The position numbers were made by a program, and so were the translations under genes. From positions 620,001 through 684,000 of the forward strand of contig MU008171.1 of NCBI GenBank assembly GCA_010909165.1: DNA of 64,000 bases. The letters run 5' to 3'. The notes below the pieces were generated by a model that saw nothing but the letters and a program-made list of their open reading frames with translations, did no database searches and was not told the DNA's origin. This DNA comes from Anthoceros angustus (taxonomy: Eukaryota > Plantae > Anthocerotophyta). This document shows positions 1 to 64,000 of the stretch, one piece after another; position 1 is the stretch's first letter; each line of letters starts with the position of its first letter.

Positions 1-737
1 TCCGGTAGGTAACAAATCCCTTACATGGTATAACTCCCCAAGCTGAGTTAGACTTTTTTTCCTCCCTCTGCTCTCGTGGATGGTGTGATAAATTGGATGT
101 CTTTTGCAGAGTGCCTTCCACAGGTTGTTGAATAAAGAAGAGGGGAAAAGGGCGACTTGGGAATATCCATTTGCAGTTGCAGGACTTAATATTTCCTTCA
201 TGCTCATCCAGATGCTGGACCTTCGATCTCGTAAGTCTTGTTTATGTCTATTAGATGGTGGCACCCAGTCTGTGTTTTCTCTTATCTATTATAACATGTT
301 TTTAATCAGCAGAAAAGCCAAGCTCTTTATCAGCAGCAACTTTCCTGAAAATCTTAGCAGGTGTTCCCTCTCACTGTGCAAATATTGTCCAGAGCTTTCT
401 GCCTGATGTTCTAGAAGGCTATTTCCATCCAACTGTAACCTCGCAGGGTTCTGCTTTTACAGAGGATGAATCTGCATTCGATATGCTGTACTGCGTTGCA
501 TTTGAGATGTTGGATGCCCAGTGGCTGGCAATGCGTGCTTCATACATGGAATTCAACGTAAGTTTTGTTGTTTTCTTTCGTTTTCATTCTGCCTTGCCAG
601 ACGGACCGACAGAAATTTACATGTACACGTGGCAGGCTGTTCTGCGAGCCACCCAAGCACAACTCGAAAGAGAGTTGAGTCTGGAGGACGTAAGTAGAGT
701 GGAGGACCTCCCGGCCTACACTCTGTTGTGCCAATAA
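1..737 (+). CDS. ELMO/CED-12 domain-containing protein, 3' exons (110-230, 310-360, 463-557, 636-737; upstream exon ends at 4)
   Basis: GT-AG junctions splice in frame to SAFHRLLNKEEGKRATWEYPFAVAGLNISFMLIQMLDLRS-PEKPSSLSAATFLKILA-EDESAFDMLYCVAFEMLDAQWLAMRASYMEFN-AVLRATQAQLERELSLEDVSRVEDLPAYTLLCQ*. This matches the plant ELMO-domain C-terminus. Confidence 0.93.
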
Positions 738-1102
738 TTTTCCCGATGGGAGAGAGCATGCCGCGCGGGGATATGCTAAGGAAGCATGGCGCTGTAAGCA
801 ATGTATGGGAGCGTGTAACTTGAAAGAAATGTAACTACGCATTTCGTTTTACATATGGCATGCATTCAATGCCGTCGTTTGTAAGTATTGTTAAGGATCC
901 ATATGCGGGGTCGCATATGGCCTGCCGCCGATGGTTGGGCTTTGAAAGGTGGCCCGCCCTGGGACCCTCCAGGTGGCATAAAGCGCAGTCAGTTAAAGTA
1001 GGAATACGGTTCGCAAGACAGTTAACTGCACGGCATTTCCTTTGCACGGCATTTCCTTTTATGGCCATGTTGTATGTGAATGACATAACAAAAGGCCCGC
1101 TT

Positions 1103-1679
1103 AGTAATGACATTGATGAAATAAGGTAGAAAGGCGAAAAGTTGAAAAAGGTAAAAAGCTAAGTTAGTAGCTGCCCTGTTAAGAAGATGCATGTGTTGCA
1201 TGCTTCATGCAATCTCTTGTTAGAGAGGAATTGCTACCACAAATGAAGAGCTGCCTAGAGAGGACTCTTAGTGATTAGTGGTCCGTAAGAATCCCTAGAT
1301 TTAACTGCCTAGTTAAGGTCATGGGATATATAAGGGCTAGAGCAAGGGCTTTGAGGAACAAGTTACAAGTGGGACTCACTCTTTGAGAGAGCGAGCAAGT
1401 GTCTTGTGCAAGCCTTGTGTTGAGAGAGTGGAGAGCTAGCTAGTGAGCTTGTCATGGAATTGCAAGAAGTGCCGTTGCGAGATAGCCGATTCCATCGTTG
1501 TATTCTTGTAATAAAGAGCGGCACCTCGAGGAGGTGGCTGCGAGTCGTCGATGACGGGCTACTTGGAGCCTAGTCGTGTTGTGAGGTTGAGGCGAGAATC
1601 GTGCAAGTCTCTTGTGGAGTGAATTGGCGAGGTCCTAGACTGGAAGACTTGGCTTCCTTCTGCAGTGAGGGGTGTTACT
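1103..1679 (+). repeat. 5' LTR (577 bp)
   Basis: Aligns end to end with 10350-10925. Starts AGTAAT, ends GTTACT, TATA-like GGATATATAAG at about 1325, followed by the PBS. Confidence 0.93.
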
Positions 1680-1683
1680 TGAG

Positions 1684-1695
1684 TGGTATCAAAGC
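1684..1695 (+). promoter_or_regulatory. Primer-binding site (tRNA-iMet type)
   Basis: TGGTATCAAAGC, one mismatch from TGGTATCAGAGC, 4 nt after the LTR end. Confidence 0.88.
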
Positions 1696-1723
1696 GTAGT
1701 CCATTCCTCCGAGTGATTAGAGA

Positions 1724-4700
1724 GTGCACAAGATGGTCAATGAGAAGCGTAAGGAGAGGTCAAGAAGCGGCGGTCTCCGATCATCCGCCTCAACCGCAAG
1801 ATTCATCATCGTCGAACAAGAGGAAGTGAGAGCGCGCGAGAAGCAGAGGATCGAGAGAAGTCGAGGACTGGAAGAAGCGGATGGTGGAAGTACTTTATCA
1901 AGTTCTTCCAGTGTCTTGGCGATGTAATGACTTCAAGGAAGAAGACAAAGCGAGAATCCAGGCCACACTCAACAAGGCGAAGATGCGGAAGAACAAGAAA
2001 TCTTCCGAATTCAGCATCTTCAAAGTGGCTCCAAAATCGAGCATGAAGCTAGCCCTACCGGATAAGTATGAGGGAGAAAGAGATCCGCAAGTCATTGATT
2101 CTTGGATCTATTCTATTGAGACTTATCTCGCCTCATCGTGTTGAGGAGTACTACTTAGGTCGTTGGCAATTTCTTAAAGGGCTATGCTTTGGTCCGGTGG
2201 CGAGTTATGGTGCTAATGTTGCCGGGTAGAGCACATACCATCACGCATCGGGCATCCTTCAAAGAAGCCCTCAAGCGGTTCCAACTGCGAATGCTTCGTC
2301 TAAGTAGGCAATGACACAATATCAAGCAAGCAGTCTTGTCGAGATTATGTAAGTACCTTGTGAAGTGCCGCACTACCATGAGTGAAGATGACAAACCATC
2401 GCTTCATGGTGGTTTGAAGGATTGGGCTGCTAATTGAGTTGCATAGTCCATTCCTCCGAGTGACTAGAGAGTGCACAAGATGGTCAATGAGAAGCGTAAG
2501 GAGAGGTCAAGAAGCGCAGCCTCCCGATCATCCGCCTCAACCGCTTGAAGATTCATCATCGTCGGAACAAGAGGAAGTGAGAGCGCCCCGAGAGCAAAGA
2601 AAAGCATCGAGAGAAGTCAGAGGACTGGAAGAAACGGATGGTGGAAGTACTTTATCAAGTTCTTCCAGGTGTCTTGGACGATGTAATGACTTCAAGGAAG
2701 AAGACAAAGCAGAATCCAGAGCCCACAGCTCAACAAGGCGAAGATGCGGAAGAACAACAAGAAATCTTCCCGGCGAATTCAGCAGGCATCTTCAAAGTGG
2801 CTCCAAAATCGAGCATGAAGCTAGCCCTACCAGATAAGTATGAGGGAGAAAGAGATCTGCAAGTCATTGATTCTTGGATCTATTCTATTGAGACTTATCT
2901 CGCCTCATCTGGTGTTGAGCCGGAGTACTACTTAGGTACTGTTGGCAATTTCTTAAAGGGCTATGCTTTGGTCCGTGGCGGTTATGGTGCTAATGTTGCC
3001 TGGTAACCGAGCACATACCATCACAGATCGGGCATCCTTCAAAGAAGCCCTCAAGAAGCGGTTCCAACTGCGAATGCTTCGTCTAAGTGAGCGACAATAT
3101 CAAAAAAAATTTGACGAGATTATGTAAGTACCTTAGTGAAGTCATGCAATCGCACTACCATGAGTGAAGATGACAAACGCATCGCTTCATGGTGGTTTGA
3201 AGGATTGGGCTGCTAATGCAATTGAGTTGCATAGTCCAACTACATTGGCGAGGCCATTACGCAGATGCCATCCGGATACTTTCCATTCTAGTACATCCAA
3301 CTCCTCCAAGATTTCGAGGCGCGTGGTGGTATGCCCAAACTAGAGGAAGCTCTAGTAGTGCCAACAGAGGAGCTACTAAGTACACTGGCGGAAATGGAGT
3401 TGCAAGAGGCAATTCAAGAGGAAATTTCATGAAGAAATCGAGGAGCGCAGAGGCGCGGAGCTCGAGCAGTATGGGTTCTCGAAAAGGAGTATGCTACTCA
3501 TGTGGAGAGCCGGGACATTATGCAAATGAATGCCCGAATGCTGAACAGACTCTCAACGTAGCAGAAGGAGATCCACAGCCCCGAAGACTCAGGATTACGG
3601 AAGTGGCCGGATCCGAGGATCCCAAATGACGGGATCGGCCACATGTTGCGAAGGCTGCATGTGGTGAGTCTCAGAGTGCTGAGGACAGCACTATTCGGAG
3701 GGCGGGTGGAGAGCTCATGTACATACATGGATGTATAAATGGAGCGAGCGAGGATGTTGCTTGACTTAGCAACACATAATTTCATTTCTCCTAGCAAGGC
3801 AAGCAAGCTTGGTTTGACATGGGCTAGTACATCCGAGCCATGTAGAGTGAAACAAGCTAAAGGAATCTTTGCAACACAAAGGTGAATTGCAAGAAGTGCC
3901 GTTGCGAGATAGGGAATTGGAATGGAGCGTGAGCTTCACGGTTGTAGATATGGATGATCATGAAATCATCTTGGGCTTAGAATGGATGAAGGCCAACAAG
4001 GTATGTGTGAACGTGGACTCACGCACCATACAGATCTTAGGAGATGAAGAGCACAAAGTGAGTTGTGCGTTCTCAAGCGAGGCTTGGAGACAACATTGAT
4101 GATATCATCTCTAAGAAAAGCTCAAATGTTGTGTAAAGGATGGAGAGGAACTCTTTTACTTGTCTGCAAGGACTAGAAGATGGTCTTGAGATGGAGTCTC
4201 GGGAGCCAAAGATTCCAAGGAAGTGCAGTCTTGAATGAGTTCAAGGACTTGATGCCCGATGAGTTGCCTCCTTTACCTCCTAGAAGAATTGTAGATCATG
4301 AGATTGATCTCAAGCCGTGAAGTACACCGCCTTCAAGAGCGCCATATAGATTATCGCAGGATGAGCTACAAGAGTCAAGAGACAGATGTCTAACTCTAGC
4401 CAAGGGCTATGTGAGAATCTCAAAGTCCCCATTTGGTGCGCCTGTTGTTCACAAGAAGAATGGAGGATTGAGATTATGCTTGGATTACGAGCACTCAATC
4501 GATAATGTTGAAGAATTCTTATCCTTTGCCAAGGATGGATGACTTGTTTGTGATTGAGAGGTGCTAAGTATTTCACCAAGTTGGATCTAATGGCGAGCTA
4601 TTACCAGTTCGCATCGTGAAGGACATGAATACAAGACGCTTGTAGAACAAGGTATGGATCTTTTGAGTTCCTTGTCATGCCATTTGGACTCACTAATGCA

Positions 4701-7700
4701 CCACGTTTGAGACTCTCATGAATACTATATTCGAGATCATTGGATGAGTGTGTTGTGATCTACTTGGATGACATTATGATATCTGATTCTACCTTGGAAG
4801 AGCATGTCCAACACTTGAGGAAAGTGTTAGAAAGGTTAAGAGCAAATTCTTTGTTCTTAGCTATAACAAAGTGTGACTTTGTTAAGGAAGAGATAGACTT
4901 CCTAGGATTCATTGTCTCTGCGGATGGTATCGGGATGGATCCCGATAAGGTAAAACCATCTGAGTTGGCTGCCGAATGTGCACGAGGTGCGTATGTTTTG
5001 GGATTGGCTAGCGTGTAAGATTTGTACCGATGTTTGCCAAGATTGCCCCATTAACGATCTCTTGAAGAAGGCGAAGGCTTGGAAGTGGGATGATGAATGT
5101 CGAGGGCATTCGAGTTTGAAGTTGAAACTCAGACTACCCGATGTTGGCAATCTATGATCCAAAGAAGGATATAGAAGTATATCTTGATCGTCGGATATTG
5201 CAATTGGAGTGCTCATGCAAGAAGGTAGGCCGGTGGCTTACGAATCAAGGCATGAACATGAAAGGAAGTACCCACTTATGAAAAGGAGATGGCCATCAAT
5301 TGTCTCAAGATTTGGAGACATTATCTTCTAGGAAGATCTTTTGTCTTTGTACAGACAATGTAAGCACGAGCTTCTTTACAAATCAGCTGCGACTAAGCGC
5401 AAGACAGCTAGATGGCAAGATTTCCTAGCAATGTATGATGTGTCTATCAAGTACAAGCCGGAAGGAGAATCTCGCGGATGCTTTGAGTCATGAGTTTAAG
5501 TTTGATAAGCTTTTCTGTTGAAGAATTCTTATCCTTTGCCAAGGATGGATGACTTGTTGATGATTGAGAGGTGCTAAGTATTTCACCAAGTTGGATCTAA
5601 TGGCGTGCTATTACCGATTCGCATCGTGAAGGACATGAATACAAGACCGCTTGTAGAACAAGGTATGGATCTTTTGAGTTCCTTGTCATGCCATTTGGAC
5701 TCACTAATGCACCACGTTTGAGACTCTCATGAATACTATATTCGAGATCTGGATGAGTGTGTTGTGATCTACTTGGATGACATTATGATATACGCTTCTA
5801 CCTTGAAGAGCATGTCCAACACTTGAGGAAAGTGTTAGAAAGGTTAAGAGCAAATTCTTTGTTCTTAGCTATAACAAAGTGTGACTTTGTTAAGGAAGAG
5901 ATAGACTTCCTAGGATTCATTGTCTCTGCGGATGGTATCGGGATGGATCCCGATAAGGTAAAACCATCTGAGTTGGCTGCCGAATGTGCAGTGCGTATGT
6001 TTTGGGATTGGCTAGCGTGTAAGATTTGTACCGATGTTTGCCAAGATTGCGCCCCATTAACGATCTCTTGAAGAAGGCGAAGGCTTGGAAGTGGGATGAT
6101 GAATGTCGAGGGCATTCGAGTTTGAAGTTGAAACTCAGACTACCCGATGTTGGCAATCTATGATCCAAGAAGGATATAGAAGTATATCTTGATCGTCGGA
6201 TATTGCAATTGGAGTGCTCATGCAAGAAGGTAGGCCGGTGGCTTACGAATCAAGGCATGAACATGAAAGGAAGTACCCACTTATGAAAAGGAGATGGCCA
6301 TCAATTGTCTCAAGATTTGGAGACATTATCTTCTAGGAAGATCTTTTGTCTTTGTACAGACAATGTAAGCACGAGCTTCTTTACAAATCAGCTGCGACTA
6401 AGCGCAAGACAGCTAGATGGCAAGATTTCCTAGCAATGTATGATGTGTCTATCAAGTACAAGCCGGAAGGAGAATCTCGCGGATGCTTTGAGTCGCAAGC
6501 GAGTTTAAGTTTGATAAGCTTTTCTGTTGAAGAGCATGTCCAACACTTGAGGAAAGTGTTAGAAAGGTTAAGAGCAAATTCTTTGTTCTTAGCTATAACA
6601 AAGTGTGACTTTGTTAAGGAAGAGATAGACTTCCTAGGATTCATTGTCTCGGATGGTATCGGGATGGATCCCGATAAGGTAAAGGTTATACGAGTTGGCT
6701 GCCGAATGTGCAATGTGCACGAGGTGCGTATGTTTTGGGATTGGCTAGCGTGTAAGATTTGTACCGATGTTTGCCAAGATTGCGCCCCATTAATCGATCT
6801 CTTGAAGAAGGCGAAGGCTTGGAAGTGGGATGATGAATGTCGAGGGCATTCGAGTTTCAAGTTGAAACTCAAGACTACCCCAAGATTGGCAATCTATGAT
6901 CCAAGAAGGATATAGAAGTATATCGATCGTCGGATATTGCAATTGGAGTGCTCATGCAAGAAGGTAGGCCGGTGGCTTACGAATCAAGGAAGTGCATGAA
7001 CATGAAAGGAAGTACCCACTTATGAAAAGGAGATGATCATCATCAATTGTCTCAAGATTTGGAGACATTATCTTCTAGGAAGATCTTTAGTATACGCATA
7101 TGTAAGCACGAGCTTTACAAATCAGCTACTAAGCGCAAGAGCTAGATGGCAAGATTTCCTAGCAATGTATGATGTGTCTATCAAGTACAAGCCGGAAGGA
7201 GAATCTCGTATGCTTTGAGTCGCAAGCGAGTTTAAGTTTGATAACCGCTTATCAAGAGGCCTAAGCTAGCAACACGGATGGTGATTGAGCCAAGGACACT
7301 CACACGCAGATCAAGGAAGCTTATCTGCGAGATCCATTAATGCTGAGATTGGATCAATGAAGTGGAGCAACCGGATCTAAGTTTAAGCTTAGAAATGGCT
7401 TGTTGATGTTCAAGCAAAAGCATTGTGATTCACGATTCTCATGTGTTGAGAAGGAAGTTGCTTGCAGTGTCATGATGTGCCAAGTGCAGTCATAGAGGAA
7501 TTGACCCAACTTATGAGAAGTTGAGAAAGGCATTTCTTGGCTGGAATGTACAAGCATCTTGAGTATGTTAAGTCTTGTGTAGATCGGCAGGATAAGGTGG
7601 AGCAGACAAATCCGAGGTTTGTTGCAACCGCCTATTCCAAGTGGGCCTTGGAAAAGTATATCAATGGATTTCATTATGCCATTGCCAAGAATGGACACAC

Positions 7701-9620
7701 ACTATCATGACGGTGGTTGATAGATTCAAGCAAGCACACTTCATCCCTACGAAGAAGCGGTGAAAGCTTAAAGTTGCTCGATTGTTCAAGAAGCATGTAT
7801 ATGTGTTACATGGACGCCTATGCATTGTGAGTGAGATCCCAGTTCTGCGAGTTTTGGCAACTTATGAAGAGCTTAGGAGTGCAATTATGTATGAGCACAG
7901 TACCACGATACAGATGGATCAACAGAGGGTGAACAGAATCCAAGAAGAATACTTACGACACTATATGCGGATGGACCGTGAGGAGTAATCATCTTGAGGA
8001 TGCGAATTTTGTTATAATAACATAGCTCCACAGGCTACACACCTTTTCGGATGATGTAACGAAGCAATGGACGTAGTTTCCATGTTGAATGCTAGCGTGT
8101 TTGAGGCAAGAGAACCACGTGAATTCATTGAGCGATTAAGGGCGGGCATGAAGTTGCTAAGAAGATATTGGCCAAGGCTCGGGACGGGCAAAAGAAGTTT
8201 CTTGTGGACAGAGCAAGCGAGTTTAAGTTTGATAACCGCTTTTCAAGAGGCCTAAGCTAGCGCAACACGGATGGTGATTGAGCCAAGGACACTCACACGC
8301 ATCAAGGAAGCTTATCTGCGAGATCCATTAGTGCGATTGGATCAATGAAGTGGAGCAACCGGATCTAAGTTTAAGCTTAGAAATGGCTTGTTGATGTTCA
8401 AGCAAAACAGATTGTGATTCCCGATTCTCATGTGTTGAGAAGGAAGTTGCTTGCAGTGTCATGATGTGCCAAGTGCAGTCATAGAGGAATTGACCCAACT
8501 TATGAGAAGTTGAGAAAGGCATTTCTTGGCTGGAATGTACAAGCATCGTTGAGTATGTTAAGTCTTGTGTAGATCGCAGGATAAGGTGGAGCAGACAAAT
8601 CCGAGGTTTGTTGCAACCCCTATTCCAAGTGGGCCTTGGAAAAGTATATCAATGGATTTCATTATGCCATTGCCAAGAATGGACACACACTATCATGACT
8701 GGTTGATAGATTCAAGCAAGCACACTTCATCCCTACGAAGCGGTGAAAGCTTGAAGTTGCTCGATTGTTCAAGAAGCATGTATATGTGTTACATGGACGC
8801 CTATGCATTGTGAGTGAGATCCCAGTTCTGCGAGTTTTGGCAACTTATGAAGAGCTTAGGAGTGCAATTATGTATGAGCACAGTACCACCCGATACGGAT
8901 GGATCAACGAGAGGGTGAATCCAAGAAGAATACTTACGACACTATATGCGGATGGACCGGTGACGGAGTAATCATCTTGAGGATGCAATTTTGTTATAAT
9001 AACATCGCATAGCTCCACAGGCTACACACCTTTTCGGATGATGTAACGAAGCAATGGACGTAGTTTCCATGTTGAATGCTAGCGTGTTTGAGACAACAAG
9101 AGAACCACGTGAATTCATTGAGCGATTAAGGGCCGGGCATGAAGTTGCTAAGAAGATATTGGCCAAGGCTCGGGGCAGCAAAAGAAGTTTCTTGTGAGCC
9201 GAGCAAGAGGCGAGTTTCAAGTAGGAGACAAGGTGTGGGTGAAATTGAAGAATTTCCCACACAAGGCGACCTCAAAGTTAAGGCCTAAGTATGGAGGACC
9301 TTCGTAGTTAAGCGCATTGGAAATGTGGCTTACAAACTACATTGCTGAATGGATCTTCTCTCATAATGTGTTTCATGTCTCTTCTTTGAAACCATTTGTG
9401 ATTTCGAAGAGAATGAAGATATGAGCAGGAAGGATTATGTCATCCCGGTTCAACACAATCATGGTCTGCGGAGATTGTTGAATTCTGGCGAGAGAGAAGT
9501 GCCTCGTCGTGGTAATGTACAGTATCGTAAGGCTTCGTGGTTATGCGGATCCTGCAGGTTTCACTTGAAGATGTGCAACAAGGATCATGGATGATCTCGC
9601 GTTACGGAGGTCATTGAGGA
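1724..9620 (+). pseudogene. gag-pol polyprotein, fragmented by frameshifts and duplicated blocks
   Basis: Gag PDKYEGERD...WIYSIE; CCHC knuckle CYSCGEPGHYANEC (about 3497-3535); protease LLDLATHNFIS; RT VVIYLDDIM and KCDFVKEEIDFLG; RNase H WRHYLLGR/ARWQDFLAMYD; integrase PWKSISMDFIMPLP and KLRPKYGGP; degenerate chromodomain-like segment at about 9470-9580. Confidence 0.9.
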
Positions 9621-9643
9621 CAATGACATCTTCCTGGGGAGAG

Positions 9644-9922
9644 AGTAGCAGTGAAACAAGGTAGAAAGGTGAAAAGTTGAAAAGGTAAAAGCTAAGTTAG
9701 TAGCCTGTTAAGAAGATGCATGTGTTGCATGCTTCATGCAATCTCTTGTTAGAGAGGAATTGCTACGACCACAAATGAAGAGCTGCCTAGAGAGGACTCT
9801 TAGTGATTAGTGGTCCGTAAGAATCCCTAGATTTAACTGCCTAGTTAAGGTCAGTCAGGATATATAAGGGCTAGAGCAAGGGCTTTGAGGAACAAGTTAC
9901 AAGTTACTCACTCTTTGAGAGA
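9644..9922 (+). repeat. Third, 3'-truncated LTR copy within an internal duplication
   Basis: PPT GGGGAGAG then AGTAGCAGTGAAACAAGG, matching the first ~280 bp of the LTR, then a jump back to integrase 3' sequence. Confidence 0.85.
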
Positions 9923-10340
9923 GGCGAGTTTCAAGTAGGAGACAAGGTGTGGGTGAAATTGAAGAATTTCCCACTGACCTCAAAGTTAAGGCCTAAGTAT
10001 GGAGGACCTTTTCGTAGTTCAAGCGCATTGGAAATGTGGCTTACAAACTGATTACTGAATGGATCTTCTCTCATAATGTGTTTCATGTCTCTTCTTTGAA
10101 ACCATTTGTGATTTCGAAGAGAATGAAGATATGAGCAGGAAGGATTATGTCATCACGGTTCAACACAATCATGGTCTGCGGAGATTGTTGAATTCTGGCG
10201 AGAGAAGTGCCCTCTTGTCGTGGTAATGTACGAGTATCGTAAGGCTTCGTGGTTATGGATCATCACTTGAAGATGTGCAACAAGGATCATGGATGATCTC
10301 GCGTTACGGAGGTCATTGAGGACAATGACATCTTCCCGAT

Positions 10341-10349
10341 GGGGGAGAG
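10341..10349 (+). promoter_or_regulatory. Polypurine tract
   Basis: GGGGGAGAG immediately before the 3' LTR start AGTAAC. Confidence 0.85.
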
Positions 10350-10925
10350 AGTAACGACCGTGAAACAGGTAGAAAGGTGAAAAGTTGAAAAGGTAAAAGC
10401 TAAGTTAGTAGCCTGTTAAGAAGATGCATGTGTTGCATGCTTCATGCAATCTCTTGTTAGAGAGGAATTGCTACGACCACAAATGAAGAGCTAGAGAGGA
10501 CTCTTAGTGATTAGTGGTGCAGAATCCCTAGATTTAACTTAATTTGCCTAGTTAAGGTCATGGATATATAAGGGCTAGAGCAAGGGCTTTGAGGAACAAG
10601 TTACAAGTTACTCACTCTTTGAGAGCGAGCAAGTGTCTTGTTGCAAGCCTGTGTTGAGAGAGGCTGGAGAGCTAGCTAGTGAGCTTGTCATGGAATCAAG
10701 GCGGCGCAGTTGTGAAGCCGATTCCATCGTTGTATTCTTGCAATAAAGCGGCACCTCGAGGAGGTGGCTGCGAGTCGTCGATGGGACGGGCTACTTGGAG
10801 CCTAGTCTTGTGTTGTGAGGTTGAGAGAGCGAGAATCGTGCAAGTCTCTTGTGGAGTGAATTGGCGGTCCTAGACATTGGGAAGCCGACACTTGGCCTTC
10901 CTTCTTGGCGATGAGGGGTGTTACT
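10350..10925 (+). repeat. 3' LTR (576 bp)
   Basis: Matches the 5' LTR; AGTAAC...GTTACT; followed by TSD CGCTT. Confidence 0.93.
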
Positions 10926-11197
10926 CGCTTGGCTCACAAAACGCGTGCGTCATTTTTGGTAATCTTTTACTGACTATTACCAAACAGCTGAGAAAAGGAA
11001 TGGGGACAAAACATGACAAAAGGCCCGCTTGGCTCACAAAACGTGTGCGTCATTTTTGGTAATTTTTTTACTGACTATTACCAAACAGCTGAGAAAAGGA
11101 ATGGGGACAAAACATGACAAAAGGCCCGCTTGGCTCACAAAACGTGTGCTTCATTTTTGGTAATCTTTTACTGACTATTACCAAAAACCTGAGAAAA
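10926..11197. repeat. ~100-bp tandem repeat, about 2.7 copies, interrupted by the retrotransposon
   Basis: CGCTTGGCTCACAAAACG units start at 10926, 11026 and 11127. The preceding part of the unit (ACAAAAGGCCCGCTT) lies left of the 5' LTR at 1088-1102. Confidence 0.95.
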
Positions 11198-11668
11198 GAC
11201 TGAATTCGGATTGGTCGTAGGTTTCGGTTGTCTGGATATATATCTCAGTTGCCTCTGAGAACAAGCACCCAAAAAGTGAATGCTTACTGCGTTTCCAGGC
11301 GGCTGAAAAAGGAGTGCTGCACTTTCCTACGTAAGTTCGACAACCAGTGTCGAAAAGTGCGATCACTTTGCAAAGGAAACTCCGATTATAGTGGACAGAA
11401 AATCGTCATGTTAACAGGGGAGAACCAGGCCTCCTGCTTAGCTACCACATGCTTCCTTTAGACTCAAACTCCTCTTTCCGCGCAAAATGATTGGTACTCC
11501 GAAGTCCCAGACCCATTGCAGAAGATCGGACTACTTAGAGCGTTTTCTACTCGCTGAGCGGGTCGACACAAATTGAGCTGACTTCACCAGGTTGAAGCAG
11601 AGTGCAGAGTCCTGATACCTGGGCAGTGCACTACCTTCCATCCGACTCCACTCATGAATGAATCCCTC

Positions 11669-13084
11669 TCAAAAAGGAATCACATAAGGCAAGGCGTAAA
11701 TGCCAACAGAGGGCAAATAAACAGCCTCAGCCCCGACCCGAATAGCCCTATTCTGCTCCACTTCTTCCTCCACCCTTACGTCATCCACTTGGGCCTTCGG
11801 CTTGGAGTGGAGACGGTCACTTCGAAAGAGCCAATCCTGACTACCAATGGCAGCAGACGAAGGGTTCTGCTGGGCAACATCAATATCCCTGAGGGCCTTG
11901 TCCACCCAATCCTCCTGAGGCAATTGCTTCACTACGCCTACACTACTCTGTTTCTTCTTGCTGCTGCCATCAATGTGATGATCAACCGATATCCTAGGAG
12001 GTCCCGCAACATCCTCATCTGCAGGGTGACAAGTACTAGAGCCAGAAGGTGGCTTTGGCAAAACTATGGATGGTGGCAGGCTGCTTTCAACCTTGCCGTT
12101 CGCTAACTCCTTATTTCTATTATACACTTTGCTCCCCCCTGATGGCTGACGGACTGTACTGGTGGCCAGTAAGGGCTCACTAATAGGAGGAGTCCTGGAA
12201 TCTGCACCCCTTGCCCCACTGTCAGGCACTGGTAGCTCAATAACAGTGGAAATCTTTGTCTCGGGCCGCACTCTCCCATTCTCCGTGTGGAGCTCATTGA
12301 CAGGAGCACTTCGCTGAAGCTTACTGGACCGCTTGTCCTTGTCTGTAAGCAAAGGCAAGTAGGTCCAAGGCCCAAAGCACGTGCAGGCACCATAGTCTGT
12401 AAATATACTTGTCTTTGCAGATACAGAGAAACCTCTTGTCTGAACGGACAGAGCAAGCACACTAAAAGTAGCAGGGAATGGAGGAACTACCTACATGCTG
12501 CAGGCAATGCAGCAGGTACTGCTATACCTAGTGACCAGTGCACATGGAAGCAGGTCCATACACTTAACATATAGCGCAGACAGGAGCTCACAGTAGAGCA
12601 GATACAGACAGGGTGGGATGGGATGGGGACAGACAACTGAGCTACCTACCCAGAATCAAGAATCAGGGAAGAGAGTACTGACCATGTGCATCACCATTGG
12701 TGTCGCCCTCCCTTTTCCTTTTCTTCTTCTTCTCTTTATGGTCTTTGTCCTTATGGTCTTTATCTCTATGCTTGTGCTTCTCCTTCTGAACCTTGGCCAG
12801 ACCACGCACCGTAAGTCACCATTTCAACACACACAACAATTTACTGACAACATTTGCGAGGCACCCCCTGCGAACCATGGCGCCCTACTTGGAGACGGTA
12901 GCGAATCTCCCTAGAAGCAAGAGAAACCCTAATCACGTCGAGAAGCCTATCACCTCCTTGCCCACCGCTAACCGGTCTGGTGCGGAGAGGAAGTGCGGAC
13001 CTTGGAAGGCAGAGCTACATCCACTGGTGTGTCCTTGGCCTTCTTCTCGTATCCCGGAGGCGGGTATGGATAGCACCGAGACAT
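11669..13084 (-). CDS. Uncharacterised conserved land-plant protein (Lys/Asp/His-rich; 'MSRC(F/Y)P(F/Y)PPPGY...ALPYV(I/V)PF' family); exons 13084-13001, 12785-12683, 12342-11669
   Basis: Starts MSRCYPYPPPGYEKKA, middle exon KEKHKHRDKDHKDKDHKEKKKKRKREGD, ends QDWLF...AEAVYLPSVGIYALPYVIPF*. GT-AG introns keep frame; the exon 2 acceptor is the least certain boundary. Confidence 0.85.
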
Positions 13085-16000
13085 ACTGCAGAGCGCCTCG
13101 ATGAGTAAGCCCAACTTCCCTCCGGGAAAGCAGACAACGGCAGCAGCAAGCAAGCAGAGCGCCAACACCTAGCGCAGGGAGGCGTACCCTGCCACCACGG
13201 TTGCACCATGTCACCGCATTCAAGCCCCCTCCCGGCCGTCTCCACCTGAATGACCTGCTCTTCCGACTCCACTGCGTCCCCAATGAAAAATCCGACAGCG
13301 ATAAGCTTAAACCCACAGCCACCACCAGGGCAGCCTCCTGCGACGGAAGGAGAGTCTAACACCTCCACCTGAATTCTACAGAAACCACTGCCCCGCCTCC
13401 CCCGACCCCCCCAACCTCCTGCCTGCGGATAGGAATCTAATAGATGAGGTGAAGCCAATTGGGCAGCGTCCTCCACACCATCATTCTCAGCCAGTGAGGC
13501 ATATATTTCACCACATATTCCTCTCCACCGGAATGAGAAGCAAAGCCCTGAGACTATGAGACATTGCTATCCATATATCGGCAGCTGCATCGACAAATAG
13601 CCAAATTCTGTAATCTGTGAGCTAAATATCAGCTAGGAGAGTCATCATTGGGAAATTCCAATTCCTGCCCTAGTTCCGCTGACCCCGTAATAGGAAGCTA
13701 ACATCCAGGCCCTGCGCTTCCCTGCCTGGCTTAAAGGCTGCCCCAAATCTCCCACAACCCGAACCCTAAGAGGAATTCAGAACGCCATTCGCACCGCTCA
13801 AGAAGCAGCGAGCAAGGCGCGGCCCTGCAGCATTCCGCACGGTATCTTTATTGCGGCGACAGAGCGGGAGCGGCGCAAGCTTGAGGCCGGGAGTCCCCCT
13901 ACACAACGTTCCCTGGGCTGCATGCGCCGGGCAGCGACAGGCCGGGCACAGGCTGGATGTAGCCAACCCTAGGAGCCCCGCGGGGCCTGTGGCAGCAGCA
14001 GTCGGGAAGCCAAGATGAGCTGCTTGGTCCGGCAGGCAGCCGGGAGGGAGCCTAGCCGGCCCGAAATTGGCAGCGCCCGCAAGATGGCACGCCGAGGTGC
14101 GCCTGCCAGGGCATGGCCCCCGGGTCTTGCAAGGCGCTTCAGGCTGTAATCACGCTCCCTGTAGAGATTCAGGCGCGCCAGGAGGTGGAGATTGCGGCAG
14201 GGCAGCGGCAGCGTCTTAGTCTGATACCACTTCCCCGTACAGGCCACCTTGCGTCACCTGCTTAACAGCTTCCCTGCGAAGCGCTGGCGCTCTCAGCTCA
14301 TCCCCGCCTCTGCCTCTATCGCAGCGCATGGAAAAAGGTAGCTTCACTGGAGCGGAACTGTATAAAACAGCAAGGAGCGCCTCTCTCTACCCAACACATG
14401 TGCCCTACCTGCCCTACTCCCTACTCTCGTCTAGGCCCTAGGGTAAGTTAAGTACCGGCTAGGCCACACCGCCCTGATCTTTAGATCAGGGACACCCTTC
14501 ATCATACTTCCCCCGTTATCCGTTATCCCACTCGTTAACAACACACAAAGCATCTAACTAATGCAAGCGCCAACTCTAAAATTGGCAGATTCCTTCCACG
14601 TCATACTCCACCTAGTATTACTTAGCTACATATTATTCATATCTATACAAAGCCTTAAATTATCATTTTGGTTTTATCAAGAATAATAAAAGTGCTTATC
14701 GATTGTGCAATGATATTTTACGATATGATATGAATATAAGAAGATCTATTAACTATTACATTAAATATTTTAAAAATTGAATTATAAATTAAAGAAAGAG
14801 AGTATTTGAGTTATTGACAAACGATGGGAAAAGCCCATCCAGGAGGGGACAACCAGAGGGGACCAGGGGGTCGAGGTGGAGAGGAGCAACTGCGCTGTCT
14901 AGGTTGTGATTGTTTGTATGATCTTCTTCACGAGTAGGCTTGTCAATTTGATTATCTTTAAACAAGTGTTTAAACAAATATATCTTCCATATTCAAGGTT
15001 CTGAAACTATTCTAAAATTGAGATTGGTTTAAGATTCTTTTGGGAACACATGTGCATATGCTCGCAAACGCATGGTTACCGCGAATCTCCATGTAGTCCA
15101 CTGCTGTCTAATAATGACTCACGGATCAACCTTTTCACAATGACACTCTCATGTTTCATACGTAGTAGAGTCAAATGTTGAAATATGATCTGGTTCTCCT
15201 CCAAGCTAGCTCTTTTCCAAAATGGCTTTCTGAATAATGCCTTATGTCATTTCCTGAATAACGTTTGGTTGATTATCAAAATCATGTCAAACAGAAAGCT
15301 CGCTTGCACTGTGGTGGCGAAATCTCCAAGCTGGATGAGTCACTTTATAGACCATCGAGTGCACGACGTTCCATAGACCACAACTGGCATTTCCTCAAAA
15401 TTATGCCCTTCTTGCTACTGAAACTAGAAATGGACGCATTGGCGAGTCTCTCCTTTCATTCCCGACTTTCTCAGTAGCCAGCATTTGGTCCCATGCCTCT
15501 CTCGAAGAAAAGACTGCCTTGACTCCGCCAAGCTTTGGTGCATCTTGTCCATGATACTAGGAGTTCATTGCTCCCCTAGTTGCGTAACAAGAATGGAATC
15601 GGACACGTCTTTCATGTGGAGTTCATACCCGCGCGCTTGCACATCCAATCATGACGAGATATGCTGTCCGTAAAAGAGATGCCGCAGACCTGTCCATTTT
15701 CTGCAACCAGTCCAAATCTCTGTCATACCAAATGTTCATCTTGTAGATGCACACCTATCAGCATAAATGCACATGAAGCAATTAATCCTAAGAAGAGAAG
15801 TATGTGTCATGATCTTGACTTCAGGCCCAAGAAGTACAAGGAAGTTGACATACATGGGCAAAAAAAACAAGCCTTTTGGGTGGAATCCAAGCTGACTCTA
15901 TGGGCCTCTCAAGCAGGGAGGGGTCTGGAGGGTACTACAGCTTCAGGCAGTGATGCTAACATGTATTGAGAGGGCATTGAGGGTGAGAAGTGGGACAACT

Positions 16001-16157
16001 CGAGGGATGGGCCCATGGACCTACGTCTACAGAAAAGGTGGGGTCTGAAGATCTCCCTCTTCTACCGTGTGCTGGAGAGATGCATGCTTGGCAGGGCGAG
16101 TTCATGCTCTTAGTTTGAGAGGCAGGTATGGCCTGTGGTCAGACTCGTTTTGGGGCA

Positions 16158-16330
16158 ACCACATTATTATCTATATGTATGCATGCTTCCCATGGGAGAT
16201 TGGGCGAAGCAGAGGATACGTTTAGCAAGGTGGCTTCTCCCAGTACCTTTATGTGTGGGCTTCTGTTATCAAGGCTCATGTTGAGCATGGACAAGCTTTG
16301 CAGGGTATCGAGTTTTATAGACAGATGCGT
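16158..16330 (+). pseudogene. PLS-class pentatricopeptide repeat (PPR) fragment
   Basis: TTLLS(M)HASHGRLGEAEDTFSKVASPSTFM(W)ASVIKAHVEHGQALQGIEFYRQMR with frameshifts; typical L-S/P PPR motif. Confidence 0.7.
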
Positions 16331-17948
16331 GAGTGTGTTGCTTGGCGCTCATCTAAGCCTGTGAGAGTGATACATATATCGTCTTTATCGTCTAGATATG
16401 CGTGAGTGGCCATGTAGCTTGGCGCTCATCTAAGCTTGTGTTATTTAAGCTCCATTGTACTTGAGGGCCTTAGCCCACTTCATTTACCTTAGTCACATGC
16501 TTGTGTGATCACTTGCAAGCTTTTACAGACCAAACCATTACTCTACTTGCTGATCCACTTCACTACCGATGAAGTCAGGCCCGTGTGTGTCGCTAATAAG
16601 TATTATCGTTAGTCATATTATTTTTGCGCACATGGTGCTAAGTGTATACATAAGGGTTCTAATACCTTCACATGCACATATATAGATACCGTCCACCCTG
16701 TCTCCCTTGTTGTTTTGGTAAGAGTGTTGATTCAATCCTGTGGTGTTGCTTTGACTATGTGGAGATCAGAGCCCTCAAGATAAAAAGAGTTCTAGAGCCT
16801 TAACAAACAGAATATAGCACCATATAGCACCAGTGAGCACAAGTGTTCCCATAAATGTATCATTCATCATTGAGGTGCTTAGAAGCACTCATCGTATTCC
16901 TGCAATGCCACTTCTATTTGCAGGCCAGCTTACATCAGCCAAAAGTAATAACCTAAGCCTACTACTGCAGCATGCTTCGCTTCTCTATGTTCCATTTGCT
17001 CACTGTGGGGCCGGGCTTGGATGACTTAGATCTACGCCTTGAATGTGACTAGGCTCTTTCATGACACCAGTCAAGGATTTGTGCATTGTGTGCTTTCTCA
17101 CCGTGGCTTCGGAGAAGCGAGCTCAGTACCGAAGGTTAGAGCCACCGCTAGCATGGGATGAGGACACCATGGCTGTGGCAACAAATGCCAGAGAGAATAA
17201 GGTAGCTGAGGAAGTAGTTGGAGGAAAAGCCACAAAAGAAGCCAATAAGGAGAATGCTCAGATGCATATGGAGGATTATCGTACTATGACGACGCTCTAC
17301 ACAATGCAGTATCGTCCTCACAGTCTCTGGTAATTCCAAGGAGTTTCTTTTGGTGTGCGGAAGAGTAGAGAAGGACACGGATTGCAGTCTCAGCTTCCGG
17401 GCGCATGATGGGCTTGAAATCCTTAGCCTTCATCACCTTCTTAGTTAGCCGTGAGACGAAGCAGATGACACATAAATCATAGTCAGGGTCCCTATGTACA
17501 CCAACAGCAGACACATGCAGCTACATGAGCTTGAATAGCCAGAGAGAGAGCAAACGTGACACTTGGACTCAGGTGCAGTGATGGTGAACAACACTTACTC
17601 GGATTTGTAGACAGAACTACATATGGGGAACACCTGGCACTCATTTCAAGAGACTGACTCTAAAGTGGAACATCGATTGATGATTCCTGGAAATGGACTT
17701 CATGAGGGTGTGCTCCAACAGATGAAATGAGTTGGCGTCCTCTGCCTTTGGTTCCCTTGAGCTCATGGCTTCAGAGAAGCAACACGAGCAGAGATTGAAG
17801 TCTTGCTTCCTGCATCATGCCATAGCTGAATTGATATGTGTGGATCGTAGGCTCTCCCCCTTAGAAAGGTAATAAGCTAGTTTTTTTTGTTTTTTTTTGG
17901 TGTGGAGTGAGAAATAAGACGGGAAATAAGGCCAGGATGGGTAAGAAG

Positions 17949-18102
17949 GGGACTCCGGACCGCACTCCGGAGTAGATAGGGTGACTCCGGACCGCGCTCC
18001 GGAGTAGACCTGGGACTCCGGACCACACTCCGGAGTGGCCGGAGCGGCTACGGACTGCACTCCAGGGTAGACCGCGGGGAGTCCGGACTGCACTCCAGAG
18101 TA
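17949..18102. repeat. ~32-bp GC-rich tandem repeat (GACTCCGGACCGCACTCCGGAGTAG core), 4-5 copies
   Basis: Units start at about 17950, 17982 and 18013, with degenerate copies to about 18100. Confidence 0.85.
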
Positions 18103-18526
18103 GGTCGCGATAAGTACGCCAGGAAGGGTAACTTTGGAACGGGGAGCGTATTTTGGCAAGGGGGGACACGTGGACGGTGCTAAGAGGGGGACAGGCATGC
18201 AGCGGACCAGGACCGTAGGGTTGCCAGTGGCCGTTATGGGCAGGTAACCACGCTCGGGGTACATGCGCCAGAGTAAGGCTAGAGTACGCGAGTGGCGGCG
18301 GCAGCGTAAAGCTAGAGTAAGCAATGCAGGACTCGGCGGGCAGCGGGACGCCCCGCTTGCATTCTCGCCCGCCCCGAACGAAGGTCATTCTCTCGGCGGC
18401 TTGGCGCTTTTGAGTCATCGTTTTTCGAGCGCGAGCACAACTTCTGGCCCTCTTCGCGACCGGGCGGAGGCGGAGGCGGAGGAAAAAGGAGAAGCTGATC
18501 CTTAAGCCACAACATCAGTCCGAGAG

Positions 18527-21432
18527 GTGCACAGCTATGGGGCCCAAGAAGGCGGCGGCGGTCTGGGAGCCGTGGCGCCTGGTGGAGAAGAACATTGTCA
18601 CCAAACGCTACGGTTGGACCACAGGTGGCGGAGGCGGAGGTGGAAGGCAGCACTGGACATCTTCGGTGATTGGACTTTCGGCAGTCGCCGAGTCAGAATC
18701 GCCGGGAAGATGTTGGCGGTGGCCAACAAAGAGGTCCACTTCAAGAGTCTGAGGGAGGACCCCAAGAGATGGACCGTAGAGGTCCTGAGGGCGGGTTACA
18801 ACCGCCCAGTGGAGGAAGTTGGGGGCGTAGTCCCGGAGCCCCTTAAGGTGAAGGGGAAGGTGGAAGCGGCAAGGGCGGCGCTCTTGAGGCCGGGGACGCA
18901 GCGGTCCTCAAACGGGTGGTTGATGTCGGACCTGCTAGACAGGCGGGTGAGGGTGGTGGCAAAGATCATCGTCCATTGGAACATGCTCACCAAGGTGGAC
19001 CACCAAGGTGACAACTCGCTGGTATTCCTCCACGCCCTACAGAGAGAAAAGAGGGCCGACTAGGGAAGAATCATCTTCGCTTGGATCAACCAGGAGGCCA
19101 GGAAGCTGCGCAGTGAGAAGCCGCCCCCGTCGGCGTCATCGCCGTTCCTCATTCATGTGTGGGGGCACCTTAAACTCCTGAAGGAAGGAGAGGAGGAGCG
19201 GGCGCTTCGGAAGGGGTTGGTGGCCCTGCCCGAGGCGGAGCGCGAAGGGAGAGTACCGGAGGCGGAGGGCCGCCCTCCCAAGACCAGGCGAGTCCTGGAA
19301 GAAGAGGATTGGGAGGGAATTCCGGATTCCATACGACTAGAACGGACCCCTCGCCACCCCGAGAAGTATGGGAAGAAATTCCCGCTTCCCTCCTCTTAGT
19401 CCCTCCACCGGAGCACCTTACGCCGGAGGAGATTGTAACAGGAAGGGAGTTGGTGGTCGCGGCACCAGCAAGCCAGCAACCCACAACGGCCCCAGCCACC
19501 GAACCCCGCCGGACTAGGTGGGAGATAAAGAGGAGGAAGACGGCCTCCACCAATGCACCGGACCGCGCGGTCCCTGCCTTGCCACGGAGTGGCGAGGCGA
19601 AGGAGGCCGTGGGAGGCGGAGAGGATGCGGCCAGGCGGGGAGGACAGCGGCAACCCCACCCCGAGCCTGCTCTCACCACGAGGGGCAAGCGAGCCAGCTC
19701 CCGGACCCCCTCACCACCTCCGAACCCCAAGAGAAGGCGGGCGGAGAAGGAGTTAGCGGCCAAGAGGGCCAAGGAGGTGGAAGCTCCGGACCAGAACACT
19801 CAAGACCTGAGGGTCCTGATTGGGTCCGGAGTCCCTAGTCCGGCCTCCCTCCGGACTGCGGTGTGGCGGTCCTTAACGGACCGGGCGGTACCCGAGCCCG
19901 CGGCGGACTTCACGGGAATCTCCCCAGCGGCGGTTGTAGAAGAGACCAGGAGGGTGCTCGCAGCCGTCATGGACGGAGTACTCTGGGGTCTCTGCGGAAC
20001 GGCAGAGAAGACCCAGGAGGTGGAGGCCACCAGAAGACGGATGGTGGAGCTCCAGGGCCAGGCGGAGGCAGCCCAGGCGGCCAAGAGGAAAGCGGAAACC
20101 CTCGCGAAAGTTGAGGAGGAGAAGCACCGGGCGGTGGAGTCGGAGGCAAGGTCCGCCCAACAAGACCGGGCCAGGGTCCTTCAGCTGTGTGAACAGCTGA
20201 AGCAAGCGCAGGAGGCACAAGCAAAGGTAGAGGACCTTTGCAGACGGAGAGAAGTGGCCCAAGAAGAGGCGGAGGAGGCCCGAAGGCAGGCAGAAAGGGC
20301 CAAGGACCTGGCCGAGGCGGCTCGGCAGGAACAGCACCAAGCCTGGGAGGCCCAGGTGAAGGGGGCGCGGGAGGCCGAGGCCCTGGCAAAGACGGACACG
20401 GACCACTACCGGCGGGATCGGAATTGGTGGAGGGAGGCGGCGGGAGTAGCCGCAGCCAACCAGAAGGTCGAGCAGGCGGCGGCGGAGCAAGCACAGGCAA
20501 GCCATGAAGAAGAGAGGGAGGCCAGCACCAGGGAGATGGAGGATCTCCGGGCGCATCTCCAAGGGACGGAGGAGCGGCGTCAGTTACGGAGGATCGCAGG
20601 AGACCTCGGAGCTCTGACTCCAGGAAGCAGTGGAACGAAATGGAATTCTCCAAGGAGAATCATGGACCCTGGCCGAGATAGAGCGACTCAGGCTGTTGGA
20701 GGCGGAGGAGAGTCGATGGCAGTAAGGAGCAGGACATCGCGAACCAGAGAAGGACTTGGAGGAAGCCACGGGCGGGCGGAGTTCTTGACCGCCTGGAAAG
20801 GAGATGGCGGCCCTCCAGGCAAGGATGGATGGCGGAGAGGGCTCAGAGAGGGAGGCCACGAGGAGATGGAGGATCTCCGGCGCATCTCCAAGGGACGGAG
20901 GCGGCGTGAGTTACGGAGGATCGCAAGGAGACCTCGGAGCTCTGACTCCGGAAGCAGTGGAACGAAATGGAATTCTCCAAGGAGAATCATGGACCACGGC
21001 CCGAGATAGAGCGACTCAGCTACATTGGAGGCGGAGGAGAGTCGATGTAAGGAGGCGAGGACATCGCGAACTAGAGAAGGACTTGGAGGAAGCCACGGGC
21101 GGAGTTCTTGGACCGCACTGGAAAGGAGATGGCGGCCCTCCGAGGCAAGGATGGATGGCGAGAGGGCTCAGAGGAGGGCTGGTCCGGTTGCGGAAGCGAA
21201 AGCGTCGTGCCATGGCGATGTTGGCCGAACCACACTTCTGACGGCGGAGGAGGAGCAAGCGGAGGCGGCCGGCGAGGGAAGTGGCGGAGATAGCCTTGGC
21301 GGCCTTGAGAGACTCACGAGACTTCAAGCTGGCGTTCCAGGTCCGGTGGCGGCACTATCGGTGCCTTCGTCGCCCTCCCTCGATCCTTCCGGTCCTTCAA
21401 TGCGGGGTGAGACAGGACCTCCAGTGCCTTGA
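18527..21432 (+). pseudogene. GC-rich transposon-associated ORF (N-terminal globular region, Pro/Arg-rich linker, long E/A/R/Q coiled coil), frameshifted
   Basis: Overlapping ORFs 18537, 18527, 19157 and 19309 form MGPKKAAAVWEPW...KRAD*GRIIFAWINQEARKL...coiled coil. It resembles accessory ORFs of plant Gypsy elements (inference); no gag/pol motifs were seen. Confidence 0.5.
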
Positions 21433-21548
21433 GGAGCTCTGAATGGTAGTAGGCGAAGTCTGAGTCGACTTGTTGAATGGCCTCCTCCACATGAGACCGG
21501 AGTACCCGGTACTCCCTCCTCTAGAGATGCTCCGGTAGTTGGGCGTGC

Positions 21549-23811
21549 AACATCATAATTTTTGAAGGGGGTGAATAATCTCGAAGGGGGTTTTCTGTAA
21601 ATAATCTCTGAAGGGGGTTTTTGATGGGCCCTAAAACAGCGTTTTTAAGGCATTCCGGAAAACATCTCCGAAAAAGGTGTCACCCACTAAAGTTCCTACT
21701 TTCCATCCAAAGAATGTTTGTGTCGAATGGTGGTTGCAAACTCGAACCTAGGGAATGATGCAAAGTAGGAACGGTGAGGAAGGCCGTTCTGGGAAGGCAT
21801 GTAAACTTCGATTTTGGGATGGAAATGTGGTTTTGTTATGACACCACAAAAGCCACGGACGGTATTTCCTAACACGAAACATTTGGAACCGGACTTACAA
21901 CATTAACTGGGACCCGGGAAAAAGCGAGATTTCATTTCACTCATCCCGAGTTCAATCCATCGTCATCACTTGGTCCGACTTCTCCTTGTCATCACTATCT
22001 TGACACTTTGACTTTCATGTTGTATGAAGCCACGCAACTCATGAGCTTATCCCTTATCGCTTTTTGTCCACCGCATACATGTTTCCGTCGTTCAACACAA
22101 ACCCATGTCTGGGATGGTATTTCATTCACTTACCTCCTGTATGTTTTTGGGTAATGGACCTTATTCCCTTTTTCCTCGGCATTGGACGGATGGGTTACCA
22201 CTCTGGCGGACTATGTATTCCACATATCTCCTTCGCATCTGTGCTCGGTCCGATACGGTGGATAAGAAAGTGAGGTCGTGGTGCATCTAGCTTCACGTCA
22301 ATGACCTCCCAATCCGAATGGCACATTATGTGTCCGTATTGCAGCCTTCGGAAAACATCCCTCTCGGTTTTTATGTCCCCATTCATCCGCCATTTCCACG
22401 TTGCCTTCCGCATTTTGATATGCCCCAAGTACATATCACGTGGGAGGTCCCTCAATAATGCCTCATCTAGCAAAGCTTCATCGGCACTTGAAGTGGTCTA
22501 TGATCCACGCGTGAAAACCACTTCCAAGAATGACTAGCACTAGCCCAATGTTATTCTCCACAATGATAGCAATCTCCTTCGGTCCACCCAAAAGGCTTCC
22601 CACCACTTGTACTCTTCAAGTCACCTATGGGCGCAAATCTTTTAACCCTTCACCAAATGGGCCACACCTTCCATCGGTGATAGGATACTGCCGTTCCTTC
22701 TTGTCCCCCCTAGCTTCACCCGTATGCACCGTAGGATGGTGCTAAGGGAGGCGCCGGCCGGCGCCTCCCCACATGGTCTCTCATGGGCGTAGGCGCCTCC
22801 CCTAACACCACGCCCATGGGCGCCGGTGGTCCTCCCCACCATGGGCCGGCCGGCCCCTAGCACACCGCCCATGGCGCGGCCGGCCCCCCCCACCGCCATG
22901 CCTTGCCCATGGGCCGTGCCCCCCCCCCCACCGCCATGCCTTGCCCATGGGCGCCGGCCGGCGCCTCCCCCACCGCCCATGGGCTCCTCATCATCTTCAA
23001 GAAAATATATATTTAGCGCCTCAATAATGCAACTTGGGATTGTTGGTCAAGTGTTTGGGAAATAAGTGTAATGAATAGGTTTTGTGTTCAAACCCGTATC
23101 TAACAACTCAATTTTGTTGATTTTAAGGATGCTTGCATGGGCGCATGGGCAACTAACTTTGTTCATTTAAGGACGTTGGCATTGCCTTAAAGCCCAAGTG
23201 GTTGCATTGAGTGCGGAAGGTTGAAGACCACATTGGCGACCTTTTGGATGAGGTCGTGAGACCTAGATCTTTGTGGCGATCGACACGTCGACGGGCCCAA
23301 GAATGATACTATTGAAGGCGAGCAAGCAATGGAGGAGAGCGACAACGAGGCGGAGGATATGGACCGCCTCGAATATGGCGGTGGTACTTGACTCGGTTTG
23401 GCGCAAGGCATGGATGAGTCGCCGCACTCTTGAATGACTATTGTCGATGATGACCACTTCCTCCTTTAGCGATTGTTTGTTGCAATGTTCTCACGACCAT
23501 TGAAATAAGACTCCGCTAGTATGATTGTTTTCATTGTGTTCCACCACTTGAAAGTAAAAGTTTTCGGTTGTAATAAACATATGAAAATGGCAGCCTCTAT
23601 GCATTCTACAAAAGCAGCGGGCCCACACCCCTGTGCTCCAGGTTCTCGGTGTAGACTTGAAAGTGCATCTTTTATCAAAGATATGACCTCGGAAAGGGTG
23701 TGTGCATTATCAAAGTAGGGCACATATCTTTGTTCTAGGAAAGGTGTTCTTCGTGACAAGGGGTGTTGTCTCGAGAGAATTCTTGTATTCCCCCTTTAAA
23801 ATTATCGTGTT
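21549..23811 (+). mobile_element. Non-autonomous TIR element related to the 31172-43109 transposon (copy 1)
   Basis: Termini AACATCATAATTTTTGAAGGGGGTGAATA and TATTCCCCCTTTAAAATTATCGTGTT. Contains decayed transposase 3' sequence (22000-22650, homologous to 41550-42200), a GC minisatellite, and the MTase-gene 3' tail (23190-23460, homologous to 31560-31830). TSD imperfect (GTGC/GTCT). Confidence 0.85.
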
Positions 23812-25869
23812 GTCTTTGGTTGGCTGGGGCGTCTTCGCCCAGGTGAGGCCAGGACCCAGTCCTGGGACTCGGGAAGCAAAGGGACCCAGGACGGACCTCG
23901 GTCCGGTCTCGACTCGGTCCGACCTCAAGGTCGATCTCATGACTCCCAGGACATCCCCACCAGGCATTCCCGGTCCGTCTTCGCCCACCGGACCCCCTGC
24001 CTGTCTTAGGTCCCCACAGGCTTCTCCGTCTCTGACCCCCTCGGGGCCCTCCTCTCTTGAGGCGGCCCGCATCGCTGGATCATCCGATTAGCGCGCCGAG
24101 CTATCGAGGACTAGGGATTGGGCCACCCGGTATCGGAATCATGGGCACTCCCAGCCCCACCGCCGTCGACGTAGATAGGCCGGCTAAGGGGAATAGTGGG
24201 CGGGAGGCTAGGCACTGCTTGGTGGACATCGGCTCGAATAGGAATGTAATAAAGAGCCTTGGGGCATAGTATAACGAGGCGGGCTCTAGTAAAAGCATCT
24301 TTCTTTTGGGGTGGATACGCGTTCTCTTGTAGACCCTTGTGTGTCCCCTTAACTGAGTCGAGTTCTTGGCGGGCAAGAGCAGCCGGAGAGGAGTCAAGGT
24401 CACAGTGACGGACCCTAACGTGTGGTGGTGTGTGCAGGGGCGAACGACCAGAGACCCTTGCTCTTCTAGAGCAGGTGGCCGACGTTGGACGGATCAGAAC
24501 GCGTGAGACCTGTGGAACTCCGGGAGGGCGTGTCGAGCCCGGACGGAGAGGCCTGGTGGAACGGCGACGGAGGTCCGGACCACGCAACCCACCCACTCTT
24601 TCCCCAACTGGTGAGGAGCGTAGTGAGCGTGTAAGGGAGACGGACTAGACGAAGCATAGGACGGACTGGTAGGTGAAACATTTGGCCATGCCGGGCCTGT
24701 TCGGCAGACGCTTAAGAGTAATTAGAAGTGAAACCGAGCGCGTTGAGATTCCGGATCGAAACGACCGCAGCAACGAGGCGAGAACGGACCCCTTACTACA
24801 ACGACATGGGATTGTGCGTGCCCGGCTGGTCATCAGCGAAAGTCGCGCCACAATATGCACCCACATACATGGGTCAGCTGCGCATGTATCCGATGACTTG
24901 CTGCGCATGGCGCATCAAGTCATCGGGGCCGCAAAGTCCCTCCTCTTCCTAACCAGAAAAAAAAAAACCATACCATGGCAAAGTCGAGGACTCACAACTT
25001 ATGCTGGTAGCGAGGACTTGTGATCAGCGAGACTGCGCACGGGTTGCAGCCAATGCAGTGGATATGATAGGGACGACTTGCCCTCCTGCCAAGTTTATAC
25101 ACCAGGTCCTCCTCCGGTTCCTCGCTATAGCATTTGGAGCACACCCCGTAGTAGTAATGCCTAGAATGGGACACCGGGTGCCGCAATGGGTACCGCAAAG
25201 CCTTCAGCAACCAATGGGTCAAGGTCGGGGTGGGACGGTAGATGGGAGCCTGGCCACCCCAGCCTAATAATCGGCTGACCCAGCCGGTGATACCGGTGAA
25301 AGATGCCCTCGTTTCATTCCCTTCAGTGTTGGCATTTGCTCCGAAGGTTCTACCAATCCCTCTGCTGGTACCGCAAATTCTGATTACAACCTTCCAGCTG
25401 CTGTGTAAAATTTTTCGTTTCGGATTAGGAGTTGTAAAGTAGCTGCATTAGAAAGGATGAGTTCAAGTGAGTAATGGTAGAAGCTCTCAAATGTAGGTCT
25501 TCAAGTGTTGGAATAAAATTCTGGGTCCCCTACATATGGATCTGGGCACATTAGTGTTTCATGCATTAGAATATCTCATGAAAGCACTTTTCAAACTTTT
25601 GAGGGCGCTTTAGTCTGGTGATCCGTTGCCTCTGCAAAATCTGCCAGAGCTAAATATGCTAGACAATACCTAGAACAAAAGGCCAAAAGCCTAAAATGCA
25701 AAGGCCTAAAAGAGACTATAAATTGAAGGGGCAAAGAATTATTAATGCTTCTTGCAGCTTCATGTAGGATGCTTCGTCCGGTCCCCTCTCGGATGTCCGA
25801 AAGCCCAACAGCGTGACCTATTGCGATATTTGGGACACAGGCATCTGAGATCATAACATTACTAGACCT

Positions 25870-26055
25870 ATAGCGAGCTATCGCACGAGATAAGCACTTG
25901 AATTCATATAAGCACTTCCTTAACAAACAACTAAGCCAAACAAGTCTAATGTGCAAGTATAGGTGCAAATCAATAACAATAGGAGAGAGTAGCTCGCACA
26001 TTGTGGCACAAACACATTCTCACTACGAGAACAACAAACAAGGTCTCCTAAGAAG
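25870..26055 (-). repeat. Fragment homologous to the LTR-like sequence at 46260-46430
   Basis: Reverse complement GTTGTTCTCGTAGTGAGAATGTGTTTGTGCCAC...GGAAGTGCTTATATGAATTCAAGTGCTTATCTCGTGCGA aligns to 46268-46418. Confidence 0.8.
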
Positions 26056-27369
26056 TAGAGATGGCTCCTCGTCTCTAATTTTGAGGGTGTGGAAACAGGG
26101 GTTTGTTTTTGGAAAAACATGTATTAGGCTATTTTTAAAATTTTTCCAAAAAATGATGTGTGAGGAATGAAGAGTTCTCAAATGAAACCGTGCATTTCAA
26201 GTCTTATTTACTAATTTATTCCTTTTCACTCTACACTATATCAACTACCTTTAAAAAACACGCAACATTTGAAGATGAATACCCGATGTGCGGTCTAACT
26301 GAACATTTTCACACGAGCCAAGATATCAAAATCGTGGGTTTAAGCGTTCACATAATAAACAAGAAAGTGGTGGGGAACAATTCACCATATGAAATGGCTC
26401 GACCCCGGTCATCCGGTGCGACCGCGCATCATTCACCTTGTATTGAAAGGGTTCCGATTTTTATTCGGACACACGGTGCCAGCGCACTGTACGCGGTATG
26501 ATGCCTTTCACGCACAATTGGAGAAACATGCCTTCCCTCTGCAGTTGGACATGGCAGTCGCCTCCCCATGTAACGTTTAATACCATGAATACGTTCTCCC
26601 AATCGTCTCCGCGCTCATCCAAAGTGGTTCTGCTTGTTCAGATGGGGTTTGGATGCAAAGCCATTCCCCTACAATGTTAGGCCATGTTCCACAACGTAGA
26701 GATTTGGAATTAGAGCTGCTTTAAGGTTCTGGTTCACCATCACGTGTCGTGCACGCCAATGTGCCATCGCGTATACTGATAAAAAAGAAATGAGTAAAGG
26801 GACTGTGCTGGAGTGTGGTCGTTCACCTGTTTGCAGGGTATGAGAAAACTTCTGTTCCTAGGTTTGGCAATCAGTCGTTTCAATCTACCAATCAGCAGTT
26901 TCAGATTGGCAATCAACACCAGTTTCAGCATCCCCCGTTGAGTGAAATCCTGCTGCTCGGGTTGGCAAACGCCCGTTTCGAATTACCTAATTCTTTGGTT
27001 GATTTGCGGCGACCAAGGACATGTGGATATAACGGATAGTACCGAACACTCGCCTCAGCATCGGCTGTCCGGTATCTAGGCTAGGCAGTCAGGAGGCATG
27101 TATGCCTCAATACAAGTCAAAACACAAATGTATTGTTCAGGAGTCCAAAAGCAACTATGCTTTCAAATCGCATCCTCCTCACACATCCCCACCAAACGAT
27201 TCAGATGCTAGAAATTTTTTATGGCTGTCCACCCATGCGCTGGCAGGGGAGTCCACTGGTGGATCATACTTCTCGGTCAACGACTCAATGGGAGCCTGCT
27301 CTTCCCCATCATCGTGCCCAAATGCGAGTGCTTTAGTTCACACACAACACTTTTACAAAGGACCCTAAT

Positions 27370-28014
27370 CCTAAACCCATTACTTTACAACGAGGTTCCA
27401 TTACAACAGGGGTCGTTGTAAAGGGATAGCACTTTTACTACGAACCCTTTACAACTTGGTTCCTTTACAATAGGGGTCGTTGTAAAGGATTAACACATTT
27501 ACAACGACCCCTTTACAACAAGGTTTAAAAGTCCGTTGTAAAGGGATCGCACCATGACAACGGACATTTACAACAGGGTACGTCTCTTTACAGAGACCAT
27601 TGAGTTTAATTAACCGTGGTTATTTAACACCAATCAATATGGGGTCATGTAACAACAGTTACTTAATCCTAGTTAGTAAACTATAGTCAAGTAACCTTGA
27701 TTACTTAACTATAATATATTAACTATGGTTAGTGAAGTTGTAAAACGCGTTGTAAGTGCATCGTAGTATTGTCCGTAGTAAAGGCGTCTGTTGTAAAGGT
27801 TAACCACTATACGGACCACCCAGTTAAGTCGTACAACGTATACCAGGACAATACCATATATAATACAGGGTATAGCCATCGTATAACTAGTATGAATATT
27901 TACAACGGATATTACTAAGGTGTGTTTACTATGAGGATTTTACAACGGACGACGTAAAGTCGTAGTAATTGCCGTTGTAATTTCCGTTGTAAGAGACCCG
28001 TTTTCCTAGTAGTG
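27370..28014. mobile_element. Right terminus of a CACTA/EnSpm element with subterminal repeat array
   Basis: Ends TTTTCCTAGTAGTG (reverse complement CACTACTAGGAAAA). Many TTTACAAC(G)/(C)GTTGTAAA motifs in both orientations. Confidence 0.88.
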
Positions 28015-31000
28015 ATGGATCTACAACTGAATAATTTGGACGCCTGGCCGAACGAGGAGGAGGAGGTGGGAGAGATCAAAGGCTATGCAGGACCCAAGAG
28101 GTTTAGCAAAGAGCTGATGTTCGATGTAAATCTACGGAGGTCTACTGTAAAAACATCCACCTACAACACCCAAAATGTCACCTACGAGCCCCACCAGGAC
28201 CAACTTCGCCCACATTCATGCATACAAATCTAACTGCAAGAAGATAAACCATTTCCGAATTGTTTGGGGAGAAGACAGAGCCTGCAACATGGCCTACATC
28301 CTACAATTCACCGAATTCACATCCTTGGCCTCCACTGCACCGGCCTAAGGCTGAGGCGAGTCCATCTGTAGGAAGACATCCCATCACGATATCAGCACAA
28401 ACAATTGCTGATCAAGCGCACAAAATGTTTGACTGGATATAGGAGTCTAATAACCTGAGCTAAGAAGTTGCTTCCTTAGCCTTCCTTGCAACGGTTCGGG
28501 GAAGAAGGTGCTCCACCATGAACCCTTCATCATGGACCTTCTTATGCAAGATTTCTTCCATCACCTTTTCATCACATTCCCCACTATCATATCCTGCCTC
28601 ATGCGAGGAGGAGGAGGTGGAGAGATCAAAGGCTATGCGGGACCCAAGAGGTTTAGCAAAGAGCGATGTTCGATGTAAATCTCTGAGGTCTCTGTAAAAC
28701 ATCCACCTACAACACCCAAAATGTCACCTCGAGCCCCACCAGACCAACTTCGCCCACATTCATGCATACAAATCTAAGCAAGAAGATAAACCATTTCCGA
28801 ATTGTTTGGGAGAAGACAGAGCACAACATGGCCTACATCCTACAATTCACGAATTCACATCCTTGGCCTCCACTTGCAGTGACCTAAGGCGATGAGTCCA
28901 TCCATCAGCAGGAAGACATCCCATCACGATATCAGCACAAACAATTCTTGATCAAGCGCACAAAATGTTTGTTGGATATAGGAGTCTAATAACTTTGAGC
29001 TAAAGTTGCTTCCTTAGCCTTCCTTGATTCGGGAAGAAGGTGCTCCACCATGAACCCTTCATCATGGACCTTCTTATGCAAGATTTCTTCCATCACCTTT
29101 TCATCACATTCCCCACTATCATATCACCTCATGCGGAGGTTCCAGTTGTTGGGTATCCGACTTCCGTCACGTCTTTTGAGGACCCAAAGATGGAGCTGTA
29201 GTTTCACTTTCCTTCCAGTAAGCTCTAAGCTTTGTCACCCACTTCCATGCTTGGAACCCACATACTTAATCTCTTCAAAGGTGGCCTGTCTATCAAACTT
29301 GGCCTTGAACTTGTCCATGAACTGCTTTTGCCCTCCAAACCCAAAGCACGAATATGGCTTACTGTCCACATTTTTTCCTCGCTGTAAGGCAGCGAGCTTC
29401 TGTTGGCTAGGAGCAATGACACCGTCTAGCTTGTCCTTCTCTTGTTTCAATAGAACATCCCAGTACTCTCGTTTAAGGCTCTTACGCGTACTTTCTTGCT
29501 TTTCTTGCCCTTCAAGAAATGCCTAGCCTCCTTCCTCAAGTTGTTCTTCCAATGCCTCAAGCCGGGCCACTATCGAGCCACAACACGTTGAAACGTCCGT
29601 GGACCAAATATGGTCTGCCTAATTGTGCTTTCCACAAGAAGGACATCAACATCAGAGTGTTCCCAGAAATCAGCCAACAGTGGGTTGCACAAATGACGAA
29701 TGGCAAAGTGCACCTGATCCTTCAGTGGAAACCAAGATGGCGAGTCTCGGAGAATATAACCTGCATAGCCGAAAAAGCATGATCAGATGGATATAAATAG
29801 GGCAATCCTGAAAAAATAAGGCCTGGACATCTAAACCTAAGGACTTTCAGGCCTGAAATACCAGGCCTGTTACCAAGGCTTGATTTACAGGTCTGAGCTA
29901 CAACCTATTTGTAGCTTAGACCCTGAATTGCCACAAGACTACTCTGGAAAAAATAAGAAACTGTCCACGCTTACCGGATTCATGCAAGTGAGAAAGGAGA
30001 ACCTCATGCTGTAAGTCCCAAATCCTCTTTCGTTTTGTATCGTTCCGCTTGTTGCCCTTCAACTCATCATCAAACACACTGCTGGAATTTCAATACCATC
30101 CCCAACATGAGCATCAACGGGGAGATGCCCAAATTCAGGGGACATGCATCTTGCCCTCTTGTATCGGTGCATCCTCGTCCTCTCGCACAAAGTGTGGGAT
30201 GAACGGGATCCTTGGGGTGCTCGGGACCACAACGTCTGATCCTAGGACGGTACCTGTGCCGTTAGCAATCTCACCTTGTGGTTTAGGGGGAGCACAAGCA
30301 TTTCCCTCCTGGTAATCACTCTGAGACTTCCCCTCAGCTAGTGCTTTTGCTCAGGGAGTGCATGTCCCGCCCTTGCTAGCACGCGGACACATTTGTAACT
30401 CCGATCATCATAAAGCGGGCGGATCTCACATGTCTTGGCGACCTCTTCCCAACTTTGCCTCCTTGTTCCCTTACATGGTGAGTGTGCTTTTTGTGGCCAT
30501 GCAAAACTCAGGACTTGCAATGTGTTCATCAACAATCGCCTTTGGAGATTCCGGCAGTCCCTGCATGGCATAGACCCATTCCGGCATGTGTGCCTTACCG
30601 CTCTTTGACATCCCAAAGGGATGGTCCATGTTGTCAACTGAATGGGCGTCTTCTAATGCCCACGCATCAGACGCCCCAAAGCCATCTTGGGTTGCTATGA
30701 GATGTCCCCCGTCCCCACTAGCAACCTTACATGAGCGTTTAGGGTTGTTTTCATCATCAATCGCATCGAGGTATTGTGCACACTTGTCCTTGTGAAAACC
30801 GGCTGAGTCTTCGTCGTCGTCATCATCTTCTGGATCCTGCCTTTGCTCTGATTTTTGCGGCGCGGGTTTGTGGTGCTGCAGACACCATGCCAGGCTCACC
30901 CTTGATGCGCTTGGACCGTCCTCTCCCACCTCGAGCTGCCCTCCCAAGCCCATCCATGCCATAGTCTCCAAGTTCCCTATTGTTGACCGTCCTTTTGTTG

Positions 31001-31171
31001 CACCTTGCCGTTCAGTTCATGCATGAACTAAACTGCCACTCTTCTGTGGTCAACAACCGATTGAGTTATTTCTGAACAGAGGGCCCTGATGTATGCATTC
31101 CCAATTTGAGGCCTCTGCAGTTAACACAAAATTTGCAGTTAGTGATAAGGGCGAAAGCACCTACAAGCATT
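28015..31171 (-). mobile_element. Left part of an 'outer' element interrupted by the 11.9-kb transposon; decayed minus-strand ORFs
   Basis: 31080-31171 joins seamlessly to 43114 onward and is homologous to 34870-34960. Contains acidic and coiled-coil ORF remnants and a ~550-bp tandem duplication. Outer termini not found. Confidence 0.65.
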
Positions 31172-31812
31172 AACACCATATACCTTCAAGAGGGGGAATA
31201 TACAAACCCTCTTCAGTTGCTGGTGGACCCTCTTGACACACATCGTACCTTTCTGGAAACTATGATTTTTTCACGTTAGTGACGTATGTCCACCCTTGTC
31301 CGATAGATCCCATTTTCGAAACAACGGTTTCACGCGGTTCCATGTGTGCGTGTAATAAACTATCGCCGGCTGGCCGGCGATTGTTGGACCCTCGTGAAAG
31401 CAATGCTCCAAACTGGAGGAAAGAAAATTAAAATTCCGCCACTTGAAGAAGGTTTTTTAACTGCAAACTATGGGAGTGGCCAACCTTGAACTGTATACCT
31501 ATATCCGACCACAAAACTTATCGTTTAATACCATCAGACCAAATACAGGACATCTACAATGGATCATTGGGAGAGCTCAACTGCGACTCGTCTCACTGTC
31601 ACATCCACGAGTCTAAGACAACGCCGAGTTTCTAATCGCTCATCTTACCGTCTTCAAATTCGTCGTTTTCTTCCAAGGCCTTCTCGTCTTCGTTCACATC
31701 ACTTGGGGTCGTCAGCTGTGAGTGCCATACATCATCCAACGTTTGCTGCCCATCTTCCAAAAGTTCACTGTTGTCGTCGCAACCTTCGGCACTCAAAACA
31801 ACAGCCTTGAGA

Positions 31813-32731
31813 CTATCTTTTGATACATACCTCCTTTGCCCAGAATTGTGATGGTCCTCGGCGATGCGGTTGAAATGTAAGTTCTTCCTCTGCATCCGGA
31901 AGGACCTCATAACCATGTATTCGTTGAGGAATGTACCCTGCACATCTCAAATCTGCCTCAACTGCAATGCAATTGCGTCCACTCAGGACTGCAGCAAGTG
32001 TGGTGGTCCCGCTGCCCGAACATGCATCAAGAACCCAGTCCCCTTCCTTTGAGAAGGTCCTTATCAGTTTCATAAGAAGACCCGTGGGCGTTGATAAGGG
32101 CATACCACAAGTTTGTCATTGGGCGGTACACTGTTTCTTCACCACGATGGCGTGTCCTATAACCGACCTCCCATTGTTGAGCGTCCGTGCATAGCATTCG
32201 GACGGGGCTCTATCCTTTGTGCTTGTGTCTTTCGAGACACCATCCCGATGATGTACTCCACAATCTCAAACCCGCCTCTGTCATTATGCATGTTGGTCTT
32301 ATCCCATATGAAGGATACCAATCCGCCTTTCCACATCCATGTCGCATGGATTCCACGGCAGTGTGGGCTTCTTGACCCCATGCATCACTATAATGCGAAT
32401 TCTTCACTTGTTGTCTTTTCCTCAAAGCTACGAAACTCTGTGCATCATTGCCATGTCCACCCGCTTATCCATAGGGCCAATGTCAAACCCTGGAGCGTCC
32501 ATTACAGGCGTGTACCCCTCGTCCTCGAAACCCCGCATGTCAAGAATATTTCTTGCCTCCACAGTATTGAACATTTGTTTGTCCTTTGGAAGGCACGTTA
32601 AAATGTTAAGACCTTCTTCCGGTCCTTATTATAAAGCCCTTTGCTCGTTTTCAAGTCCTTTCCGATTTGTTGACTTCAAATATGAAATGGCGGAAGTCAT
32701 CCGGCGCCAAAACCTCAACGTCCTTTAGTTG
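31813..32731 (-). CDS. DNA N4-cytosine/N6-adenine methyltransferase domain (beta-class, N6_N4_Mtase-like), frameshifted in this assembly
   Basis: Ordered motifs: FDI(-)PYG catalytic-like motif (32469-32488, needs a 2-nt correction), IWDKTN...VEYII (about 32300), CPYQRP (equivalent to HPTQKP, about 32100), GLLMKLIRTFSKEGDWVLDACSGSGTTTLAAVLSGRNCIAVE (SAM-binding motif I). Confidence 0.88.
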
Positions 32732-33799
32732 CTGCAAATTAAAAACAAAACCACGTCGCTGGTATAGAGGCGCCCTCGATCGTGCATGGTGGAGGCGTGG
32801 CGGGCGGCGCCCTCCGCGCAAGAACTATGAATAGAAAGTGTTTCTCACCTTTCCGCAAATCTTATTTGAGCGTACTGACTATCTCATTGCATGATGGGGA
32901 TACTCTTCGCCTCCTCGAGCATGAGCACCCAAGATGTTTCGCCATGGCCACTTGGATGATGTGAAATTTCTTGGGAGGTGATATCATCATCCATGCCCTT
33001 AGGTCAATAAGCCACCCAAGAACCTTCTCCGTTCTTGATATTAGTATCATTGCGCATTCACGTGAGGTATTGTGAAGCGATTTCCAAGGCTTTGCAAGCA
33101 TATCCTTGGCTTCACATATGCGATCGATTTTCTTTGACTCTTGATGACCTTCCGTTTTCCTTTGCCTTTCTTGCTCGTGCCCACCGCGACATGTTTCTTT
33201 TATAAGCTCGGCTTCCCACTTTGTAAAAATCTTATCCACATTCTCCCATACCGCCTCACCTTTGCCAAATCTTTGTTGAGCCTTACGACCGGCGCCGTTG
33301 CATGATGGGGATACTCTTCCGCACCTCCTCGAACGATGAGCACCCAAGATGTTTCGCCCGGCCACTTGGATGATGTGAAATTTCTTGGGAGGTGATATCA
33401 TCATCCATGCCCTTGAGATCAATAAGCCACAAGAACCTTCTCCGTTCTTGTGTATTAGTATCTTGCCGCATTCACCGTATTCCTTGAACGATTTCCAAGG
33501 CTTTGCAAGCATATCCTTGCTTCACATATGCGATCGATTTTCTTTGACTCTTGATGACCTTCCGTTTTCCTTTGCCTTTCTTGCTCGTGACATGTTTCTT
33601 TTGCTCAAGCTCCGGCTTCCCACTTTGTAAAAATCTTATCCACATTCTCCCATACTCGCCTCCTCGCTTTGCAATACACAAAATATGAGTCCTGTTGTCC
33701 ACTTTGTTGCTTATACATCGCCGTCTTCGCCCCTCATCGTCGTCAATCAACCCTAGCGGTTTATGCATTAAACTTCCATGCCATGGTCATCACTCCGTC

Positions 33800-34200
33800 C
33801 GTTTCGATAATCATTTCGTCCCTCAAATATCGACTTGCTCAATGAAATTCATTTTCTTCCTCTGTCGGACAACACATTGTGATCTGTTGCAAGAATTAGC
33901 ATTTCTGCCGTCACCCACAATACACATGGGCCTCCACGTCTTGGCGAGTCTTCCCGGGACATATATCGCCAGTGCTTCATCTGCATAGGTGTGGTTGCCT
34001 CCAAGAACCCCATGACGTATTTTTTGCCTGAACTTGTCCCAATCAAGTTTGCTCGGTCTTCACACTCTGCGGGTCAATCATACATAATAGAGGCAATCGC
34101 CTTCCTCAATCCGCCTTGAAATCACGCGTGCCAAGTAATTTGTCCATGCTTCGTCAACCCTCCGTGTCGAGCATCGGTGTGAGGTGTGATCTTGGCGAAG
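33800..34200 (-). CDS. ParB/Srx-like domain remnant upstream of the methyltransferase
   Basis: RVDEAWTNYLARVI ... PLLCMIDP ... VLGGNHTYA (33988-34008; compare the ParB DGxHR/GGNH motif) ... LILATDHN, spread over shifted frames. Confidence 0.55.
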
Positions 34201-34858
34201 GTTCTCCAACTTCACCAAAGCTCTCCAAAACAACCTTTTTGGAATAGGCCGATTCCCTAATGCGCGTTAGGGGTCTTCATCCCGAATAGCATCGCTAACC
34301 GCTCCTTGTCCGTTGATACATGGGAGATGGTATGTCCTCCAACTCCTGCGCCTTTTGCATACTATTGGTTTTTCTCCTGGTCCACTAGCGCCTCCAAGCT
34401 CTCTGACGACTCCTCTACTTTGATGCATGGCCCTCTCGCCTTCCTTTTCCTTTCTTTGCTCTTATTCCACTCACATCCTGCATGGAGGGAAGGAGAGGCG
34501 CCGGCGCCCCTCTTGAGTGATCACCATGATCTGTTGCCCGGGCAGTGCTTCCGAGAATGACCCGGCCGGCGGCCGGCCGGCGCCTCTTCCCCACAGCAGC
34601 CGTTCCACGCTGGGTCATACCTCCCCTCCTCGGAAGGACCGCAGCCCCAAGGTCTCCACGAGCGCGGATCTCGAACCTGCTGCATCCGATTGATCATCAT
34701 CATGTGCAGAATATCGAATAGGGCCATCGTCTTCATCTTCGGTCCAAGCTCGCTTCCTTCTTCACAATCATCCATGAGATGTTCCTCCTCAACCGGCCTT
34801 GTGCTCGAGTGCGCCTTAGGGACATGACTCTTACATGCTGAACAACCGATTGTGTGAT

Positions 34859-35536
34859 TTACGCACATAGGCCGATGTATGCATTTCCAATTTGAGGCCC
34901 TGCGGTTGACACAACATTTGTGGTTAGAGACCAAGCGAAATCACCGAAAACATACGAGGTCTCACTACCCCAAAATGCCTTCGAACAATTCGCTTGTTCT
35001 CGTCTACATTCGCGAAAGATCGCACCCTGGGGCTCGCATTTCTTGATGATCGTTGTTGAACACGAGATCAAATGCCTGTATAGCTCGGGCCCTTGTGGCA
35101 CTTCATCAAACTCACGTGGCTTTGTTATACAGGCGATTGCGATGGGTCTCCTTGACACATATCCGGTTCGCCACACAACCCACCCAGCCCTCGCTCGCTG
35201 ATTAGGCAAGGCATCCTTGTATCCCATGATCCACAACTTGAAGAGTGGTGTCCAGAAAATACCTTCGTCCTCTGGCTCTAATTCTTGAACCAACATCCAG
35301 TCCTTATCCAAAAGAGGTGTGGAATCCATCTGGGCTCCAAGCCTTCGTATGTAGACAGTCTCCTCAAAGCTGTAAGGGGATGGAATAGGCACTACGCGCT
35401 TCTGTGCTTTGTCTCCCTTGTCACCAGTAGGAAGACCTTTGGTTGTGCTAGCCTTAGCGGAAGTAAGGCTCCCGGATTTCGCCTGATTCGCAGCTCCTAC
35501 CAATTGCGACCCAATAAGGGGGCCCACTTGTTCCAT
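34859..35536 (-). CDS. Conserved domain of unknown function (element cargo), paralogous to 43198-43797
   Basis: 225-aa ORF. PIPSPYSFEET...NQRARAGWVVW is identical at 70 of 73 aa to the outer-element copy. Confidence 0.7.
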   Translation of the reverse strand: MEQVGPLIGSQLVGAANQAKSGSLTSAKASTTKGLPTGDKGDKAQKRVVPIPSPYSFEETVYIRRLGAQMDSTPLLDKDWMLVQELEPEDEGIFWTPLFKLWIMGYKDALPNQRARAGWVVWRTGYVSRRPIAIACITKPREFDEVPQGPELYRHLISCSTTIIKKCEPQGAIFRECRREQANCSKAFWGSETSYVFGDFAWSLTTNVVSTAGPQIGNAYIGLCA

Positions 35537-36299
35537 CGCTCGGTCCCGACCTCCGCGCCTTGAGGTGCATCCATGGGCGCCTTGGCAGATGCCTTCCCTT
35601 CCGCTTTTGATCTCCTCACCTTACAGCAAGGGGTTAGGGGATCGATTCTATCGCCTGGTCCTTCTTGCTCCTGCGACCCATTGCCATCTGGAAGGCCACC
35701 CAAACCAAAGTTGAAGACCGCAATTCTTGCTCGAGAGGTGGAAGATGGAAGAGCAAAACCCGTGTCGACCTTGGATTAGAGGATGTTGGCAAGGGAGGGC
35801 GTGGCGGCGCGATGGCGTGCAATTGCTCCGGGCTTCACGGTGGCGCGAGGCAGGCTGGCGGCGGCCGCAGCCTGGCGCCGTCACGCGAGGCGAATGGGGC
35901 ACTCTTCAGGAAGTGTTCCCTTCGAGGTGTCTCGATGCACACCTCGACTTACAAACACCTTTGCTCCAGTAAAGAGATAATCCTGTTTCTTCCTAGGGCA
36001 ATAATAACCCCATCGACATTAGGGTTGAAAGGATGCTCAAACATCATGTCCAGCGTATCCACATGAAGGTACCAGCAAAACCTAACCACAGCTCGGAAAA
36101 CTTCGTGTATGGATGGGAGCAGGTAGAACTATTTTTCATTCGCAGCAAGTTCCACCAAACCAAAGTAGGAGTACCCACAAGTATCACCATCATGGTAATC
36201 AAAATCCCCATTGCGCCACAATCATTCCATGTGGGATGCCGAGCATAAATGCAATGTAATTAAAGCCGCCATTCCTTGTCCCACTAAGCATATCTAAGC

Positions 36300-39200
36300 G
36301 ATCGCTATTAACGTCCATTTGTCCCGAATGATTGACCCAAGTTTGCCTTAACCTTGCACGGCGGCCGCAAGGGTTTCAGGTTTGCCGGCCCGACACTTCA
36401 GTTCGTCTGCTCGTTTTCCAGCCAGCCTTCACAATCATGTTGAATGCTACTCATCCTTTGGATGGAGATGAGGTTTGGATTGTTTTGTTGTCAATTTGCC
36501 GATGTTTTGGGCTTCTGTAGATGCTGACGGACTGTATTCCATCCGTCGGGTGAATCGCCTCCGCAGGCAATGTTTTGCGACGAAGCAGACTGCTCGCAAT
36601 TCCGAAGACAACAGCGCGCGGAGGATGTTGCCCAAAGGAGGAGGATACTAAACGTGCCTCAAATACAGTCTCGGCAGGTGGTGTGTGGACCTCTGCCTTC
36701 CCCAAAAGGACAACGCATTCCCGAAGGTATAACTAGGAGAGAATCGGCCGTGCATTCCTACTTGCTTGAATTCCGTTCCTACATACCAATGCCTTTGCTT
36801 GCATTTGCAGCTCGTTCCAGTGGTGGCCACAATGGGCGCCGGTTCATCTTCACCATCTTGGGTGTGCCTCGGACAGAAAACCTCAATTTGTATGCCGCCT
36901 TAGATAGGAGCCCGTCGCTCATTGCATGAGAATGCACAAAGTAGTGGACATTACGCCGAGTAGGAGGGCCTCAAGCATTGAGGCGTGACTTATTTCCTAC
37001 TATGGATGGAACGGTAGAACTATTTTTCATTCGCAGCCGCAAGTTCCACCAAACCAAAGTAGGAGTACCCACAAGTATCACCATCATGGTAATCAAAATC
37101 CCCATTGCGCCACAATCATTCCATGTGGGATGCCGAGCATAAATGCAATGTAGTTAAAGCTGCCGCCATTCCTTGTCCCAGCTAGCGGCGCCGCATATCT
37201 AAGCCTGATACGCTATTAACGTCCATTTGTCCCGAATGATTGACCCAAGTTTGCCTTAACCTTGCGGCCCGCAAGGGTTTCAGTTCGGCCCGACACTTGA
37301 GGTCTCTGCTTTCCACCCCTTCAAACATGTTGAATGCTACTCATCCTTTGGATGGAGATGAGGTTTGGATTGTTTTGTTGTCAATTTGCCGAGTTTTGGG
37401 CTTAGATGCCGACGGACTCTATTCCATCCGTCGGGTGCATCGCCTCAGCAATGTTTTGACGGGCGCATCGCTGCACCAAGACAACAAGGAGGATGTTGCC
37501 CAAAAGGAGGAGGATACTAAGCGTGCCTCAAATACGGTCTCGGCATGTGGTGTGTGGACCTCTGCCTTCCCAAAAGGCAACGCATTCCGAAGGTATAACA
37601 GGAGAGAATCAAACCGGTCTGCTTCCTACTTGCTTGAATTCCGTTCCTACATACCAATGCCTTTGCTTGCATTTGCAGCTCGTTCGATGGTGGCCACAAT
37701 GGGCGCAGGTTCATCTTCACCATCTGTTTAGAGGGGTGTGCCTCGGACACCGAGAAACCTCAATTTGTATGCCGCCTTAGATAGGAGCCCGTCTGCTCGA
37801 CTGCATGAGAATGCACAAAGTAGTCGACACTGTTCTGCCCGAGCAGGAGGGCCTCAAGCATTGAGGCGTGACTTATTTCCTACTGTGGATGACAGTGGGA
37901 AAGGTATCCTCCTGGAAAGCAGGTCAGCGACTTCAGACGAGGAGGATGACGTCTTTCAAACACCAGGAGGTGGACATGCTCCGCAATCATACCATCCCAA
38001 GCCATTGAGCGAAAGCTTGATAGCAACAAAGGCTCTTGTTTCAACTGGTCAAAAGGCACGGTGTCGATGAGGAAATGCGGCGGAAGGCTGCGTCTCTTGA
38101 TTTCCAAGCCTGTTGCAACCAAATGTGTGTTCAAATTGACTATAGAAAGGTTGCGGGAGCGAGATACCGGTTTCTACGAATGGGCGAGCAGAGCGGAGAC
38201 ATTTCGGAATCTCTTGTTCACGTCGATCGCATGGCCACAATGATAAAGTTGTGACTCATCTATGGGGTCGGAATGCGATCTTGCCTCGAGCCTTCGCAGG
38301 TATATTGCATTGGCCATAGTAGGTATGAGGAGTCAAGAGAAGGGTTATTGCACATGCACCGTGGATGGCTTTAGAGCAAACCCTAAGCATACATATGCGA
38401 GGTGCAATCGCGTGGATGGACAACACATTCTCATGGCGGAAAGGCTCCCCAATGTTGATGTGTTCAATCTTCCGGACACATTTACAAAGTTCAAATTTGG
38501 GCAAAATATAAACGGCAATGTGAGGGTTCCATCAGCGGTTTGTCACCTATGCTTGGTTTTGAAACTTTGGAGGAGAACTTCAGGTGAAGATTCCAAAGTC
38601 CAACAGTTCTCCACGTGCTCGCGCGATTAAAAGCGACAATTAGAAACACGATCGCTAAAGTCGACCAAGGTATTCTCCAATCCTTTCGTGAGTACATTAT
38701 GTGTCCTTCTATGTCCTTTGTTCGGCACACTCTCCATGTCTTAGGTGGTTAGTACATCGTGTTCTCGTAATTTGAGTGTGGCATGTTGAAAGGGACGTGC
38801 TCATTGAAGTAGGCTACCATGTCGTTCGACCAATGAGTGGGCGCCGGTGGCGCGCCCACTCTTAGCACCTCTCGGGTTTACGCTTGTGCATTCTATGGAA
38901 GAGGCGTCCCGGTGTAGGGAAGAGGAGGAAGTGTCTTGGCCAACCTAGGAAGCTTTGGGTGGGAAGGTAAAGGTGTCTCGGGAAGGTTAGGGTAGTAAGA
39001 AGGAACGTTTTCCATGCTCCTCATGGCATTGCACTCCATAGTAAGAGGTATGGCCGGCAGTGAACATACGGCTTTGTCGAGGCCTCCTCACGGATAGAGG
39101 CCGTGCGCCCTCCTCTCCAAGATGCAAATTCTACAATGGTAGGCGGTTTGCGGTGTTAGTGGATAGCCAGGTGGTATGAGGATGGCGTCTTTCAAACACC

Positions 39201-42200
39201 GGAGGTGGACATGCCCGCAATCATACCATCCCAAGCCATTGAGCGAAAGCAGTAGCAACAAAGGCTCTTGTTTCAACTGGTCAAAAGGCCTTGTGGTGTG
39301 CGATGAGGAAATGCGAAGCGGGCGTCTCTTGATTTCCAAGCCTGTTGCAACCAAATGTGTGTTCGAAATTGACTATAGAAAGGTTGGGAGCGAGATACCG
39401 GTTTCTACGAATGGGCGAGGCGAGAGACATTTCGGAATCTCTTGTTCACGTCGATCGCGTAGACAATGATAAAGTTGTGACTCATCTATGGGGTCGGCGA
39501 TGCTGCCTCGAGCCTTTTGCAGGTATATTGCATTGGCCATAGTAGGTATGAGGAGTCAAGAGAAGGGTTATTGCACATGCACCGTGGATGGCTTTAGAGC
39601 AAACCCTAAGCATGATCTACATATGCGAGCAATCGCGTGGATGGACAACATTCCTGTTCATGGCGGAAAGGCTCCCCAATGTTGATGTGTTCAATCTTCC
39701 ACATTTACAAAGTTCAAATTTGGGCAAAATATAAGCAATGTGAGGGTTCCATCAGCGGTTTGTCACCTATGCTTGGTTTTGAAACTTTGGAGGAGAACTT
39801 GGTGAAGATTCCAAAGTCCAACAGTTCTCCACGTGCTCGCGCAGGATTAAAAGCGACAATTAGAAACACGATCGCTAAAGTCGACCAAGGTATTCTCCAG
39901 AATCCTTTCGTGAGTACATTATGTGTCCTTCTATGTCCTTTGTTGCTGCACACTCTCCATGTCTTAGGTGGTTAGTACATCGTGTTCTCGTAATTTGTGT
40001 GGCATGTTGAAAGGGACGTGCTCATTGAAGTAGGCTACCATGTCGTTCGACCAATGAGTGGGCCTGGCGGCGCTCCTCTTAGCACCTCGGGGTTTACGCA
40101 GCTTGTGCATTCTATGGAAGAGGCGTCCCAGTGTAGGGAAGAGGAAGTGTCTTGGCCAACCTAGGAAGCTTTGGGTGGGAAGGTAAAGGTGTCTCGGGAA
40201 GGTTAGGGTAGTAAGAAGGAACGTTTTCCATGCTCCTCATGGCATTGCACTCCATAGTAAGAGGTATGGCCGGCGGTGAACATACGGCTTTGTCGAGGCC
40301 TCCTCACGGATAGAGGCCGTGCGCCCTCCTCTCCAAGATGCAAATTCTACAATGGTAGGCGGTTTGCGGTGTTAGTGGATAGCCAGGTGGTATGAGGATG
40401 GCGCCGCGCCTTTCACCTAAAAGTCCACTTTTGTTTCCTTTTACCGTATCTGGTTTATACGGTTTTGGTGGGCGACAGCAAGCATTCGGCCTAAGGGTTG
40501 AGCACGCGATCTCATGTTGCGGATACGGGTGCCATACCCGATCTTGGGTGTTCCATGTTCTGCAATGATCCTATGTCGCAATGCCGTGAATGTCTACGCT
40601 GTAACACCAATTGTTTGCGAGAAATATCGGTGCCTTAGATGCCCATCGAGATCGGCTGCTGGCGAGCGAAGATGACAAAGCATCGCAGCAAGAGCTACGT
40701 GGAGCCCCACAAATATATGTTATTGGCCATCGATGGAATGGACCAAGAAAGCGAGCTTAGCATTTCTTGCGGTGGTCAAGAATTTGGATGAAGAATGTCG
40801 ATTTCGGCCGTTGTGGGGTGCATGATTCACAATTACACTCACAAAGCAAGGGCATATTTGCATTATGCCAACCTCCAATGACGCCTAATTTGACTATAAA
40901 CATCATTCAAGATGTTATCCACAATTATGATGGGGTCTGCCTAAAGTGTTGTACTTACAACTGGACAACACTTGCCGGAGAACAAGAACCAACTACTCTT
41001 TGCGTATCTCAACATGTTGGTAGACATGGGAACATTTGAGAAAGTGAAGGTGGGCTTCCTGCTAGTTGGGCATACTCATGATCAAATTGATCAGATGTTT
41101 TCATGCTTCTCTAAAAGCTTGAAACACAAGGAAGCGCACACTCTGCCCGCACTGGCAAGTATTATCAAGGGAGCGTACACTCCAAGGCCGGAGGTGAAGA
41201 TACTGACTGAAGTTCCCGACTTCCGGAAGTATGTATGGCCAATAAGACGGGGGGATGGGCGGCAGACGTATTCGGCAGTTGTGAGTAAATTGAATAATCT
41301 GTCGTTCCAGCATCAATTCAAGATCACACGCGAGGAGAAACCGAGCGGTCGTGATGTCGAGGGAGTGACTCAACATCGTTGTGTGGGAAGCGAAGGAGGC
41401 TTGGAGTTTTTGAAGTTTGTGCCACAGGAGGTCATAACTGCGGCTCCTTTGTTAGCCTTGCGGGCTAGAGATAAAAAGGCTCGGCCGCTTGTCTCACGAG
41501 GCGTTGCTTACTTGAGCGAGGGTTATCAGCTCCGGCCTTACGTTACGCGGAAGAGTACACATGGTGGGAGGAGTTGGGTTGACCAGAAGAAATTGTCAGT
41601 AATTGTGGACAACCATATCGGGTTGGTTCTGCGACCATGGAAGTGGTTTTCGAGAGTGGAGGGCGACGCTTGAGTGCCCTTATGCATGCCCGATGCGGCT
41701 TTCTTTGAAGCGCTCTGTGAACTTCCACAACGCGATATGTATTTGGGGGCGTATAAAAATTTGGGCAAGCAACAAGAAGATATGACACGTTTGAATGGCG
41801 ATATTACGGAGATCAAGAAAGGAATGTTCATAGCAGTCCGTGTTCAATGAGACACACACAGACCATTTTGGATTGGAAAGGTCATAGATGTGAAGTTGGA
41901 GTCGCCCAAACCTCACTTCCTCGTTCATTGGTATATGACCGAGCATACGGATGCATATGAGGGAAGATATGTTGAGGAATATATAATTCCGGAAGCGGTA
42001 CGAACATGGCTTCAAGGTAGGGAAGAAAGGAAGCAAATCCTTGTATACCAAAAATATTCAACAGTCTTTGTGAGCAACGGTAATCCTTTATTATGGATTC
42101 GTCTTTGAATGCTCGAAAACATTTATATGTTGTTGACAAGAAAGCGATAAAGGATAAGTTGAATGAATTGCGTGGGTTTATTCACATCCGAAAGTACCCA
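36300..42200 (+). CDS. DUF7869-like DDE transposase gene (spliced and frameshifted); core ORF 40972-41673
   Basis: VKIPKSNSFSTCSR (about 38590-38625), donor GTGAGT at about 38687, IDGMDQ (40729-40746), LYLQLDNTCR-ENKNQLLFAYL, FLLVGHTHDQIDQMFS, C-terminal FWIGKVIDVKLESPKPHFLVHWY. The 5' boundary is uncertain. Confidence 0.85.
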
Positions 42201-43109
42201 CGAGGATAGTGATGACCATGGTGCGGGGCGGTCCGGCGATGGGGAGTGACCTCCGGAGATGAGTAAACGTGCTTCCATGGAGAAGGAATTGGGAGAGGAG
42301 GCAATGGTTCCGCATCTTGAGATAAATATAGGGTTCTAGCTTCACCCGGTCTAAATTCCAGTACTCCTTGTCCGAGCCTTTGTTAGGGTAAGCCAGCGTG
42401 AATCATGTTTGGCTTTTGGTCCATTACCACCTCAATGCAATACAATACCGTATCCGTATATGTGGTTTGCAACACCAATAAATTAAGTATGTGTTTGGGC
42501 GGTTATCTGCCCCAAGATTATAGTGGCGTGTTGTCCATAGCTGGACAAATTTGTCGAGGATGATAGATAGGGCGTTGTTGCGATCATCCCAACCATCTTC
42601 GATCCGTAGGTGGTGTTTGTTCTTCAATTTGTGGTAGCGGAGGCGAATCGGTAGTGACCTCCATAGACAAGGAGAGGCCGGCCGCGCTGCTCCACTCAAG
42701 GCCGCCAAGCATACGGTCGGGTTGACCCGATCATGACCTCTACCCTTTGCCAAACCCTTGACATCAAAACAAATTTGCAGAAGACTATGGTGTTTGCATG
42801 CCAACCGTACTTTCTTGCGTGACGGACCCAAATCCGGGTTCACTGGCATCCTTTCCCCTGCATTAACGGTCAGCACGGTGGGTCTTAATTTGCCCTCATC
42901 AAATGGGTAAAGAATTTCGAGCACCCTTCCACGGCGTGTACCCATATTGTAAAAGGGGGACAACGTGTATGGGACACCCTGTTTTTCTGTGGTTCTTTTA
43001 GCAGAACATGCTATTCGTCGTTTTGAGACCCATGTGTAACCCCCTTTGGCGCATATTTTCAAGAAAACCCCCATCATGTATATTCCCCCTCTTGAAGGTT
43101 TATGGTGTT

Positions 43110-45530
43110 CATTGCAGAGTTCTCACTAGCACCAGAATGCATTCTGAACAATTACCGTTTGCTCTCGTCTGCATTCGCGAAAGATTTGCACCAGCCTCTA
43201 AGGCTCACATTTCTTGATGATCAGGTTGTTGAACCTAAGATCAAATGCCCTGTACAGCTCCGGACCTTGTGGCACTTCATCAAACTCCTGTGGCTTCGTT
43301 ATACAAAGAAGTTGCGCCAGTGGGTCTCCTTGACACATGTCCAGGTTCGCCCAAACAACCCATCCAGCCCTCACTCGCTGATTAGGCAAGGCATCCTTGT
43401 ATCCCATGATCCACAACTTGAAGAGTGGTGTCCAGAAAATACCTTCGTCCTCAGGCTCCAATTCTTGAACCAACATCCAGTCCTTATCCAAAAGAGGTGT
43501 GGAGTCCATCTGTGCTCCAAGCCTTTGTATGTAGATAGTCTCCTCAAAGCTGTAAGGGGAGGGAATAGGCACTACGCGCTTCTATGCTTTCTCTCCCTTG
43601 TCACCAGTAGCAAGACCTTTGGTTGTGCTGGCCTTAGCGGAAATAAGGCTCCCGGATTTTGCCTGATTTGCACCTCCAACCAATTGCGATCCAATTGCAA
43701 GCTGGGGCCCAGCTTGTTCCACCGCTACTGGTCCTACACCTCCGCGCCCTTGAGGAGCATCCATGGTCGCCCCTGCGGCTGATGCCTTCCCTTCCACGCC
43801 GCCGCGATCTCCTCACCTACATGGGGTCGGGGATCGAGATTCTCATCCCCAGTCTTTTTGCTCCTGCGACCCATTGCCATCTGCTGGAAGACCACGAGGA
43901 AGACATGATGAAGAACGCAAGTCCTACACAGACAGGTAGAAGTTGGATGAGCAAAAAACGAAGACTGACCTTTGTTCAAAGAAGGTTGGCAAGGCAGGGC
44001 GTGTGAGCGGTATCACTGCACAATTGCTCCGGGCTTCACAGTAGTGGCGACAAGCTCCGTGCTTCTGGTAATCACGAGCGAATGGGGCACTCTTGGTGAA
44101 GTGGTTTCATTCGCGACGGTGTTACCGATGCACATCCCGGCTTGCATACACACGTTTTTTTGGATCGTAAAAAGGTATAACCTTGTTTTCTTCACAACGG
44201 CAAGTATAACCCCAACGAACATAGGGTTTCTAGCATGCTTCAATATCATGTTAATGCGTATCCCCATAAAGTCGGTGTAGCATAGGCAAACCCTGGCTCC
44301 CGAACAATCGTATTTCTGGATCGGAAATAGGTATAACCCTTTTTCCTTCACAGCCGCAAGTATGACCCCAACAAGAATAGGGTTTAAAACATGTTTCACC
44401 ATCAAGTTAATCAAAATCCCCATAAGGTCGACATCATTCCGTGTTGCCATGTCCAAACATTGTCCACATGAACAGACAAAAGATTTTCCGCTTGCCTACA
44501 CCAACATCTGCCATGACCTGCACATTCCAAAAATCCTCCATGTCATTTACAGAGTGCGTCGCAGCCCATCGAGACTCCTCCTTTGATGGCATCCTCGCCC
44601 ACTTCGCCACAAATGCCATCCGGATGGGCTTCGCGCCTCGACGCCCGAATGGATAAGTACCTGGCATGCGAGCATGCGAGCATCCATGACCTTCTTGTTA
44701 GAACTGGCCACACCCTTTCCCTCGAGCTAGCTCTTGCACTCCTGCCTCCATTGCCTTCCTCCACTCAGAAAACCACATTCCAGTCGTGGTGTCTCTGTCG
44801 CCCTTATTCCTTACACCTCTGCCTCCTTCACCCGTGTCCTTACAAAATAGTTGCGCGAGCGCAGGCAAGCGGAAAATTTCTTCCATATGAAATCCAAGTT
44901 CTTGATGTGAGGGAACTCCCCTGCAACCAAGTCCATCGAGTGAGTCCATAGCCTTGCCGTCTTGCGTTTTCCAACTGTGCCCCATTTTCATCCGTGTGAT
45001 GACCAACTTATGAACGCGTTTGCCAAATGCATCCTTGTCATCCTCTCTTCCTCGTCCAAACATTCTCCCCGGCCGGTGTACGCGGCGTCGCCATGACCTC
45101 CACCTTCAGCAATTACCTGAGACCTCGTCCTTCCATGGAGGTGCAAGTGCTTTCAATGCTTCCGATAACGGAACCTCATCCGGCTTCAAAACCTCATATT
45201 CCTAGTCCGCGACCGTGGCATCGGGCTCCCCCTCGGCAGCGGCCATGCGGCGGTGCCATAATGGGAGAAAATGCTGCTGCACTCCCGAGTCTTCCTCCAC
45301 CTGGACTTGCTCCAAGGGAGGCAGCCCGTCCTCTGAGTCTTCCTCCAACGGAGGCATACCCCCGGTCTCCTCCTCGCTCCCATATATGCAGCCGTCATCC
45401 TCCAAATGCACCTCCTCGAGCGTCCCCTCCTCAGTTTCCCTCCACATAGCCATCTTGCTTGTGCTCACGATGATGAATCTGCCTGGAGCTGCAAATACAG
45501 CTGCTTGCAGCTCAGCAGATCGTTGAAGGC
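43110..45530 (-). mobile_element. Right part of the 'outer' element, with the paralogous cargo ORF (43198-43797) and further unknown ORFs
   Basis: 43114-43800 is homologous to 34950-35640; 44000-44450 resembles 35900-36260; acidic ORF remnants run to about 45500. Confidence 0.7.
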
Positions 45531-45759
45531 AAAAAAATACCGAAATGAGGCAAAATCAAGCACCTTTGATGCAAGGTCCGGACTACAGCTTACCTCATTC
45601 CAGCCATGGCTTGGATTCCACACGATGACACTCCGTCCACGCTCTGATTTGAACAAAATGCCGCGCCCTCTGCCCTCACACCATCCGGGTGACTCGAGCC
45701 TACGTCATTCCCTGAGCTGATTCAACAACTTGGTGACGACAGAAGCCCGATGTCGAGGC

Positions 45760-46481
45760 TGTCATGCCGTGTCATACTAATCTCTGCACTTGGGTTTAGT
45801 GTTTGATTAGCATTAATTAATCTAATTACTTATCTTTAAGTAAGTAATTAATGTTAATTAATCTAAAGTGCTTATGTTAATTAAGCATTGATTAGTGTTA
45901 ATTAATCTAATGTGCTTATGTTAATTAAGCATTGATTAGTGTTAATTAAACATGGTTAGCTAAGTGGATAAGCTCAAGTAATATGCTTTGGCATATTATA
46001 TTATAGTGTATTCTTAGGATACAATAGCTAAGTGGATAAGCTCAAGTAATATGCTTGGGCATATTCCTTGCATATTATAGTGTATTCTTATGATATTTAC
46101 GGCATATCGTCAATAGGATATCTTAGGAATATGCCGATGCAGTCTAGTATATATAGACCCTTCCATTGAGGACAAGCTCGGATCATAGCTTGTCCTCTGA
46201 ATATCTGATCAAGGGTGTTGTGAGGAGGCCAAAGCTATGACTCAAGCGATGTGCGAGGAATTTGCGTGTTGTTCTCGTGGGGAAAGTGTGTTTGTGCCAC
46301 GATGTCGACTACCCTCCTGTTATTGGTTTGCACCTATATACCTGCGTATTAGATTTGTTTGCTTGGTTGTTGGTCGAGGAAGTGCTTATATGAATTCAAG
46401 TGCTTACCTCGTGCGACAAGGCCGGTGTATGACGCCAGCGGCAAGCTTTGTGTTTGTGTTGGGTTAGATTGAGGTACAACA
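45760..46481 (+). repeat. LTR-like fragment or possible solo LTR
   Basis: Begins TGTCA, ends GTACAACA, has a TATATATAGA box, internal tandem repeats and a homolog at 25870-26055. No TSD found. Confidence 0.5.
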
Positions 46482-47599
46482 TCGGCAGGGCCAGAAACGA
46501 ACACAAGCATAAACATGGCAGTTTACAAACATGGCAGTTTACAGTGCAGCTACCTTACATTAAAAAGCCACATCCGGCTTGTATTAAAAAGCTACATCCG
46601 GCTTGAATTACAAAGCCACATCCGGACTCGTACTCGCTTGCGGCAGACCTCTAATTGGGGCCCAACAGCTTGGCCCCCTGCGTGGTGCTAGTCGACTCGG
46701 GCTCGAGTTGGGGCAAGAGGCCTGATTCGGCCCCTTCTAGGCAATTCTCCTTGCGCGACTTGGGCTGAGAATTGCTTGCCATGATTTCACTTGAATGGAT
46801 GACCATGGTTGAGTCCCGTTCGAGTCCAGATATAGTCCGCAGTCAATGAGGAGTAGTGACTGTGGTCAAAGAAGCTCCTCATTTTCCCGTGATACCCTGC
46901 CACCACAGCCTGACGGCCTGCAATAGTGAATCATTGTCCACAAATCGAGAGCCTTGGACGGCCAGATCTGGTCCCTGCCTGCTGGCTCTGTGCTAACTGA
47001 TGTTAGTCCAGCTGGTGTGTTGCGACCCACTGCTGGGGACTCATCAATCACACGCCCTTGACCACAGCGTTCGGTTTTGACTCGGCTTCTCTTTAAGATG
47101 AATCGACCAATGCATCGATCTCCAGTCATGGGGGACCCGGGCTTACCTGAATCGATGCCAGTGGAGGATGAGGAGGCCCCAATCTCCTCTGATCACAACA
47201 CTAAGTTGTTGCCTGAACAACAACAAGAGGACATTGAGTAAACGCGCACTCAAATCGCAACCATGCAGCTTCCATGGCCAAATGCTTCACCAGATCGCCT
47301 TGGAGATGGAATCGATGAAGCGGAGAGTCCAGAAGATGGGTTCTACAGTCGCGACACCGTGATCCGCCTCTTCAACTTTTGCATGGATTGTGTGATTTGC
47401 TCTATGCCAGCCCTCAGACATCACCAGATGCCCGAGGCACGAGAAGTTGGTGGCTTTGTCTGCCAGCCCGTGACAATGAATCTCGCTTCTTCCAGACAGG
47501 CATTTGGGGTCAGCACCGGGGCAAGCCATCACCACCTGTGATGGAAGGTTTGCATACAGTTTTCATCATTCAGTAGTTTTCACACTACACCTATTGTAT

Positions 47600-50560
47600 G
47601 TTATACGATTTTCCAAATAACCTAATCCCACACGGCTTGACCATCAGTTTTCGTTGGTATTGGAGTGCATATCATCCACCCCCCCGCCCTGGCATGATGT
47701 CAGGGTGTACAAAGGCTTGGCTGACATGTATGGGAAAGGTCTATGGGCCGGTCTTGTGGTCCCGACGATATCGATATGGTTTCCCGGTGTCAATGCTGTA
47801 GAAGCTACTGAAATCCATCTCCATGGACACTGGCCTCCTAGTCATGCTGCACTTGAACCAATCCACCTCAAAAATGAAGAAGCTAACGTCTCCTTCCTCA
47901 CACGCAACCTCCAGTATATCCTGAATTTGGCCGAAAAATTCCTGGCCTGCCACGTGGATGTCCATGGAAAAAATTGCCGTGAACCCAATTGTCGCATGTG
48001 GCTCGCCGGGTTTCGTCCGCCTGCTTGGTGCGGAAGTGGTACCCATGGGCCTCGAGGCCACGATATGACATGACCTTCGTACGAGGACCATATGCCAGGG
48101 CCCTTACGACATGGGGGTGATCTAGCCCATCGAACCCGCCTGCATCAGCCGTTTGCAGGGCCCATGTCATGAAGTCACGGGTATGTGGACTGGTCGCAGT
48201 GTACATTTGCCGGGTTGGCTCCATTGTTGCTGAATGAGACAATAAATACCAATGAAAGCGTGTCCTGTTGTCTGCACTAAGCCCTTTTTGGGTACCCTTG
48301 CCAATAGGTCGCTCTCCCTCCGTGTTCGATATTTTCACCCCAAACAAGTGTGCCTGACTTGGGTGCATAGCGCTCATATACTCTGAAGCATAGTGCATGG
48401 CCTCCATCGCCAAATAACCTGTTGCCATGCTCCCTTCCGGACGAGCTCTTTGCCGCACATGATTTTTCAAGACTTGCATATATCGCTCGATTGGATACAT
48501 CCACTGACAATGTACTGTACCATGTGTCTCTACTTCGTCAACTAGATGTATTATGATATGTTGCATGATATTCCAGAACAATGACGGCATATGGCATTCC
48601 AGGTCCACGACCACATCAATGGCTTCCTGTTTTTTCATTGGTATGTCAGCTAGGTTAATCTCCTTACTACATATCCATCAATAGAGAGCACTTAGCTTCA
48701 CAACGGCCTTACACTCGGGGCATCCAACCATGCTCTAAGGGCAATGGGCAAATAAAACTGAAGAAGGCAGTGCCAATCATGGCTTTTCATGCCCGTCACC
48801 TTATCCCCGCTAAAACAACGGCGCATAGATGCTCCAAAGCCTGTTGGGGGCTTCATGTTAGCGATTTCTTGCTTCACTCCTTCAAGTCGATCTCTGGATA
48901 AGACATAAGCAGCATCGGGGAGATGCGTTTCTCCATTATCAGGTACGGGCCAGTACCACGGTTTGGAGTCATATTCTTCCATGTCAATTCTTGCATTGAG
49001 GGTGTCCCCCTTTTGAGTACATGCTAAAGGGCACAGCGATTTGGCCTCTACATGCATGACATCCATCCTGATTTCTCAATTCCACGCATCCAAGGGTAGG
49101 GTTATTGGCGATAAGCAGTGTCACCTTATGCGCGAACAAGGTATCCAAAGTCATAGCTTACCTGGAGATATGGGAGAGCTTGGAGCAACACTGATTGCCG
49201 CCTTACAGATATCGATGCTTACGTCCCATGCTGGGCGGCCACCTATTTCCTACACCACGTCTTGCACAGATCGCGGTTGGGTAGGGCTCTCCTTTCGGTC
49301 TTGTTGTCGAAATCGCCGCTCCAGCCGAGAATCCCCTTGGGCACACCAACGGCGGTGGCTAACATACACAATTTTGGTCAGAATGGGGCTCCAACGAGGC
49401 ATAAGTTCTTGCCCACAATCGACACACGCCATGTATCCTCTGACCTGAATGCCAAACAAATGTCCGAGCCCCGGATAGTCGCATGTCGCGGTGACAATTG
49501 CTGCGCGCAGACAAAAGTGGCGTGAAGCATCTCCCTCAAGCCACGAACTGTCCAGTATGGGAATGCCTTGGAACAGAAGTGCAAGTTCTTCCACCAAGGG
49601 CTGGAAGAAGTTGTCCAGATTTTGGACTTGTTGAGGTGCAGGTACAATCAAGGGTGTCAGGATGTGATTTTTCTTGGAGGAGAGCCAAGGAGGTAGATTA
49701 TGAATCTGGAGAACAACCGGCCATATGGAATATGTGCTTGACCTATGCCCTCCCGGGTTTATGCCGTCTGTTGAAATTCCGAACCTGATGTTCCTCACCT
49801 CCTATCCAAATTCGGCCTGCCTGTCAAGGGCCTCCCATGCCGGAGTGTCCGCCAAGATGCGGATGTGACCGTCCCGGCTGCGATTCCTAGAATACCAGGT
49901 CATGAGCTCTGCCAATCTGGGGCACATGAAGATTCGTTTCAGGCGGTCCACAATTGGAAAGTAGAAGAGGGCTTTTCAGGGATGGGCGCTGGGAGCACCG
50001 GCATGTGCGCCTCCCCACACGCACACCAAATCCTGCGATGTTGCGCCCTAGAAAATGCCACATCCTCGGACACAAGCGTCAATCCGCTGGGCAGTGTGCC
50101 CGATCTTCAACATAGTAGCTTGGGCACCTTTCTTGGTGTCGGGAAGACAATTGCCAGGTGGCAGGAGGGTGTTGGCCAAGAGCTGGAAAAGGGCGATCAT
50201 CTTTGGAATCGACCCGGGAGGTCTGAATGCTGAGGAGAGCCAAGATCGTAGTGAGCCGGGATGCCTTGCTGGTGGAAGGCGATTGGATATCCCACAATGG
50301 GGTGTTGGCTTCTATCGCCAAAGCCTCTTGCCACCGATTATCAACCCCTGCCAGGAAGGCTTCGGTTGCCTCACCTGGGTCCTCCTCACTACTCGTGTCA
50401 CTAGCGCTTCCGTGGTGCCTTTTGCCAGGGCCTGCTTCCATCTGAGGGTCTTCCCCATCGTCGTCCGCAAGAGGGGAGGCGGGGTGGAGCGAGACCGAAT
50501 TACGAGTGGAGGACGTGCTCGGATGAGGACCTCCTGGCGGGTGAGCCCTTGCACATGCAC
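47600..50560 (-). pseudogene. CACTA/EnSpm transposase (Transposase_21, DUF4218 and DUF4216 regions), frameshifted
   Basis: RNIRFGISTDGINP...YSIWPVVLQIHNLPPW; TCDYPGLG; GMKSHDWHCLLQFYLPIALR; HLVDEVETHGTVHCQWMYPIERYMQVLKNHVRQRARPEGSMATGY; GYHFRTKQAD. Confidence 0.93.
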
Positions 50561-51311
50561 AGGCGGAACTTGGTCAATTTCTGCACCATTTATTGGGGAA
50601 ACGGATAACTAGCAGAGATGCACATTGTGAAGGGTGGGTGTTGCAATCACAGCCAGACCCGCGCATGGAGGAATGCATCCCACTTTTGGACATAGCGCAG
50701 TGAAATATCTCCTCTGACACGGGTTCGGAAGGGAGCACACTCTGGGCAGGGACAATAAATCGATGGAATCTGCCTATCGCGGACATAGGCCGCCATCGCC
50801 GGGCTGCAATTCTCACGTTGGGGGCGGAGGCGAAGGAGAGGGGGGATTTACGCGCGGAACCTCCCTAAAGATGAGGAACGGTTGGGCTTGTGCCATAGGC
50901 ACGCCGGGCGTGACCGTCCGGACAGGCCTTAGCGCTCAACGGTAACGCCCCTTGCACGCCAAACTGGCCCAACGCGGCCCGATTCGGGCCGCACACAAAA
51001 TCTCTTGGCAGCCCGAGCTTAAATGGTCTGGGGCCCCCACGAATGCAGCAAGGGCCGGGCAACTGGCTGGTAAGGGCCGGGATGCTTACCACTGTCCGGA
51101 CGGACATCCGGACGCCAGTTTGGGCTCCCGGCTTGTTACAATTTATGGTTGCACATTGCCGAAATGGTCGCGATAAGCGTACTGAAAGCCGGGGTCTGGG
51201 GAAGTATTTTGGCATGGATATGACGCAATGGTTTCGTGCTTCCTAGGTCCGTGGTTAAGGTGCCCTACGTTTGCGATCTGTGGTGGGCACGTCATTCTTG
51301 GTCTGGATGTC

Positions 51312-51900
51312 CCCTACTAGAAAAGGGCACCCTATGTTACAGTCGATGTTGCAATTTTTTGTTACACTTCCACATTGCAACATGTTTTGGAGGCTTGGTA
51401 TTAAGTTTGTTAGTTCCCTCGCTTGGTGCATCTTATCTTAACACGAACTGCACTCTCTCTTCCCACCTCACCTTCCGGGTACACCCCCTCTCACAAGCAT
51501 TGTTAATAATTTCCCCTGCCCTTATTACGATCGTGTTGCAATTTTATGTAACACTTCCAACTTGCAACATGTTTTGATGGCTTGGTGTTAAGTTGGTCCA
51601 TTTTTCCTCTTCCTTCTCCCACCATCCTAACACAATGCTTGGTCTCTCACTTCATGTAACACTTCAAAATTGCAACACTCTTTGGTGGCTTGGTGTTCAG
51701 GGTGTCAATTTCTTATCCACCTTCTCACCCCATCTTAACACAATGCTGGGTCTCTCTCCTCTCACCTCACCCTGCTAGTTATTGCTCCCCTTATCACACC
51801 CTTTTTATACTCTTTCACTTCTCCTCCTCCATCATGACTTTGAGAAGGACCTCCCCTATCACAACCATTTTATACTCTTCCTCTTCCTCTTGCAACATGA
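51312..51900. mobile_element. Left terminus of a CACTA-like element (CCCTACTAGAAAA) with TTGCAAC subterminal repeats
   Basis: Differs from the 28014 terminus by one substitution and one deleted G. Repeated GTTGCAA/TTGCAACATG motifs at about 51347, 51375, 51535, 51562, 51670 and 51890. Confidence 0.6.
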
Positions 51901-54900
51901 TTGTAACAAGGACCTCTCTCTCCCCTGTCCTTCCCTTCCTATTTTACCTCCTTTGTATATTCTATACATATATATGTATATAGGATTCAAGACATAAGTA
52001 TGTGTAAGTATGTGTACATATATATGTACACATCCATCTGTTATACTTATATTATATCAGTGTACTTATATGTGCCTCATTTTTATACATATATATGTAC
52101 GTATATAGGCGTCAAGACTTCTTTATATAGTAATATGTATGTGCTAACCCTTACGTCACTCTCATACCTTGCATATATAAGTGTTTGATTTTATTAACAA
52201 ATTAATTGGAATTTTTGGACAGGTCAAGCGTCCTCTATCCCTCTCGGCTTTGTTGCCACTGATGCAATTGGCTTTATCTACAAACATGTATGTCTTCCAA
52301 GTGATATGGCCATATGCGTCTTGCGTGCATTACAAACATGTGCCTGTGGACTGAAGCGACGCGGCGTCACTTGGTGACTCTTCAGACCAACACCAATGTT
52401 TTCAGGATTCCTCCACAACTTCCTAAACCTATCCAGTGACCTCAATTACCACTTTGACGGCAGAGGACCCCTGTAAATGCTAGGCTACAAAGGTGGGAAT
52501 ACCAATACCATCTGTTTGTTGGTGATTGACCATCACCGGTCCACCCACGTACTGGCGACTCCAGCGTCCGCAAGACAACGGCTCTGACCATTCACATTCC
52601 CCCTCCACAAACGGCCCGCCTACCCATAGACTGCTACCAACCATTCCTATGTCACTGTGCCTACACCCCCGCCAGTCCAGGCTCGGACTCCTCTTGCGGC
52701 TTCAACACCGTTGTCTTTTGCTTGACCCTCTTCGATCAGCACCTCCTCGTTTCCTCCTGGTGTGGTCCACCTTCCGTGGGCTGGCATTCGACCCACTGGC
52801 CTCCATGGCTAGCCCCTTTACTCCTGGCCCCATAGGCTGCCAAAACACCACTTCCACAATTACAGATGGCAAACGAATAGCATTCAATCTCTCAGTACCT
52901 GGGTTGCCACCCTACTCACACTTTTCGACACAGATCGTGTGATACGCCTTGTCGGTGGCAATGCCATCACACCTCCAGGATCCCCACCATCCACGTTGCC
53001 TCCTGCATCACTTGACGGTGACGCTCCTTTGTTTGGCACCTTTCCCACATCTTCTTTCTCTCCACTGGTATCTGTGCCTTCCTTCCTGACTTGGCCTTCA
53101 CCTTCCACCAGCTTTCCCTTCCCCTTCTTCCCTGCAGTCATGCACACACATCACTTACAGGTCACATCCTACATATCGAAACCTACATATCACAACCACA
53201 TCACTTACAGGTTATGTCCTACAGATCGAAACCTACATATCACAACCAAGCATTCCAGTAACCGTCAACGACTACTTTACCCCTCCAATACTCCGGCATG
53301 CTCTCCAATCCATGCCTTGCTGCCCACTTCAACTCATCCACTGTTGTGCTCCCTCCCCAGTGTTGGAGATACCGTTTCTCGAACTCCTTTGCTCCAACGG
53401 GACCAAAGGGATTGGTCCCATGCTCATGCTTGGCAAGTCTTGCCGACGTTGCGGCAGCTTGCTGTGGTGTTGGCCACACACCACCAACAAGGTCTCCTAA
53501 GGAGTAGAGACACACTCCTCTTTTTAGAGACAAATGTCCATTTGGTCACATTCGACCTACAAATTGGAAACCAATCTCTGGATTTGGTGCTTTTCCAAAA
53601 ACCAAGGGCAAAACCCGCACTATTTCCATTTCCCGTAGTTGTCAAAAGCATCTTTTCTACCTTTTTGATGTCTTCTAACCCTGTTAAGAAAGGTCCATGG
53701 TTGGATCAAGTTGGAAAATACCCAGTTTAAGGCTTTTAAGGGCATTTTCGCAAAAACCGGTTGTCGTTTTGAATCTGGACATTTATGACAATTTGAACCA
53801 ATGTGCTAAGTTGAAAGCGCAATCACCTCAATATGCTAACACGGTTTTTGTACACATTGGTCCAAGTATGCCCGACATCATCTGCCCTTCTGATCGCAAG
53901 GTTGTGGCACCATAAAAACAACAAGGATATGTGTCTTCATGTCAACTACGATACACAAACATGCATGCACACATCGATTTGGTACTATAGTGGGAGACTA
54001 GAGGTATAAGACACCAAGATCCCACATGGGCCATATGCCCAACTATATGTCCAGCGTTCCAAACTATACAAAAATGCTCACATATATTAAAAGAAAAGTG
54101 CCATGGCACCATATAATCTGGGACAACGGTCACTTTTGAATTTAGTCAAGTGACCCATACTCATAAGCGAAGAGACAAGGTGTCGGACCTAGGTTGGATC
54201 TGCGATCTAAGCGAAGACAAGCTTTTCTTAAAATTGCCGGCACGGACATCCATTGACCTTTGCACCACGTTGTCCACACAAAGCCAACAATTTCGCCCAC
54301 TCATTGCTCAAGTTTGAAGTCTCGGCGGTGCTCTAGCACTCCACCCACACCAAAACAAGCTGCCTATCCTAGCAGCTTCATGGCTCCCAAAAGGAGGACC
54401 TCATCACCTGCTGCCCTCCAGCCAACCTCCCGCCTATATGTTGGCACCTACATACATGAACGTGAGTCGGTCATTGGCTCACTGAAGACCTTACTACCCA
54501 TGACCTTTTAATAGCACCATCAACAAGAGGACAACAACCGCAAAAGTAAAATCAAGATCCCAAGCGTGACCGAAATCTGGCTGACAGCGCGGACACCGGC
54601 CCGGCCAAGAACGGGATGCAGCAACATCAGACAACAACACCGGCAAGCACCGATTAGAACCAAGCGGATGCGTCAACATCACGACAACAACACCGGCAAG
54701 CACGATTACCGGCCAAGCGGCGGATGCATGAATTGAAACACCTTACCAAAAGCCTTCACTCTCGGCCGGCTCCGGCTTCACCCGAACCCTCTTGCCAATG
54801 CCTTGGCAACCCACGCCATTACAAGCGCCAGCTCCCTCCGACGCCTTCTTGCTTGCCTCTCTCTAGCTCCTCCCCATCAACTCCACTGGGGCTTTACGGC

Positions 54901-56734
54901 GGATATAGTGCGAACCTCGCGGCTCCATCGCCTTCACCTCCTTCCCGGAACGTGAGATCATGGCGGATGTCACGGGGCCTCCAGCCCTCAAGCGCAATAT
55001 TTGAAGCGGCTCAATATACAAGAAGGGCTTATGGGGTACATATACGGTGAAGGGGCTTCTCGATGGGCGTGAAATGGGGTTTTGCCGTTATGGTAGCCAA
55101 TGTTTGGAAAAATAGGGTCTAAGATACTAAGCGTATACAAATGTGTTCTAGTGTTCGTGATGGTCATTGACTTCCATGGTCAAGTAGTTTTCTGAAATAA
55201 TATACCCATAATGTATTTGTGTGGGTGATGGAAGGTGAAATATGGATAAGTTTAGGGTATGAGATTTGAAACATGGGGAAGAGAGCCTCCCCGTGATTCG
55301 GAATACCATCCTTGAGGGTTTGTCATGGCTCTACTTCATTGAGCTTTACTGTGTCAAGATGTGTGGGGAAGCTCGCAGTGCGGGCGAGGGGTAAGGGCGC
55401 CGGCATGCCGGCGCCCAACTCTTTAGTGGTCTTGACTACAAACGTTTGAATCAATGACAATGCTGAAGCCTGATAACTAAACAGCGCACAGGTTTGGTTT
55501 AAACCCTTACTGCAAACGACTACGGCAGGCAAATGAGATTTGCATTCATGCAGATGGAGAAATTCAAATGTGTAATATAATAGATAGCTTATGTGAAGAT
55601 AATAATGGGCGGCATGCCGCCCATTGCCTATCTACGATGATCGGATATGACCTTTGGCGACAATACCCCAATATGCCCACTATGTAAGAATCGTTACATG
55701 GGCATACGCTAAAAACAATGCAAGTCGGCATTGGAGTTCTTTCATTCTGTTGGTTGATCACTCTTCTAGTCTAGACCTTCTCCATTTACCTCCTTCTCCT
55801 CGTTACAATCGTCATCGCTTTCATCTTGGACATCGAGTGCATGGTTGCGGATGGGGACGAAGGGCACTCGACTTCTCCTAATTACTTTCTTATCGATGCA
55901 TATAGATGTTTCCTTGAGTTAATCCACCACTGGAGGTGCAACAAGGCGAGGAGGTCGCCATGGAACTGAGCTGGACCTAGAAACGAGGCTAGACCAGTGA
56001 ATGGACGAAATAAACTGTCCGTTAATAGAGGAAGAGCATGCAAACGGGCCGCGGGAAGAGAGATGTCATGTCGTTGTCAGAGATGGGAAACAGAGCACCT
56101 AAGACTCTATGACCGGATATCGACTAGAGCATCCCGGCATAAGNGGTTACCAAAAGATCCAAAATCGCAATTCATGTAAAATGTGTGGACAAAGTTGAAA
56201 AATCGAGGTTGACCAAACTTTTGCATTCTACAGCCATCATGTCCCCAAGCGGATGGCCAACTAAGGTTACAATCAACCTCTACACTAGGCATTCACACAC
56301 TCAAGCGGATGCCCAAAAGCATGTGAAAGGCAACTAGCAATAACATGGATCAAGCATCACACAAAGGCACAAAATGATGACCCAAACGTACTTGTGACAT
56401 GTCAAGAAAGTGTGTGATGTGGTTGATGAAGGTTTTAGCTGCAGTCCGCAACCGCTTGGTATCTTTTGTGTTTGACAACGGACAAGAAGCAGATTGGTTT
56501 CCCAAAACTAGACGATGCTTGCTTTCACATAGTCCCGAAGGATGTCAGACCTTGCTTTCCTTCTAGCCCCACACCATGTTCTCTAGCCTGAAACATATCC
56601 TCCCTGCCTGGTGCTCAAAGCTTTGATGGATCTGCCTCCTGCTCACTCCTATGTGCCGAGAAAGGCTTGAAATGAGGCCCTTGCCTTGGATATTCTCTGA
56701 TAAGATAATGTTGAACAAGGTGTTCCTTGCTCAC

Positions 56735-56795
56735 AATTTTGTCACCAACTTGAACATCCTTAAAGGTTTAAGAATGTTCAAGTTGGTGATAAATT
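56735..56795. repeat. 61-bp near-perfect hairpin
   Basis: AATTTTGTCACCAACTTGAACATCCTTAAA-GG-TTTAAGAATGTTCAAGTTGGTGATAAATT, with a 16-bp perfect core. Confidence 0.9.
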
Positions 56796-58519
56796 TAAAG
56801 TTTAAAGTTTCAACTTGTGCAATTTCAACAACAATGCTCCCAATGGTGGCTTTTGGCATCTAAACTTCCATATCTTTACGACATTCTACCGTGTATCCAC
56901 TTGTAATCTCTAGAAATTGATGAGCTGATTTGCGAGCCATGTCCTGCTTGCGATGTACCGGGCATTCCTTAACACCAGAAACAGTGGCCATAGCTTGTTG
57001 CCGCTCTCTAAACTTCTGTACATGGACAGTTGAAGTTTGGGCACCCTTGGTTTCTTGCGTGGTAGCAATTGCATCCTCTCATGCTCCACCTTCCTCTCTT
57101 ACTGGCCGCGCGCAGGGTGCTGATATGATACCCGGGCACATCTGTTGCCAACATGTCCATGCGCCACGGTGCATGACCACTGCCCTACTGGCCGGGCCGC
57201 ACTGCAGTGTGCAGAGCGGCAGCCATACTCGCCCATGACATATAAGGGGATGCGCTGACGAAATGACAATGTCAATGGGAATTACGAAACTCATGTGGAG
57301 TGCTGCGTCATGCATCCCGCATAACTGTAATATTATTGCTCGTAAGTGTAATAAATTTTGTAATAAAACTACACCCATTGTTATAGTGATGGGTCCCCTC
57401 GTTTGACCTCTACACTTGAGGAATACCAAGATTCCTTGCTAGTCTCCTTCCTGGCAACTCTTGAACACCAACTTCACTACAAGATGCTTCATGTTATAGT
57501 GTTTGCCCGCCTGGGCTGGGCACAGGCACAGTGTTCTCGGCCGATGGCGGCGTTCATGACCCCGGCTCCGGCTTGATGGTGATTGAGCCATACCTGCTAT
57601 ACGTGTGCACAACTCTAAACAGAGGCACAGCTGCTAGCTGTTAGACTCCAACTTAGTACCCTGCTCATACCTCATGCAACAACCAAGAACAAGTCAGGCA
57701 CATCCCTAAAAGCATCAATCACCTTAGTAAGCAAGCTCGTGCATCCATGGATCCGCCAACAATCACCTTTGCTACAGCAGTCGTGTGATCCTACAAGGTG
57801 ATAGAACAGTTAGAAACAGAATGAGCCAAGGACCACCTAAACCTGCTTGCATACCTTGCCTGTCGTGCAAAAACAATTGGACATCGGAATAGGACAACAT
57901 TCCCTGTTCTCGCAGCCTGTGTATGTGTTGATAACACCAACCAGCTACAAGAATTTGCAGCAACACGACATGATCAACACACTAGCACAACCCTGGTTAT
58001 AGCAATCGCAACTCGTCCATGTCATGATCAACAGCTCAACTACGACTCACATGCACGTCTGGCTGAGAGCTAACTAGAAAAAGAAAGCAACAATCCTGCT
58101 AAATTCCCATAAAATTCCTCATTCAATCAGTGTCTATCAGCCGATCAAACGCGGTGAGTTGAGAGTTCACAACAACAACCAAGCATATTGCCGCAACAAT
58201 TCACACTTGAAGCAAAATGTTAGACTCGAACATCCGCTCAAAATCTCAAAGATGAAGGCTCCAGCATCCCTTAACGGTTACAGCGGTCAGGAGCTCGTCA
58301 TTCCCTCTGGCTCGAAGAAACTCTCAAGACTGTCCTAAACCAAGCACGCTTGCCTCTTGTGTCCCGCGCCCAATCGCTTGTCTCTCTCTCTCTCCGCTGC
58401 TCCCTTTCGTCATGCGTCGCCTTCCATCCTTCTCCATGCTTGTGTTTTCCGGTCTCATCACCGTCATCAGCTCCCGCGCGAATCTCCTTGCTATGATACA
58501 ACAAATCTACTGGTAAATT

Positions 58520-60832
58520 ACCAATAGATAATTTTTGAAGGGGGGGAATATAGTAAACCCCTTCGGTCGAGACAGCACCCCCTTGTCACGATGTACACCC
58601 TTCCTGCAACAGCATATCTGCCCTACTTTGATAATGTGCACAACCTTTCTGAGCCCATACCTTTGATAAAAGACACACTTGCAAGTCTACACTCCAGAAC
58701 TAGAGCACAGTAGGGTGTGGGCCCGTCTGCGTTTTTGTAGAATGCATAGAGGGCTGCCATTTTCATATGTTTATTACAACCGAAAACTTTTACTTTCAAG
58801 TGGTGGAACACAATGAAAACAATCACTAGCGGAGTCTCATTCAATGGTCGTGAGAACATTGCAACAAACAATTGCTAAAGGAGGAAGTGGTCATCGGCAT
58901 CGACAATAGTCATTCAAGAGTGCGGCTGGCGACTCATCCATGCCTTGCGAAATCGAGTCAAGGACCACCACCATATTGCGAAGGCGGTCCATATCCTCTG
59001 CGTCAAAGCTGTCATTCTCCTCCAATGTTTGCTCATATTCATTAGTATAATTCTTGGGCTGAGCTTTGGACGGTGTCGACTGCCACACAACATTTAGGGT
59101 CTGCTGACCCTCATCCAAAAGCTCGCTAATCGTGGTCTTCAACCTTTTGGAACTCAATGCAACCACTTGGGCTTTTAGGCAATGCCAGCATCCTTAAAAT
59201 GAACAAAGTTGGTTGCCCATGCGCCCATGCAAGCGTCCTTAAAATCAACAAAGTTAAGTTATTAAAAAGATGTAGGTTTTGAACTTCAAACCTCCTCACT
59301 ACACTTTTCCCAACCACTTGACCCAAGTTTAGCCGCTAAATATTATTTTCTTAGAGGCGTAGCCCATATGGCGAGGGTGTGCTAGGGAGGCGGCCCGGCG
59401 CCCATGGGCGTGTTGGGGGGGTGGCGTGGCGCCATGCGGTGTGCTAGGGGCGCCCGGCAGCGCGCCATGGGCGTGTGCTAGGGAGGCGCCGGCCCGGCAT
59501 GCTAGGGGAGGGAGGCGGCGGCCCGGCGCCCATGGGCAAGGTGTGCTAGGGAGGCGGCCCGGCGCCCATGGGCGGTGTGCTAGGGAGGCGGCGGCGCCCT
59601 CCCTGCACCATCCTCGTGCATCACGGTGAAGCTAGGGGGACAAGAAGGGCAGCGGTATCCTATCACCCGGAAGGTGTGGCCCATTTGCGGGAAGGGTTAA
59701 AAGATTTGCGTCCATAGGTGGTTGAAGAGTACAAGTGGTGGGAAGCCTTTTGGGTGGACGGAAGGAGATTGCTATCATTGTGGAGAATAACATTGGGCTA
59801 GTGCTACGTCCTTGGAAGTGGTTTTCACGTGCAGTGGATCATACGGACCACTTCAAGTGCGGATGAAGCTTTCTTTGGATGAGGCATTATTGAGGACCTT
59901 CCACGGTGATATACTTGGGGCATATCAAAATGCCGGAAGGAAACAACGCGGATGAATGGAGATATAATGGAAATCCGGAAGGGATGTTTGCGTGCGTGCA
60001 CTATGGACACGCATAACAGCCATTCGGATTGGGAGAGTCGTGTGTGAAGCTAGATGCACCACGACCTCACTTTCTTATCCACTGGTATCGGACCGAGCAC
60101 ACATGCGTATGGAAGGGAGATATGTGTAGGAATACATAGTCCGTTAGAGTGCTAACCCATCTGGTCTGATGCCGAGGAAAAAAGGGAATAAAGGTCCATT
60201 ACCCAGAAAACATACAGGAGGTGTTTGTGAATGAAACAGCCATCTTGTATTATGGGTTTGTGTTGAACGCACGGAAACATGTGTATGCGGTGGACAAAAA
60301 AGCGATAAGGCATAAGCTTTGCGAGTTGCGCGGCTTCATACAGCCTGCGAGTCAAAGTACCGCTGAAGATAGTTATGACAATGCTGGAGAAGTTGGACCA
60401 ATTGATGACGAAGGATTGAACTCTGGTGATGAGTGAAACTAAAATCACGGTTTGTCCCGGGGTCCCAGTGAATGTGTCACAGTTCCGGATATTCTTGTGT
60501 TTGGAAATACCACAATAGGCTTTTGTTGTGTCCTTACTAAACCACATTTTCCTCCCAAAACTGAATTTACAATCGTCCCTTCCCGGAAGGAACGGCCTTC
60601 CTTACCGTTCCTACTTTGCATTAATCCCATAGGTTCGAGTTTGCGACCACCATTCGACAGAAACATTGCTCGATGGAAAGTAGGAACTTTAGTGGGTGAC
60701 ACCCTTTTTTTCGGAGATGTTTTCCGGAATGCCTTAAAAATGCTGTTTTAGGGCCCATCAAAAACCCCCTTCAGAGATTATTTACGGAAAACCCCCGCGA
60801 GATTATTCACCCCCTTCAAAAATTATGATGTT
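58520..60832 (-). mobile_element. Non-autonomous TIR element related to the 31172-43109 transposon (copy 2, inverted relative to copy 1)
   Basis: Reverse complement aligns along its length with 21549-23811. Termini GATAATTTTTGAAGGGGGGGAATA and TATTCACCCCCTTCAAAAATTATGATGTT; same internal layout as copy 1. Confidence 0.87.
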
Positions 60833-60987
60833 TAATCTGCGTCCCGACTTAACTGGAAACCAATGGCTAGCGAAACATGACATTTCTGGATGTCAAGGTA
60901 TTACATACATCCTACCTCTACATACATGGACTGTCTACAACTGCTGATCCCGATACAGCGCAACTCCAGCATGACATGCTACCTCTA

Positions 60988-61112
60988 CCCACCACTTTCT
61001 TGCCACCCCTACCCAAACATCCCTGCCACCTCAATCCACCATTCCCCTACCACCTGTACCCAACAGTTCCCTGCCACCTCAACCCACCATTCCCCTGCCA
61101 CATCTACCCAAC
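60988..61112. repeat. ~47-bp C-rich tandem repeat, about 2.6 copies
   Basis: CCACCATTCCCCT(A/G)CCAC...ACCCAACA...CCCTGCCACCTCAA repeated. Confidence 0.75.
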
Positions 61113-62631
61113 ACTCTAAGCTCGGTCCAAAGTTCTCCTCAAAGCAAAAGTTTATCAAACATGCGGCAGATCCAGGTAGTCTGACCTGCACTCCACACAT
61201 AAGATTCTAGTTTTCCAGTATTATGATTTCTTTTATCTATTCACCTATTTAACACCACGGCTTTTAAGACAAAGCTCACAACCTAGGTTTCAACACCAAA
61301 TGAAATATGTGGGGATGTAGAACATATTTCAAGGGGGTAGAACATACTTCAACATAGGCTTTAGTTACACAACGACTGGACCCTTCGATGGATTGAATCC
61401 AATCTCAGTGTCCAACTGGGAGATTAGATCCCCGCGGATGTGTGCGCTCTCCCCCTCATCGCTCCAAGGTGCGCACTCTCCCACTCCTCGCGATCGAGGT
61501 GTCTACACACCAACATGTTTTCATCACTTACCATTTTGCAATTTTTAGTTTTCAATCACTGATTTCAATATCTATTAAAAAATGGACACTTTCTATAATT
61601 AGTTATTTTTTGGCCAAACGGTTGGCTCTTATGGTATTGGAGAACTTACAAGTGGATTTATTTGTGAATTCCTACACAATGGGAAACTAACAACTGAATT
61701 AATTTGTGAAATTCTACACAATGATTAGTTTTGCATACTTTCGTATCAATCTTTAAGCGGTGTCCAAAGACTAACATAATGTGTATTTTATAAATTAGAT
61801 TCATAAAAATATAACTCAAAACATCATATCGTGCAATAAGCTCCTTCTTGATAGAACCTCAAAACAATTTGGCAGTTGTCATGTAAGAAAATCTCACTTT
61901 TTTAAGGTCGTGAAAGATTTTTTTCTAATTTACATTAAGCTCGCCACGACAACAAAAAGGTTTTCTAATTTAATTAATTTCCAAATCCACATGGGTTTAT
62001 CACACCTACCTAGCAAATTCACTTCAAAATGGAGTGCACTTAATAGAACATCAACCATGCGTAATGGCTCTGAGGCCACGGACTTCGAGGCTTCCAGGGG
62101 CCTGACAAAAGCTCAAGGAGAGAAGCTTCAGCATCTCTTTTCCGTGAGCGGAGCGGCCCTCCTCGGATTGGCGCAGCTTGGCGGCCTGTCCCTTTGGCGT
62201 GCTCGGGCCGTCTAGATTGGTGTCCTTTCTGATTGATCTGGCTGCTGTTTCGGAGGAACTTCTGGAGTTGTTGTGGTCGGTGTCGCGGGGCCTAGTGTTT
62301 GTGCAAAGCAGGGGTCTTGCGATCTGACTCTGTTTAGGAGGTATGATCTGTGGTTTTCACCTGAAAATGGATCTCAGATGCCCTTGTGGAGATACTTTGC
62401 TCTGAGTCTGCACTGCCACCTGATCCAGCTGGATCTAAGGTGCCGCCTCAAAGTTGATTCTTGGAGTTGGTGGGTGGATCTCCTGACCATCTGTGCAGAT
62501 TCACCTTCCCCCTGTGGCTCGATTTTGAATGACGTCTTGCTTACTTGTGACGGATGGTGAAGTGCCTTTCGGAGTAACCATGTCGTGGTGCCACATTTGC
62601 AGAGGCTCCTTGCCTGGCCCTTTCCTTCATC

Positions 62632-63742
62632 ATGGTGGCATCTGAGAACGGTCACGCCACTGAGTTGAAGTTTCTTATCTATGGTCGGACTGGTTGGATT
62701 GGGGGGCTGTTAGGGAAGTTGTGTGACCAGCAGAAGATAGCCTACGAATATGGGAAGGGTAGGCTGGAGAACAGATCTCAGATCGAAGAGGACATCAAGA
62801 GTGTGTCGCCGACACATGTGTTCAATGCAGCGGGCGTAACAGGTCGCCCAAACGTGGACTGGTGCGAGAGTCACAAGGTGGAGACCATCAGGGCTAATGT
62901 GGTTGGGACGCTGACCCTCTCTGATGTATGCCGGGAAAATGGACTTCTTCTGATCAACTACGCAACAGGATGCATTTTTGAGTATGATGCTGCTCATTTG
63001 GAAGGCAGTGGCATTGGTTTTAAGGAAGAGGACAAGCCTAATTTCACTGGATCTTTTTATTCCAAGACCAAAGCAATGGTGAGCAAGAAAATGCTGTTTT
63101 GAGTGTGTTCTCACGTTTCTTTTCGTTTGAGCGCTGTGTGCAGTGCCAGCCTATGAATTCAGCGAACGTAGCTACATTGGCAGTATAATGTTTGTTCACG
63201 TCTTTCTGGATTCATTGATCGGTCTTGGTTGCGTTCTGACCTATTTGCGGGCACTGGTGTGATGCTCTAATCCGGTTTTGCACGTGCAGGTTGAGGAGTT
63301 ATTGAAAGAGTTTGACAATGTTTGCACATTGCGTGTGCGGATGCCCATTACTGGGGATCTGACCAATGCCCGTAACTTTGTGACAAAAATTTCCCGCTAT
63401 GAGAAGGTTGTGAACATTCCCAACTCAATGACCATCCTGGATGAGCTGCTGCCAATCTCCATCGAAATGGCCAAACGTAATCTGACTGGCATCTGGAACT
63501 TCACAAATCCTGGTGTCATCAGCCATAATGAAGTCTTGGAGCTGTACAGGGATTATATCGACTCCAGCTTCACTTGGAAGAATTTCAGCCTTGAAGAACA
63601 AGCCAAAGTCATTGTTGCTCCCCGTAGCAACAACGAGTTGGATGCGTCCAAGTTGAAGAAGGAATTTCCGGACCTGCTTTCTATTAAGGAGTCCTTGATC
63701 AAGTATGTGTTTGAGCCTAATAAGAAGACCCTGACTGCTTGA
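62632..63742 (+). CDS. UER1: Bifunctional dTDP/UDP-4-dehydrorhamnose 3,5-epimerase/4-reductase (NRS/ER); exons 62632-63078 and 63290-63742, 299 aa
   Basis: KFLIYGRTGWIGG, NAAGVTGRPNVDWCESHK, YSKTKAM|VEELL and LRVRMPI motifs; GT-AG intron in phase 0; intact frame. Confidence 0.96.
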
Positions 63743-64000
63743 GTTTGAGCAGAAAAGTTCTATCAGGTTTGGGGTTGGAATAAGCAGGTTGGACAGACAA
63801 CGGTAAGGAGCACCGCTCTTGCAAATGGAGGTCTGGAAAACTCTTGGGGTGCCTAGTACTTCTACCCACTGAGGAAGTTGCACGAGGTATAGAATGGGAT
63901 AGGTGTCAGTTAATGGAATGACGCTTGGTTTTGCTCGCGGCTGGTCTTATTTGGCCACACCACACAGAGCGATGGTGCAGCATATTTATTAAGTTTTAAA

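Follow-up and report, generated by a model that had tools for sequence, protein, structure and literature searches.

A probable Sola1-superfamily transposon with a ParB-like/methyltransferase accessory gene in the land plant Anthoceros angustus

DNA methylation in land plants is usually regarded as consisting essentially of 5mC, with transposons cast as its targets and not as bearers of DNA-modifying enzymes of their own. A segment at positions 31172-43109 of a 64,000-nucleotide stretch of Anthoceros angustus DNA (contig MU008171.1, assembly GCA_010909165.1; hereafter the window) raises the question of whether a plant transposon carries a DNA amino-methyltransferase of its own, and whether that protein could be active. 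With a probability of roughly 60%, we read the segment as one copy of a Sola1-superfamily cut-and-paste DNA transposon carrying a ParB-like/methyltransferase accessory gene.

The segment is one mobile unit bounded by terminal inverted repeats (TIRs) and a target-site duplication (TSD). The left TIR (31172-31204, plus strand) begins AACACC and is followed by short CCCTCTT subterminal repeats; the right TIR lies at 43077-43109 (minus strand). The pair is 33 nt long with 1 mismatch, against a chance expectation of none in 100 shuffles, and is flanked by two 4-bp CATT copies (31168-31171 and 43110-43113, neither assigned a strand). The earlier note had proposed exactly these repeats and this duplication, and both were borne out by the shuffles and by a paralogous "empty site": once joined with a single CATT, the flanks aligned colinearly across the junction to the element's internal region near 34945-34956, which confirmed that the insertion was precise and duplicated about 4 bp. 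The flanks are the two parts of a disrupted, diverged relative on the minus strand, the left (31038-31161) being about 77% identical to 34827-34945 and the right (43117-44444) about 77% identical to 34956-36232; in the orphan-domain frame of the right part, the best block was identical at 107/116. The element thus landed in a fragment of its own diverged relative, duplicating 4 bp of it.

As assembled, the element measures 11.9 kb, of which about 2.5 kb is accounted for by three internal tandem duplications (32844-33662, 36108-37891 and 37942-40403). The last two are adjacent and form the central region (36108-40403, no strand), with units 36108-37008/37001-37891 and 37942-39187/39178-40403 that differ chiefly by small indels. 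These duplications resemble assembly noise, and the real length is probably nearer 9.4 kb; the bounds of the single 11.9-kb unit described earlier hold, and its size is probably inflated. Nested transposons are abundant throughout the window, and an Rfam search of the whole window gave no match.

It could be argued that the unit is a chimera of a Sola1 element with a second element that bears the methyltransferase, one simply lying inside or beside the other, and that only one of them owns the TIR pair. Nested transposons filling the window, the location of the element itself inside a relative, and the Riccia methyltransferase and transposase genes, which lie on the same strand, would all suit such an origin. 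Nevertheless we consider it highly improbable, given that a single TIR pair with a matching TSD was found for the element and that a deletion derivative at 58527-60832 has the tail of the methyltransferase gene adjoining its left end and the transposase tail adjoining its right end. A sister copy (21549-23806) is 81% identical to this derivative over its length, and the Sola1 of Ectocarpus shows the same pairing.

On the plus strand, the Pfam profile PF25273 (DUF7869) matched 40945-41670 (E=1.5e-30), within a transposase core at 40663-41670 containing the motifs DGMDQ, LQLDNT, ENKN and VGHTHDQIDQ. The predicted D-D-D triad has its first D at 40732-40734 (DGMDQ), its second at 40964-40966 (LQLDNT) and its third at 41089-41091 (QIDQ), on the same strand, and 4-6 apparent 1-nt shifts affect the core between 40746 and 40978. 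The transposase tail (41851-42223, plus strand) is kept in non-autonomous relatives and in Riccia locus L003. Comparison with the published Sola1-1_Ec32 transposase, made on motifs only, found DG..Q, DNT..ENKN and VGHTH.QIDQ.FSCF common to both proteins. Judged by these motifs, DUF7869 is the Sola1 transposase core, and the Sola1 traits found here comprise the 4-bp TSD, the TIRs, the AAC start of the terminus and the D-D-D transposase motifs.

The minus strand holds the accessory gene, divergent from the transposase inside the same TIRs. It begins with a lineage-specific orphan N-terminal domain, continues with a ParB-like region and a conserved linker, and closes with an amino-methyltransferase fold of the beta class. 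The two divergent modules claimed earlier, DUF7869 on the plus strand and an N4/N6 methyltransferase on the minus strand, were both recovered as profile matches (PF25273 and PF01555). The orphan domain is a 253-codon open frame (34862-35620, minus strand) with a dN/dS of 0.24 relative to the diverged relative in the flank, a value indicating that it is under purifying selection between two element lineages. A word-indexed search found no homologues of this domain, its best Atlas neighbour reached only 0.61, and prediction from the single sequence gave a poor model (pLDDT 41).

The ParB-like region (33794-34096, minus strand) contains VLGGNHTYA.EAL, VYCG.T.AEMLILATDHN and KKMNFIEQV, and the pattern GG.H..A / ..L...EA..LA..(D/E)(H/N)N in the accessory gene is one that we take to suit ParB. 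In a frameshift-tolerant alignment, it scored 79 against the ParB-like region of a Ginkgo homologue, shuffles scoring 43 +/- 5.6. The profile Pfam ParB gave no match in the window piece, DUF6551 was found in three Ginkgo paralogues at E=0.003-0.009, below the Pfam cut-off, and the Atlas gave a lead only, to ParB_N at 0.87. No match to the region was obtained among PDB sequences, nor to the plant ParB-like region in phages by tblastn; the AF2 model of the Ginkgo region, built from a 4-row alignment, was poor (pLDDT 40), and no parS-like repeat array was found within the element. Of the module formerly proposed (unknown domain, ParB-like part, methyltransferase), the orphan domain and the methyltransferase were recovered, the latter as a Pfam match, and the ParB-like part is a putative one seen in the alignment (79 against 43).

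The conserved linker module (VWENVDKIFTKWE ... KDMLAKPWKSL; 33039-33257, minus strand) is common to the Ginkgo and Riccia proteins and repeats at 33617-33675 through a tandem duplication of about 414 bp. The acidic C-terminal tail frame of the gene lies at 31635-31946 (minus strand), and the non-autonomous relative (58990-59127) retains its last 43 aa with 51% identity. Nothing from one tiny RNA run matched the stretch.

As assembled, the methyltransferase and transposase genes both hold many frameshifts and stops. Taken as real, these would make the accessory gene a decaying passenger and the copy dead, non-autonomous and mobilised in trans, as might be suggested by the methyltransferase, with its several apparent stops and frameshifts, and by the transposase core, with its 4-6 frameshifts. 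However, indels exceed substitutions wherever the assembly could be compared: a Gypsy LTR pair showed 25 gap openings and 12 mismatches, the window differed from read contigs by 38 gap letters and 21 substitutions, and the tandem units followed the same pattern. One read contig restored a single open frame over the motif IV region, and the flank copy of the orphan domain carries about 10 shifts despite its dN/dS of 0.24. Such a pattern is characteristic of assembly error and not of decay, and we regard the decay reading as improbable; since small indels abound in the assembly, neither the frameshifts nor the tandem duplications can be read as decay, and "dead copy" calls are unsafe across the genome. 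A read-contig joint that stepped back by 415 was rejected as evidence of tandem duplication: 33391 in one unit corresponds to 32977 in the other, so that the contig simply runs colinear with a single unit.

The methyltransferase domain was recognised by PF01555 (N6_N4_Mtase) at 31816-32115 on the minus strand (E=4e-11, profile 165-212), with 43.6 bits against a gathering cut-off of 26.7 bits. This part of the profile corresponds to a block (31816-32117, minus strand) holding motif X (PYQRP) and motif I, the AdoMet site (DACSGSGTT). Motif I, of the F-x-G-x-G type, is present as VLDACSGSGTT with the AdoMet site intact, and an apparent 1-nt frameshift lies near 32082-32088. The order of motifs along the minus strand is permuted, with the motif IV region (YTPVMDAPGFDIG as assembled) at 32476-32514, a middle block (FIWDKTN ... 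EYIIG) that matches plant homologues at 32235-32312, and motifs X and I at 31990-32117. The solved relatives closest to the family are M.RsrI, CcrM, DpnA, MboIIA and PvuII, and D-L-P-Y lines up with the D-P-P-Y of M.RsrI. On these sequence features the domain is a beta-class (RsrI/CcrM-like) amino-methyltransferase fold, with putative catalysis.

Motif IV is where the domain departs from this class. The canonical (D/N/S)-P-P-(Y/F/W) motif was absent from all minus frames of the window, which has DAPGF in place of DPPY; the read-derived contig has 3 extra bases there, giving D-V-P-R-G-F (DVPRGF) and a single frame that stays open through the strand that follows. Relatives have D-x-P-R/H/Y-G, the aromatic residue being replaced by R in the element's clade and by H in Ginkgo, with D-x-P-Y-G in the fern and liverwort relatives. 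D-x-P-R-G is kept among homologues sharing merely 35-50% identity, and D-I-P-H-G in two Ginkgo paralogues that are 58% identical, so that the variant looks selected rather than decayed. A maximum-likelihood tree of the methyltransferase domain (22 rows) left the backbone unresolved; the only groups it separated were a clade with D-L-P-R-G, a metagenomic clade with D-I-P-Y-G and, weakly, Adiantum together with Ginkgo.

As motif IV has no aromatic residue, the writing of 4mC or 6mA is unproven, and the suggestion in the earlier note that the element marks DNA in this way was weakened. One tentative possibility is that in this same transposon the methyltransferase-fold domain is catalytically dead and works, in the manner of METTL14 next to METTL3, as a scaffold that senses AdoMet or binds DNA, in which case no 4mC or 6mA would be written. 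The replacement of the aromatic residue by R or H and the retention of the motif I glycines are in line with this, and inactive partners, METTL14 among them, are known to have a degenerate motif IV (PMC4738411). Against it, D-x-P-Y-G is retained in the fern and liverwort relatives, conservation extends to motif X (PYQ[KR]P) and to the D and P of motif IV, and an arginine may likewise stack on a flipped base.

On the reading we favour, the DDD transposase (DUF7869 core) would move the element, as its homology suggests. The most likely course for the accessory protein has two steps: its ParB-like part would bring it to the element's own DNA, and its methyltransferase part would then mark that DNA with 6mA or 4mC, the motif IV arginine standing in for the aromatic residue that usually stacks. 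Transposition or transcription could be tuned by a mark of this kind, by analogy with the gating of IS10 and IS50 by Dam methylation. In bacterial IS10/Tn10 and IS50/Tn5, Dam adenine methylation of the ends and promoter gates transposition; these systems are a working analogy for a self-encoded methylase, except that there the methylase is the host's. We think it rather unlikely that across land-plant Sola1, from liverworts to Ginkgo, the ParB-like/methyltransferase protein actively writes 6mA or 4mC on its own element with R or H in place of the motif IV aromatic. If it does, plants would have an epigenetic mark that a transposon sets autonomously, and the amino-methyltransferases would have a new variant of their active site. 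The conserved D-x-P-R-G poses a clean biochemical question, active variant or dead scaffold, and the accessory protein is a concrete candidate for 6mA/4mC writing or ParB-type self-recognition in plants.

The Sola1 transposon with its accessory gene is present in many copies and has counterparts elsewhere. Word depths of read-derived contigs (30-117) were alike for the termini, the methyltransferase and the ParB-like parts, and many copies therefore carry the methyltransferase/ParB-like module. Annotated methylase relatives occur in Ginkgo, the fern Adiantum and the liverwort Riccia. Linkage of the two genes, which the earlier note had suggested looking for in other seed-free plants, was found in Riccia, where 4 kb separate the methyltransferase from a Sola1-like transposase; neither TIR nor TSD was found within the 21 kb examined around loci L001 and L003. 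The flanks of the JGI DUF7869 contigs L004 and L005 are without a methyltransferase, and the cargo is therefore not universal in Sola1.

Several known systems resemble parts of this design. Phage and prophage ParB-Tls loci associate ParB with N6A/N4C methyltransferases, which were repeatedly transferred into eukaryotes (Iyer et al. 2016, PMC4738411); these ParB-linked enzymes have a canonical motif IV, unlike the window element, and no land-plant or transposon-borne clade of such kind is among those listed (PMC4738411). The bdelloid N4CMT and Marchantia MpDN4MT1a/b are likewise PF01555-type bacterial amino-methyltransferases in eukaryotic nuclei, but they belong to the host and are not transposon cargo, their motif is the canonical (T)SPPY, their 4mC activity has been demonstrated, and they have no ParB-like domain. 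Kinship with Marchantia DN4MT1 was rejected on its TSPPY motif and its status as a host gene. The Plavaka accessory genes PAG2/PAG3 of red algae (Bostrychia) belong to giant DNA transposons that carry N6-adenine methylase and ParB-like domains, and the idea was raised that ParB there recognises repeats of the element encoding it (bioRxiv 10.1101/2025.02.11.637652). They differ in belonging to the Plavaka superfamily and in distributing methylase-SET and ParB-2OG oxygenase fusions over two genes (bioRxiv 10.1101/2025.02.11.637652).

The nearest counterpart is Sola1-1_Ec32 of Ectocarpus, 21.5 kb long with a 4-bp TSD and an opposite-strand ParB and N4/N6 methyltransferase accessory gene, for which self-binding and self-modification were proposed (Genome Biol 2025, PMC12477816); its best blastp match, according to the same authors, is the Repbase entry Sola1-1_PPa (PMC12477816). 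It shares with the window element the transposase core motifs, the 4-bp TSD, termini starting AAC (AACCG and AACACC, respectively) and, by its published domain description, a ParB-like and N4/N6 methyltransferase gene on the opposite strand. The transposase and ParB/methyltransferase architecture was thus already known, contrary to the earlier view that it was uncharacterised (PMC12477816), and the window element is a further member of the Sola1 and ParB-methyltransferase design. The two differ in host (a brown alga as opposed to Anthoceros angustus), in size and TIRs (21.5 kb with 282-bp imperfect TIRs as opposed to about 9.4-11.9 kb with 33-bp TIRs) and in the additional orphan N-terminal domain, under purifying selection, of the element described here. 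The design of the brown-algal transposon is thus also present, in many copies, in a land-plant genome.

Both ends that an earlier note had proposed for the element proved to be real: inverted 33-nt TIRs with 1 mismatch lie at 31172-31204 and 43077-43109, CATT stands immediately beyond each of them, and no pair as good was obtained in 100 shuffles. The flanks 31038-31161 and 43117-44444 were found to be ~77% identical to 34827-34945 and 34956-36232 of the element interior, and the element therefore sits within a fragment of a diverged relative. As an empty-site control, the flanks were fused with one CATT; the fused sequence aligned colinearly to the element interior through the junction, showing that the insertion was precise, with a duplication of ~4 bp. 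No other methylase or transposase similarity was detected elsewhere in the window, the outer relative being a fragment only. The element landed in the orphan-domain region of its own relative. This may be chance, or the position could be a sign of local homing, should the ParB-like protein hold the transposition machinery on family DNA.

The (+) strand gene gave a Pfam match to DUF7869 at 40945-41670 (E=1.5e-30), and a frameshift-tolerant alignment against four DUF7869 proteins extended the transposase core back to 40663, with the blocks DGMDQ, LQLDNT, ENKN and VGHTHDQIDQ. The transposase of Sola1-1_Ec32, a published Ectocarpus element, contains MDGANQ, VQVDNTVAENKN and VGHTHIQIDQIFSCF, which follow one another as in the window core; that element was classed as Sola-1, with 4-bp TSDs and AACCG termini, and its best blastp match was Sola1-1_PPa, a Repbase moss entry (supplement, PMC12477816). 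Since these core motifs are common to both transposases, the comparison of motifs indicates that DUF7869 is the Sola1 core and that the element is a Sola1 member. The catalytic triad is probably D-D-D, with the third D within QIDQ. In addition, an ATG frame of 217 codons (227 codons stop to stop) at 42424-43077 (-) runs inward from the inner edge of the right TIR. This frame has no Pfam match, is missing from both deletion derivatives and was not found in the Riccia sorocarpa locus; it might be a third gene or the antisense of the transposase tail.

Read from its 3' end, the (-) strand accessory gene comprises an acidic tail, an exon with motif X and the AdoMet site, a middle block, motif IV, a linker module, a ParB-like region and the orphan domain. 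The motif X/AdoMet exon (PYQRP and DACSGSGTT) is the source of a PF01555 match of 43.6 bits, the middle block reads FIWDKTN...EYIIG, and the linker (VWENVDKIFTKWE...KPWKSL) is common to Ginkgo and Riccia proteins. An exhaustive search returned 1495 proteins matching the motif I exon. Relatives of the whole domain that lack a canonical motif IV were annotated proteins of Ginkgo biloba (at least 5 paralogues), Adiantum nelumboides and Riccia sorocarpa, plus three more from unlabelled sequencing runs. Such relatives suggest that the host is a land plant. The Ginkgo biloba gene models P0057, P0086 and P0207-P0209, which encode a ParB-like/methyltransferase protein with D-I-P-H-G, are annotated as ordinary genes and look like transposon cargo. 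The methyltransferase fold is of the beta class, its nearest solved structures being M.RsrI, CcrM, DpnA, MboIIA and PvuII, and the D-L-P-Y of a prokaryote-like relative aligns with the D-P-P-Y of M.RsrI.

No (D/N/S)PP(Y/F/W) occurs in any frame. Motif IV reads D-A-P-G-F in the window and D-V-P-R-G-F in a read contig that carries three additional bases there. At this place three unlabelled proteins (mutual identity 35-50%) have D-L-P-R-G, two paralogues of Ginkgo have D-I-P-H-G, the fern has D-A-P-Y-G, one Riccia protein has D-V-P-Y-G, and metagenomic relatives have D-[IL]-P-Y-G: D and P are invariant, and in some plant lineages the aromatic residue has given way to R or H. Because R/H is retained over deep divergence, these alignments favour a variant kept by selection over a decayed motif, with catalysis only putative. 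A domain with such a motif could be a non-catalytic scaffold, which we consider rather unlikely, or a writer of 6mA/4mC with an atypical active site, which we prefer (probability of about 0.5-0.6) because the AdoMet site and motif X are conserved.

The ParB-like region (33794-34096, (-)) gave no Pfam match for the window piece, DUF6551 matches below cut-off in three Ginkgo paralogues, ParB_N as a lead only in the Atlas, and no match in PDB sequences or phages; its AF2 model was unusable. Aligned with the Ginkgo region it scored 79 (shuffled controls, 43 +/- 5.6), and both contain a GG.H..A box, then L...EA..LA..(D/E)(H/N)N, then a helix, which we take to be the pattern of ParB N-terminal domains. 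The region is thus probably ParB-like, on weak sequence evidence. In the Riccia locus (L003, CM100799.1), ~15 copies of the palindrome CCATGA-N3/4-TCATGG form arrays around the ParB-like/methyltransferase gene (5506, 6738-6881, 7974-8337, 10145-10395 and 13525), recalling the parS-like arrays that have been reported beside ParB-carrying accessory genes in the Plavaka elements of red algae; none of this type was seen in the window element. The orphan domain, a 253-codon open frame at 34862-35620 (-), had no detectable homologue and its structure model was unusable. Comparison of the element with the diverged flank copy gave a dN of 0.086 and a dS of 0.36 over 217 codons, the best block being identical at 107/116 positions; the domain is a genuine coding region under selection in two lineages.

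In the mechanism we propose, the DDD transposase would cut at the AAC termini and integrate through a 4-bp staggered cut, the ParB-like part would target the accessory protein to element DNA, and, on the reading we prefer, the methylase part would write 6mA/4mC with its atypical active site.

Some ten adjacent tandem duplications, each 0.3-1.2 kb in size, are scattered through unrelated repeats of the window (among them 1694-3238, 4506-6533, 7222-9222, 9206-10625, 20511-21178 and 28053-29135), and in every tandem pair small indels outnumber substitutions. Two 1.2-kb tandem units within the element differ by ~20 indels (1-5 nt each) and a few substitutions, and the Gypsy LTR pair 1124-1679/10367-10925 by 25 gap openings versus 12 mismatches. 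Short contigs assembled from a same-organism DNA run showed 38 gap letters and 21 substitutions relative to the window. Applying the seven small indels of the read contig over 32281-32562 (word depth 43) turned three stops and two frame changes around motif IV into one open frame. The orphan-domain flank copy needed ~10 shifts of 1-2 nt to be read, and nonetheless gave a dN/dS of 0.24. The pattern resembles an indel-noisy long-read assembly, and from this excess in duplicates, read contigs and flank copy we conclude that indel errors abound in the assembly; real copy-specific indels may be present too. Frameshift counts in this genome are therefore unreliable, the apparent frameshifts in the transposase and accessory genes are not evidence of decay, and neither, probably, are the element's three internal duplications (~2.5 kb). 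On the assembled sequence, this copy may be intact or defective.

Two non-autonomous 2.3-kb deletion derivatives, which share 81% identity, occupy 21549-23806 (-) and 58527-60832 (+). Their termini are related, AACA.CATAATTTTTGAAGGGGG.GAATA (AACATCATAATTTTTGAAGGGGG), with subterminal repeats GAAGGGGGT; their 4-bp flanks agree imperfectly (GTGC/GTCT at 21549-23806). At 58527-60832 the methyltransferase-gene tail adjoins one end and the transposase tail the other, so that in its ancestor the two genes were parts of a single mobile unit. Similarly high word depths for termini, methyltransferase and ParB-like parts in read-derived contigs show that the module is present in many copies. In the Riccia locus, 4 kb separate the methylase gene from a Sola1-like transposase on the same strand. 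No methylase was found near DUF7869 in two other contigs, so only certain Sola1 lineages carry this cargo.

The architecture, for which the earlier note could name no characterised cut-and-paste element of plants, is of a kind already published: Sola1-1_Ec32 carries an opposite-strand ParB and N4/N6 methyltransferase gene (PMC12477816), and accessory genes of red-algal Plavaka elements carry methylase and ParB domains (bioRxiv 10.1101/2025.02.11.637652). Sola elements are known in plants, where they are rare, and the survey reporting them mentions no transposon-borne methylase; a land-plant transposon clade is missing from the reviews of eukaryotic amino-methylases. Marchantia DN4MT1 and bdelloid N4CMT differ in being host genes with a canonical SPPY. 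The novelty here lies in the host, which is probably a land plant, in the orphan domain and in the variant form of motif IV.
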